This document shows positions 1 through 64,000 of a stretch of 64,000 nucleotides of DNA, piece after piece (positions within the stretch are counted from its first letter, which is position 1; every line of letters starts with the position of its first letter). Source of the stretch: Mustelus asterias. Taxonomy: Eukaryota. The translations under genes were made by a program, and so were the position numbers. The stretch covers positions 4,030,001 through 4,094,000 of the forward strand of contig NW_027590117.1 in NCBI RefSeq assembly GCF_964213995.1, in the 5' to 3' direction. Under the pieces are notes generated by a model. It was not told where the DNA came from and ran no database searches. It saw nothing but the letters and a program-made list of their open reading frames with translations.

Positions 1-1007
1 TAAGTATTTCTCCTGCTGCCAACCCTCTATCGTTAATGTTTGGCAAACTATTTGTGTCCTCCACCGTGAAGACCGACACAAAAAACTTATTTAAAGACTC
101 AGCCATATCCTCATTTCCCACTATTAACTCCCCCCTCTCGTCCTCCAAGGGTCCAACATTCACTCTAGCCACTCTATTCCTTTTTATATATTTATAAAAA
201 TTTTTACTATCATTTTTTATATTAATTGCTAGCCTAGCTTCATAGTCTATCCTTCCTTTCTTTATCGCTTTCTTAGTCTCTCTTTGTTGTTTCTTAAATT
301 TTTCCCAATCACTTGTTTCTCCACTTTTTTTGGCCACTCTGTACGCAGCTGTTTTTATTTTAATACTCTCCTTTATTTCCTTCGTTATCCACGGCTGGTT
401 CTCCCTTTTCTTTTTTGCTGGAATATATTTTTGCTGAGAACTGAAAAGGATCTCCTTAAAAATCCTCCACTGTTCCTCAGCTATCCTACCTGCCAGCCTG
501 CTCTCCCAGTCTACCTTAGCCAATTCATCCCTCATCCTATCATATTTCCCTCTGTTCAAACAGAGGACACTGGTTTGGGACCAAACTTTCTCCTCTTCCA
601 TCTGAATCAGAAATTCGACCTGGACCATATTGTGGTCACTAGACCCAAGAGGGTCCTTCACAATAAGATCCTTAATTCTACCTACCTCGTTACACAATAC
701 CAGATCCAACATAGCTCGTTCCGTCGTCGGTTCCGTAACATGCTGTTCAAGGAAACTATCCCGACAGCATTCTAAGAACTCTTCCTCCATTCCACCCTTA
801 CCGACTTGAGTCTGCCAGTCAATGTGCATGTTGAAGTCCCCCATGATTATTGCCGTTCCGTTTTTACACGCATCCCTTATCTGCTTGTTTATAGCCCTCC
901 CTACCTCAACGTTATTATTTGGGGGCCTATATACCACACCTACTAGTGTCTTTCTCCCTCTACTATTCCTCATCTCTACCCATAATGATTCCACATTTTG
1001 TTCCTAA
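1..1007 (-). mobile_element. CR1 LINE fragment (ORF2 endonuclease region), decayed
   Basis: Minus strand encodes APE-like motifs (GVVYRPPN, IIMGDFNMHIDW); interrupted by stops. Confidence 0.7.
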
Positions 1008-1009
1008 TT

Positions 1010-1370
1010 AATATAAAATAATGAGGAGCATCGGGCAGCTAGATAGTCGATATCTTTTCCCAAAGGTAGGGGAGTCTAAAACGAGAGGGCATAGGTTTAA
1101 GGTGAGAGGGGAGAGATATAAAAGAGTCCAGAGGTGCAATTTTTTCACCCAGAAGGTGATAAGTGTCTGGAACAAGTTGCCACAGTTGTAGTAGAGGTGG
1201 GTACAATTTTGTCTGTTAAGTGTTTAGACAGTTACATGGGTAAGATAGGTATAGAGAGATATGGGCCAAATACAGGCAATTGGGACTAGATTAGGGGGTT
1301 AAAAAACGGGGTGGCATGGACCAATTGGGCCAAAGGGCCTGTTTCCATGCTGTAAACCTCTGACTCGATG
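1010..1370 (+). mobile_element. CR1 LINE 3' end
   Basis: Encodes SKTRGH-like C-terminal motif; 3' UTR ends gggccaaagggcctgtttccatgctgta. Confidence 0.7.
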
Positions 1371-1449
1371 ACACTTTGTGTGATTACACACATGCTTTCC
1401 AAACCTATCCTTGTATTCCACTGAGATTCCTTCTTCATCTACTCCTATC

Positions 1450-3090
1450 TTATATGATTTGATTTATTATTTTCACGTGTATGAGTATACAGTGAAAATT
1501 ACTGTTTCTTGCGCGCTATATAGACAAAGCATACCTTTCATAGAGAAGTAAAGGAGAGAGTGCAGAATGTAGTCATAGCTAGGGTGTAGAGAAAGATCAA
1601 CTTAATGCTAGGTAGGTCCATTCAAAAGTCTGGCAGCAGCAGGGAAGAAACTGTTCTTGAGTCGGTTGGTACGTGACCTCAGACTTTTCTATCTTTTTCC
1701 CAATGGAAGAAGGTGGAAGAGATAATGTCCGGGGTGAGTGGGGTCCTGAATTCTGCTGGCTGGCAGCAGGAAGTGTATACAGAGTCAATGGATGGGAGGC
1801 TGGTTTGCGTGATGGATTGGGCTACATTCACAACATTTTGTAGTTTCTTGCAGTCTTGGGCAGAGCAGGAGCCAAACCAAGTTGTGATACAACCAGAAAT
1901 AATGCTTTCTATGGTGCATCTCTAACAGTTGGTGAGAGTCGTAGCTGATGTGCTAAATTTCTTTAGTCTGCTGAGAAAGTATAGACGTTGGTGGTGCTTT
2001 CTTAACTATAGTGTCGGCATGAGGGGGACCAGGACAGGTTGTTGGTGATCTGGACACCTAAAAACATGAAGCTCTCGACCATTTCTACTTCGTCCCCGTT
2101 AATGTAGACAGGGGCATGTTCTCTCTTATGCTTCCTGAAGTAGATGACAATCTCCTTCATTTTGTTGACATTGGGGGACAGATTATTGTCACTGCACCAG
2201 TTCACCAGATTCTCTATCTCGTTCCTGAACTCTCTCATCATTGTTTGCGATCCGGCCCACTGCGGTGGTGTCGTCAGCAAACTTGAAAATCGAATTGGAG
2301 GGGAATTTGGCCACACAGTCACAGGTGTCTCAGGAGTATAGTAGGGGGCTGAGAACACAGCCTTGTGGGGCACCAGTGTTGGGGATGATCGTGAAGGAGG
2401 TGTTGTTGCTTATCCTTTCTGATTGTGGTCTGTGGGTTAGGAAGTTCAGTATCCAGTCGCAGAGAGAGGAGCCGAGGTCCAGGCCACGGAGTTTGGAGAT
2501 GAGTTTTGTAGGAATATTGGTGTTGAAGGCTGAGCTGTAGTCAATAAATAGAAGTCTGCTGTCAGTGTCTTTGTTATCGAGGTGTTCCAGGGCTGAGTGC
2601 AGGGGCAGGGAGATGGCGTCTGCTGTGTCCTGTTGCGCTGGTAGGCGAACTGTAGTGCATCCAGATAGTCTGGGAGGCTGGAATTGATTTGTGCCATGAT
2701 CTTTCAATGCACTTCTTAATGATGGATGTCTGAGCCACTGGATAATGGTCATTGAGGCACGCTGCTTAGCTTTTCTTTGGTACTGGGATGATGGTCGTCG
2801 TCTTGAAACAGGTAGGGACCTGAGATTGTTGGAACAAGAGGTTGAAGATGTCTGCGAATGCGCCCGCCAGCTGATCCATGCAGGATCTGAGTGCTTGTCC
2901 GGGTACCCCATCCGAGGCAGTCACTTTCCTTGGGTTGACCTCTGAGAAAGCTGCTCTGACATTTGCAATGGTGACCTCAGATACAGATTCATCTCAGGCT
3001 TCCAGGGTGGAGCGCGTGCTCTCGCTGACCTCTTGCTCAGAGCGGGCACAGAATGCATTGAGCTCATCAGGGAGGCATGCGTTGGAGCCG
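1450..3090 (-). mobile_element. Rex1/Babar-like LINE, 5'-truncated, frameshifted RT
   Basis: ORF pieces LFIDYSSAFNT, GAPQGCVLSPLLYS, FLGVQITNNLSWS; 3' tail aataaatcaaatca at ~1455. Confidence 0.75.
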
Positions 3091-3199
3091 GTGATTTTTG
3101 TTCTTTCTCTAGATATTCCTCTTTTCCACTTCTATATAATGGTGCCCATCCCCCTGCCAGTTTAGTTCAAACCCTCCTCGTCCACATGAGTGACCCTCT

Positions 3200-3800
3200 C
3201 CATGAGGACACAGGCATTGAGTACAGAATCATGCAAGTTATGCTGAGCCTTTCGAAAACTCTGATTGGATCACAGCTGAAGCATTGAGTCCAGTTCTGCT
3301 CAGCACACTTGAGGAAACGTGACGGTGGTTCAGCGGGTGCAGAGGAGATTGACCAGAATGGTTTCAGCAATGAGGGATTTTAGCCACAAAGTTAGGTTGC
3401 AGAAGCTGTGGTTGATCTTTTTTGGAGCAAAGCAGATTGAGAGAGAGATCTGATAGAGGTGGACAGGATTATGGCTGGTGTGGTTCAGGTAGACAAAGAA
3501 AAGCTGATCCCATTCACTGATAGTATTAGGACTAGGGGGCACAAGTTGAAGGTTTTGGAAGAGACACGGGGGGATGTGTGGAAGAACTTCTCATGCAGCG
3601 AGTGACAACCTGGAAGTTGCTGTCTCTGAGGTTGGAAGCCGAGACGATGAATTATTTCAAAGAGGAATTTGGAGGGCCATTTGAGGGAAATAAACTTGTC
3701 GGGCGATGGGGATAGAGCAGGAGAATGGGACTGACTGGATTGCTCCACGGAGAACCAGCATGGACTGGATGTGGCGAATGGCCTCCTTCCATACGGTAAT
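3200..3800 (+). mobile_element. CR1 LINE 3' fragment, decayed
   Basis: RTRGH motif and CR1-type 3' UTR (cgaatggcctccttcc). Confidence 0.55.
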
Positions 3801-4259
3801 GACTCTAATTCCAGTCTCCCCTGGTTGTCTGTTATTGGACAGTGAAGATTGGAAGCAGAGGCAGACAGTCAGGATGTGGGGAGTTAGACAAAGAGCAGCT
3901 CTTGCAGGCACCAGGTGAGAATGAGGATGGACACATTTTAAACAGAGACTGTTTGGTTTTGATTACGATCTGGTTAATCACACGGGAGCAATGAATGGAA
4001 ATATGAACATTACAAATGTCCCTGCTCCATCCGGTTATCCCATTCATGGAACAGTGCAGGGTTTCAGTTCTATCTGAATGTCATTGAATTGTCGTAGCAC
4101 CTACCGCCACTGATCATGCATCTCGTACACAGACACTGAGGCCTGCAGTCACACATTGACAATGTTTGTATCACTGGGGTTCCTTTGTGGATGTTCATTA
4201 TGATTATATACTGAGATTTATAAATTACTAAAACTGCTCTTTTAAATTTATTTGCAAGA

Positions 4260-7102
4260 CCAGAGATCCTCTGACCTCGGAAGGGAGACCCCGACCTGGC
4301 AGTGACCCGGAGAACCCGAACACGTGAACCCAGCCGTGACCCCAGAGACCCCATCCACCAACCGGTCTTCAACCCGTCCATGCCAGAGTGTGGTGTGAAC
4401 ACCCTCCAAACTCAAACCGCAGCCCGACAGCGACCCGGAACTCCCAACCGCTCAGACCCGACTGCCGACGCAGGAACCGTGACCATGGCAACAAATCCTC
4501 CACCCACACACCAACCAAAGCGGAAACAGGATACAGCTACACCCTTGATCCCACAGACTAAACACCGTCTCACAGGCACGACAGGAAGCAGCCACCCCAG
4601 GAAGCGTGGGAAACGCGCAGGCTTGCAGGTGAGACTGAAACAATGTGGTTCCAAGGCCCCCCTCCCCAGCTTACTCCTGGCAAATGTTCCATCTCTGGAA
4701 CACAATCTAGATGAACTTAAAACCAGACTCACTTTTCAAAGGGAACTGAGAGACTGCTGTGTGCTCTGTTTCACGGAGACACAGACCACACCTGCTTCAC
4801 CGGACAGTGCCCTACAACCTCAGGGCTTCTCCATCCACCGAATGGACCGTACAGCGGCCTCAGATAAGCACTTGAATGAGTACGTCACTACAGTAACTGA
4901 CTTCCTTAGTCATTGCATAGAAGACTGAGCTAAAGAAGCAAATCCATGTTTTTCCCAACCGGAAAGCATGGATGAACAGGGATATCCACTGCTTCCTGAA
5001 GTCCAGGTCCGAGGGGTTCCAGTCAGGGGACCCTGAACTGTAAAGAAATCCAGATGTGACCTACAGGGAACCATCAAAGATGCCAAGTGCCAGTACCGGA
5101 CCAAGCTAGAGTCCGAGGCTCGCCACATGGACTCCCACCGTTTATGGTAAGGTCTGAAAGGCATAACAGGCTACCAGATGAAGGCATGTCGAATTGCCAG
5201 CGACAATGCCCCTCTCCCCGATGGGCTCAATGCATTCTATGTCTGTTTTGAGGAAGAGAGAGGATGCCCTCCACTCTGAAAGCCTTGGCCGAACCTGTAT
5301 CCGAGGTCACCATCACAGACTTCAGATCAGCCTTCTTGAAAGTTAACCCGCGGAAAGCGACTGGCCTGGATGGGGTGCGGGGACAGGCACTTAGATCCAG
5401 CGTGGACCAGCTGGCAGGGGTATTCGCAGACATCTTTAACTTCTCCTTTCACCAATCTGAGGTCCCTATCTGCTTCAAGAAGATGACATCATCCCTGTAC
5501 CAAAGAAAAGCCAGGCATCGTGCCTTCATGACTATTGCCTGGTAGCTCTGACATCCATCATTATGAACTGCTTCGAAAGGTTAGTCATGGCACGGATCAG
5601 CTCCAGTCTCCCAGATTGCCTGGATCCACGACAGTTCACCTACTGCTGCACCAGGTCCACAGTAGATGCCATCTCCCTGACCGTACACTCAACCCTGGAA
5701 CACCTAGATAACAAAGACCCATGTCAGATTCCCATTTATTGATTACAGCTCAGCCTTCAACACCATTATTCCTACAAAGCCCATCTTCAAACACCATGGC
5801 TAGGGCTTGGTTCCTCCCTCTGCGACTGCATCCTAGACTTCTTAACCCACAGACCGCAATTAGTAAAGATAAGCAACGACACCTCCTCCATGATTATTCT
5901 CAACACCAGTGCCCCACACAAGGCTGTATCCTCAACCCCTGACGATGCTCCTTATACACTTATGACTGTGTGGCCAAATTCCGCTTCAAATCTATTTTCA
6001 AGTTTGCTGATGATACCACCATAGTGGGTCGGATCTCAAACAATGATGAGACGGACTATAGGAATGAGATAGAGCATCTGGTAAATTAGGGCAACGACAA
6101 TAATCTCTCCCTCAATGTCAACCAAACAAAGGGGATTGTCATTAACTTCAGGAAGCATCGTGGAGGACATGCCCCTGTCTACATCAATGGGGGTGAAATG
6201 GAAATTGTCGAGAGCTTCAGGTTTCTGGGTGTCGAGATCATCAATAACTTGTCCTGGTCCTTCCACGCTGACACTACAGTTAAGTAAGACCTCTAATTTC
6301 TCAGGAGACTAAGGAAATTCAGCATTGCCTGTGTGGAGTTTGCACATTCTCCTCGTGTCTGCGTGGGTTTCCTCTGAGTGCTCCGGTTTCCTCCCACAGT
6401 CCAAAGATGTGCGGGTTAGGTTGATTGGCCATGCTAAAATTGCCCCTTAGTGTCCTGAGATGTGTAGGTTAGAGGGAAATGTGTAGGGATATGGGTAGGG
6501 CCTGGGTGGGATTGTGGTCGGTGCAGACTCGATGGGCCAGATGGCCTCTTTCTGCACTGTCGGGTTTCTATAATTTCTATGATTTCCGCTATGACTCTCA
6601 CCAAGTTTTTCAGATGCACCAAAGAAAATACCCTTTCCAGATGTATCACAGCTTGGTATGGCTCCTGCTCTTACCAAGACCGCCTTAAACTACGAACAGT
6701 TCTTATAGTAGCGCAGTCCATCACACAAATCAGCCTCCCATCCATTGACTCCGTCTGCACTTCCCATCACGTCAGAAAAGCAGCCAGCATAATCAAAGAC
6801 CCCCATGCACCCCGGACATTCTCTCTTCCATCTTCTTTCAACAGGAAAAAGATACAAACATCTGAGATCATGTACCAACCAACTCAAGAACCGCATCTTC
6901 CCTGCTGCCATCAGACTTTTGAATGGACCTATCTTATATTGATCTTTTGCTGCAGACTAGTTATGAATGTAACACTACATTCTGCACTCTGTCATTTCTT
7001 TCTCCCCATGTACTCTATGAATGGTATGCTTTGCTTGTATAGCGCACAAGAAAAAATACTTTTCACAGTATGCCAATACATGTGACAACAGTAAATCAAA
7101 TT
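4260..7102 (+). mobile_element. Rex1/Babar-like LINE with internal deletion and nested SINE
   Basis: EN start PLPSLLLANV..LDELK..CCVLCFTET; RKATGLDG, FADD; same family and tail as 1450-3090. Confidence 0.75.
6328..6585 (+). mobile_element. HE1-like V-SINE, 5'-truncated, nested in Rex/Babar
   Basis: V-domain tgtgtggagtttgcacattctcc..ggtttcctcccacagtccaaaga; CR1-like tail with ttctatga repeats. Confidence 0.75.
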
Positions 7103-8199
7103 GAACAAGGGCTGTGTATTATTCCCTCACCTGTAATTGGGTTACAATGAGTAAATTATTCCTGACAGGCAAATCATTGAACCAATCAATGTTAGTTTGA
7201 AGTTTCCTCACTTGAGTTGCAATGAACAGTGCAGTGAGCTCCTCACACACATTATGTCTGTTCTCTCTCAGAGTGCATCAGTTCCACAGTCTCAGGCAGC
7301 AGAACCGGTTGCAGAGACACATTTTCAATCCAACAATCAATCAGAGCAGGAGAGACAGACATTGTTTCCATGTCATCCCAAGTCAGTACCACTGACAGGG
7401 AGATACATAAATCCCAGTCCAAATTCTCACCCGCTATCAGATTGTCAGTGTGTCAGTCCTACAATATTGTAGCATTAGTTGCAATTCAATTAAATACCAG
7501 ATAGAAATAAATGATTGTATAATCTGAGACACACACTGATTATTATAATAAGGATACATATAAATTGGTACAAACTGAGATACAGATCACATAGCTGACT
7601 TAAAGCCTCAGACGTGTAGGGCAGAAATTGTAATAATTCTCACAGTCAAACTGAGCTCAACATTCAAGTATAAAGTTCTCCCAAACACAGTGAATGATAA
7701 AGGAATCAATTTGATTATTAAAATGTGAATTACACTTCCCTTTACTTAACAAGGGCGTGTTAGATGAAAAGATGCATGATCCTCCACAATTGTGCTCACA
7801 CAAAGTGATTTAATACAAGGCAAAAATTAGATTTTTTTTTGAAAAAACCTACAGCATCAATGGCCTGTTTCTGCACTGAAATTTCAATGTGGAATGAATC
7901 CAGACTGTTAAACTGTCCCAGAGCCTTCGGTTATGTAATGAATCCCACACAGTCAGAGTAACAGTGACTGACAGATTCAGAATCATTCTCCAGCACATGT
8001 CCATTACCAGACACTGACAGATACAGACTGTTACTGAACTCACTGACAGCACCTGAGCCTGATCCTGAACGACACTAATCAGTCTGACACACAGATATGG
8101 TACTACTAATAGAGTCCAGAAATCATCACAAACCCACACAGACTGATGAATGTGCCAGACGACACACCCCATATTAAAGAAAGGGCGTTACGGACCCAC

Positions 8200-9145
8200 A
8201 TTTTCTTACATATTTTCCACATTCCCATAGTGGTCGCTGCATATTTATCCACATTATACCACATCTGCCATGCAGATGCCCACACACTCAGCCTGTCCAA
8301 ATCACGCTGGAGGATCTCTGCATGCTCCTCACAGCTCACCCTCCAACCCAATATTGTATCATCTACATGTTTGGAGATAATACATTTAGTTCCTGTGTCC
8401 AAATCATTAATATATAATATGAACAGTTGGGGTCCAAGCACAGATCCCTGCGGTACCCCACTAATCACTGCCTTCCAATTGGAAAAAGACCCATTTATGC
8501 CATCTCTTTGCTTCCTGTCTGCTAACCAGCTTTCTATCCATCTCAAGACGCTACCCACAATCCCATGTACTTTAATTTTACATAGTAGAAGGGTGGCACG
8601 GCGGCACAGTGGTTGGCACTGCTGTCTCACAGCGCCAGGGAGCCGGGTTAGATTCCTGGCTTGGGTCACTTGTAGAGTTTGCATGTTCCCTCTGTGTCTG
8701 CGTGCGTTTCCTCTGGATGCTCTGGTTTCCTCCCACAGTCTGAAAGGCATGCTGGTTAGTTGCATTGGCCATGCTAAATTCTCTCAATCTACCCGAACAG
8801 GTGGCAGAGTATGGCGACTGGGGGATTTTCACAATAACTTCATTGCAGTGTTAATGTAAACCTACTTGTGACACTAATAAACAAACTTTAAACTTTATAA
8901 CTTAAAACCGTTATGTAAGACCTTGTCCAAAGCCTTCTGAAAGTCGAAATAAATCACATCCACCGGTTCTCCCTGGTCAACTCTACTAGTTACATCCTCA
9001 AAGAATTCTAGTAGTTTTGTCAAGCATGATTTCCCTTTTGTAAATCCATGCTGACTTTATCTGATTAGAACACTGCTTTTCAAACGCTTGATAATGGACT
9101 CCAGCAACTGCCCTACGACCGACGTTCAGCTCACTGGTCGTTGGT
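8200..9145 (-). mobile_element. CR1 RT fragment interrupted by a SINE
   Basis: [18 protein letters not shown] (degenerate FADD). Confidence 0.75.
8589..8900 (+). mobile_element. V-SINE with alternative (non-CR1) tail
   Basis: tRNA-like head ggcacggcggcacagtggttggcact, V domain, tail aacttcattgcagtgttaatgtaaacctacttgtgacactaataaa. Confidence 0.65.
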
Positions 9146-9319
9146 TCCCTCTTTCCTGTAACACTACATTCTGAACTCTCTCATTTCCTTCTCTATGAAC
9201 AGTATGTTTTGTCTGGATAGCGCGCAAGAAACAATATGTTAATACATGTGACAATAATAAATCAAATCAAATCAAATCCTCTCTACTTCTGATTTTGAAT
9301 ACAGGGCTTAAATTAATTA

Positions 9320-9482
9320 CCTCTCTGTCCCCTGAAGGTGCTGACTCTGGCTGGGTTCAGTTCTACACTCACTGGTTCCTCTCTCTCCTGAAGGTGCTGA
9401 CTCTGGCTGTGTTCAGTTCGACACTCACTGATTCTTCTCTCTCTCTCTCCTGAAGGTGCTGACTCTGGCTGGGTTCAGTTCA
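9320..9482. repeat. Minisatellite, ~3 copies of a ~56-60 bp unit
   Basis: cctgaaggtgctgactctggctgggttcagttc occurs three times. Confidence 0.85.
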
Positions 9483-9554
9483 GACGCTGGAAATCTGAAA
9501 TGAAACAGAAAAGAAAGCTCAGCAGATTGTGCAGCATCTGTCTACAGAGAGAAA

Positions 9555-9593
9555 CAGAGTTAGTTTTTCAGGTCTGTGACCTTTCATCAGAAC
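9555..9593 (-). ncRNA. Minimal hammerhead-like motif in a Penelope-type terminal fragment (degenerate)
   Basis: Reverse complement agttCTGATGAaaggtcacagacctGAAAaactaact. Confidence 0.5.
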
Positions 9594-10199
9594 TTGGAAA
9601 CACAGAAACTCGGAACAGGAGTCGGCCATTCAGGCCTTTGAGCCTGTTGCATCATTCAATGTGGTCATGTCTGATCCTATATCGCAATTCCATATTCTCA
9701 GTTTTCCCCAATACCCCTTGATGCCATTAAAATCGAAAAAATTCTCTCTCTCCTTGAATATATGCAGTGACTTGGTCGCCACAGCTTCTGTGGTAGAGAA
9801 TTCCACAGGTTCTAAGTGAAGAAATCTCTCCTCATCTCATTTCTAAATGGTGAACCTTGTATCCTAAGACTGTGTCCCCTTGTTCTACATTCCCCAACCA
9901 AGGAAAACATCCTTCCTGCAGCTAGTCTGGGCAATAAATACTGACCCAGACAGCGACACTCACATTCCATGAATGAATTCAAAGACAAACTGTGGGGAGC
10001 GGGCCTCAGAGTGTTTAACAGTTACTGAGGTGAAAAACTGTAACGAACCCCCTGGCATCCGGAGCAAAGGCCGGAAAGAGTAAAACATTCCGTGCTGGGA
10101 CCTTACAGTTGGTAAAGGTTTTGTCCTGTGAATGTGTAGGTGTGAATTTTGTGGAAGAGAGAGTGTATGAAAGGAGCGGGCGGGTCAGACTAATCCAAC

Positions 10200-10626
10200 T
10201 GTGTTTGTGTGTCTGTTCTGATCATGAGATCTCCGAGTTTCTCTGGTGTAAAATAAAACGATTTTCAATCAAAGATTCCCCCCAATCCCCCTGCTGAGCT
10301 CCAAAATGAGATTTCAAGGCAATTGTTTCGGTAAATTGAAGATTTCAGTGGAAAAGTAGAGAATATGTCAGCTATCGCGTGTGAGAGCGCGATCAGTGCA
10401 GCAGTAAAACGGGTTTCAGTGGAAAATGGAGTTCTCAGTTCGAGTGAAACCTTTTCAACAGCAAACATTCGTGTGTCAGAGACATGAAGGATGTGAGCTG
10501 GATCTCTGGAGAGGCGGAATTTCATTGCAAGGGGAGAGTTTGTGAGGAGAGAGAAACACAGAGAGGCTGGAGGAGCCGGGAGCTGACAGCAGCTTGTCTC
10601 TGCTCCGTCCGCTCTCTGCCTTTAAG
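10200..10626 (+). promoter_or_regulatory. H1 promoter: TG-box (10200-10206), H1/AC-box AAACACA (10554-10560), TATA-like TTTAAG (10621-10626)
   Basis: Motifs read directly upstream of the H1 ATG. Confidence 0.6.
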
Positions 10627-10702
10627 TTGCTCTGTGCCGCCACCACTGGGTTCATTTCGGATCCAGTTCTGACTCACACAGATTTTCCACACCCTCTCGG
10701 AT

Positions 10703-11368
10703 ATGACTGAAACTGCAGCCGCCGAAACGGCTCCTCCAGCCGCTCCCGCTCAAGTGAAGTCTCCCAGGAAGAAGAAGGCGGCTCCCCGACCTGCGGCAGC
10801 CGGTCCCAAGTTAGGCGAGCAGATCCTCAATGTTGTGGCGGGTTGCAGCGATCGCAAGGGGATGTCCCTGGCCGCGATAAAGAAAGCTTTGGCTGGCAGC
10901 GGAGTGGATGTGGGGAAGCGCGGCTCCCAGATCAGGTTAACTATCAAGAGGAAGGTGGAGAAAGGCTCTCTGGTGCAGACAAAGGGACAGGGCGCCTCCG
11001 GCTCCTTCAAACTCGCTCAGAAGGAAAGCCTGGGGAAAATGGGAAAGAAGTTGAAGAAACCAACAGCCAAGAAATCTTTAGTAAAGAAAACAGCGGCCAA
11101 GAAGGTGACAACAAAGAAAGCAGCAGCCAAGAAACCCGCAGCCAAGAAACTCGCAGCAAAGAAAACTCCAGTGAAGAAATCAACAGTGAAGAAAACAAGC
11201 AGCAAGAAGGCGGCAACTCCAAAAAAGGTGGTGAAGAAAGCAGCCCTGAAGAAAAAGTCTCCTGTGAAGAAGGTGACGGGCGGAAAGTCTGTCAAAAAAG
11301 CGACTAAATCGAAGGCCAAACCCAAAGTGAAAGCAGCAAAAGCGAAGAAAGCGTCAGGAAAGAAGTGA
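10703..11368 (+). CDS. H1: Replication-dependent linker histone H1 (221 aa)
   Basis: Globular domain (GMSLAAIKKAL..GSLVQTKGQGASGSFKL), Lys/Ala-rich tail, intronless, 3' stem-loop. Confidence 0.97.
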   Translation: MTETAAAETAPPAAPAQVKSPRKKKAAPRPAAAGPKLGEQILNVVAGCSDRKGMSLAAIKKALAGSGVDVGKRGSQIRLTIKRKVEKGSLVQTKGQGASGSFKLAQKESLGKMGKKLKKPTAKKSLVKKTAAKKVTTKKAAAKKPAAKKLAAKKTPVKKSTVKKTSSKKAATPKKVVKKAALKKKSPVKKVTGGKSVKKATKSKAKPKVKAAKAKKASGKK

Positions 11369-11404
11369 AACAACCCGAGCAAATTGTAAACCTCTGAACC
11401 CAAA

Positions 11405-11445
11405 GGCTCTTCTCAGAGCCACCCACATCTCTCAGGAAAGAGCTG
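11405..11445 (+). terminator. Histone 3' stem-loop plus HDE (H1)
   Basis: GGCTCTTCTCAGAGCC (11405-11420) followed by aggaaagagctg. Confidence 0.95.
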
Positions 11446-12149
11446 ATCCCGCAAGAAAATGATTCCTGTCCCGCAGCCCGGCTCGTTCTCAATAGAGATC
11501 ATTTCAAATTCAGACTAAAGCAAAACACAGCAGATGCTGAATTTCATTTGAATTTCACATTTGTTCAATCGCCACTTTCTCTCATAATAAAGATGTCTGG
11601 TAGATTCAGTGTGAGACAGTAACACTGGCGGCTAAAAAGCGCTTTCCAACTTCAATTTTAACACAGGAGATTTCTCCAAACAGCTGCAATAAGGTATTTG
11701 TAAACAGCTGGAAGCGGATGTGGGTGAGGATGATACTGAGGGAGATTCTTGCTGTGTTTAGGTCGGAATATTACTGACTGGGAATTATAACGGGATGTGG
11801 AGATGCCGGCGTTGGACTGGGGTAAGCACAGTAAGAAGTCTCACAACACCAGGTTAAAGTCCAACAGGTTTATTTGGCAGCAAATACCATAAGCTTTCGG
11901 AGCAATGCTCCTTCGTCAGATGGAGTGGTCTCTGTTCTCAAACAGGGCACAGACACAGAAATCAAATTACAGAATACTGATTAGAATGCAAATCTCTACA
12001 GCCTGCCAGGTCTTAAATGCACAGACAATGTGGGTGGAGGGAGCATTCAACACAGGTTAAAGAGATGTGTATTGTCTCCAGACAGTACAGCTTGTGAAAT
12101 TGTGCAAGTCCAGGAGTCAAGCTGTGGGGGTTACTGATAATGTGACATA

Positions 12150-14740
12150 AATCCAACATCCCGGTTTAGACCGTCCTAATGTGTGCGGAACTTGGCTATC
12201 AGTTTCTGCTCAGTGACTCTGCGCTGTCGTGTGTTGTGAAGGCCGCCTTGGAGAACGCTTACCTGAAGATCCAAGGCTGAATGCCCGTGACTGCTGAAGT
12301 GCTCCCCCACAGGAAGAGAACAGTCTTGCCTGGTGATTGTCGAGCGGTGTTCATTCATCCGCTGTCGTAGCGTCTGCATGGTTTCCCCAATGTACCATGC
12401 CTCGGGACATCCTTTCTTGCAGCGTATCAGGTAGACAACGTTGGCCGAGTTGCAAGAGTATGTACCGTGTACCTGGTGGATGGTGTTCTCACGTGAGATG
12501 ATGGCATCCGTGTTGATGATCCGGCACGTCTTGCAGAGGTTGCTGTGGCAGGGTTGTGTGGTGTCGTGGTCACTTGTTCTCCTGAAGGCTGGGTAGTTTG
12601 CTGCGGACAATGGTCTGTTTGAGGTTGCGTGGTTGTTTGAAGGCAAGAAGTGGGGGTGTGGGGATGGCCTTGGCGAGATGTTCGTCTTCATCAATGACAT
12701 GTTGAAGGCTCCGGAGGAGATGCCGTAGCTTTTCCGCTTCGGGGAAGTACTGGACGACGAAGGGTACTCTGTCCACCGTGTCCCGTGTTTGTCTTCTGAG
12801 GAGGTCGGTGCGGTTTTTCACTGTGGCACGTCGAAACTGTTGATCGATGAGTCGAGCGCCATATCCTGTTCTTATGAGGGCATCTTTCAGCGTCTGGAGG
12901 TGTCTGTTGCGATCCTCCTCATCCGAGCAGATCCTGTGTATTCGGAGGGCTTGTCCGTAGGGGATGGCTTCTTTTACGTGTTTAGGGTGGAAGCTGGAGA
13001 AGTGGAGCATCATGAGGTTATCCGTGGGCTTGCGGTACAGTGAGGTGCTGAGGTGACCATCCTTAATGGAGATGCGTGTGTCCAAGAATGCAACCGATTC
13101 CGGAGAGTAGTCCATGGTGAGTCTGATGGTGGGATGGAACTTGTTGATGTCATCATATAGTTTTTTTCAGTGATTGCTCACCATGACTCCAAAGGAAGAA
13201 AATGTCATCGATGTATCTAGTGTATAGCATCGGTTGAAGGTCCTGTGCGGTGAAGAAGTCTTGTTCGAACCTGTGCATGAAGATGTTGGCATATTGAGGT
13301 GCGAATTTTGTCCCTATGGCTGTTCCTTGTGTCTGGATGAAGAACTGGTTGTTGAAGGTGAAGATATTGTGATCCAGGATGAAGCGGATGAGTTGTAAAA
13401 TTGCATCTGGAAACTGGCAGTTGACGGCATTGAGTACTGAGGCCGTTGCAGCAATGCCATCATCGTGGGGGATGCTGGTGTAGAGTGCCGAGACATCCAT
13501 TGTGACGAGGAGTGCTCCTGGTTCAACTGCTCCATGTGTGTTGAGTTTCTGTAGGAAGTCCGTAGTGTCGCGACAAAAGCTGGGGGTTCTTTGTACAATG
13601 GGTTTCAAGATGCCCTCGACATAGCCGGAGAGGTTCTCGCACAGGGTTCCGTTTCCTGAAACGATGGGACGGCCGGGTGTGTTTGCCTTGTGTATTTTTG
13701 GGAGGCAGTAGAGATCTCCAACGCGTGGAGTACGTGGGATGAGAGCACGGAGGGTGCTCTGAAGGTCCGGATCAAAGGTTTTGATCAGAGTGTTGAGTTG
13801 ACGGGTGTGTTCTTTGGTCGGATCTGTGGGTAACTGTCTGTAGTGTTCCTCATTGTTCAGTTGTCGGTACACTTCTTTGCAGTAATCCCTTCTGTTCAGT
13901 ATGACGATGGCCCCTCCTTTGTCTGCTGGTTTGATGACAATGTTGCGGTTGGTCTTGAGAGCGTGGATGGCGTTGCGTTGTGCTTGGGTGATGTTCGGTG
14001 CTGTCTTGTGAGTGCGGCTGATGAATTTGGTGTTGACGCACCTCCTGATGGCTTGGGCATACATGTCAAGTCGAGGGCAGCGGCCTTCCGGAGGAGTCCA
14101 ATTCGACTCTTTCCTCTTCGGTTGCACTGCGGGTCTCTCTGTCTGCTGTTCCGGTTCATTAGCTGTCTCATTGTGTTCGCTGTTGGCCTCTTGGGGTTTG
14201 TGGAAGAACTCCCGCAGCCTCATTCGCCTGATGAATTCCTCTGTGTCCGCTGCGAGACTGATGGGGTCTATTTTGGTAGTGGGGCAAAAGTTGAGCCCTC
14301 GGCTGAGAACTTCGATTTCATCTGGCTGAAGTGTGTAGTCCGATAGGTTGACAATGGACTTTCCTGCAGTGGTACTGTTTTCTACTGTGATACCGGGGGA
14401 GGCTTGGTTGCTGCTGGTGGTGATGCCGAGTTTCTCAAGTTTCCTGTTCTTGGTGTGCATGTAGATGGTGTCGTTCCTTTGTCTCGTCTGCTTGGCAGAG
14501 TTTCGCAGCTGGTCTGCGTCCTGAGCGCAGGTTGAGACTATGGATTCGATCTTGGTTTCCAGGCTGCGGCGTTTGCTGTAGAGTTGGTGTATGAGGTGTT
14601 TGAGGAGGGTGAGAGAGGTGTGACGGCACAGTCTCTCAGCGTAGTCCGTGTTAAAGGTTGACCTGAGTGGGTTCGTGATCCGTAGTCCTTTCGGTATCTT
14701 GTCTGCTTTCTTGCATGTTTGTAGAAACTTGATGTCTGTA
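12150..14740 (-). pseudogene. Penelope RT/GIY-YIG ORF broken by frameshifts (~13160, ~12575) and a stop (~12177)
   Basis: Three consecutive ORF segments 13153-14740, 12570-13115 and the distal part of 12176-12700 in different frames. Confidence 0.85.
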
Positions 14741-14752
14741 ACAGAGACCACT

Positions 14753-14789
14753 CCATCTGACGAAGGAGCATTGCTCCGAAAGCTTATGG
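14753..14789 (+). ncRNA. Minimal type I hammerhead ribozyme in Penelope pLTR (mirror copy on - strand at ~11888-11924)
   Basis: ccatCTGACGAaggagcattgctccGAAAgcttatgg: core intact, helix II ggagc/gctcc, helix I ccat/atgg, palindromic helix III. Confidence 0.8.
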
Positions 14790-15304
14790 TATTTGCTACC
14801 AAATAAACCTGTTGGACTTTAACCTGGTGTTGTGAGACTTCTTATTATAACGGGGCCAGGTTTAAAAACACAAAAGCAAAGAGTCACGACCCGAAACGTT
14901 AACTCTGTCTCTCTCTCTCTCTTCACAAAAGCTGCCGGAGCTGCTGATTATTTGCAGCATTTTCTGTTTTGATTCCATATTTCAAAGCTCCGGGTTTGTG
15001 GAAACTCTTGTGTGTGAAGGGCGGCTCTGGAAGGGTTTGTGTGGGGAGCTGTGTTTCGCTTCCATTGTTCATAAACGGGTTGAAATTGGCGGTTGCAGAA
15101 ACTGGAGGTGGAGCTGAAAGATCAGGGGCCGTTCTGTGTGTGTGTGTCAGTCCGGCTCTCTCCTCCCTCCCGCTCTGTGTTTAATCTTCACTCTGTCTCC
15201 TCCCCTCTCTGCTCTCACTCCGCCTTTCTGAGTCAGGTCGGGGCGGGCTGTATAAAAGGAGCCTGAAAAAGTTCCTGTCTCATATTGCGCAGTGATCTGA
15301 GTGA

Positions 15305-15625
<321 letters not shown>

Positions 15626-15659
15626 ACAACTGCAACCTTCCTCCCGAACACACAACAAA

Positions 15660-15700
15660 GGCTCTTTTAAGGGCCACTCACCGCTTCACAGAGAGAGCAG
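15660..15700 (+). terminator. Histone stem-loop plus HDE (H4)
   Basis: GGCTCTTTTAAGGGCC at 15660-15675, then purine-rich agagagagcag. Confidence 0.93.
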
Positions 15701-16896
15701 TGACCTGGGGACGGAGCTGGGACAGCCTGTTCAGTGTTTGAGATGCATGTTTGTTTTGTTTAGGTTACAGTGCGGGAATCACCGAATTTAACATTTCATT
15801 TGGAGCAGCCATGCGGATTGTTTTTGAAATTTAGTGTATTGTCGAATCAGCCCACAGTTGACATGTGCCCTCAGTGAAACGCCACATCACTCCTGCCTAA
15901 TCACAGTGTTTTCATAGTGTATCAAAGCTTTCTCTGGAATAGCGGAGTTTAGTAGCAGCAGCCGGTGAATCGTTCACTGGAACCAGTCCCAGTTGTGATG
16001 CTATTTGCGCCCAGACGGTTGTTTCCTGCACTGAAACTGACAGGCTTTGTGAAACTGATCAGTTTCCGCTCAGTCATTCACAAACCCGCAATTCCCGCAG
16101 TTTGAGCCGCTCCAACCCCAGCCTGCTTCTGATTGGCCATCCTCTCCACATTCGCAGCTCTGAACCAATCGCAGAGCATCGAATGTGAACATTGAGCCAA
16201 TCATTGGCTTCAACTGTCAACCGGCAGAAATTTTGAATTGGGGGGAAATGCCGCCAATTTCAGCGCGGGAAAGGGAATTGAGACAAATTCTTAACTTATT
16301 AAAAATAGATTCTCAATTAATATTCTGCTGTAAGATTATTTTACAAAGAGGTTTCATTTCTGAACATTTGTCCGCCACGGGCGGCAAACGGTTCTATTCA
16401 GTAATGTCAAACGGGACAAATATGAAGTCACTCTCTGTAACAAACAACAGACTCAACCCCTTTCACACCGGCTTCAGGGAGACACAGAGAAGGATTCTGA
16501 TCCTTTCCCGGAAACGGCGGCGAATGTTACAAGCGGCAGGAGAGGGGAAATCTGAATGGGCTGGAGAGCAGAGGGACAGGGATCGAGTGGAACAGCGGGA
16601 GATTCTGGGAATGAACAGCCCAGAGAGCGGGGAAAGGGTCTAAAGCACTAAGGGCAGGGAGATAGACTTCTTCAATATTTCGAGTCATGTTTGTTTTAAT
16701 AAGGACGGGATAAATAGCAGTCTTTTATACAGACGGCTATTTCCTGCATCGAAAACGGCCCAATTTCTGAAAGGCGCGGTTAACAAAACAACCGAACCAA
16801 TCAGAACCTGAGTTACAGACATTAATTCCCTGGTCAGAGTTTGATTGAAACTTCCTGGGCCAATTCCCGCTGGGGGCGGTTCCTCACAGAGTTTAA

Positions 16897-17367
<471 letters not shown>

Positions 17368-17396
17368 ACCCCGACTTCAGCACCAAGTACAACAAC

Positions 17397-17437
17397 GGCT
17401 CTTTTAAGAGCCACCAAATCGGCAAATGAAAGAGCTG
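17397..17437 (+). terminator. Histone stem-loop plus HDE (H3)
   Basis: GGCTCTTTTAAGAGCC at 17397-17412, then gaaagagctg. Confidence 0.95.
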
Positions 17438-18098
17438 CGATCTCCTGTTAACGATTCTAGTGTTTGAATTCCCAGGACAGAATATTCCCAGGACTCCAGT
17501 ACTGAAACCTCTCAATGTTACAATTAACCCTCCGTTGCATTGAGGTCACTCATATCTCCAATCCTTCGATGGTTGGAGTAAAAACGATGCCGTTAACAGT
17601 TCTACCGCAATTCAATTTTAAAGTGGTTTTATTAAACCTGCGATCATTTCAGTTTCCGAGCAATAATTCCGCAAATCCACTTTCTCCGCACATGTTTCGA
17701 GTCGCAGCGAGTGTTGAAAATTGCGTCAATTAGGTTCAGAATATGAAGCATGTCTCAAACAGGAGCCCACTCACACAGATATAGCCATTGCAGAAACGCT
17801 TGCACATTCGCATGGACAATAATTAACACTTTTCCAGATAGTGACTGACTTTGAAAACCGATGGGCTGCAGATGAATGTCCTCGCAGACTATCACATTTT
17901 AAAGCAATTATATTTGAAATAGGATCATTTATGTTCACTGGGATAGTTTCCCCGATAAACAGCAGCAAGTTGCATTAAAATACTGTATGTGTCAATAGTA
18001 CGGATTGATAGAACAAAGCGGGAAACAGCTGTGCTGTGAATAGCAGTGCAGAAACTGACCGATAGACACCAGGTCGCCCTTTTTCAGATAAAATGAGT

Positions 18099-18114
18099 GG
18101 CTCTGAAAAGAGCC
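18099..18114 (-). terminator. Histone stem-loop (H2A copy 1)
   Basis: Reverse complement GGCTCTTTTCAGAGCC. Confidence 0.95.
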
Positions 18115-18144
18115 TTTGGGTTATCAGATGAAAGAATGGTCGCT

Positions 18145-18594
<450 letters not shown>

Positions 18595-19624
18595 TTATAA
18601 ACTGACAGCTCCTCTGATTGGCCGCTGCTCTATTCACCTCATTTGCCTATATTCTTCACCAATCAGCTCACTGGAAACAGAAGAGGGCGGGATTTCCCCA
18701 CAACATCCGGCAGAAGCAGAGAATTTGTCCATTTCCAAAAGCCCGCCAATTTCATTGTGGGAAAGGAGCGAATTCAAATAAATCAATGTCGCCCTTGGTC
18801 AGAGATTTCAAATCCCTTCTATTGATTTGCTTTTATTCAGCTCTTCCCGTCACCAATCGCAGGCGCGGCTTTAACATTTTCTTTCAATGTGCTTCATTCT
18901 CCTATCGCTTTCTAACTGTCCCGGGCGGGAATCAATCCCTGTTCACAGCATTCCCAGAAGGAAAACACTCCGTTTCGTCTTCAATCAGAACCCACTCTCC
19001 TTCACAGAAAACAGGGAGCCGGATCGAGTCCGCACACTGTCCTTATTCCGCTCTGTAATAATCCCACTCCGGACTGTTACCCTGCGGAGAATTACTGTGA
19101 ATAAAATGATGAATCAATGAACATTTCAGGAATTGAGAGAAGGGACCGTTACCGCGAAAAACAGCCGCTAATGAGGTCATTTTGGAGCTGTGAAAACAAC
19201 AGAATAATAACAGTTTTCAGCACAAAGCGAAGGCAGTGAGTGAATTCTGGGTTAATGTTTGGTTTACAGGACAGGAGACACAAACAGCAGTCGAAGTTAT
19301 TCCATTTTACATTCTAACCATCGAATAGGAAGGTGCCGGATACAGCTTTTCACAGAGACTGACGATTAGATTTCCTCACCCAAATGTTATTGGAATGATG
19401 ACCAAATAGGATTCGGGAAAGATTTTTCCCTCCATCCCTTCCATTCTCTGGATTTACACCGGCTGAAAGAACAACGAGAAAAGTTCATAGTGACAGAAAC
19501 AGATTATCCTTGGGAACACATTTAGTTTGAAACGTCCTTGTGATGTAATCGAGCAGAGTGGTTATGTTTGTGGCGAGATGCAGGAAACTGCAGACGAACA
19601 GAGGGCCGTGTTTTTTAAAAAATC

Positions 19625-19976
19625 ATTTGTGGGACATGGGCATCGCTGACTGGCCAGCATTTAATGCACATCCTGAGTTGCCCTTGTTCAGAGGACAGTT
19701 GAGAGTCAACCACAGTGCTGTGGCTCTGGAGTCACATGACGGCCATACCGGGTAAGGACGGCAGATTTCCTCCCGAAAGGAAGTGAACCAGATAGGATTT
19801 TCTGACAATCGACAATAGCTTCACGGTCATCAGTAGATTCTTAATTCCAGATATTTTTTTATCAAATTTAAATTCCATCAACTGCCATGGCAGGATTCGA
19901 ACCCGGGTCCCCAGAACATTAGCTGAGTTTCTGGATTAATAGCATAGTGATAATACCACTCGGCCATCACCTCCCC
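19625..19976 (-). mobile_element. SacSINE1/DeuSINE-like tRNA-derived SINE
   Basis: Pol III box B (ggttcgaatcc on -), Deu-like core gtcaaccaca..ctggagtcacatg..gcagatttcc; related copies at ~36378-36680 (+) and ~59650-59968 (-). Confidence 0.65.
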
Positions 19977-20008
19977 CAGTGTACAGACATCATTAACTGG
20001 TAGGTGAA

Positions 20009-23000
20009 TGATGCGCGTCAATTGAACACGAGGCACGAAGCTTCGGTAACAGAAGGCTTTTATTGTCTAACAATGGAACTAATAGAACGTAAACACACTA
20101 TCCCAGACTGACGAGGTCCCGCCCGAGCAGGGGGTCTTATACCTCTCCCAGGAGGCGGAGCCCGACTGGGATGTGCCACAACAGTAACAACCACAGGTGT
20201 ATTAATCCCACAGTGGGAACCAACGATGGTTCACCACATTCACCCCTCCTTTGAGAACAAAGGCCGGCGGGGTACGAAAACAGACTAAAATGTCAACAGA
20301 TTATAAGTTCAGACGGTCTGGAGGACCGCACCATCGTTGTGACCTCCTCAATACCGGCGGTGACACCGGAGTAGGTGCTTGCGGTGGCGTTCTCCCCAAA
20401 ACAGCGTCCAGCTGTTCCCCCACGGACTCACAGGCCGGTTGACCCTGATGAAGCGGTAGTGCAGGGGATCCCGGTACACTCTGCGATGGCGCCGATCTCC
20501 GGGGCTCAGGCAAGCTGTGCATTGGAGTAAAACTGTTAAGCACTGGTCCCGGTGCTGTCCGCGCCACGTCCGGGGGAGAAATAAGGGATTCGTCACTGGG
20601 GGTATGGGAGCGACAGGAGTTGCTACGTCCCCTGCGGGCGCCAGGTCTCGGATCGAGACTGTGTCCTCTCGCCCGTCAGGATATGCCACATAGGCATACT
20701 GAGGGTTGGCGTGGAGGAGGTGGACCTGTTCGACCAAGGGGTTGGACTTGCGGGCCCTTACCTGTCGCCGCAGAAGGACGGGTCCTGGGTACGTCAACCA
20801 GGCTGGTAAAGATATCCCCGAGGACGACTTCTGAGGGAATGAGAACATCCTCTCGTGGGGAGTAGCATTGGTTGCCGTACACAGGAGGGAGCGAATGGAG
20901 TGAAGCGCATTAGGGAGGACCTCCTGCCAATGGGAGACTGGAAGGCCTTTGGACTTCAGCGCCAATAGGACAGCCTTCCAGACTGTAGCATTCTCTCTTT
21001 CCACCTGTCCATTACCCCTAGGGTTGTAACTCGTGGTCCTACTAGAGGCAATCCCGCATGAGAGCAGGAATTGCCTCAAGTCATTACTCATGAACGACGA
21101 GCCCCTGTCGCTATGGATATAGCTGGGGTACCCGAACAGGGTAAAAAGATCACGGAATGCCTTGATCACCGTGGCAGTCGACGTGTCCGCGCAGGGGACA
21201 ACAAATGGGAACCGGGAGTACTCATCTATTATGTTCAGAAAGTACACGTTCCGATCTGTTGAGGGAAGGGGGCCCTTAAAATCCACACTCAGCCTCTCGA
21301 AGGGGCGAGTGGCCTTGACCAAATGTGCCCGGTCAGGTCGGTAACAGTGCGGTTTGCATTCCGCGCAAATCCGACAGCTCCTTGTCACCGACCTGACGTC
21401 CTCCACCGAGTAAGGCAGGTTGCGGGCTTTGATAAAGTGGTAGAGCCGAGTGACCCCAGGATGGCACAGGTCATTATGGAGGGCGTTCAAGCGATCCTCC
21501 TGCATAGTAGCGCATGTTCCGCGCGAGAGGGCGTCCGAGGGCTCATTGAGTTTCCCTGGACGATACATAATATCGTAGTTATAGGTGGAGAGTTCAATTC
21601 TCCACCGCAAGATCTTATCATTCTTGATCTTGCCCCTCTGCGTGTTGTTGAACATGAACGCCACGGACCGCTGGTCCGTGATCAGAGTGAACCGCTTCCC
21701 CGCCAGGTAATGGCGCCAGTGTCTGACGGCCTCCACAATGGCCTGGGCCTCCTTTTCCACCGCTGAATGCCGAATTTCGGGGCCTTGGAGGGTGCGGGAA
21801 AAAAACGCGATGGGCCTGCCCGCCTGGTTCAGTGTGGCGGCCAGGGCGAAATCAGATGCATCGCTTTCCACCTGAAAAGGGATGGATTCGTCTACCGCGT
21901 GCATCGTGGCTTTCGCGATGTCGTGTTTCAATTCCTTGAAGGCCAATTGGGCCTCTGGCGTGAGTGGAAAAGTCGTGGACTTAATAAGCGGACTGGCTTT
22001 GTCCGCGTAGTTAGAGACCCACTGCGCATAATAGGAGAAGAAGCCTAGGCATCTTCTCAGTGCTTTTGCGCTAGCGGGCAAGGGAAGTTCAGCAGGGGGG
22101 CGCATACGGTCGGGATCAGGGCCAATGACCCCGTTTTCCACCACGTATCCCAGGATGGCTAACCGGCACGTATGGAATACACACTTCTCCCTATTCGAGG
22201 TCAAATTCAGGCGAGATGCAGTGCGTAAAAAGTTCTGGAGATTTGTGTCATGGTCCTGCTGATCACGGCCGCAGATGGTGACATTATCCAGGTACCGGAA
22301 GGTAGCCCGCAGCCTGTTCTGGTCCACCATTCGGTCCATAGCACGCTGGACGACCGAGACCCCATTGGTGACACCAAATGGAACCCTAAGAAACTGATAC
22401 AGACGACCATCCGCCTCAAAGGCCGTGTAGTGTCGGTCCTCTGGGCGAATGGGGAGTTGGTGGTAGGCGGACCAAAGGTCTATGGTGGAGAACACCCGGT
22501 ACTGCGCAATCTGATTGACCATATCAGATATGCGCGGGAGGGGATACGCATCCAGCTGCGTATATCGATTAATGGTCTGACTGTAATCAATGACCATCCG
22601 GGGTTTGTTCCCGCTCTTGACCACCACAACCTGTGCTCTCCACGGACTAACACTGGGCTGTATGATCCCTTCTTTGAGGAGTCGCTGAACCTCAGATCTG
22701 ATGAAGATCCGATCTTCAGTGCTGTAACGCCTACTTTTAGTAGCAATGGGCTTGCAGCCTGGTACCAGATTCTTGAATAAAGAGAGTGTGGTGATCTTTA
22801 ATGTAGAAAGATTGCATGCGGGGCGCTTTGGACAATTTGGAGACTGCAGCTGTTCCCCTACTGTCAGCGAAGGGAGTGGCCCACCGTACTGTAGGATCAC
22901 ACTCTTCATGTGGACCATAAAGTTTAGTCCGAGGAGAATTGGTGCGCAAAGATGCGGCAACACAAGGAGCCTGAATCGCTCGTAAATTGTGCCTTGCACT

Positions 23001-24571
23001 TTCAAGGTTACCACACAACGTCCTAGCACAGGGACAGACCGGGACCTTGATGCCATAGAGATTGTCTGTTTGGCAGGTTGAATCTGGAGTCCACACCTCT
23101 TTACAATGTCAGGGTGAATAAAGCTCTCAGTGCTCCCGCTGTAAAACAGACAATAAATTGCACGACCATTTACCTGTATATCCATCATTGAACAGTCAAG
23201 CCTGTGGTGCTTAGCCTGGTTCAGGGTGATCGACGCCACCGTTGGTCCGTGAACGTCACTGCAGGCAGCTGAGGTCGATGCTGAGGACCCCTGCTGGTCG
23301 CTCATGGTCATCGTCGACCAAAATGGCCGCCCCCATGAATCGCACATGGTTGAGGGCGCCAAACGTAGCGACTCCTGGTGGTCATCCTCCTCCGACTCCG
23401 TCGACCACAATGGCGTCGTCCTGGACTCGCACGTGGACGAACCCCGTGAGTACTTCGACGTCGATGGTGATGATCCCCGTTCCGAAGGGTCACAGGCTGC
23501 ACTGCCGTTCTTGGGCTTCGATCTGCACACCTTCGCATAATGCCCCTTTTTACCGCATAGGTTACAGACCACCGCTTTAGCGGGACACTTTTGTCGTGGA
23601 TGCTTGGCTCCTCCGCAGAAGTACCACCGCGGGCCGCATGGGGCAGCAGCCGTCGTCGGGTCTACATGGGAGCACGCCATAACACTGCACTTCGAGCCCG
23701 TGAGGCGAGGAGGGATTTGCGACTGCTCCTGCCACGTTGTCTCCACGTGGTCCTCCGGATACAGGACCAAGCTCTTCGAAGCCGCCTCAAGCATTTCAGC
23801 CAATTCCATAGCTTGGGTCAGGTTGAGATTTCCCTTTTCTAGCAGCTTGAGACGGATGTATGAAGACCCTACCCCTGCCACAAACGCATCTCGGGTGAGG
23901 TCATACATGTACTGCTCAGCCGACACAGCTTTGCAGTCACAGCCCCTGGCAAGCTGCAAGAGCTCATTGGCGTAATCCTCCATGGTTTCGCCCGACTGCT
24001 GACGTCGTGTAGCGAGGAGGTAACGAGCGTGGATCTCGTTGGGAGGTTTCGTGTAGCGCTTTTTTAAAAGCTCGAGGGCCCTCGGGTAAGTGGTGGCTGC
24101 ACGGATCGCGAGGTAGACTGTGTCGCTTACCCTCGAATGGAGGACCCGGAGTCTGTCATCATCTGTGGTGACCGCTGCGGAGGCTGCCAGGTAGTCTTCA
24201 AAACACTTCAGCCAGTGGTCGAAGGTGTTAGAAGCGCCCACCGCACGTGGATCTAGCGTCAGACGTTCTGGCTTTAGGATTTGCTCCATACTCTCCTTTC
24301 TTTTTCCCTTCCGTCGAGAGCTTAATGTCAGACAATAAAATTGATGCGCGCCAATTGAACACGAGGCACGAAGCTTCGGTAACAGAAGGCTTTTATTGTC
24401 TAACAATGGAACTAATAGAACGTAAACACACTTTCCCAGACTGACGAGGTCCCGCCCGAGCAGGGGGTCTTATACCTCTCCCAGGAGGCGGAGCCCGACT
24501 GGGATGTGCCACAACAGTAACAACAACAGGTGTATTAATCCCACAGTGGGAACCAACGATGGTTCACCACA
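20009..24571 (-). mobile_element. Full-length Ty3/Gypsy LTR retrotransposon (Mag-like) with 5-bp TSD GTGAA
   Basis: 230-bp TG..CA LTRs at 20009-20238 and 24342-24571 (3 mismatches seen); PPT aaaggaggggtgaa next to the 3' LTR; gtgaa at 20004-20008 and 24572-24576. Confidence 0.96.
20348..24289 (-). CDS. Gag-Pol polyprotein (Gag with Zn knuckles, protease, RT, RNase H, integrase); probable C-terminal frameshift near 20580
   Basis: CNLCGKKGHYAKVC, FYSGS, RMVIDY, YLDNV, SDASD, HPGV..C..C, VDFKGP, SDRG, GQVER; likely start MEQILKP at 24289. Confidence 0.92.
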   Translation of the reverse strand: MEQILKPERLTLDPRAVGASNTFDHWLKCFEDYLAASAAVTTDDDRLRVLHSRVSDTVYLAIRAATTYPRALELLKKRYTKPPNEIHARYLLATRRQQSGETMEDYANELLQLARGCDCKAVSAEQYMYDLTRDAFVAGVGSSYIRLKLLEKGNLNLTQAMELAEMLEAASKSLVLYPEDHVETTWQEQSQIPPRLTGSKCSVMACSHVDPTTAAAPCGPRWYFCGGAKHPRQKCPAKAVVCNLCGKKGHYAKVCRSKPKNGSAACDPSERGSSPSTSKYSRGSSTCESRTTPLWSTESEEDDHQESLRLAPSTMCDSWGRPFWSTMTMSDQQGSSASTSAACSDVHGPTVASITLNQAKHHRLDCSMMDIQVNGRAIYCLFYSGSTESFIHPDIVKRCGLQIQPAKQTISMASRSRSVPVLGRCVVTLKVQGTIYERFRLLVLPHLCAPILLGLNFMVHMKSVILQYGGPLPSLTVGEQLQSPNCPKRPACNLSTLKITTLSLFKNLVPGCKPIATKSRRYSTEDRIFIRSEVQRLLKEGIIQPSVSPWRAQVVVVKSGNKPRMVIDYSQTINRYTQLDAYPLPRISDMVNQIAQYRVFSTIDLWSAYHQLPIRPEDRHYTAFEADGRLYQFLRVPFGVTNGVSVVQRAMDRMVDQNRLRATFRYLDNVTICGRDQQDHDTNLQNFLRTASRLNLTSNREKCVFHTCRLAILGYVVENGVIGPDPDRMRPPAELPLPASAKALRRCLGFFSYYAQWVSNYADKASPLIKSTTFPLTPEAQLAFKELKHDIAKATMHAVDESIPFQVESDASDFALAATLNQAGRPIAFFSRTLQGPEIRHSAVEKEAQAIVEAVRHWRHYLAGKRFTLITDQRSVAFMFNNTQRGKIKNDKILRWRIELSTYNYDIMYRPGKLNEPSDALSRGTCATMQEDRLNALHNDLCHPGVTRLYHFIKARNLPYSVEDVRSVTRSCRICAECKPHCYRPDRAHLVKATRPFERLSVDFKGPLPSTDRNVYFLNIIDEYSRFPFVVPCADTSTATVIKAFRDLFTLFGYPSYIHSDRGSSFMSNDLRQFLLSCGIASSRTTSYNPRGNGQVERENATVWKAVLLALKSKGLPVSHWQEVLPNALHSIRSLLCTATNATPHERMFSFPQKSSSGISLPAWLTYPGPVLLRRQVRARKSNPLVEQVHLLHANPQYAYVAYPDGREDTVSIRDLAPAGDVATPVAPIPPVTNPLFLPRTWRGQHRDQCLTVLLQCTACLSPGDRRHRRVYRDPLHYRFIRVNRPVSPWGNSWTLFWGERHRKHLLRCHRRY

Positions 24572-24868
24572 GTGAAGTAATAAAGCTAATAGTCTATGAA
24601 GGATTGGAATTTGTGTTACAGTTGCAGAAAACTCTGTTCAGACCCCATTGAGATCACTGTGTTCATCCCAGGAAGATTAGATTGGCCTTGGAGTGGGAGC
24701 AGCAGAATTTCACCAGTGATGCCAGACTCAAATGATGAGGACAGATTGCAAAGACTAGTCCTGTAATAACCTGAACATGGAAGATTAAGTGGTGATGTGA
24801 GTGAGATGTTTACAGTGAATGATTTGATAGGGTGCAGAGAGATAAACTGTTAGAATGAAAACAGATGG

Positions 24869-25564
24869 GTGACGTTGAGAGGGGCTGGGAGAAAGCAGTC
24901 CGTGCAGGGATCCCCGGTGGTCGTTCCCCTTAGCAACAAGTATTCCACTTTGGATACGGTTGAGGGGGATGGCATACCAGTGGTGAGCCGCAGTGAGAGG
25001 ATCTCCGGCACTGTGTCCGTCTCTGTGGCTCGGGAGTGTAAGGGGCAGAGCGGGAGGGCAATAGTAATTGGGGACTCGTTAGTTAGAGGGATAGATAGGA
25101 GGTTCTGTGGCAGCAAAAGAGACTCACGGATGGTATGTTGCCTACCGGATGCCAAGGTCCGTGACGTCTCAGACCGTGTTTTCCGGATTCTGAAGGGGGA
25201 GGGGAAACAGTCACAAGTCGTGGTACACATTGGTACCAATGACATAGGTAAGAGAAGGGACGGGGATTTAAAGCAGGAATTTCTGGAGCTGGGCTGGAAG
25301 CTGAGAGCCAAGACAAAACATGTGGTCATCTCTGGTACGTTGCCGGTGCCATGTGATAGCGAGTTGAGGAACAGGGAGAGAGTGCAGTTAAACATGTGGT
25401 TGCAGGGATGGTGTCGGAGGGAGGGTTTCAGATACGTGGATAATTGGAACACATTCTGGGGAAGGTGGGACCTGTACAAACAGGACAGGCTGCACCTGAA
25501 CCAGAGGGGCACCAATATCCTGGGAGGGAAATTTGTTACGGCTCTTCAGGGGGGTTTAAACTAA
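24869..25564 (+). CDS. CR1 ORF1 SGNH/GDSL esterase domain (N-terminally truncated)
   Basis: IGDSLVRG, HIGTND, DRLHL motifs. Confidence 0.8.
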   Translation: MTLRGAGRKQSVQGSPVVVPLSNKYSTLDTVEGDGIPVVSRSERISGTVSVSVARECKGQSGRAIVIGDSLVRGIDRRFCGSKRDSRMVCCLPDAKVRDVSDRVFRILKGEGKQSQVVVHIGTNDIGKRRDGDLKQEFLELGWKLRAKTKHVVISGTLPVPCDSELRNRERVQLNMWLQGWCRREGFRYVDNWNTFWGRWDLYKQDRLHLNQRGTNILGGKFVTALQGGLN

Positions 25565-26998
25565 TTTGTCAGGGGAGTGGGAAAAGGAGTTGTAGTCCAC
25601 AAGTCAGTGAGGGTGGTGAGGTATTGGGGAAGGTATCAGGGTCAAGGGTGGGTACCGGTAGACAGGAAGGTGGGTTGAAGTGTGTCTACTTCAATGCAAG
25701 GAGCATCCGGAACAAGGTAGATGAACTTGGGGCGTGGATTGGTACTTGGGACTATGATGTTGTGGCCATTACGGAGACGTGGGTAGAACAAGGACAGGAA
25801 TGGTTGTTGGATGTTCCGGGGTATAGATGTTTCACTAAGTGTAGGGAAGCTGGTAAAAGAGGTGGAGGAGTGGCATTGTTAATCAAGGATAGTTTAACGG
25901 CTGCGGAAAGGCACTTCAAGGGGGATCTGCTCACTGAGGTAATATGGGCTGAGGGTAGAAATAGGAAAGGAGCGGTCACGTTGTTAGGAGTTTACTATAG
26001 GCCCCCAAATAGTAATAGAGATGTGGAGGAAGAAATTGCTAAGCAGATTATGCATATGTGTGGGGGTCACAGGGTAGTTAGACTTTAACTTTCCAAATAT
26101 TGATTGGAACCTTTGTAGGTCAAATAGTTCGGATGGGGCAGTTTGTGTGCAGTGTGTACAGGAGGGTTTCCTGACACAATATGTGGATAGGACGACAAGA
26201 GGTGAGGCCACATTGGATTTGGTACTGGGAAATGAACCGGGCCAAGTGTTAGATTTGGTTGTGGGAGAGCACTTTGGAGATAGTGACCACAATTCGGTGC
26301 CTTTTGTTATTGCAATGGCGAGGGATAGGGCCATACGACAGGGCAAGGTTTACAATTGGGGGAGAGGTAATTATGATGCGATTAGGCAAGAATTAGGGGG
26401 CATAAGTTGGGAACAGAAACTGTCAGGGAAAGGAACTAATGAAAAGTGGAACTTTTTCAAGGAACAAATACTGGATGTCCTTGATAGGTATGTCCCTGTC
26501 AGGCAGGGAGGAAATGGCCGAGTGAGGGAACCATGGTTCACGAAAGAGGTGGAATGTCTTGTGAAAGGGAAGAGGGAAGCTTATGTAGGGATGAGGAAAC
26601 AAGGTTCAGATGGCTCGATTAAGGGTTACAAGTTAGCAAGGAATGAGCTGAAAAAGGGGCTTAGGAGAGCTAGGAGGGGACACAAGAAGTCCTTGGCGGG
26701 TCGGATCAAGGAAAGCCCCAAGGCTTTTTACTCTTATGTGAGGAATAAAAGAATGACCAGGGTGAGGTTAGGGCCGGTCAAGGACAGTAGTGGGAACTTG
26801 TGTATGGAGTCAGTAGAGATAGGCGAGGTGATGAATGAATACTTTTCTTCAGTGTTCATCAAGGAGAGGGGCCATGTTTTTGAGGAAGAGAAGGTGTTAC
26901 AGGCGAATAGGCTGGAGGAAATAGATGTTTGGAGGGAGGATGTCCTGGCAGTTTTGAATAAACTGAAGGTCGATAAGTCCCCTGGGCCTGATGAAATA

Positions 26999-27338
26999 AT
27001 AGAAATCATAGAAACCCTACAGTGCAGAAGGAGGCCATTCGGCCCATCGAGTCTGCACTGACCACAATCCCACCCAGGCCCTACCCCCACATATTTTACC
27101 TGCTAATCCCTCTAACCTACACATCTCTGGACTCTTATGGGCAATTTTTAACCTGGCCAATCAACCTAACTTGCACATCTTTGGACTGTGGGAGGAAACC
27201 GGAGCACCCGGAGGAAACCCACGCAGAAACGAGGAGAATGTGCAAACTCCACACAGACAGTGACCCGAGCTGGGAATCGAACCTGGGACCCTGGAGCTGT
27301 GAAGCAGCAGTGCTAACCACTGTGCTACCGTGCCGCCC
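26999..27338 (-). mobile_element. Full-length HE1-like V-SINE inserted in CR1 ORF2
   Basis: Head gggcggcacggtagcacagtggttagc, box B ggttcgattccc, CR1-like tail; splits the SPGPDE/MYP-type motif. Confidence 0.85.
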
Positions 27339-28086
27339 AATGTAGCCAAGGATTCTTTGGGAGGCAAGGGATGAGATTGCAGAGCCTTTGGCTTTGATCT
27401 TTGGGTCCTCGCTGTCCACGGGGATGGTGCCAGAGGACTGGAGAATGGTGAATGTTGTTCCTCTGTTTAAGAAAGGGAATAGAAATGACCCTGGTCATTA
27501 TAGACCTGTTAGTCTTACTTCGGTGGTTGGTAAATTGATGGAAAAGGTCCTTAGAGATGGGATTTACGACCATTTAGAAAGTTGCGGATTAATCCGGGAT
27601 AGTCAGCATGGATTCGTGAAGGGCAAGTCGTGCCTCACAAATTTGATAGAATTTTTTGAGGAGGTAACTAAGTGTGTTGATGAAGGTAGGGCAGTTGATG
27701 TCATATACATGGATTTTAGTAAGGCGTTTGATAAGGTCCCCCATGGTCGGCTTATGATGAAAGTGAGGAGGTGTGGGATAGAGGGAAAGTTGGCCGATTG
27801 GATAGGTAACTGGCTGTCTGATCGAAAACAGAGGGTGGTGGTCGATGGAAAATTTTCGGATTGGAGGCAGGTTGCTAGCGGAGTGCCGCAGGGATCAGTG
27901 CTTGGTCCACTGCTCTTTGTGATTTTTATTAATGACTTAGAGGAGGGGGCTGAAGGGTGGATCAGTGAATTTGCTGATGACACCAAGATTGGTGGAGTAG
28001 TGGATGAGGTGGAGGGCTGTTGTAGGCTGCAAAGAGACATAGATAGGATGCAAAGCTGGGCTGAAAAATGGCAAATGGAGTTTAAA

Positions 28087-28267
28087 CCATAGAAACCCTA
28101 CAGTGCAGAAGGAGGCCATTCGGCCCATCGAGTCTGCTCCGACCACAATCCCACCCAGGTCCTACCCCCACATATTTACCCGCTAATCCCTCTAACCTAC
28201 GCATCCCAGGACTCTAAGGGGCAATTTTTAACCTGGCCAATCAACCTAACCCGCACATCTTTGGACT
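28087..28267 (-). mobile_element. 5'-truncated HE1-like SINE in CR1 ORF2
   Basis: Matches the 3' half of 26999-27338; splits WQMEF/DKCEV. Confidence 0.8.
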
Positions 28268-29758
28268 GATAAATGTGAGGTGATTCATTTTGGTAGGGCT
28301 AATTTAAATGTGGATTACAGAGTCAAAGGTAGGGTTCTGAAGACTGTGGAGGAACAGAGAGATCTTGGGGTTCATCTCCACAGATCTCTAAAGGTTGCCA
28401 CTCAAGTGGATAGAGCTGTGAAGAAGGCCTATAGTGTGTTAGCTTTTATTAACAGGGGGTTGGAGTTTAAGAGCCGTGGGGTTATGCTGCAACTGTACAG
28501 GACCTTGGTTAGACCACATTTGGAGTATTGTGTGCAGTTCTGGTCACCTCACTATAGGAAGGATGTGGAAGCGCTGGAAAGAATGCAGAGGAGATTTACC
28601 AGGATGCTGCCTGGTTTGGAGGGTAGGTCTTATGAGGAAAGGTTGTGGGAGCGAGGGCTGTTCTCTCTGGAGCGGAGGAGGCTGAGGGGAGACTTAATAG
28701 AGGTTTATAAAATGATGAAGGGGATAGATAGAGTGAACGTTCAAAGACTATTTCCTCGGGTGGATGGAGCTATTACAAGGGGGCATAACTATAGGGTTCG
28801 TGGTGGGAGATACAGGAAGGATATCAGAGGTAGGTTCTTTACACAGAGAGTGGTTGGGGTGTGGAATGGACTGCCTGCAGTGATAGTGGAGTCAGACACT
28901 TTAGGAACATTTAAGCGGTTATTGGATAGGCACATGGAGCACACCAGGATGATAGGGAGTGGGATAGCTTGATCTTGGTTTCAGATAAAGCTCGGCACAA
29001 CATCGTGGGCTGAAGGGCCTGTTCTGTGCTGTACTGTTCTATGTTCTATGTTAGCTCTGAATGGGGGAACCTCACCGTAAAATGAGAGTGAGACATTTCA
29101 GGGATAATTTAGACCATAAGATATAAGTATATAAAATATAAGAATTAGGCCACTCGGCCGCTTGAGTCTGCTCTGCCAATGAAGCATAGATGATATTTTT
29201 CTCATCCCCACTGTTCTGCCTTTTCCCCATAATCCCTGATCCCCTTATTTAATTTCAGGAAAAGCTTCTTGATAGAGGATGGTGGGAATGTTGAATTGTC
29301 CACAAACAATTTTTAAAGCTGAGTTTATCAGGAAATTAACAAGCTGAAGACGACAAGCAGCCAGTAACATGAAGGTGGATAGTCAGAGTTTCTGTAGGTA
29401 TTTAAACAATAAAAGAATTAAAGTGAGCATTGGTTCTATCGAAAGTGCATCTGGGGAATTGATAATGGAAAATAGGATATTGACAAATGAATTGAACAGG
29501 TAGTTTTCATTTGTGTTCACTATAGAGGACACAAGTAACATCCCAAAAATAGCTGGAAATCAGCAAATGGAAGGGAGGGAGGAACTCAGGAAAATTACAA
29601 TCACCAGGGAAAGTGGTATTGAGCAAATTGTCGGATCTGGAGGCTGACAAATCCCTGCGTCCGGATGGGCTTCACACTCAGGACATGAAATCAGTGGCTA
29701 ATGAGATAGCTGATGCATTTGTTTTAATTTTGCAAAATTCCCTGGCTTCAGAGAATGT

Positions 29759-29915
29759 GATGTGGAGATGCCGACGTTGGACTGGGGGGTAAGCACAATA
29801 AGAAGTCTTACAACACCAGGTTAATGTCCAACAGGTTTATTTTACTACTAAGTAAACCTTGTGCTACCAAATAAACCTATTGGACTTTAACCTGGTGATG
29901 TGAGACTTCTCATTG
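29759..29915. mobile_element. 157-bp fold-back made of two inverted Penelope pLTR ends, 12-bp TSD
   Basis: caacaccaggttaa..ccaacaggtttatt and its inverse; ttcagagaatgt at 29747-29758 and 29916-29927. Confidence 0.8.
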
Positions 29916-30024
29916 TTCAGAGAATGTTCCATTAGAATGAAATATAGAAAGTGTAACACCTTTATTCAAAAAGAGATGGAGAGAGAAAACAGGGAACTAC
30001 AGGCTGTTACCCTGACAGCTGTTC

Positions 30025-30153
30025 GACGATGAAGGGGCAGCCTGTTCCGAAAGCTGGTGGCTTTTGCTACCAAATAAACCTGTTGGACTTTAACCTGGTG
30101 TTGTCAGACTTCTTCCTCTGTTTACCCCAGTCCAACGCCAGCATCTCCACATC
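30025..30153 (+). mobile_element. Penelope pLTR 3' fragment with degenerate hammerhead
   Basis: cgatgaaggggcagcctgttccgaaagct..accaaataaacctgttggactttaacc..atctccacatc. Confidence 0.7.
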
Positions 30154-31954
30154 TTTTTCTGGGTGGCAGGATATGTCGAATGGTGTATCTGTACCAGGGC
30201 CACAACTTGTTACAATTTATAAAAATGGCTTTGATGAAGGGACTGAAGATACGGTTGTTAAATTCGCTGACAGCATAAAGATTGACAAGAAATTAATTGC
30301 AAAGTGTACGTAAGGAGGCTACAAAAGGAAACAGATAGGTTATGTGAATTGGCAAAATGTGGCAAGTGAGGCAAATTGCGAGGATGAAACAGTGGATGAA
30401 AAATTGAGACTTACAAAGTTGAGATGAATAGGGTGCCAGCCAGGTACATAGCCACCAGAAATAAATACACGGCATCCAAAGCTAGAGTATCCTGGAGTCT
30501 AAGGATATTGATAAGAAAATAAGGAAGAAAAAAGAGACATAGGATGCATGCTGGAATAATAATAGCAATAGAAATCAGGAAAAACAGTTCAAATGCAGGA
30601 GAGAGGCTAAGGCTTTAATAAGGGAGGCTAAAAGGGAGCATGAGGAAAGGATAGCAGGCTGCGCTAAAACAAATAGTAAAATGTTCTTCAAACATATACA
30701 TGTGAAAAGGTTAGTGAAGGATAAAGTGGGGCTCAAAAGGGCAGGGTAAACTGATCACTGAAGCAGAGGGTATGGCAGAGATACTAAATGAGTACCCTGC
30801 TTCTGTCTTTACAAAATTAGACAATATGACAATGGCCCTGTTGAAAATATGGGTGCTCAGTAACTGAACAGTATAGTGATAGATAAAGAAGAGGCGCTAA
30901 AACTCTGGCAGCACTCTCAGTCGAGAAATCACCAGGTCCAGACTGGATGCATGGTAGATTGCTGAGAGGTGAGGGAGCAAATTGCGCAGCCATTGACAGA
31001 AACTTCCTGGCCTCTTTGAACACAGAATTAGTCCCATGGGATTGGAGGATTGCAAATGTAATGCTGTTTTTCAGGAAAGGGGCAAAGGATACCCCAGGAA
31101 ACTACAGACCTCTCAGCTGGACATCAATAGTGAGAAAACAGATGGAGGCCACAGTCTGAAATAAGATATATATATACTCTCAGAGAAATATAAGTTCATA
31201 CTCGGCAGATGACATAATTTTCTCAAGGGCAGGTCATGTTTGGCAAGATGAGTCACAGACATTGGATGAGGGTAGTGCTGTCGATGTTGTATATTTGGCC
31301 TTTCAGAAAGCATTTGATATGGTGCCACATGGCAGGTTGGTGAGCGAATTAGAAATGTTTGTGATTGATGGGTCCTTGGCAGCATGGATTAGAAGTTGGC
31401 TGAAAGATAGGAAACAGAGGTTGGGTATAGATGTGCATTTCTCAGACTCGAGACGAGTTGAAAGTGGTGTTCCCCAGGGATCAGTGTTGGGACACTTGCT
31501 TTTTCTGATTTATAAAAAACCATTTAGAGATCGATGTTAAGGGCAAAATTTGCATACAATACCAAGCTGGGGAGAATAGTGAATTGTGAGAATGATGCTG
31601 AGTGACTTTAGAGGGACATTGACAAGTTGCCCAAATGGGCAGACACCGCAGATGAATTGCAATGCAGCAAAATGTGAGGAAATGCATTTTGGTACAAGAA
31701 ACATGAGGAGAAAATATGCCCATTATGGTACAACATTTAGGGGAAGAACAGGAGCAGAGAGAACTTGGGTTTCAAGTGTATAATGCTCTGTTGCGGGCAA
31801 GGCAAGTTGAAACAGTTATTAATACGGCTGATAGGATCCTTGGAGTCATAGAGGTTTACAGCATGGAAACAGCTCTTTGGCTCAACTTGTCCAAGCTGCC
31901 CTGTTTATACCACTAAGCTAGTCTCAATTGCCTGCATTCGGCCTGTATCCCTTC

Positions 31955-32298
31955 AGAATCATAGAAGCCCTATAGTGCAGAAAGAGGCCATTTGGCCCAT
32001 CGAGTCTGCACCGACCACAATCCCATCCCGGCCCTACCCCCTTATCCCGACATATTTACCCGCTAATCCCTCTAACCTACGCATCTCGGGACACGAAGCG
32101 GCAATTTTAGCATGGCCAATCAACCTAACCTGCACATCATTGGACTGTGGGAGGAAACCGGAGCACCCAGAGGAAACCCATGCAGACACGAGGAGAATGT
32201 GCAAACTCCACACAGACAGTGACCCAAGCCAGGAATCGAACCCAGGTCCCTGGAGCTGTGAAGCAGCAGTGCTAACCACTGTGCTACCGTGCCACCCC
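31955..32298 (-). mobile_element. Full-length HE1-like V-SINE
   Basis: Same head, V domain and tail as 26999-27338. Confidence 0.85.
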
Positions 32299-32659
32299 AA
32301 TTCCCTACAATTCCAATTCCAATTTATACCAATCTTACCCATGTAACTGTCTAAATGCTTTTTAAAAGACAAAATTGTACCTACCTCTACGACTGCCTCT
32401 GGCAGCTCGTTCCAGACACTCACAACTGTGTGTGTGAAAACCCTCTGGTTCTGGGTTCCTAGTCCATGAATCAGAAAAGGCTAATATAGATGTGCAGCAA
32501 ATAATTAGGAATGCAAATAGAATGTTATTGCTTAATGTGAGGAATTGTAGGGAATTGATGCTTCACTTGAACAGAACGAGGTGAGACCACATCTGGAGGA
32601 TTGTATACAGTACTGGTCCCCTTATCGAAAGAAAGATGTAAACACGTTAGAAGCAGTGT

Positions 32660-33352
32660 CAGTGTGCAATGAATACTCTCTCAATCTATCAGCGTGTGTG
32701 CGTGAAGAATCAACTCTCTCAATCTATTACTGTATGGGTGTGGAATTAACTCTCAATCTATTAGTGTGAGAGTGTGGAATTAACTCTTTCTCAACCTATT
32801 ACTGTGTCTCAGTGTGTAATTAACTCTATCTTAATCTAGTGCTGTGTTTGGGTGGAATTAACCCTCTAACAATCTATTACTGTCTGTGTGTGTGTGGAAT
32901 TAAAACTCTCTCAATCTAACAGTGTGTGTGGGTGTGGAATTAACTTTCTCTCAATCAGTTGCTGTGTGTCGGTGTGGAATTAACTCTATCTTAATCTATT
33001 ACTGTGAGAGAGTGTGCAAGTAACACTGACAATCTATTAGTGTGTGTGAGTGTGTGGTTAACTCTCTCTCTCAGTCTATTGCTGTGAGAGAGTGTGGAAT
33101 TAACTCTCCCTCTCAATCTATTACTGTGTGAGAGTGTGTTGAATTAACTAGCTGACAATATATTACTGTGTGTGTGTGTGTATGTGGAACTAACTCTCTC
33201 TCAATCTATTACTGTGTGAGAGTGCGTGGAATTAACGAGCTGACAATATATTACTGTGTGTGTGTGTGTATGTGTGTGTGTGGAACTAACTCTCAATCTA
33301 TTACTGAGTGAGTGTGTGTGTGGTGTGTGTGGAACTAACTCTCTCTCAATCT

Positions 33353-33392
<40 letters not shown>

Positions 33393-34890
33393 AGTTGACT
33401 CTCTCAATCCATTAGTGTGTGAGAGCGGCAATTATAATTGTCTCAATCTACTACTGTGTGTCAGTGTGGCAGAAACTCTCTCTCAATCTATTACTATGTG
33501 AGAGTGTGGCAGTAACTCTCTGACAATCTATTACTATGTGAGAGTGTAGAATTATCACTCTCTCAATCTGTTACTGTGTGTAGAATTAATTCTCTCTCAA
33601 TCTATTAAGGTGTGTGAGTGTGTAATTAACCCTCTGTCAGTCTATTACTGTGTATGAGTGTCGAATTAACTCTCTCAATCGATTAGTGTGTGAGTGTAGA
33701 ATTAACTCTCTCACTCCATTACTGTGTGTGAGTGTGGAAATGACTCTCTTCTATTACTTTATCGATTACTGTGCAGAATTAACTCTCTCAATCTATTATT
33801 GTATGTGAGTGTGGAATTAACTCTATCCTATTACTGTTTGTGCATGTGTGCGTGTGTGTGGAATTAACTCTCTCTCAATCTATTCCTCTGTGTGATTGTG
33901 GAAGTAGCTCTCTCAATCTATTGCTGTGTGTGTGTGGAATTAACTCTCTCTCAATCTATTGCTCTGTCAGTGTGGAATTAACTCTCTCACAATCTATTAC
34001 TGAGTGTGAGTGTGGAATTAACTATCTCTCAATCTATTACTGAGTGCAAGTGTGCAAATAATACTCTCTCAATCTATTACTGTGTGAGAGGGTGGAATTA
34101 ACTCACATCTATTACTAGGTGCGAGTGTGGAATTAACTCCCTCTCAATCTATTCCTCAGAGTGTGTGGAATTAACTCTCTCTCAATCGATTACTGAGTGT
34201 GAGTGTGGAATTAATTCTCTCTCAATTTATTACTGTGTGAGAGGGTGGAATTAACTCCCATCTATTACTATGCATGAGTGTGGAATTAACTCCCTCTCAA
34301 TCTATTACTATGTGATAGTGTGGAATTAACCGTCTCAATCTGTTAGTGTGTGTGTGTGGAATTAACACCCTCTGAATTGAATTGTGAGAGAGTGTGGAAT
34401 TATCTCTCTCAATCTATTACTGTGTGCGAGTGTGCAATGAATAATCTCTCAATCTATCACTGTGTGAGTGTGTAATTAACTCTCTCTCAAACTATTACTG
34501 TGTTTCAGTGTGGAATTAACTCTCAATCTATTACTGTGTGTCAGTGTGGAATTGACTCTCTCTCAATCTATTGCACTGTGTGCGAGCGTGGAATTAACTG
34601 TCTCTCACTGTATTGTTGTGTGTGAGGATGGAAGAACTCTCTCTCAATCTATTACTGTGTGAGAGTGTGGATGTAACTCTCTCTCAATATGTTACAGTGT
34701 GAGAGTGTGAAATTGACACTCTCTCAACCAATTACTGTGTATGTGTAATTAACTCCCTCTCAAACTATTACTGAGTGTGAATGTGGAATTAACTCTCTCT
34801 CAATCTGTTACTGTGTGATTGTAGAAATAACTCCCTAGCTATCTATCAATAATGTATGCAATTAACTGTCAGTCTCTGTTACTGTATGGA
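32660..34890. repeat. Degenerate satellite, ~38-42 bp unit
   Basis: gtgtggaattaactctctctcaatctattactgtgtgaga repeated dozens of times with variable (GT)n/(CT)n. Confidence 0.93.
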
Positions 34891-34929
34891 AGTGGGTCAC
34901 TGTCAGCTTAGCAAACTGCTGCTAGTAGA

Positions 34930-35815
34930 GGGCCACAGGGATTAGTGCTGGGTTCTCAGCGATTTACAATCTATACTAATGACCCAGATGAAGGGACAGA
35001 TCAACACCAAATTTTCAGGCAATATATAGGTAAGTGGGAAAGCAGGTTGTGAGGAGGACACAAAAAGTCTGCAAGGGGATATAGAGAGGTTAAGTGAGTG
35101 GACACAAATCTGGCAGGTAGGATACAATGTAGGAAAGAGTGAGGCTTTCCACTTCAGTGGGAAGAATTGGAAGGCAGAACATTATTTAATTAGAGGAAGA
35201 GACAGCAGAATGTTACAGTACAGAGGGTCTAACTGTAATTATAAGTACATATGTGGAGTATAAAAGTAGGGAAATGTTGCTGCAAATACATGGCATTGCT
35301 GAGTCTACACGTTTATATGCTTTCTCTGATTTAAAGAGGGAAACACTTGTATTGTAGGCAATGAAGATTCACTTGGTTGATTGCTAAGATGAAGGAGTCA
35401 TCTTATGAGGAAAGTTTAATCAAGTTAAGCTAATATCATAGAAGTTGAGAAGAATGAGAGATGATCATATTGAAACATTGAAGAATCTGAGGAGACTGGA
35501 CAGGGTAGATGTTGAGCGGAATGTTTCCATTTATGGGCAAAATTGGAACTACAGGACACAGTTTAAAAATAAAGTATGCCCCACTTAAGATGGAGATGAG
35601 AAGGAATTTCTCCTCTCAAAGTGTCCTTAATTTTTGGCATTGATTAGATTCCATCCTAAGGTAGGAAGAATTTTGATCTACGAGAGAGACAAGGGTTATA
35701 GGGCAGGCAATAAAATGGAGTTGAGGCCATAATCACATCAACCACGATCTTACTGAATGGTGGGGCAACCCAAAAGAACAAATTGCCTTCTGCTACTCCT
35801 GCTTCATATGTTCTG
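34930..35815 (+). mobile_element. Decayed CR1 3' region
   Basis: LQGDIERLSEW motif and CR1 3' UTR remnants. Confidence 0.55.
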
Positions 35816-36784
35816 ATTTGATGTCAATGTGGAACTAACTCTCTTAGTCTCTGTTTCAGTATTTCAGTGTGGAATTAACTTACGTTTGACACTGCATATG
35901 AGTGCAGAACTGATTCCCTTTCCATTACTAATTTTATATGAGTGTGCAATGTCTCTGTCAGTCTCTGTTACTGTACAGGACACCTTGATGAGAAATGTTT
36001 GGGCCCGACTGGTCTCAAATGTACTCAGGGTTAAACCCATCAGCTTTTCCTCCATCAACACTCCAGTTCAAAGCCAGCCAACAAGAACATACCTTCACAG
36101 AAAGTGAGACACCAATTTTCACAACCAACATCCACCCTGGTTCAAATGGATTCTTTGTCCATTTCTGGCCTCATTTTTCTGAGCAACAGCCACAATAATT
36201 CACTGGTAAAATCATGTGGCCACTGGAATTTTGAAACAAGGTGAAAATTCTGGAATACACAACATGTCAGGTAGCATCTGCAAAGAGAGAAACAGAGTTC
36301 ATGTTTCAGCTCACTGACAATCAGCATGAGATAAAACACTTCCTAATATCCACTCATGGCGGCCGCAGTTCCCACATGGGGAGGTAATGGTGTAGTGGTA
36401 TTGTCACTGGACTAGTGATCCAGTGTAATGCAATGGGAGCAAATTTTACCACAGCAGAGAGTGCAATTTGAACTAAAAAAAAATTTGGAATTAAGGTCTA
36501 ATGATGACCACGTCATGACAACCCACTTCATTTACTGATGCTCCTTTAGGCAAGCAAATCTGCCCAAATTTACTCTTCTGGCCGACATGTGACTCCAGAC
36601 ACACAGCAATGTGGTTGACTCTTAAGTGCCCTCTGAAATGGCCTAACAAGCCAGTGATGCCCACATCACATGAATTAATAAAAACAATGCTCTGCGCCCC
36701 GGAAAGTGCTCTATCCAGGACACTGACTTGCCCAGGCACAGCCACAAGGCAATCTGTGCTGGAACATTCCCCAGTGCCACATGT

Positions 36785-37045
36785 AAAGTTTATTTATTTG
36801 TGTCACAAGTAGGGCTTACATTAACACTGCAATGAAGTTACTCTGAAAACTCTCTAGTCACTGCACTCTGGCGCCTGTTTGGGTACACTGAGAGAGCATT
36901 TAGCATGACCAATGACCAGAGGAAACCTATGCAGACATGGGGAGATTGTGTAGACTTCGCATCGACAGTGACCTAAGCCAGGAATCGAATCTGGGTCCCT
37001 GGCGCTGTGAGGCAGCAGTGCTAACCACTGCACCACTCCCATTCC
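36785..37045 (-). mobile_element. V-SINE with alternative tail (same type as 8589-8900)
   Basis: Reverse complement of aacttcattgcagtgttaatgtaagc..cttgtgacacaaataaa tail plus V-SINE head. Confidence 0.65.
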
Positions 37046-37905
37046 ACCAAGCTGCCCGTGTCTTATTGAAGTTTCCCACTTTCCTCCTCACAGTTGCCAA
37101 TGCCTCCAAGATTGGTGGCGTATGGAAATGTTGAGCTTGAGTCCTGTACACCAAGGTGTGTGTCATTAATATATATCAGGAAGAGCAGGGCTCCTAAAAC
37201 CGAGCCCTGGGGAACTCCACTAGAAACCTTCCTCCAGTCTGAAACACAACCATTAACCACTACTCTCTGTTTCCTCTCACTCACACTGTTCCATATGGGG
37301 CGGTGAAGATGGCCTCAGCACCCTAGCTATGACTGTAACACTGCATTCTGCACTCTCTCCTATCCTTCTCTGTGAATGGTATGCTTTGTTTGTATAGCAC
37401 GCAGGAAACAATACTTTTCACTATTTACTAATACATGTGACGATAATAAATCAAATCATACCTCAATCTGAGAATGTATTTCAGATTTGGATTTGTATCA
37501 AATGTATTTGTGAATATTCACTGTGGCCATTAGTACAGTCAATTCAAAACCCCTGATTTGCGTGATGTGACTGGTATTTAAGTCGAATCTCAGAGTACAT
37601 TATTACTGTTCATTGTGTAACTTTTAATTAGAATCGATGTGTCAGTTTTACCACATATTTAATTTGGAGCTAAGGCTGCTCTATTGTGGGATTGACACTG
37701 TGATGATCTGATGGCAGGAGTCAATTTGGACTTGGATTTATGGATCCCACTATCAATAGTACTGGGTTTGATTTGATTTATTATTGTCACATGCATTGGT
37801 ATACAGTGAAAAGTATTGTTTTCTTGCGTGCTATACAGACAAAGCAGACAGTTCATACAGCACATAGAGCAGAAGAAAAGGTGAGGATGCAGAATGTAGT
37901 CCATT

Positions 37906-37988
37906 TAATTGGAGTGCGGTTCAAATGCACACGGACATAAGTCCGTTGGATCTTAAGTCCAACCCCTTAACCACTCGGCCATCCTGGT
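37906..37988 (-). pseudogene. tRNA-Leu(TAA) pseudogene (T-loop and acceptor stem damaged)
   Basis: Reverse complement accaggatggccgagtggttaaggggttggacTTAAgatccaacgg..catttgaaccgcactccaatt; 3' acceptor strand no longer pairs. Confidence 0.8.
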
Positions 37989-38119
37989 AGGATATTTAGA
38001 GTCACATGGACAAAAATGTCTGTCTCTCCTGCTCTGTTTGATTGATGGATTGAAAACGTGTCTGCAACTATTTCTGCTCTCTGAGACCGTTGAACTAATA
38101 AGATGTCTGTGTGTCTGGA

Positions 38120-39352
38120 ATTGGTTGCATCCTTGGACATACGCATCTCCATCAAGGACGGTCACCTCAGCACTTCACTGTACCACAAGCACATGGATAA
38201 CCTCATGATGCTCCACTTCTCCAGCTTCCATCCTATACACGTTAAAGAAGCCGTCCCCTGTGGACAAGCCCTCTGTATACACAGGATCTGCTCAGATGAG
38301 GAGTATTGCAACAGACACCGACAGACGCTGAAAGATGCCCTCATAACAACAGGATATGGTGCTCGACTCATTGACCGACAGTTCCGATGTGCCACAGAAG
38401 ACAAACACAGGACATGATAGACAGAGTACCCTTCATTGTCCAATCCTTCCCCAGAGCGGAGAAGCTACGACATCTTCTCCGGAGCCTTCAACATGTCAAG
38501 TATGAAGACGAACATCTCGCCAAGGCCATCCCCACACCCTCACTTCTCGCCTTCAAACAATCGCATAACCTCAAACAGACCATTGTCTGCAGCAAATTAC
38601 CCAGCATTCAGGAGAACATTGACCACGACACCACACAACCCTGCCACAGCAACCTCGGTAAATGTGCCGGATCATTGACACTGATGCCATCATCTCACAT
38701 GAGAACACCATCCACCACGTACACCGTACATATTCTTGCGAGTTGGCCAATGTTGTCTACCTGACACGCTGCAGGAAAGGATGTCCCAAGGCATGGCACA
38801 TTGGAGAGACTATGCAGACACTATGACAACGGATGAATGAACACCGCTCAACAATCGCCAGGCAGGAGTGCTTCCTTCCTGTTGGGGTACACTTCAGCAG
38901 TCATGGGCATTCAACCTCTGATCTTCGAGTAAGCGTTCTCCAAGGTGGCCTTCACGACACATGACAACGCAGAATCACTGAGCAGAAACTGATAGCCAAG
39001 TTCCGCACACATGAGGACGGCCTCAACCGGGACCTTGGGATCATGTCACACTATCTGTAACCCCCACAACTTGCCTGGGCAAAATATCAATAACTGTCCT
39101 GGCTGGAGACAATACACACCTCTTTAACCAGTGCTTGGCCCTCTCTCCACTTACACTGTCTGTAATTTTAAGACTTGATTACCTGTAAAGACTCGCATTC
39201 TTACCATTATCTTGTAAATTGAGTTTGTGCCTGTATGTGCCCTGTTTGTGAACACAGCTTCTCACTCACCTGAAGGAGCCTGAGACTCCAAAAGCTTGTG
39301 CTGCCAAATAAACCTGTTGGACTTTAACCTGGTGTTGTGAGACTTCTTACTG
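38120..39352 (+). mobile_element. 5'-truncated Penelope-like element (RT C-terminus, GIY-YIG, pLTR)
   Basis: Homologous to 11830-13095; LDIRISIKDGHLSTSLY; pLTR end with damaged hammerhead at ~39268-39300. Confidence 0.88.
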
Positions 39353-40475
39353 TCTGAGCTCCGTCAGCGACAACGTGAGATGGAGCCGGCGACTCACTTC
39401 CCTGTAACTTGCGTGGAGGAGACATCACATTTATTCACGTTCCTTCAATAATTTGTCTGTGGAAACAAAGTATATTTTAAAATTCAAGTACAGGTGAGAG
39501 AGAAGATACAGATTCCGGCAGTTTAATCTCTATTAATAATCATTGTGAGCGGTTTGTGAGGCTGCAGCCAGACTCGAGCTCTGATTGGTCACTCACATTT
39601 CAATCAGATTCGTAACCAACCGGAGAGCCAGGGAGAAGAAATGGGAGGTTTTGATTGGTTCACATTTTCAAATTGGAAAAGCCCGCCAATTTCAGTGCAG
39701 GAAAAATACAAAATAACGGAACGCCTGAATGTTCAGGAAACTATTTCAATCTCACACTTTATAATCTGTTTATTGTATTTTCCGCCACAGAATCCTGGCG
39801 CTATTTTAGGAACAGTTTGAATTTCTCAATCTCTTATCTGTAACCGGCGGTAATCAGACCCCGTTCAGCAATTTAAAACGGAGCAAATCTCAGCTCAGTG
39901 GAAAAGCAGAAACATAGAGATCACCAACCAACCCCTTCACACAGGCTTCACAGGGACAGAGGGAAACGGCTGATTTCTGATCCTATCCCCTGAAAGCGGC
40001 CGGGAATGTTACAATGGGAAGTGCGGAGAGAATCCCCGGCCCGATCCCGCCGGTGGAACAGGCAGCTTTGTGTCTGGAGAATAGGGAGCGCCGGGGGGAG
40101 GCAGATCTTAAAGCGCTGCAATGGACTCAGGTCCTGTGTGTGCAGAAATCTCTCTGATTCCGTCAATGGCGCAAATGATGAAATTGTTGATTAACAACTG
40201 AAATCAGAACCTGGGTTCCAGATATTAACTATTAATAAAAAGCAGCAACTTGCATGCATTAAAATACTGCCTGTGACAATACTGTCGTAATGTGGATGGT
40301 GTATTCGCCTGATGAATTCCTCTGTATCTGCTGCGAGACTGATGGGGTCTATTTACTATCGCACACAGGGGGAACTACGGATTGATAAAACAAAGCGGGA
40401 AACAGCTGTGCTGTGAATAGCACCGCAGCATCTGAGGGACAGACAATAGATCGCCCTTTTCCAGAAAAAGTGAGT

Positions 40476-40491
40476 GGCTCTGAAAAGAGCC
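40476..40491 (-). terminator. Histone stem-loop (H2A copy 2)
   Basis: Reverse complement GGCTCTTTTCAGAGCC. Confidence 0.95.
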
Positions 40492-40522
40492 TTTGGGGTT
40501 ATCAGATTAAAGAATGGCCGCT

Positions 40523-40972
<450 letters not shown>

Positions 40973-41392
40973 TTATAGCTCCGGGAGGAATGGAGGTGCG
41001 GACATTGCTGATTGGTCACTTTGTTGCTGCCTCTCAGCATCTTGTTCATATGACCAATCAGAAATCTGCTTAACTCACCAATCCGGAGAGCCCACGGAGT
41101 GAGGGCGGAAAATAACGGCGCCAAAATCTCAGATTCGAACCGATTTCATTTCAAACTGTAAAAGCCACCAAAGCGGAAAGAACAAGAGTTTCGAAAATTA
41201 TACGAATAGGTAATGGTTAATTAATTTTGAGTAATGTAAGAATCTCCCTTTCTCTCCTTCCCCAGTCTATAGTTAACCTGTATCTGGCAGTTTCTGATTT
41301 TCAGCCTGGGCTTTTCGGAAAATAAGTCGAAAATAACAAACCGTTGCTGATCGTGAAATCTGAATTCAAATTTCCTTTCCTTTACCCCAATT

Positions 41393-42018
41393 CCGTCGGG
41401 ACCTGGGGTGGAGGGTGATGCATGCAGCAGTTCCGCACAACCGTAGGATTCACTGGTTCACGGGCTCCGAAGACTGCCCTTTCTTCGGCCTTGTGGAGTC
41501 CGTGGACCATGTCTATGTTGTGTGTCTTAGGCTGCACTCCCTTTATGTTTTCCTAAAGAACCTTTTGTTGATGTTTTGTTTGCACTTCAGTCCCACGCTC
41601 CTGATCTCCGGACACCCGGTGCGGAGAGGGGAGGGTCGGATGGCGACCTCCTCGTGAACCTGCTCCTGGGCCTGGCGAAACGCGCCATTTACCGGGCCAG
41701 GCTGCGGGCGATCGAGGGGGCCGTCCATCCTGACTGTCTTCCCCTCTACCGCGGCTACGTTCGCGGCCAGGTGTCCCTGGAGAGGGAGCATGCGGTGTCC
41801 ACGGGCGAGGTTGACGCTTTCCGCGCCCGCTGGGTACCGCAGGGGTTGGGGTGCATTATTGGCCCTAATAATCACATTTTAATTTTATGTTTTTAAGTTT
41901 CCTTTGTACTTTGATTTCTGTTCGGGCTGTTCCCCCTCCTTTTTGGGGAGCTGCCCCTTTTACTTTGTCCTGATTTAATCTGAGTTTGTTTACTTGGTTT
42001 GGTTTGACCTAAAAAGAG
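41393..42018 (+). mobile_element. Tx1/L1-clade LINE 3' fragment
   Basis: DLGWRVMHAAVP..CPF..ESVDHVY..C (zinc-binding region), LLLGLAKRAIY..FRARW; T-rich 3' UTR ending aaaaagag. Confidence 0.75.
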
Positions 42019-42812
42019 GACAACACCTACATTTAAAAAAAATCTCCCTTTCTCTCCTTCCCCAGTCTATAGTTAACCTGTATCTGGCAGTTTCGGATTT
42101 TCAGCCTGGACTTTTCGGAAAATAAGTCGAAAATAACAAAATTTTCACTATTCATTTTTGAAAAGTTCGCAGATGTATTTATAAAACAAGAAATACATTT
42201 CAAATAAAATCTCTCAATAATTAACTGTTGAACAACAAAGTGTTTAAAACATCAGTATCTGTTTGCACCATTTCACATTTTATCCCAAGTTGCAGATTTG
42301 CTTTTAGAATCCTGGATCCATTCGGGGTTAATCTCGGCCCTTTTTAAAACTCTCGAACTCGCCGCCAGAAAGTCTCATTGACATCGTTCTGTAAACGGAC
42401 GGGATGTTCTCCATATTCGTGAGAATCAAGAGGGGAGTGAACATTTTCGGTGTAAATTGACCAGTGCCGAGACTGAGGTTCCTGCACAATCGGGGCTGAT
42501 AGGGAATAAACTGATCGATTATCAAGACCAAACTGGAACAGAATTGGAAGCTGACACATTTGCTCCATTCGCTCTCTCTCTCTCTCTCTAAAGTCGGGGA
42601 AACGGGCCTCTGAGATCTAAGTGCGGAGGCGGTCGGAAACCAATTAATTAATTAATGAAACATTATTAATCAGACGCTGGGCGATCAACTTGCATTACTC
42701 AGTACCTATCATTGATCAACAGTAAAAACAATTAGATTGTTCGAGACGCTTCAGAGTGAAAGATTAATTGAAACTAAATGGATGATACAGCTTTTTCAGG
42801 GAGATTGTGAGT

Positions 42813-42828
42813 GGCTCTTAAAAGAGCC
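42813..42828 (-). terminator. Histone stem-loop (H2B copy 1)
   Basis: Reverse complement GGCTCTTTTAAGAGCC. Confidence 0.95.
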
Positions 42829-42862
42829 GTTGTGTTTGGGATGTTTTTCAGTCCATGGGGTT

Positions 42863-43237
42863 TTACTTGGAGCTGGTGTACTTAGTCACCGCCTTTGTCC
42901 CTTCCGACACGGCGTGCTTGGCCAGTTCCCCGGGCAGCAGCAGGCGCACGGCGGTCTGGATCTCCCGGGAGCTGATGGTGCTGCGCTTGTTGTAATGGGC
43001 CAGGCGGGAAGCCTCACCCGCGATGCGCTCGAAAATATCGTTCACGAACGAGTTCATGATGCTCATGGCCTTGGAGGAGATGCCGGTGTCGGGGTGAACC
43101 TGCTTCATCACTTTGTAGATGTAGATGGAGTAACTCTCCTTCCTCGACTTTCGCCGCTTCTTCCCGCCCTTTATTACCGGTTTCTTAATCACTTTCTTCG
43201 CCCCCTTCTTAGGAGCTGCTTTCTTCTCATCCACCAT
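42863..43237 (-). CDS. H2B: Histone H2B, copy 1 (124 aa)
   Basis: [39 protein letters not shown]; octamer-like ATTAGCAT and CATAAAA upstream. Confidence 0.98.
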
Positions 43238-43423
43238 TGTCACAGTTAATTTCAGACACAGAATCACTGAGTCGCGCTCGGAACTCCTCTTTTATGGATC
43301 AAAGCAGAGGCCTATGCTAATGAAGGATTGCTGAAAGCCCTGTTCCCCATTGGCTCATTCACAATGATGTCAATTCGTGACGCTCTCTCTCTGATTGGTT
43401 AGTTCAGATACACAAACACATAG

Positions 43424-43748
43424 TTTTTTTTATACTTTTCCAATTCAATCAAATCTAATTCAGAGTCTCAACAAGTTGAGACATTTCAGATCCAGGCTGA
43501 CAAGACAGGACGGGAGACCAAAACCACCCTGTCCTGGGCCTGATCGACATGAGTCAAGCTGATTGGAGAAGGGGGAGGATCCTCCTCCAAGACTTGAGCT
43601 CATTTGCATCTTAGCCAAAAGGCCGAGATGCCGCTTTTAAAAATTGCTTCATATGAAACATATGAAGCCTCAGCGTAACCTAATGACCTCAACCAAGTGC
43701 AGGCAATCCATACTACACTTGATCTGAGCCAAAAGGCCGAGAAGCGAT
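43424..43748 (-). mobile_element. U2 snRNA-headed, structured, A-tailed SINE-like element (copy 1)
   Basis: 43748-43710 equals U2 nt 1-39 (one mismatch); internal U2 nt 7-27 at 43628-43608; several hairpins; A8 tail. Confidence 0.8.
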
Positions 43749-45071
43749 GTGGATTTGAGCAGCAACCAGCCTGTTGTCAATCCGTCCTTTCCCCTTGTCC
43801 GCCCCGATCCACCCAATCCCCTGACTCTCTCACTCCCTCTGCCGCACCAGCGCATTCTCTCTGCTGCTAATTCCACATCACTCTATCAGACTGCTGATAC
43901 TGTTCATACATTTCCCCTTCCTCACCAGCACCAACTGCTCTGCTTTACTTCCGCCCATCACCGGGAGCTGGCAGTGTACAATATCTGGGCGTGTGGAAGG
44001 GGAATAAGTTTGATGAGCAACAGCCACATTGACATTGTTGCTAAAACAAAAAGCTGATTGCAAGAAGGAGTGGAATCAGAATTGGATATTACTGGCTACA
44101 AGCCTTGATACGGTTCCACACCAGAGGCAAATAAAGAAAATGAGAGCACGTGGAATGGTGGGGGCTGGGTGGGTGGGTGGGTGGCTGGGTGGGCGGGCGG
44201 GGGGGGGGGGGGGGGCTGGGGGAGAGAATGTCCTGGAATAGACTGAGAACGAGCTGATGGACAGAAAACTGAGAGTCGGAACAAATGGGTCATTTTCAAG
44301 TTAGCAGACTATGACAAGTGGGCTACCACAAGGATCAGTGTTTGGGCCACTGCTTTCTACAATCTGTGTATCAATGATTTGGGATTAAAGGTAATATTTC
44401 CAAATTGGTAGCTGTCACAAACAAGGTGGATGTGTGAGTTGTGAGAAGGAGGCAAAGACTCTTTGTGTGTATTTGAAGAGGCTGAGCGAATGGGCAACAA
44501 TTTTGCAGATAGAAGCAATGCGGAGAGATATGAGGAGATTTAATCATTAAATATGTTCATGAGTGAGATTGATAGATTTCTACATATCAAAAACATCAAG
44601 GGTTACGGGGATAGTTCAGGAAAATGGTGTTGAAGTGGAAAATCAGTCATGATTTCACTGTATGGCAATGTAGACTCGAAGAGCCGAATGGCCGACACTT
44701 GCTCCAATTTCTTATCTTCTAATTATGTTTTAGCATGGTCATCATTCTGTGACTGTAATTAACGATAAATGAGTACAAGGTACTTCTTGTATCCTGTCAC
44801 AATATGACTGTGGCTTTAAAAATAGAACAGAGCATGTCCATAGCTAGTGACTGACCTCCTATTTTCCAACAGACTTTCCACAATTGAATTCCACATTTAG
44901 GTAAGGGATGGAATACTCTCCACTCACTGGTCAGTGCACCTCCAACAACACCAAAGAATCTCAGAAACAAATCTAGTTTTTGGTTTCACTTGCAAACCAT
45001 TCACCAGCTTCAGCATTTACTCCCTCAACCATTCATACACAGTGTGCACCATTTGTGAAGTACACTGCAAG

Positions 45072-45405
45072 AACGGGCGACACAATGGTTAGAGAGCTGC
45101 CTCACAATGCCAGGGACCCAGGTTCGTTTCCGGCCTCGGACGCCTGTCTTTGTGGAGGTTGCATATTCTCCCCTTATCTGCATGGGTTTTCTCCAAGTGC
45201 ACTGGTTTCCTCCCACAGTTCAAAGTTGTGCAGGTTATTCGGATTGGCCATGTTAATTGCCCCTTGGTACCCCAAGATGTGTAGTTAGGGGATGTAGCCG
45301 TGGTAAATTTGTGGGGTTATGGGGATAGGGCCTGGGTAAAATGTTGAGTCAGTGCAGACTTGATGGGTCAAATGACATTCTTCTGCACTGGAGGGATCCT
45401 ATTCT
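45072..45405 (+). mobile_element. HE1-like V-SINE, diverged
   Basis: tRNA-like head, V domain, CR1-like tail. Confidence 0.65.
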
Positions 45406-47689
45406 AAATCAGTGAGGCTGAGTGTGGGACTGAAATAGCATCTCACTATTTCATGTACAGAATGCGATTAATTATGCGCCTGTAAGTATTGGGTACAGTA
45501 TGTGAAACAAAATGTGTATTTGTCTGTTGATTGCCAGCTTGCATGTGTGAGATTGGCTGAACATAATTTTGTGACTCATGCACAATATCAGTCTCCACTG
45601 TGTGTGTTAATATGGGGTAAATTCTGCTCATGCCAGTGTCTTGAATTGAATGGGAGTTTGATTTCAGTTCTGCAGGCATGTGTCATTGAGTAACTGCATA
45701 AGTGTCTGAATCATACTGTATGCATCGGTCTCTGGTACAACATTTGGTGTGCTTTTCTGTCTGTCTGTGATGTTGTGTGTGAATGCAGGGTTCATTCTAT
45801 GGATGCTACTTGTGATACTGTGTGAGAGTGGACTTCATTTTGCTTCACTGTTTCTCAAAACAAAAGTTTGAATGTAGGTATCATTCTGTAGTTGTCATTC
45901 TCTAGTATGTTTTGGAATTCCTTGTTCTTCCATCTGTCTCTAGAGAGTTTGAGAAAGTAGGATTAATTTTACATCTGTGATTCTCTGATTATCCATGTGG
46001 GTGTAGGAATCAATCTTTATCCATGTGTCTCTTGCGTTGTGTTGAAGTGTGGGATACTTCTGTACTTTAAGGTGACATGTATCTCAGACATTGTGATAAA
46101 CACTACATGCTAAAATTATAATGTGTTGATATTTGTTCATCTTTCAATTTATTTTTTCATGTAGATTTCCAGTACATTTGACTGTCCCTGTTTATATTCA
46201 GCAGCTGTGTGTGAGTATTCAATTTGTAATTCTGTGAATGGTAACAATTGGATACATAACCTGGGAAGCAATTCCTGCAATTGGAAGCAAAGGAATTGCT
46301 GTTACATCTTTCTGTCTTACTCATATTGAGCTTTTTTGGATTCATTTACATATTTATCAGGTAATTAATTGTAATTTATTCAGTATTGTACAATTATCTT
46401 TTGTCTGTCTGAGCGAAGAATTGTTACTTAATGTGTGATCAAGGTGACACCGTGTTTTATATCTGTGAGTGGATGAATTTGTTTTATTCCTGTGATATAT
46501 ACCTGTCAAGATAAAAGATAAGAAAATGTAGATGTACAAAAGGACTAAAAATGTTAACATGCAGGTCCAGATGGCAATTAGGAAGGCTAATGATATGTTG
46601 GACGTTATTGCAAAAGGTTTTGAGTACAGCAGAAGTGAAGCCTTACTTTAATTGTATAGCAGCTTAGTTAGACGGCACCTGGAGAACTGTGTGTAGTTTT
46701 GGTCCCCTTACCTTAGGAAGGATAATTATTTTGTGATAGAAAGTGTAACAAAGGTTCACCAAACTTGTTCCAAAGATCAGAGAGGCATCTACATCGGTAC
46801 AGACTTGGTGGGCTAAAGGATCTGTTTCTGTTCTGTATTGTTCTTTGTTCTTTGCATCCCTATAGTGGGGGAGGATATTTATGCCATCTAGTCTGCACTG
46901 ACTCAGCATCTTACATTTTCCCACACAACCCCCTCCCACACTATCCAAATAACCCACAAACCATTGAATCTGCACAAGCTGGAACACAAAGGAACATGCA
47001 ACCTGTGACCATCACCCTCTGCTTTATGCCACTACGAAAGTTTTTGATGCAATTTTCCAAATTATACTGGATCACATGGGCTCATATCTTCTTGACCAGT
47101 CTCCCATTGTCAAATGCCTTACTGAAGTCCATGTGGACGACATCAACTCACTGCCCTGACCTACAAGGCTAGACAACTCCCCAAAAAATTCAATCTAATT
47201 TGTTAGACATGATCTCCCCCGAACAAAGCCATGCTGACTATCCTTGATTAATCCTTGCCTCTGCAAATGGAGATTAATTTTGACCCTCACAATTTTTCTC
47301 AATAGTTCCCCTTACACTGATTTCAGACTTTAAACAACTGCATTGTGTCCTTGTCACCTCAAGTACATCTCCACTCTCCAACACTACAATGACTTCCCTG
47401 GTCAGTATTGTCATCCCACCTCTCCTGTTCTCTTATCTATCTCTTTCTGAACACAATTCTTGAATATTCAGCACCCTGTCTTCACTCTTTAAGCCACATT
47501 TCTGTCATTGCCTTCGCATCAGATTCCCACATTTCTCTTGGTCCTTCAAGCTCATCAACCTTATTTATCACACTTTGTGTTTACATACATTGGAAACCTG
47601 TCTTGACATTCTTCATAGTACTTGTTTGTCTCCTTCTATCCAACATGGTATTACTTCATTCTCCTGTATTATCCATCACTCTCCCTCCT

Positions 47690-48680
47690 TTCTGCCCTTA
47701 TTCCTTTCTGCTACTTTTATATGTATCACAACCTCTATCCTATCACCCTCCTCTTTCAGGATGTCCTGCAGCGATTCAGTGACATCCCTGACACTGGCCA
47801 GAGAGATAACACACCATCCTGAAGTCAAATCCTTGGCCACAGAAATGCTTGTCTGCACTACTGACTGATGAATTCCCTATCACTATTGCTCTTCCTGTCT
47901 TCTTCTTCCCCACCTGTTCAAGCAAGATGCTTGTGGTGCCAGAATCTTGGCTCTGACTGCACTCCTCTGGGGTGCTGACCAGCACCCTCATCTGCATCCA
48001 AAATGGAAGACATGTTCGTGACTAGGATCCCAGGGGACTCCTGCAGTACCCGTTTGGGTGGCAGGGTGACAAAGTGGTTCGCATGGCTGCCTCACAGCAT
48101 GAGGGACCCGGCTTCAAGTCTGGCCTTGGATGGCTGTTTGTGTGGAGTTTGCACATTCTCCCGGTTTATGTGTGGGTTTCCTCCTGGTGCTCTGGTTACC
48201 TCCCACAGTCCAAAAATGTGCAGGTTAGGTGGATTGACCATGCTAAATTGCCCTTTAGTGCCCCAAGATGTGTAGGTTAGAGAGATTGGCAGCGTAAATA
48301 CCTGGGGTTATGGGGATAGGGGCTGGGTAGGATGGTTATTGGTGCAGGCTCGATGGGCTGAATGGCCCCCTTCTGCACTGTAGGGATTCAATAATTCTAT
48401 TCTATGATTCCACATGCCTGTTCTTCCTGGACTGCTCAGTGGTCACCCATTCCCTTCTTTCCTCTAGTACCTTGAGCTCTGCTGTGACCATCTCTCTAAA
48501 TGTGCTGTCCATATAACTCTCAGCCTCTCAAATGCATCACAGTCTGTCCAGCTGCTCCTCAAGGTCCGAAACCTGGAGCTCCAGTTTCTGCAGCTGGGAA
48601 CACTTCCTGCACATGTGGTCATTCAAGACACTGGCCGCATCCAAGACTCCCCACATGAGACAAACCACACATTCTACTCA
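47690..48680 (-). mobile_element. CR1 ORF1 fragment split by a HE1-like SINE (~48055-48410, +)
   Basis: GRAIVIGNS..FCG..RMVC esterase-like remnants; SINE V domain. Confidence 0.6.
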
Positions 48681-48737
48681 GCTGTCTTCACCTGACGTGT
48701 CTTCAATGTAAAATTTACACCTTATACTAGAACAAAT

Positions 48738-49427
48738 CAGATGTCGTGATGCCGGCATTGGACTGGGGTGGGCACGGTAAGAAGTCTCACAACACCAGGT
48801 TCAAGTCGAACAGGTTTATTTGGTAGCACGAGCTTTCGGAGCACTTCTCCTTCCTCAGGTGAGTGGAGAATTGGGTTCACAAACAGAGCATATATTTTTT
48901 TTATACTTTTCCAATTCAATCAAATCAAATCCAATTCAGAGTCTCAACAAGTTGAGACATTTCAGATCCAGGCTGACAAGACAGGGCGAGCGACCAAATC
49001 ACCCTGTCCTGGGCCTGATCTACATGAGCCAAGCTGATTGGAGAAGGGGGAGGTTCCTCCTCCAAGACTTGAGCTCATTTGCATCTTAGCCAAAAGGCTG
49101 AGATGCCGCTTTTAAAAAATTGCTTCATATGAAACACACGAAGCTTCAGTGCAACCCAATGACCTCAACCAAGCGCAGCCGACCATACTACACCTGATCT
49201 CAGCCAAAAGGCCAAGAATGAATCAGCTCATCAGCTGACTATTACATCACTCTGTGATTGGTTCCATGCTTTGTTGGGTCAGCTGACCCTTACATCTTGT
49301 TCCCATTGGTCACATTACATCCAATCAAAGTTGTCCCCGGTTACACTCCAACAAGGAGCAGCGTGCTGAAAGCTCATGCCACCAAAAAATCCAGATGGAC
49401 TTTAACCTGGTATTGTGAGACTACTTG
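48738..49427. mobile_element. Non-autonomous Penelope-derived element with inverted pLTR ends, 11-bp TSD and nested U2-headed element
   Basis: ctagaacaaat at 48727-48737 and 49428-49438; hammerhead cacCTGAGGAaggagaagtgctccGAAAgctcgtg on - strand ~48827-48861. Confidence 0.75.
48895..49218 (-). mobile_element. U2 snRNA-headed SINE-like element (copy 2, lacks first 5 nt)
   Basis: Collinear with 43424-43748 over its whole length. Confidence 0.8.
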
Positions 49428-49499
49428 CTAGAACAAATAAAGATAATATATAATAATTTTCCCAATAAATAACATGCTTCGTTTAGCTTCAGCTAAATA

Positions 49500-51300
49500 T
49501 GTAGATGTGCTTGAAACAGTTCAGAGAAGGTTTACGGGATTAATACCAGGAAGGAGCGGGTTGTCTCATGAGGACATGTTGGAGGGGATAAATTTGCAAG
49601 CGAGGTTAGAAGAGTAAGTGTCGACTTGATTGAAACTTTACAGATCTGAGTGGTCTTGACAGGATGGATATGAAGAGCATATTTCCTCTTGTGGGAGAAT
49701 CTAGAATGAGGGGTCACTGTTTAAAAATAAAGGGTCATTCATTTGAGGCACAGATGAGGCGAGATTATTTTCTCTCAGAGGGTTGTGTGTCGATGGAACT
49801 CCCTCAAAAGGCAAAGCAAGCAAAATCTTTCAATATTTTGATTGCAGAGGTGGATAGAAAATCATAGAATACCTACAGTGTCGACGAAGGCCATTTGGCC
49901 CCTCGGGTTAGCACTGATTTTCCAACAGAGCATCTTTCTGAGGCTCACTCCTTGCTGCATCCCTGTAACCCCATGCATTTACCCTGCTAATCCCCCTAAC
50001 CTACACATCTTGGGACACAAAGAAGCAAGTTAGCATGGTCAATCCACCTAACCTGCACATCTTTGGAATGTGTGAGGAAACTGGAGCGTAGAAACATAGA
50101 AATCAGAAGCAGGAGTCGGCCATTCAGCCCATCGAGCTTGCTCCACAATTCATTCTGATCATTGAATTCAATATCCTGATCCCCACTCTCCCCCCCATAT
50201 CCCTTGATCCCTTTGAACCCAAGAGCTATATCTAATTTCTTCTTGAAACCAGATAACGTTTTGGCCTCAACTACATTCTGTGGTCATGAATTCCGCACAT
50301 TCACCACCCTCTGGGTGAGGAAATTTCTCCTCACCCAAGTTCCAAAAGCTTTACCCCTTATCCTCAACCAAGACCCCTAGTTCTGGACTCCCCCACCATT
50401 TGGAATATTCTTTCCAGCCAACTTAGTCTCTCTGAATCCTAAGTGATTTAGTCTCCGATCATATGACACATCTGCCAGCCCAGGAATCAGCCAAGTAAAC
50501 CTCCATTGTACTCTCTCTATAGCAAGGACATCCTTCCTCAGATAAGGACACCAAAAGTGCACACAATACTCCAGGTGTGGCCTCACCAACGCCCTACACA
50601 ATTGCAGCAAAACATCCCTATCTCTGTACTCAAATCCTCTCGCTATTAAGGCCAACATACCATTTGCCTTCTTTACTGCCTGCTGTACCTGCGCTCTTAC
50701 TTTCAGCAACTGATGCATGAGGACTCCAAGATCTCATTGAATATCCACCTCTCTAAATTTACAACCATTCATGTAATAATCTTTTTTCCTATTCCTTCTA
50801 CCAAAGTGGATAACCTCACATTTATCCACATTATAGTGCATCTGACATGCGATGTCCATGCACTCAGCTTGTCCAAATTACGCTGAAGTAACTCTGCATC
50901 CTCCTCACAGCTTACCCTCCCACCCAACTTCGTATCATCTGCAAATTTGGAGATAATACATTTAGTTCCCTCTTCTAAATCATTAATATATAATGTGAAC
51001 AGTTGGGGTCCTGGCACTGATCCCTGCAGAACTGCACTAGTCACTGACTGCCACTCAGAAAAAGCACCCAGAGGAACAAATGTTGACACAGGGAGAATGT
51101 GCAAATTCCAGACAGTCACCCAAGGTTGGAATTGAACCCGGCTCCCTGGTGCTATGAGGAAGCAAGGAGGTGAAAGATTATCGGGGATAGGTAAGGATGT
51201 GGGTTTGAAGTTACAATCAGACCAGTCATGATCATATTGAATGGTGGAGCAGGCTCAAGGGGCCAAGTGGCCTACACCTGCTCCTAATTCATACATTCAT
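49500..51300. mobile_element. Nested CR1 3' fragments (both strands) and HE1-like SINE pieces
   Basis: QGSVPGP, FADD, RPHLEYC on -; SRMRGH on +; SINE segments at ~49860-50090 and ~51060-51165. Confidence 0.65.
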
Positions 51301-52269
51301 CTGTCTGGGAATTTTTGAAATATGTTCAAGAGAATTTCTTGGATCAGAGTATTCTCAAGAAACTATGAACAAAGCATTGCTGGATCTGGTGCTGGGGTGG
51401 GCCAAGGTTGGCCACATGAATCAAGTGTCTGTGTTTTTATCCAGTGATCATTGGATCACAAGCTTGACATTAGCAAGGAACAATCTAAAGTAAACATTCT
51501 AAATTGGAAGAGGACTAACTTCAATGCTTCTTAGTCTGCTCCTTCTGCAGTATTATCCATCACTCTCCCTCCTTTCTGCCCTTATTCCTTTCTGCTACTT
51601 CTATGTGCTGGTGTCGAACCCGCTGCCAATTTAGTTGAAACCCTCACCAACCAGACGACTGAACCATAAACCAACAACAATGTTGTGCTTGGGGCCTGTG
51701 CTTGCAGAGCACAATGGATCAGAACTCCAGCAAGTGAACCTCTTGGCCATCTCTGCTGGGTGTGTGAGTGACACTTACTGTGTGTGAGGAGCTGGCTGTA
51801 ATTCACCTTGTGTGAAAGAATCGCTCCATTTATTCTGCTGGTTTCAACTCTTTGCCTGTCAGAAGGAAAAATGTTGATTAAATTTAAGAGGATAGGTAGA
51901 AAATACACTATACATTGAATATTTTATCAATTGCTTATCAAGCGCAAAGGAAGAACAGTCAAACAGAGTCAGTGTGTGATTCCACTGCCGTCCTGCAACA
52001 CATGCACTGAAATACAGGTACAGAGACTGACAGATACAGAATAAAATGAACACACTGATATTGTGGATGAGAGCGATACAAACAAAAATAAAACTAATAC
52101 CACCAAGAAGAGAATTATTACTACATGCAGTCACATGCACCACCTTTGGACAGACACACAATGAGACCCAGATACAGAATGAATCATAAACTCAGATATG
52201 TTCTCATCCATTCACAGATACAAATCCCACACTCACATGCTCTATCAGTGAGTAAATCCCACACTAAGC

Positions 52270-53500
52270 TTTAAAGTTCTTTGAGGAGGCAAAAGGAAGT
52301 TCGATAAAGGAGAACCAGTGGACGTGATTTATTTAGATTTCCAGAAGGCCTTCTGACACGGTGCGGAGTCGGAGACTGTTAAATAAGTTAAGAGCCCATG
52401 ATGTTAAGGGTAAGATCCAGGCATGGATAGAGGATTGGCTGACTGGCAGAAGGTGGGGATAAAGAGGTCTTTTTCAGGATGGCAGCCGATGTTGAGTGGT
52501 GTGCCTCAGGGATCAGTGCTGGGACCACAACTTTTCACCATATACATTAACAATTTGGAAGCAGGAAGTGAAAGCTCTGTTGCTAAGTTTGCAGATGATA
52601 CAAAGACATGGAGAGGGACAGGTAGTACTGAGGAAGCAGGGAGGCTGCAGAAGGACTTGGACAGGCTAGGAGAGTTGGCAAAGAAGTGGCAGATGGAATA
52701 CAATGTGGAAAAGTGTGAGGTTATGCACTTTGGAGGGAGGAATGGAGGCATAGACTATTTTCTAAATGGGGAAATGCTGAGGAAATCAGAAGCGCAAAGG
52801 GACTTGGGAGTCATTGTTCAAGATTCTCTTAAGGTTAACCGGCAGGGTCAGTTGGCAGTTCGGAAGGCAAATGCAATGTTAGCATTCATGTCGAGAGGGA
52901 TACAATATAAGAGCAGTGATGTACTTCTGAGGCTGTACAAGGCTCCAGTCACACCCCATTTGCAGTATTGTGAGCAGCTTTGGGCCCCGTATCTAAGGAA
53001 GGATGTGCTGGCCTTGGAAAGGGCCCAGAGGAGGTTCACAAGAATGATCTCTGGAATGAAAAGCTTGTCATATGAGAAACGGTTGAGGACTCTGAGTCTG
53101 TACTCATTGGAGTTCACAAGGATGAGGGGGGACCTTGTTGAAACTTATAGGATACTGTGAGGCCTGGATAGAGTGGACATGGAGAGTTTGTTTCCAAAAT
53201 CAGGAAAAACTAGAACCAGAGGGCACAATCTCAGGCTAAAGGGACGATCCTTTAAAACAGAGATGTGGAGTAATTTGTTCAGCCAGGGACTGGTGAATCT
53301 GTGGAACTCTTTGTTGCAGAAGGCTGTGGAGGCCAAGTCATTGAGTGTTTTTTAAGACAGAGATAGGTAGACTTGATTAATAAGGGGACCAGGGATTATG
53401 GGGAAAAGGCAGAATGAGGAAGAGAAAAATATCAGTCATGATTGGCGGATAAGACTCGATGGGCCGAGTGGCCTAATTCTGCTCCGATAACTTATGGTCT
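52270..53500 (+). mobile_element. CR1 RT 3' half inserted in the 36-bp satellite
   Basis: [28 protein letters not shown]; satellite-type units on both sides. Confidence 0.85.
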
Positions 53501-53502
53501 CA

Positions 53503-54060
53503 CACACTATCAGAGTGAGTAAATCCCGCAATCACACACTGTATCAGAGAGTGAGTAAATCCCACACTCTCACACTGTATCAGAGAGTGAGTAAATCCCA
53601 CACTCTCACACTGTATCAGAGAGTGAGTAAATCCCACACTCTCACACTGTATCAGAGAGTGAGTAAATCCCACACTCTCACACTGTATCAGAGAGTGAGT
53701 AAATCCCACACTCTCACACTGTATCAGAGAGTGAGTAAATCCCACACTCTCACACTGTATCAGAGAGTGAGTAAATCCCACACTCTCACACTGTATCAGA
53801 GAGTGAGTAAATCCCACACTCTCACACTGTATTAGAGTGAGTAAATCCCCCACACACACACTGTATCAGAGAGTGAGTAAATCCCGCACTCACACACGGT
53901 ATCAGAGAGTGAGTAAATCCCACACTGTATCAGAGAGTGAGTAAATCCCACACGGTATCAGAGAGTGAGTAAATCCCACACTCTCACACTGTATCAGAGA
54001 GTGAGTAAATCCCACACTCTCGCACTGTGTCAGAGAGTAAGTAAATCCCACACTCACGCA
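53503..54060. repeat. 36-bp minisatellite
   Basis: gtatcagagagtgagtaaatcccacactctcacact, near-perfect central copies. Confidence 0.95.
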
Positions 54061-54246
54061 CATTACCAGAGATTCACAGTTCCTGAAGGAATCCCACACT
54101 CCCGCACAGTTCTTCTGTGGAGAAGGGTCCCTCACACCGACAGCCAGGCGACATTTCCCGTTGGATCTTTTTTTTTAAGTGTTTAAATCACCATCTTTAA
54201 TTTACTTAGGACAAAACAGCTTTAACTATACCCTCCATGTTCAGTG

Positions 54247-54555
54247 TCAATTTGCTGATTCAGTGACTTTATTTGGTCTGCGCCCTTGAAACAATTTTCT
54301 GTTTCTCTGAACTTGAAGCTTTGCCCCTTCAAGGAGGCGTGGTTCCTTCTGCAGTGCATTCTGAAGCCCTTCTTCTGTATTGAAGCCAACCCAACAGAAT
54401 CCTCTACGAAATCCAGTCTCTTTTTCGAATGGAAGAAGACATTTCTTTACTAATCCAAACTGTCCAAAATATTCTTTGATTTCTTTGCCGGCCAGGGTCC
54501 AGGGCACCCGCGACACGAAGATCTCGAAGCTCTTTCTGGAAGGAGCCGCCGCCAT
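54247..54555 (-). CDS. SLIRP: Processed (intronless) retrocopy of SLIRP, mitochondrial RRM protein; ORF intact (102 aa)
   Basis: FVSRVPWT..KEYFGQFG.V.KC.LPF.KETGF.RG..WV.F..EEGLQNALQ matches the SLIRP RRM; ATTAAA, A9 tail and 15-bp TSD. Confidence 0.85.
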   Translation of the reverse strand: MAAAPSRKSFEIFVSRVPWTLAGKEIKEYFGQFGLVKKCLLPFEKETGFRRGFCWVGFNTEEGLQNALQKEPRLLEGAKLQVQRNRKLFQGRRPNKVTESAN

Positions 54556-54808
54556 CTTGTAATGGCCGCCGGTCCCGGTGGATCTTTACACACTGACAAA
54601 CTGGCGCTGGAGATTCTTTGTAAAATGTATTTCCTGATTGTGGTAAGGGGGCTTGTGATTGGCGGAAACTTCTCAATCTGATTGGTCTGTTTTCATATCC
54701 ACTCAAATGAACCCCTGATAAGTGACTGTAATAACTTTCAAAATGTCGAATCACAATCATTGCTTTCCCAATTCCTCATTAGCATAGTTCTGTGGGACTG
54801 TCTATTTA

Positions 54809-54954
54809 CGGTAAGAAGTTTAATAACACCAGGTTAAAGTCCAACAGGTTTATTTGGTAGCAAAAGCCACACAAGCTTTCGAAGCTCTAAGCCCCTTCTT
54901 CAGGTGAGTGGGAATTCTGTTCACAAACAGAGTTTAGAAAGACAAAACAAAGTT
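54809..54954 (-). mobile_element. Penelope pLTR fragment with hammerhead, inserted at the H2B TATA box
   Basis: Reverse complement cacCTGAAGAaggggcttagagcttcGAAAgcttgtg; tattta on both sides (54803-54808, 54955-54960). Confidence 0.8.
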
Positions 54955-55006
54955 TATTTAATCAGCGCTCGGAAGGGGTTTGCTTTATTTCTGTGTGAAA
55001 TTGAAC

Positions 55007-55393
55007 ATGGCTGATGAGAAGAAACCAACATCGAAACCAGCTGCCAAGAAGGGGGCGAAGAAAGTGATTAAGAAACCGGGAGCAAAGGGCGGCAAGAAGC
55101 GGCGAAAGTCGAGGAAGGAGAGTTACTCCATCTACATCTACAAAGTGATGAAGCAGGTTCACCCCGACACCGGCATCTCTTCCAAGGCCATGAGCATCAT
55201 GAACTCGTTCGTGAACGATATTTTCGAGCGCATCGCGGGTGAGGCTTCCCGCCTGGCCCATTACAACAAGCGCAGCACCATCAGCTCCCGGGAGATCCAG
55301 ACCGCCGTGCGCCTGCTGCTGCCCGGGGAACTGGCCAAGCACGCCGTGTCGGAAGGTACAAAGGCGGTGACCAAGTACACCAGCTCCAAGTAA
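55007..55393 (+). CDS. H2B: Histone H2B, copy 2 (128 aa)
   Basis: [22 protein letters not shown]. Confidence 0.98.
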
Positions 55394-55429
55394 AACTCCC
55401 CATGGACTGAAAAACACTCCAAACACAAC

Positions 55430-55470
55430 GGCTCTTTTAAGAGCCACCCACAATCTCTGTGAAAAAGCTG
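55430..55470 (+). terminator. Histone stem-loop plus HDE (H2B copy 2)
   Basis: GGCTCTTTTAAGAGCC at 55430-55445, then gaaaaagctg. Confidence 0.95.
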
Positions 55471-55839
55471 CGCCATCTTTTCCCTTATTGAGTGAATGAG
55501 AAATGTCTTTCTGGAGGACAGAGATTTGTCCCGGTGCAGAATGCTGTGAATGGGACTTCATACCCACCCCTCACACACACTTTCACATTGAAGGGACAAT
55601 CAAACTGAACTGAGAGCGTATTTTAAATCCCAGTCTGGGGATTGTCACGGACAATGGGGAGAAAGAATATCAGGAGGTAATTATTTAAATTTATTTATAA
55701 CTATATTCAGAGTTTCACGACCCTGAATTAATTTTTTTTTCTCGGTTGATCTGGGAGCAGCTCCCGCAACAGAGTAAAGGCGGGAATGAAGAGGTTATTC
55801 TCGGGCTGATCTGTTTATTCCGCAGCTTTCCCAGAGGAC

Positions 55840-57215
55840 GGAATCAGCCAGATCTGTGCACACACAGGACCTGAGTACATTGCAGCGCTTTAAGATCTGC
55901 CTCCCCCCCCGGCCTCCCTATTCTCCGGACACAAAGCTGCCTGTTCCACCGGCGGGATCGGGCCGGGAATTCTCTCCGCACTTCCCATTGTAACATTCCC
56001 GGCCGCTTTCAGGGGAGAGGATCAGAAATCAGCCGTTTCCCTCTGTCCCTGTGAAGCCTGTGTGAAGGGGTTGGTTGGTAATCTCTTCGTTTCTGCTTTT
56101 CCACTGAGCTGAGATTTGCTCCGTTTTAAATTGCTGAACGGGGTCTGATTACCGCGGGTTATAGATAAGAGATTGAGAAATTCAAACTGTTCCTAAAATA
56201 GCGCCAGGATTCTGTGAGGGAAAATACAATAAACAGATTATAAAGTGTGAGATTGAAATAGTTTCCTGAACATTCAGGCGTTCCGTTATTTTGTATTTTT
56301 CCTGCACTGAAATTGGCGGGTTTTTCCAGTTTGAAAATGTGAACCAATCAAAACCTCCCATTTCTTCTCCCTGGCTCTCCCATTGGTTAAGAATGTGATT
56401 GAAATGTGAGTGACCAATCAGAGCTGGAGTCTGGCTGCAGCCTCGCAAACCGCTCACAATGATTATTAATAGAGATTAAACTGACGGAGTCTGGATTTGA
56501 GATATTAAATGTACTTTGTTTCCACAGATAAATATTTGACAGATCCAAAACAAACGTGATATTTCCTCCACACAAGTTACAGGGGAAATTGTCGCCAACT
56601 CCTTCTCACACACAGTCCGTACATTGTCACTGACAGCTCAGAGACAATGATCAATTCCACAGACCCAAACAGCAGGAGAGACAGATGATGTGCCTATTTG
56701 ACAGCTCGTTCTCGTACCAGAATGGTCGAGTGGTTAAGGCTTAAGATCCAATGGCCATATGTCTGCGTGGGTTCGAACCCCACTCCTGGTAAATGAATTT
56801 TTAACACTACAGTCTGCACCCTCTCCTTTCCTTCTCCCCTCTACTCTATGAACGGTATGATTCGTCCGTTTTACGCAAGAAGCAATACCTTTCACTGTAT
56901 ACCAATACATCAAAACAAACTCAGTGCCATTGATAGGGGGATCCATAAATCCCAGTCCAAATTCTCACCTAATATTGGATCATCACTGTGTCAATCCCAC
57001 AATAGAGCAGCCACAGCTCCAAATTCAATATCTGATCAAACTGACAAATGGTTTTCGGTTAAAAGTTACACAATGCACCTTAATAATGTGCACTGAGATT
57101 CGAGTTAAATACCACCCACATCAGGGGTTTAAAAGTGGCCCATAGTTTGTATCCTCACAAATACATTCGATACAAAGCCTCATCTCAAATACATTCTCAG
57201 ATTGAGATATTCTGA
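55840..57215. repeat. Inverted paralog of ~37460-40165
   Basis: 55855-56640 closely matches the reverse complement of ~39355-40145; tRNA-Leu and downstream flank also shared. Confidence 0.85.
56716..56791 (+). pseudogene. tRNA-Leu(TAA) pseudogene with 7-nt deletion in the anticodon stem
   Basis: accagaatggtcgagtggttaaggc^ttaagatccaatgg..ggttcgaaccccactcctggta followed by a T5 terminator. Confidence 0.85.
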
Positions 57216-58579
57216 GGGCTCGTATAACCTGAGATGCAAATTCAGATTTCAGTTGAAAATTCACCCAGATTATGAAACTTAAAGTTACAATATCAATTTG
57301 ATTACTTTGAATTGAACTATAGCTTATTAACTAATCCTAACTCCCCACTCACACTGAGCAAGATGGACGATACTACATGAATTCCAGACTGAGTTTCCTT
57401 TTACATTCATGTCAAAATTCTTACTCAGAATCAGACTGAGTGTCACAGATCAAATCAATGTGAACAACCTGAGTGAAGCTTGCATAGCAATCCCGTATCA
57501 GATTGAAGGATACACTATCTTTCACAATTGTGTTCAGAGTGACACAGATTTAATGTTGGGCCGAAATTCACACACATTGTTTGCTTCAAACCTACCACAC
57601 CAGTGGCCTGTTGCTTTGCTGGAAATTTATATAGAATGAATCCAAACTTATAAATAGATTGAAGATTACATGATGAATCCCATGCTCACACTGAGTCATA
57701 GAGTCTGACAGACACACGATAATTCTCAAACATGTGCTCAGTGTTAGATGAATGAATCTCATGCTGCACATGCAGCACCAGAGACTGAAAGTTACATCTG
57801 ATTATCACACTTACATAGCAGTATCCCAGACACTTGAGTACCAGTGACAGATTCAGAATGATCCCACACTCACACACATTATGACAGTCTGACCAATACA
57901 CATGATTTGCACCCTTTAGAAACAGCAGCAGATATACTCAGATGCTGAATGAACCCCACTGTATGGTACCAGAAACAGAAACATAAATCCTACCCTAATA
58001 TTCCATCTTTGTGACAGATCAGAATGCCTGCCAAACTCATACAATTTCAGAGAATACTGAATACTGCACTCGTGCGGTACCAGAAAGATTCCTATTCAGA
58101 ATTGTGTTTAAATTCATATACAATAGCACTGACTGATAGTCACACACACAAACACACACACACTAACTGAAATGGAGTCTTTAAGCCAAAGGTAGATAGA
58201 TTGTTGATAAACAAAGACTAAAAGGTATTAAGTTTAGACAGGAGTGTGGAGTCGATGTTCAAATCAGATCAGCCATGATGTAATAGAATGGAGGAGCAGA
58301 CTCGAGTGTTCTATTCCTGCTCAGAATTTGAATGTTCACGCATGCTATTCTTAAGAGATTCAGAATGAGTCCCAAATTCACGTGCAATATCAGAAAGTAA
58401 CTGATGGACAAAATCCCTTGCTCAACTACTGTTCCAAACACAGGCTCAAACAATGATGCAACATACATCCTGCAGCAGAAAATGCAAGATACATATGACA
58501 TATGGTACAGATATATTGCACCAGAGAATGAGAGATACAGAATGAATCCAGCCACAATGAAGGAACAGCAATATATTTC

Positions 58580-59480
58580 CAAGTGAGAATGGTAAGTGAC
58601 TTGGAGGGTAAGGTCCATTTAATGGTGTTTCCATGAGTCAACTGTTCTTGTCCTTCTCGAGACGGTAGTGCTCTTTGGTTTGAAAGATGCGACTGACGGA
58701 ACATTTGTGAGTTCCAGTAGCTCATCTTGGAGGTAGTAAGTACTGCTGCCACTGTGTGTCAGTGGTCAAGGGCATGTGTGTTTACAGATGGGATGTCAAT
58801 CATGAGGGATGCTTTGTCCGGGATGGTGTCAAACCTCTTGAGTGTTGCTGGTGCTGCATTAACCCAGGCAAGTGGAGATTAATCCATCATACTCCTGATT
58901 TGTGCCTGGTAGATGGTGAATAGTGTTTGGCAGTTAGGATCTTTGTTACTCACCATGGGATTTTGTGTCTCTGACCTGCCTTGTAGCCCTTGTATTACAT
59001 CGCTAGTCCAATTGAAGGTAATCACAAAGATATTGATATAATTTCATTTAATGTCAAGGGACAATGGTTAGATTCTCTCTTGCTGGAAATGGTCTTGGTC
59101 TGGTACATGTGTGGTGTGATTGTTATTTGCCACTTCTCAGCCCAAGCTTGGATACTGTCCAGTTCTTGCTGCATTTGCGAGTGGGCTGCTTCGGTAACTG
59201 AAGAGTCCTGAATGGTGCTAAACATTGCACAGTCATCAGCGAGCATCTCCAGTTCTGACCTTATGGTGGAAGGGTCTGGGACAGTAACTTGACAAACTCG
59301 GGAAATGATCTCCTGAGGATGAAATGACTGACCACCACAACCATCTTACTTTATGCTGGATAAAGTTCCAACCAGTGGAGAGGTTTCCATGATTCCCATC
59401 GACTTTGCTTTTGCTGAGGATCCTTGATGCTGAACTCGGTCAAATCCTGTTTTGATGTCGAGGGCAGTCACTCTCATCTC
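58580..59480 (-). mobile_element. CR1/L2-group LINE RT and 3' end, decayed
   Basis: LADDCAMFSTI..MQQELDSIQAWAEKWQI. Confidence 0.6.
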
Positions 59481-60577
59481 ATCTCAGAGGATCATTAGTC
59501 AGTGGAATTCCCTTCCCCAGACAACAGTTGAGGCTGGATCATTGAATATGTTCTAGGCTGAATTAGACAGATTATACAAGGGAGTGAATGGTTGCTGCAA
59601 AAGTTCAAAAAGTCGATTTGCAGCCACAATGATTTCCTTGGTCCATTCATAGGATGTGTGCATCACTGGCCAGCATTTATTACCCATCCACGGATCGAGT
59701 CAACCACATTGCTGTCGCTCTGAAGTCACATGGAGGCCACACAAGATAATTTCATCAGATTTCCTGCGCTAAAGCACATTAGTGAACCAGATGGATTTTT
59801 CCAACAATGGTTCCATCGCCATCACTAGATTCTTATTTTCAAATTACTTTTTATTGACATCAAATTCGACCATCTGCTGTGGAGGGTTTCGAACCTGGGT
59901 GCCCAGAACATTAGCTGAGTTTCCAGATTAATAGTCTAGCGATGATACCTCGAGACCATCGCCTCCCCTTCTTGAATGATGGTGCAGGACTGAGGGGCTG
60001 AATGGCCTGACTCCTGTCCATATTTCTAATATGATAGTAACCGTCATAATTGATTCCATTTTATTTTGATTTTTGGTTTTCATCTTTATTTTCTCTTGAT
60101 TTTGCTTTCAGCTGGCAGCTGTTCATCATTCTTCCATTCACACCTCCTTCAGACACATCTCTGTTTGCTGTTACTTGTTCCTTTCCCACTCCCTTTAGCC
60201 TTGCAGCACCAATTATTTTATTACTTAATCACTCCTGCCCTCCACCTTGCTTTGGAAAGCACAAGACAAAAGGTTCCACTAATTTCAGTAATGAGGCGGG
60301 AGCAGGATAAATTAATAATCTGACAGTAAATAAACATCAAACACTGAGTGACCGCAATATGTTAGAGGCAGACATTCAGTGCGTGGAGAAAGGACACACG
60401 CAGGTCACAGTTTTGACCTTAAGTAAGGCCGAGAAGGGTGAAATGTGTTGTAAACTGTACATGTTAAAATCCGTCCAGCTGTGAAGAGGCGAATCAAGGG
60501 AACAATCAGAGAGACTGAAAAAAGTATTTCATACAATGTGTATCTAATGAAAGCCTGAAGAAAGGAAACTTCACGTT

Positions 60578-61140
60578 CTCTCTGCTTTGGAACTGTGCTC
60601 TCTGCTGTGGAACTGTCTTCTCTGCTGTGGAACTGTGCTCTCTGCTGTGGAACTGTGCTCTCCGCTGTGGAACTGTGCTCTCCGCTGTGGAACTGTGCTC
60701 TCCGCTGTGGAACTGTGATCTCTGCTGTGGAACTGTGATCTGTGCTATGGAACTGTGCTCTCTGCTGTGGAACTGTGCTCTCTGCTGTGGAACTGTGCTC
60801 TCTGCTGTGGAACTGTGCCCTCTACTGTGGAACTGTGATTCCTGCTGTGGAACTGTGCTCTCTGCTGTGGAACTGTGCTCTCTGCTGTGGAACTGTGCTC
60901 TCTGCTGTGGAACTGTGCTCTCTGCTGTGGAACTGTGATATCTGCTGTGGAACTGTGATCCCTGCTGTGGAACTGTGATCCTTGCTGTGGAACTGTGCTG
61001 TCTGCTGTGGAACTGTGATCTCCGCTGTGAAACTCATTTCCCTGTTGTGGAAAAGTACTCTCTGCTGTGGAACTGTGCTCTCTGCTGTCAAACTGTGATC
61101 TCTGCTGTGGAACTGTGCTCTCTGCTGTGAAACTGTGCTC
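60578..61140. repeat. 20-bp minisatellite
   Basis: ctctgctgtggaactgtgct, about 28 copies. Confidence 0.95.
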
Positions 61141-63379
61141 AGGGGTAACATTTTCCACTCTCCAAACTGCTGAGACTGTTAAAGAATGTAGACAATGTTG
61201 GATCCATTCTTCCCATTGCCACTTCCTTTCGTATCCTGTGATGTAGATTATTGGGCCTTGGAGATTTTTCAGCCCTCAGTCCCATTAATTTCTCCAGCAC
61301 TATATATTTTAGTAATATTAAATCCCCCCAATTTCTAGACCATGGTTCCCGAGCATTGCTGGGAAGTTATTTGTGTGTTCCTCCATGAAGACAGCATGAA
61401 AACACTTATTTAATTGCGCTGCCATTACCTTGTTCTCCGTTATAAATTTGCCCATATCCGAATGCAAAGCACCTAAATTTGTCTTTGTTATATTTTTTCA
61501 CACACGAACATAAGCTTTAATAGTCCAATTGTAAGCGACTTGCAAGTTCACTCTCCTACAGCATTTTATCCCTCTAATCAATCTCTTTATCCTCCTTTCC
61601 TAAAATAAAAACTGTTCCCAATCCTTGGGATTGCAACTTTTTCTTTCAACTTTATAAAAATCATCATCAGATCTAATAATACGTAATTTTATTAGCCATG
61701 ATTAGGTCATTTTTCCTGTTATGTTTCTGCGACTGAAGGAAATGTACAACTGTTACAATGCAAGCATTTCTTCCTTAAATATCAGACACTGCCTATCCAC
61801 CTTCGTGCCCCTTCATCGAGTTTCCCAATCTATTTTAGCCAACTCACCTGTAATACATTCTGAGTTTCCTTTGTTTAGAGCTGGGACTTCAGTTTAAGCT
61901 TGGATTTGAATCTTTGTTCTGACTGAAGACAGGTGTTTCACAAAGCAGACACTCAGTCTATCCAATCTAGAGCAAACCACATTGTGAGCATTGAATGTAT
62001 TCTACCAAATTGAAACATAAAACGTTCAGATACATCAATATTTCTCCTGGCCGTATAATTAAGGTCTTGAACAATGCGTACTGATAATGGAGCTTTCCAT
62101 TTGAGAAATTCTGATATTTCTTCCTTTTTCCTCAGCCACTGATCTCCCCACTCTGTGGCTGACAGCATTCTCATCTGTGTCCGCTCTTGTCCCACACCTC
62201 TGCTCTCACCCCGTCTCTATATTCTCTGTATTATGATAATGCTTTCTCCTTTAAATTACCAACTTCTTCAATGGATTAGCTCTCAGCATTTTTATCACCT
62301 CCAGCTTGTGTGATGCTGTCACCAAACATTCCTTCCCCTCCGAATACCGCAATCTTTTCCTAACAGCTTCTACGAGTCGTTTTGACTTTCCATGGCACCT
62401 GTCAAGGTGCAGCAACAGGCCTTTTACCTCCTCTCTCCTCATCAAATACCCCCTCAATGAATCCTCCTGGACTAATCATTTAAATGTAGTGTGCTGTATT
62501 TGCTGCTCACAATGTACTCTGCTCGACATTCTGATGACAGATGCACAGATTGTGGAACATTTCCATTCAGTCCACAAGTAGCACACTATTTGTGATAATT
62601 CCGATCATTTAAAATCTGTGCTTTGCTCGCACTGATCATTCTGTCCTTGGTCTTCTCTACTGCTCCAATGGAACTCATGCACTCCTGTTGATGACACAGT
62701 GCTCACTATCTTTTCTTGTACTCTTACTATTTCCTTTAGACTGTTTGCCATTTTATGCGCGTGTGTGGCACACAATCACAAACCTCCCTTTTGGTTTTTT
62801 TTGCCATCTGCCGTTCTACGTAGCATTTTCTTAAAGTCTTCGCTCACATTTGTAACTTTCACCAGTGCTGATGAAAGGATGTTGATCTGAAAGTTTAAAC
62901 CTGGTCACTATTTACCCCCGCAGGTGCATACTTGTTGTGTACATCCAGATTTTCAAAATTAAGTTTGTACTTCCAGCATTCATATTTTTTGATGTCTGCA
63001 GGCACGTTAACAGGAGTTTTCATGGAGGTGTTCAAAATCATTGGCAGCTTTAATAGAGTAAATTAGCATAAATTGTTCCTGTTACATGAGGACACTGATT
63101 CATTATGATTTGTTAAAAAAGTAACGATATTGTGAGCAAACACATGTTAACTTACATAGGTCGCTACTTTCTGTGAATCCTGAATACGCTGTCTAAAAAA
63201 CTGGGGAATCTAATGCAACATTTTTTCAAAGAGCAGTTGGAGAAAAAACGTTTTAAAGGGCGAATTTTAGGGCATAAAGAGGAAATGGGACGGATTCGCT
63301 ACGAAATCTCTGGCAGAATTCCGATGGGTTTAAATATATTCCCATATGCTTTATTATTCCATGAAATGGTGGGCAGTGT

Positions 63380-63662
63380 AACCCAAGATGCGCCGCGAGC
63401 GTGAATACGATCTATCTCATTCAGAATGATCCGCACTGCGCTGGCGTCGGGAGGCTCCGCCCCGGAGGCCGCCTGTCTGCGCGGAGCAGCACCCGGAAGC
63501 TGAGCGGAACCGTGCAGGCGCAACAACGGCGAGTCTCAGCCGCTCTCAGAGCCCGAATCAAAGCCGCCGGCCTCGGCGGACGTGCGGCGAGGGAGCCGGG
63601 GGCGCGGCACCATGAAGCGGATGGTGCAGCGAGGCCATCCTCACCGCCCCATATGGAACAGT
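63380..63662 (+). promoter_or_regulatory. CpG island / candidate promoter and first exon
   Basis: Dense CpG, GC box ctccgcccc, ETS-like ccggaag, Kozak gcaccATG at 63612, possible donor GTGAGT at 63663. Confidence 0.4.
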
Positions 63663-63664
63663 GT

Positions 63665-64000
63665 GAGTGAGAGGAAACAGAGAGCAGTGGTTAATGGTTG
63701 TTTCTCAGACTGGAGGAAGGTTTCCAGTGGACTTCCCCAGGGCTCGGTGTTAGGAGCCCTGCTCTTCCTGATATATATTAATGACACACACCTTGGTGTA
63801 CAGGACACAAGCTCAACATTTGAGTGATATATATAAATGATTTGGAAGAAGGTGTAACTGGTGTAATCAGCAAGTTTGCGGATGACACGAAGATGGCTGG
63901 ACTTGCGGATAGCGAAGAGCATTGTCGGGCAATACAGCAGGATATAGATAGGCTGGAAAATTGGGCGGAGAGGTGGCAGATGGAGTTTAATCCGGATAAA
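63665..64000 (+). mobile_element. CR1 RT fragments (two joined pieces), continuing past the window end
   Basis: RKQRAVVNG, GLPQGSVLG, FADDTK, WQMEFN. Confidence 0.8.

Follow-up and report, generated by a model that had tools for sequence, protein, structure and literature searches.

Here we describe a short non-coding element that carries a U2 snRNA head and is present twice in a window of Mustelus asterias DNA (the window being the whole stretch of 64,000 nucleotides that was analysed). We propose, with a probability of about 0.6, that it represents a short non-autonomous shark retroposon family moved by a non-LTR element that targets U2 genes, most likely a Keno-type Tx1 LINE. The best reading of the element is a SINEU-like retroposon bred inside U2 genes, the head of which is predicted to be cloaked by the element's own RNA. 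Such an element would place a U2-headed retroposon in cartilaginous fish and would point to a U2-targeting LINE there. The evidence comes from the ends of the two copies, the predicted fold of their RNA and the DNA into which they were inserted.

Two copies of a composite element

Both copies lie on the minus strand (Table 1; element numbering is that of copy 1). They agree at 309 of 343 aligned positions (90% identity), and each of the two consists of a head of U2 nt 1-39, a second U2 piece, six hairpins and an A8 tail. The initial annotation had described a two-copy unit starting exactly at U2 nt 1, and this was borne out, as the 5' end of copy 1 is U2 nt 1 at 43748, without any flank-derived extension. 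For copy 2, in which U2 nt 3-5 are altered, it had given 48895-49218; the 3' coordinate held, whereas the 5' limit is most likely 49223 rather than 49218. The hairpins that it had named were all found again, as was the A tail. One of them had been called perfect, and is so in copy 1 but contains two G.U pairs in copy 2.

Homology between the flanks stops about 13 nt past the tail, and the flanks are otherwise unrelated, copy 1 being flanked by a histone promoter and copy 2 by a Penelope-type repeat. The composite structure is thus collinear in 2/2 copies with unrelated flanks (n = 2 only), which upholds the earlier view that the unit is mobile. As judged from the letters of both copies, a discrete unit ending in A8 was inserted twice, and we have little doubt that this unit was retroposed. 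Searches of the 64 kb window with blastn and nhmmer found no copies beyond these two, and scans of bacterial and archaeal genomes for the element gave 0 matches, as expected. Two of the 14 open frames of at least 30 aa in the element were searched, and no convincing homologue was obtained; the 64-aa antisense frame had no candidate in a protein-space search, and the 58-aa sense frame gave 2 weak multi-stretch matches (E 6e-5 and 9e-5, 32-39% identity), which we judged to be low-complexity chance.

Table 1. Positions of the element, its parts, its insertion sites and neighbouring features in the window
Feature	Window position	Strand	Element nt	Remarks
Copy 1, whole element	43424..43748	-		325 nt; nearer to U2 than copy 2
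U2 head	43710..43748	-		U2 nt 1-39: SL-I, U6-pairing region, branch-point recognition sequence
Hairpin 1		-	11-72	
Anti-U2 arm	43677..43702	-	47-72	pairs with head nt 11-36 (predicted)
Hairpin 2	43646..43668	-	81-103	10 bp, 3-nt loop; at the position of U2 SL-IIb
A-U5-A run	43638..43645	-	104-111	single-stranded (predicted), Sm-site-like; start of the linker between the halves
Second U2 piece	43601..43631	-		extended SL-I hairpin; perfect octamer at 43602-43609
Hairpin 4	43549..43603	-	146-200	21 pairs
Hairpin 5	43489..43545	-	204-260	21 pairs; bears the sole two-sided change between the copies
Hairpin 6	43465..43482	-	267-284	7 bp
AT-rich 3' end and A8 tail	43424..43464	-		A8 at 43424-43431
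Copy 2, whole element	48895..49223	-		329 nt; more decayed
Copy 1 target, 5' half	43749..43761	-		7/13 match to U2 nt 24-36
Copy 1 target, 3' half	43413..43423	-		one shared C, then 7/10 match to U2 nt 37-46
Copy 2 target, 5' half	49224..49236	-		7/13 match to U2 nt 24-36
Copy 2 target, 3' half	48885..48894	-		8/10 match to U2 nt 37-46; an unrelated repeat begins here as well
Histone H2B gene	42863..43237	-		context, outside the element; start codon 187 nt downstream of copy 1
Host repeat receiving copy 2	48740..48894	-		context; terminal repeat of a Penelope-type RT/GIY-YIG element

U2-derived sequences in the element

The head of copy 1 tracks the Rfam U2 consensus to nt 39, with nt 3 as the sole departure from an upper-case consensus letter; its nt 23 is unlike both the consensus and the element's own second U2 piece. 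Against Rfam RF00004 copy 1 scored 47.3 bits (gathering score 46) and copy 2 scored 42.2. The alignment is confident over nt 1-39 only; the element lacks U2 nt 40-46, and the SL-IIa/IIb region does not appear as aligned. No other Rfam family was found in the element.

The second U2 piece begins at element nt 118. It had been taken for an exact U2 nt 7-27 set in a longer stem; a U2 piece it is, but its extent is really nt 4-33 with changes, namely T6A, an inserted G, G31A and an A at nt 23 as compared to the copy 1 head. T6A and the inserted G lengthen the stem. The changes to this piece also created a perfect octamer in both copies (at 49077-49084 in copy 2). These are 2 of the 6 octamers of the window, and the one in copy 1 precedes the H2B start codon by about 370 bp.

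The AAUUUUUA run, which had been likened to an Sm site, is present in the element. This A-U5/6 run is predicted to be single-stranded between hairpins, and the base that follows it is A and not the G of the Rfam U2 consensus.

Predicted RNA fold and antisense arm

Both copies are predicted to fold strongly as RNA, with z-scores of -7.67 (copy 1) and -8.53 (copy 2), and 0 of 100 shuffles of each were as good. After GC correction, 1 of 392 window tiles folded better than copy 1 and 0 of 392 better than copy 2. The sole tile out-folding copy 1 sits in a tandem array with a 36-nt unit; the arrays of the window, at 53440-54131, 32655-34838 and 60455-61254, have units of 36, about 40 and 20 nt, respectively. 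The RNA folding energies of the two copies were -132 and -140 for the sense strand and -106 and -100 for the antisense strand, whereas DNA parameters gave near symmetric values (sense -55.5 and -54.6 vs antisense -52.0 and -47.7). Since the fold is strand-specific as RNA and near symmetric as DNA, the structure has most likely been shaped at the RNA level, although the computation treats naked RNA and proteins could shift it.

A stretch complementary to the head, here called the anti-U2 arm, starts 8 nt past the head-body junction in both copies. Over 26 positions the predicted head-arm pairing comprises 15 Watson-Crick and 7 G.U pairs in copy 1 and 12 and 10, respectively, in copy 2. The duplex energies were calculated to be -30.8 and -32.6 kcal/mol, as compared to shuffle means of -14.4 and -16.1, and 0 of 3000 shuffles of each reached them. 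The 7 G.U pairs common to both copies are all pair-keeping transitions, the chance of which is about 0.03 if the arm began as an inverted U2 copy, and one A.C mismatch in copy 1 is due to the change that the head itself carries at nt 23. The arm-head complementarity is significant only when G.U pairs are counted; read simply as a DNA-level inverted repeat of the head, the arm shows weak identity (83 and 517 of 2000 shuffles), and that reading was rejected.

In the predicted fold the U6-pairing and branch-point nucleotides are locked in a 22-bp hairpin in 2/2 copies (naked RNA). The pair probability of SL-I in the head was 0.000-0.001 in both copies, and forcing open the U2-like head would cost 14.0 kcal/mol in copy 1 and 10.7 kcal/mol in copy 2. 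For the branch-point sequence, the probability of being unpaired was 0.00-0.18 in copy 1 and 0.00-0.02 over 7 of 8 nt in copy 2. The initial annotation had suggested that the retained U6-pairing and branch-point sequences could be used on the spliceosome; this finds no support, as both are predicted to be paired with the antisense arm in 2/2 copies. A head so buried argues against a working spliceosomal RNA, and the modelled fold suggests a parasite of U2 genes instead. We would give slightly less than even odds to the cloaking of the head being an adaptation.

Two further observations concern the arms. The 5' arms of hairpins 1, 4, 5 and 6 (43465-43738, minus strand) carry a similar TCAA/TCAG core, like U2 nt 27-31, and a single repeated sense/antisense unit may have left all four as relics. 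We also considered whether the anti-U2 arm guides targeting as RNA. The 12 nt upstream of the junction could pair with the arm at 8 and 7 positions in the two copies (background P 0.064 and 0.21), and over 26 nt at 12 and 12 positions (P 0.42 and 0.49), so this candidate was not supported.

Insertion sites resemble U2

We removed the element from each copy and compared the empty site with U2 nt 24-46, using as reference the copy 1 head for nt 24-39 and the Rfam consensus for nt 40-46. Copy 1 matched at 14/23 and copy 2 at 15/23 positions. The match peaks at the junction register among 17 offsets, the other offsets giving at most 10 and 12 matches; copy 1 needs a 1-nt overlap for this register and scores 9/23 without it. 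In the window background, 14/23 and 15/23 are reached at 35 and 8 of 126,558 positions, respectively. For the 5' halves (Table 1), which were tested only after the 3' halves had prompted the idea of a U2 target, the background is 3,440 of 126,618. When random junctions were allowed 0-3 nt overlap and a register shift of 3 nt either way, those equalling the two sites numbered 180 and 37 of 60,000 under strict rules and 589 and 125 of 60,000 under looser rules. The joint chance of both site matches was about 4e-6 to 4e-5, and 0 of 19,788 decoy 23-mers fitted both sites as well.

The junction falls at U2 36/37, not more than 2 nt upstream of the nt-39 flank given in the literature (n = 2 sites). 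The 3' flank of copy 2 is an unrelated repeat, which identifies this flank as target DNA. There was no target duplication of at least 5 nt at either junction, the longest common strings within 30 nt being 3-4 nt, and the element was inserted with 0-1 nt duplication at both sites. Since the empty sites are U2-like at the junction, at most 2 nt from the Keno/Utopia site, the most likely mover is a U2-targeting LINE enzyme, and we hold with good confidence that such an enzyme moves the element. The sites are merely 61-65% U2-like, and hence the specificity of targeting must be relaxed. The link to the Keno/Utopia target site that had been drawn from the head is strengthened by these findings, as both empty sites resemble U2 nt 24-46 in register.

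Divergence between the copies

The two copies differ by 24 substitutions. In a common structure of 101 pairs, which was built to suit both copies, 1 pair is changed on both sides and 8 on one. Of the core differences, 6 of 15 break a pair vs 8.8 expected; a neutral-decay simulation did as well in 2905 of 20,000 runs (P about 0.15), which is not significant, and gave 2505 of 20,000 when weighted for CpG; for mean energy the count was 26 of 150. Swapping the changes of one copy into the other gave 0 of 300 in both directions, but this approach to covariation was discarded as biased, half of the differences being reversions; the pair-breaking counts of the swap test were not significant against random mutants (133 and 306 of 2000).

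Relative to copy 1, copy 2 shows 8 A-to-G vs 2 T-to-C changes (P 0.019), and 6 vs 1 once CpG sites are left out (P 0.027). Seven of the 8 A-to-G changes stand opposite U in the copy 1 fold. The A-to-G excess could be a footprint of A-to-I editing at an RNA stage, an explanation that is post hoc and takes copy 1 as the nearer to the ancestor.

Transcription and genomic surroundings

Four runs of T4 or longer inside the element argue against Pol III, and no tRNA, 7SL or 5S head was matched in Rfam to E 10. We infer transcription from a U2 promoter. Upstream of the copies, PSE matches were 5/12 and 7/12 as compared to a background median of 7 (the consensus used is of mammalian type, which makes this a weak test for sharks), and no octamer was present within 350 nt upstream of either copy. 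Ribozymes gave no Rfam match to E 10, and no hammerhead core motif was found inside either copy; a hammerhead-like core just upstream of copy 2 was rejected for want of a GAAA partner in its vicinity.

Histone genes cluster in the window, as frames for H1, H4, H3, two H2A and two H2B, and between them lie LINE, Gypsy-like and Penelope-type repeats. H1 and one H2B were confirmed by Pfam, and the other histone names come from reading the translations. The stretch upstream of copy 2 (49224-49350, minus strand) is CCAAT-rich and promoter-like and has motifs common to the histone promoters of the window, but no gene. The repeat that received copy 2 is present at seven other places in the window. 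A Penelope-type element with RT and GIY-YIG lies at 11794-14844; it is frameshifted, has an inverted terminal repeat of 105 nt at 99%, and its end of about 150 nt is scattered at eight places in the window.

At 41241-42140 (plus strand) we found the 5'-truncated end of a Tx1/L1-like LINE (about 41341-42045), with a weak zf-RVT match (E 0.098). Near-perfect direct repeats of about 100 bp bound it on either side (41241-41340, 42041-42140); this duplication far exceeds usual target duplications, is TC-rich at its start and lies some 300 bp upstream of an H2A gene. The fragment is single-copy in the window, and its C-terminal frame gave no match in a protein search. It was rejected as the partner LINE, its tail not being significantly element-like (275 and 96 of 2000 shuffles). 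A Gypsy-like LTR element (20009-24571, classed from reading its translation) has 99% identical direct repeats and a 1373-aa frame. An intronless SLIRP copy with an open frame (54247-54585, minus strand) stands head-to-head with H2B across a CCAAT-rich region and is possibly a retrogene on a histone-type bidirectional promoter; its identity is 91% to a Scyliorhinus canicula cluster and at most 83% to the other 119 among the best 120 of 132 matches, which marks the host as a shark.

Proposed origin and alternatives

The head of the element is the upstream half of its own U2 target, and it ends at nt 39, adjoining the Keno/Utopia site. We think it fairly probable that a master copy resides inside a U2 gene. 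Masters would occupy U2 genes at about nt 36-39, and Pol II would transcribe them from the U2 promoter, giving an RNA that begins at U2 nt 1. By folding, this RNA would form six hairpins, in which nt 47-72 hide the U6-pairing and branch-point sequences. A LINE protein would bind the structured body or tail, nick U2 or U2-like DNA and reverse-transcribe from the A8 end. R2 RNAs carrying up to 36 nt of upstream target are reported to give uniform 5' junctions (PMC3774820). By analogy with R2, the cDNA of the head would anneal to the upstream target in a real U2 gene, leaving a seamless junction and a new promoter-bearing master. At degenerate sites the whole unit with its head would be inserted with 0-1 nt duplication and no snRNA promoter, as the two copies at hand indicate, and such copies would be dead ends that decay. 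The cloak would most likely be kept to stop a transcript of the U2 promoter from behaving as a faulty U2 snRNA.

For SINEU, transcription was left open in the original account, as snRNA promoters lie outside the transcript (PMC4494074). A head that is the upstream half of the target offers a testable answer to that question, the promoter being regained with each landing in a U2 gene. It would also show how a spliceosomal promoter can be used safely, with the U2 piece folded away. A stronger version holds that hijacked U2 genes yield the RNA in abundance, capped and Sm-loaded, and that its arm can leave the element's head to pair with real U2 snRNA (about -31 kcal/mol). We regard this version as improbable; if true, it would mean a U4-like anti-U2 RNA born from a parasite, which either tethers U2 RNA for new heads or modulates the supply of U2 snRNP in sharks.

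A SINEU-type chimera, again moved by a U2-targeting LINE, could have obtained both of its U2 pieces from template jumps and have relied on a flanking host promoter. Recurrent 5' addition of U1/U2 pieces is reported for SINEU-1 and SINEU-2, for which flanking promoters were proposed (PMC4494074). In the shark element the inner of the two U2 pieces (nt 4-33) has the look of an earlier head and stops at nt 33, short of the target, which template jumping fits better than insertion into a U2 gene; both copies adjoin CCAAT-rich, promoter-like DNA, and the anti-U2 arm could have held U2 snRNA beside the 5' end of the body. It is the outer head that makes this origin doubtful, since copy 1 begins exactly at U2 nt 1 without a flank-derived extension and the head ends at nt 39 beside the inferred cut site, whereas a jump could end anywhere.

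That the copies derive, as retro-pseudogenes, from a host snRNA that is a long U2 paralogue with an Sm ring and acts in or on the spliceosome appears quite improbable. The first 180 nt of copy 1 do reach the Rfam U2 gathering score, with a hairpin-U-run-hairpin order at the position of the Sm site, the predicted structure is strong and strand-specific, and variant U2 RNAs are expressed in humans (PMC8457000). However, the confident RF00004 alignment covers nt 1-39 only, with nt 40-46 absent, and the branch-point sequence is predicted to be paired and not looped out, while formation of the branch helix reportedly needs a loop toehold (PMC13019295). The Sm-like run has no G, and such deviations are described as lowering Sm loading (PMC8457000). 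Insertion at U2-like DNA speaks instead for an element that travels specifically with a U2-targeting enzyme. Of the traits expected from a working U2 gene, neither an upstream PSE/DSE (a weak test) nor an accessible SL-I and branch-point sequence (a naked RNA prediction) was found. Fish-specific U2/U6-like snRNAs have reportedly been described, and no argument here rests on that report.

The body could also be the 3' end of an autonomous, 5'-truncated Keno LINE, each copy having acquired its U2 head independently. An A tail, U2-like target sites and the lack of an ORF would fit a LINE 3' UTR, but the same head-body junction and the same head-complementary arm occur in both copies, and independent truncations would not coincide in this way, which makes this origin highly unlikely. 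That a single insertion was copied inside the histone cluster, through local duplication or gene conversion, is hardly credible even though the copies lie within 5.5 kb in a window with duplicated histone genes, as homology stops at the element ends, the sites agree with each other at 11/23 positions and each resembles U2 more (14/23 and 15/23), and copy 2 sits in an unrelated repeat.

Comparison with known systems

A literature search by title and start of abstract, with Repbase, Dfam and most subscription papers outside it, found no paper on a shark U2-headed element, and the element may already carry a database name. Compared with U2 snRNA (RF00004), it has the sequence of nt 1-39 and nt 4-33 and the order of hairpin, U-run and hairpin. 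Unlike U2 snRNA, it has no U2 sequence past nt 39, a head predicted to be sequestered, no G after the U-run, a length of 325 nt with an A tail, and no PSE-like match upstream.

The likeness to SINEU is closer. A U1/U2-derived head, a short non-coding body, a 3' poly(A) and a repeated composite structure (n = 2) were all found in the shark element. Like SINEU-1, -2 and -3 as described, it is shorter than 500 nt, has a U2-derived head and more than one snRNA-derived piece, and ends in poly(A); it also shares with them oligo-T runs that exclude Pol III, little or no target duplication and a probable Keno-related Tx1 mover (PMC4494074). SINEU is reported from crocodilians only and prefers Mariner-N4_AMi (PMC4494074, Kojima 2015), whereas the shark element lands at U2-like sites. 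The antisense arm and the hairpin array are absent from the available part of the SINEU description, the comparison being one of descriptions and not of body sequences.

Keno and Utopia have a common 3' flank from U2 nt 39 (PMC4640811), and the Keno site is placed 37 nucleotides into U2 (PMC6136364). The shark element shares their U2 target region within 2 nt. Reptile Utopia is weakly specific and also lands on U2-like sequences outside U2 genes, as the shark element does, but it makes 20-bp duplications (PMC4640811, PMC6136364), which are not seen at the shark copies. We favour a Keno-type Tx1 LINE over Utopia because Keno is known from fish, as well as from frogs, lancelet and hydra, the Utopia table gives only reptiles among chordates (PMC4640811), and the duplications of reptile Utopia are absent here. 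Keno and Utopia are autonomous, with RT and endonuclease, whereas in the shark element no searched ORF had a convincing homologue, and the upstream target serves as its head.

R2 offers a further parallel. The RNA of R2 is reported to be freed by an HDV-like ribozyme, and no ribozyme family was matched in the shark element; should the U2 start site itself form the RNA's 5' end, it would not require one. Like the R2 SIDEs, the shark element would be a non-autonomous passenger of a site-specific LINE that relies on the promoter of the target gene (PMC3414825), and like R2 with 28S-derived 5' ends it would carry upstream target sequence at the 5' end of its RNA (PMC3774820).

Follow-up and report, generated by a model that had tools for sequence, protein, structure and literature searches.

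The window, a 64,000-nt stretch of Mustelus asterias DNA, is part of a shark histone cluster in which genes for H1, H4 and H3, two for H2A and two for H2B lie among retroelements. Facing away from one of the H2B genes is a stop-free SLIRP open reading frame of 102 aa (54555-54247, minus strand), whose surroundings comprise the following features.

54156..54170, plus strand: target-site duplication at the 3′ end of the retrocopy, with a later G>T at 54161; the target is single-copy in empty units
54171..54176, minus strand: poly(A) remnant, a non-templated A6 (A9 when three A's of the duplication are counted)
54177..54246, minus strand: 3′ UTR from parent exon 4, with ATTAAA at 54201-54196
54247..54555, minus strand: SLIRP open reading frame, three introns precisely lost, junctions at 54486/5, 54427/6 and 54319/8
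54424, 54407 and 54338, minus strand: derived residues D44E, H50R and H73R, respectively
54556..54572, minus strand: 5′ UTR of 17 nt from parent exon 1, with a G>A at 54563 that is common to all five copies
54573..54587, plus strand: target-site duplication at the 5′ end of the retrocopy; the empty site reads ...GATCTTT/ACAC
54658-62 and 54681-85, minus strand: two CCAAT boxes, 107 and 130 bp upstream of the SLIRP ATG, also in empty units
54747..54785, plus strand: H2B-facing elements, namely CGAAT (54747, from CCAAT in a sub-lineage), CCAAT (54768) and octamer-like ATTAGCAT (54778)
54809..54960, plus strand: Penelope-like terminal fragment of 152 bp at the TATA-like box, with TATTTA duplicated
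55007..55393, plus strand: histone H2B open reading frame, 128 aa, from a family of at least 40 units with no adjacent H2A
55425..55470, plus strand: H2B 3′ stem-loop (Rfam)

The product of the minus-strand frame carries a single RRM_1 domain. Its best match among solved structures is human SLIRP (PDB 8any_A6, E 7.5e-28; runner-up 2.5e-18), and in a protein database search 128 of 133 candidates passed an E value of 1e-15, with a best identity of 91%; most of the 120 relatives listed bear the SLIRP name. The identity proposed in the initial annotation of this stretch is thus upheld by both structure and database relatives. Searching the genome itself with SLIRP gave 15 matches, four of which are the exons of a parent gene on contig C18 with GT-AG introns. 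The window copy aligns to the spliced form of this four-exon gene, as anticipated from the multi-exon structure of vertebrate SLIRP, and is identical to the spliced mRNA at 392 of 396 nucleotides (four differ). It is therefore like vertebrate SLIRP in its 99% nucleotide identity to the parent, its RRM_1 domain and its nearest structure, but differs in having no introns and in carrying Arg at both invariant histidines (human H59 and H82). Three older SLIRP retrocopies, on C6, C17 and C18, retain 83-88% identity and are broken by indels or insertions; hence SLIRP has been retroposed repeatedly, and its copies normally decay. The parent gene (L016, G000 C18:80272500-80282400) is itself head-to-head with ALKBH1, with 196 bp between start codons, and its NCBI model has a 66-aa N-terminal extension that is absent from the other shark records listed and is probably a model artefact.

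The window copy is derived from a SLIRP mRNA and bears the marks of target-primed reverse transcription. Precise intron loss, non-templated poly(A) and a target-site duplication confirmed by the empty site are all present, in agreement with the mRNA-derived origin that had been claimed. The uninterrupted 102-aa frame, short 5′ UTR (17 nt), ATTAAA signal and 15-bp duplication with one mismatch in the initial annotation were likewise recovered at the positions listed above. Its A9 tail does consist of nine A's, but three of these belong to the duplication, so the added tail is A6. The ATTAAA precedes the A6 by 19 nt, and beyond the last shared base the parent continues into other sequence with no A run. 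A 14/15 match between the two duplication copies at fixed places has a chance probability of ~4e-8, and the mismatch at 54161 is a later mutation, because the 3′ copy of the duplication is perfect in three of the five retrocopies described below. The 5′ junction shows microhomology with the target at four of five positions. All five copies have a start codon in strong context, and the stretch from the CCAAT boxes to the SLIRP start of the window copy is free of other ATGs. The description of the retrogene as intact holds for its open frame, but not for its residues, since GFRRG and EPRLL are both derived and replace GFHRG and EPHLL in the parent.

The empty site, GATCTTT/ACAC, is similar to the T-rich consensus at which L1-type endonucleases nick. 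A young L1/Tx1-clade family, 94-99% alike, is present in the genome; its members have AATAAA-poly(A) ends and an intact ORF2 of ~1135 aa with endonuclease, RT and zf-RVT; retrotransposition machinery is therefore available. A family search for L1 ORF1 gave no match, and its control was equally silent. The SLIRP retrocopy was likely made by target-primed reverse transcription of the L1/Tx1 type. An element endonuclease would have nicked the target at CTTT/AC, the T end at the nick would have primed on the poly(A) of a SLIRP mRNA, and a second nick 15 bp away would have created the duplication, leaving the copy 300 bp upstream of an H2B gene that has no H2A partner. An open chromatin state at a germ-line histone promoter may have favored this site. 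The copy resembles L1-type processed pseudogenes in its lost introns, poly(A) remnant, 15-bp duplication, T-rich nick site and 5′ microhomology. It differs from them in lying in a shark histone array, in having been duplicated after insertion and in that only a probable class of maker element can be proposed for it. Young, species-restricted retrocopies predominate outside mammals, birds and turtles (~70-98%; PMC13320880). No publication on a shark SLIRP retrocopy or a histone-promoter retrocopy was found among literature records consisting mostly of titles and the beginnings of abstracts; the retrocopy table of PMC13320880 may include the window copy.

The promoter side of the window H2B unit was matched to 40 places in the genome (40 of 48 candidates scored), and 30 units were fetched. 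Five of these carry the SLIRP insert and 25 are empty, the latter holding the target once, with only its last 10 bp retained in two of the 25. Three copies, including that of the window, are on C85, one is on C223 and one on C141. All five have in common both junctions, a single 5′ UTR substitution and flanks that are 96-99.8% alike over 7-20 kb. In a tree of the 30 units, the SLIRP copies occupy one branch (91/86) in which one empty unit is nested, and a single SLIRP clade gives p-AU 0.13 when imposed as a constraint, so the test does not reject a single origin. A hotspot hit by several independent insertions was considered and ruled out by the common junctions, UTR change and flanks. These shared features indicate that SLIRP was apparently inserted once and that segmental duplication of the H2B unit then raised the number of assembled copies to five. 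Insertion would have been followed by duplication, then by the changes of the C85 lineage together with the 152-bp insert, and finally by further duplication. The C85 lineage carries H50R, H73R, the CCAAT>CGAAT change and the 152-bp insert. The C223 and C141 copies carry E11V, keep both interface histidines and have an undisturbed promoter without the insert.

It is possible, although rather doubtful, that the copy number is partly an assembly effect in which some copies are haplotypes and the true number is two to four per genome, a situation that would still fit one insertion multiplied with the unit. For example, the copies on C223 and C141, both short contigs, are 99.4% alike over 9.6 kb, and the window copy and that at 3.21 Mb on C85 are 99.8% alike over 12.8 kb. 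However, a single contig holds three of the copies, which are separated by 0.9-2.6 Mb and distinguished by indels of their own. A 1.2% difference and the promoter insert set the two sub-lineages apart, so at least some of the duplications are real. A comparable history is that of the elephant TP53 retrogenes (TP53RTG), in which a single retrotransposition was followed by repeated segmental duplication, as homologous flanks reveal (PMC5061548). The SLIRP case differs in being very young (~1% divergence), in having at most five copies, in having the turnover of histone units as its driver and in that a transcript or function would be hypothetical.

Divergent H2A/H2B promoter pairs are found in amniotes and frogs. 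They also occur in yeast (PMC5706932), and the H2B side of the window promoter is like them in having CCAAT boxes, an octamer-like element and a TATA-like box. The initial annotation had placed SLIRP in the position of the divergent H2A partner, a claim that our comparison contradicts. No H2A lies within 1.5 kb at any of 30 loci of the H2B family, and none of the best 30 H2A loci (L066-L095) has a divergent H2B; instead, 23 of these 30 have H2B upstream on the same strand, in tandem and ~1.2-1.4 kb apart. Thirteen longer flanks of H2B units contain H2A only once, 7 kb off and behind another H2B. As supporting evidence, with 42 of 150 H2A matches used, the nearest divergent H2A is at least 7.1 kb from 35 of the 40 promoter units, and the other five have none on that side. 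Since the empty units are without a nearby H2A and the H2B-H2A pairs of this cluster are tandem, the retrocopy filled no H2A slot. A zinc-finger gene was also considered as the natural divergent partner and was rejected, as the window contains no C2H2 motif and the 13 flanks (10-20 kb) contain one isolated motif.

The head-to-head arrangement with H2B is nevertheless as the initial annotation described it: the distance between the two ATGs, given as ~450 bp, measures 452 bp, and the minus-strand CCAAT boxes are found at 54658 and 54681. At insertion the start codons were 300 bp apart, and the other 152 bp come from the later insert. This fragment occurs in three of the 30 units, all of them SLIRP-bearing, is 78-83% like the ends of an element with RT and GIY-YIG at 11828-14844, and places an extra 152 bp between octamer-like ATTAGCAT and the TATA-like box. 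Two public runs show the skip joint for it. In the window, H4 and the two unpaired H2A genes likewise have reverse CCAAT boxes in front of them, and such boxes by themselves are therefore no mark of a bidirectional promoter. In mammals, the octamer drives S-phase transcription of H2B, and the histone 3′ stem-loop governs mRNA processing and decay (PMC5706932). An Rfam search placed Histone3 stem-loops downstream of six histone genes in the window; at the retrocopy it found none.

Head-to-head retrocopies that borrow the bidirectional promoter of a neighbor are known in mammals, such as human HTR7P1 beside HEBP1 (PMC4772013). This precedent, together with a strong SLIRP start reached from the CCAAT boxes without an intervening ATG, speaks for possible leaky expression. 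The SLIRP copy resembles these in being divergent from, and within 2 kb of, a protein-coding gene. However, the mammalian cases were defined by expression and co-expression and the SLIRP copy by its sequence, and the neighbor of the latter is a replication-dependent histone gene with a disrupted promoter. Of 21 public runs, none was listed as RNA for this stretch, which is neutral as to expression. We compared window positions 54075-55000 with the contigs of four public runs, bearing in mind that contigs drop rare variants. Runs X1 and X17 contain spliced SLIRP contigs that look like parent mRNA, because they have the parent letters at 54338, 54407 and 54424 and a 5′ end that continues into other sequence. 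Contigs of these two runs give no cover at 54602-54787, and the organisms may be without the insertion. One X17 contig (depth 8.9) covers 54075-54170, the empty-site side that faces away from H2B. At most, the contig hints weakly at divergent transcription, and a variant between units also explains where it ends. Run X15 shows the empty joint and a promoter without the 152-bp insert, and X19, another sample of the same organism, yielded a contig with the E11V letter that reaches 24 letters past the 5′ junction (bridging threshold 31). No window-type letters were seen in the contigs of the four runs, in which rare variants are dropped. If the H2B promoter does give rise to divergent transcription, we would expect the product to be incidental.

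Compared with the parent protein, the window copy has D44E, H50R and H73R and zero synonymous changes; over the five copies, the distinct coding changes are these three and E11V, all non-synonymous, plus one synonymous change. The neutral expectation is that 73-78% of coding changes are non-synonymous, and the probability of four in five is 0.6-0.7 at an omega of 1, 0.06-0.10 at 0.2 and 0.01-0.02 at 0.1. Strong constraint on the copies appears unlikely from these values, and weak constraint is compatible with the five changes, the probability over omega 0.2-0.5 being 0.06-0.41 with only five coding changes. Divergence of the window copy from the others is 1.27% in the retrocopy vs 1.2% in the flank, and 0.51% vs 0.40% (Fisher p 0.67-1.0; BLAST trimmed one terminal mismatch in three comparisons). 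Alignment with the parent shows a young spliced copy, with a rate equal to that of its flank and a neutral-like four non-synonymous changes to one synonymous. All five frames are open, which has a 76% chance after five substitutions.

The positions of the changes are less ordinary than their number. Among relatives, His occupies both position 50 and position 73 in 120 of 120, Asp occupies position 44 in 117 of 120, and Glu occupies position 11 in 117 of 119. Each copy is altered at one or more columns that at least 97% of relatives conserve. All four amino-acid changes fall in columns conserved in at least 95%, which represent 33% of non-synonymous opportunities (P ~0.012, post hoc). By structure-match alignment, H50 and H73 correspond to human H59 and H82, which belong to different LRPPRC-binding sites. 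Two of the four changes thus fall on the five LRPPRC-binding residues, one per site (P ~0.015, post hoc, four events), and in this post hoc sense the clustering on conserved and interface residues exceeds the expectation from neutral drift. The human SLIRP mutants H59A-R60A and E80A-N81A-H82A each lost LRPPRC binding (PMC5001613). Of the corresponding residues, the two histidines are altered in the window copy, whereas the C223 and C141 copies keep them all. A protein with H50R and H73R is predicted to bind LRPPRC poorly, although the published mutants are double and triple alanine changes and not His to Arg.

Our preferred reading, to which we assign a probability of roughly 0.8, is that of a young processed SLIRP copy that was inserted once, was multiplied with the histone unit and is drifting without selection for SLIRP function. 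Given that no partner was displaced, that the rate is flank-like and that two invariant residues are altered, the copy is likely an ordinary decaying passenger, whose frame would remain open because the copy is young. Evidence against neutrality comes from the five open frames, the strong start context and the NCBI entry XP_078060357.1, in which the C223 copy is modeled, on a basis that is not visible, as coding for a SLIRP-like protein; the protein of the window copy has no exact match in the same NCBI protein collection. It is improbable that the copy is instead expressed and under selection, either as a free, more basic RRM protein uncoupled from LRPPRC or because extra SLIRP from a strong promoter was harmful and interface-breaking changes were favored. 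The concentration of all four changes in highly conserved columns and of two on LRPPRC-binding residues (PMC5001613) would agree with this, as would the three copies of the H50R/H73R sub-lineage. However, the tests were chosen post hoc on only four changes, a lone His to Arg differs from the published double and triple alanine mutants, and the overall rate is that of the flank.

We regard as about equally improbable the model of the initial annotation, a functional SLIRP retrogene that uses the divergent side of the H2B promoter so that additional SLIRP is made in S phase; the proposed link between a mitochondrial mRNA-stability factor and the cell cycle is accordingly speculative. The head-to-head placement, the two CCAAT boxes 107 and 130 bp upstream, the open frame and the poly(A) signal are what such a gene would have, and the C223 and C141 copies keep both interface histidines and are without the promoter insert. 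Against this, neither the unit family nor the cluster has an H2A slot, divergence is neutral-like and every copy is changed at a column that is at least 97% conserved. In addition, the copy is without the stem-loop that histone mRNAs need for S-phase control (PMC5706932), and in the window copy 152 bp of inserted sequence separate the octamer from the TATA-like box, and a CCAAT box carries a mutation. Likewise improbable is a new gene arising in the shark histone array, in which SLIRP would be transcribed from the back side of the H2B promoter and spread by unit duplication, with one sub-lineage selected to Arg at both LRPPRC-contacting histidines and thereby yielding an LRPPRC-independent RNA-binding protein in dividing or germ cells.

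If the copy is the drifting passenger that we favor, it would provide a datable example of how a retrocopy originates in a shark and hitchhikes on the birth-and-death duplication of histone genes. SLIRP would then serve as a marker that orders events in the cluster: its insertion, duplication, the Penelope insert and further duplication. Should the copies be expressed, filled and empty alleles of one promoter, with and without the insert, would let nature itself show whether a vertebrate histone promoter can drive transcription of a polyadenylated, non-histone gene on its reverse side. The protein with H50R and H73R would likewise be a ready-made probe of the SLIRP-LRPPRC interface.

Several other observations concern the H2B units and the retroelements. 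Two H2B units (L027 and L029) have a different left flank with a breakpoint inside the 15-bp SLIRP target, which suggests a break-prone site. Of three others (L021, L037 and L041), two have H2B frames split by a frameshift near codon 50 and one has GTG instead of the start codon; these are decaying members or assembly errors. A ~36-bp tandem repeat (window 53498-54072) lies directly downstream of the retrocopy and is found in most units, and a diverged inverted relative of it is at window 32680-34818. One of six inspected young L1/Tx1-clade elements, a Tx1-clade element with intact ORF2 (L133, G000 C21:28064500-28074499), ends directly at presumed U2 snRNA sequence, a Keno-like target. Keno, of the Tx1 clade, targets U2 snRNA (PMC4494074). 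A series of 15 zf-RVT matches ~8.03 kb apart (G000 C24:44820143-44932907) represents one Tx1/L1-clade element repeated in tandem, perhaps within an array of repeated RNA genes. Approximately 190 bp upstream of the other H2B ATG of the window is a U2-headed, poly(A)-tailed SINE-like element (43424-43748, minus strand; Rfam U2 match) with two U2 5′ fragments, up to 96% identical to repeats that flank young Tx1/L1-clade elements. It recalls the crocodilian SINEU families (PMC4494074); our literature search found no paper on shark elements of this type. Both H2B promoters of the window therefore carry poly(A)-tailed insertions. Finally, an uninterrupted gag-pol-like frame of 1313 aa (20348-24289, minus strand) with protease, RT, RNase H and integrase represents an LTR retrotransposon.
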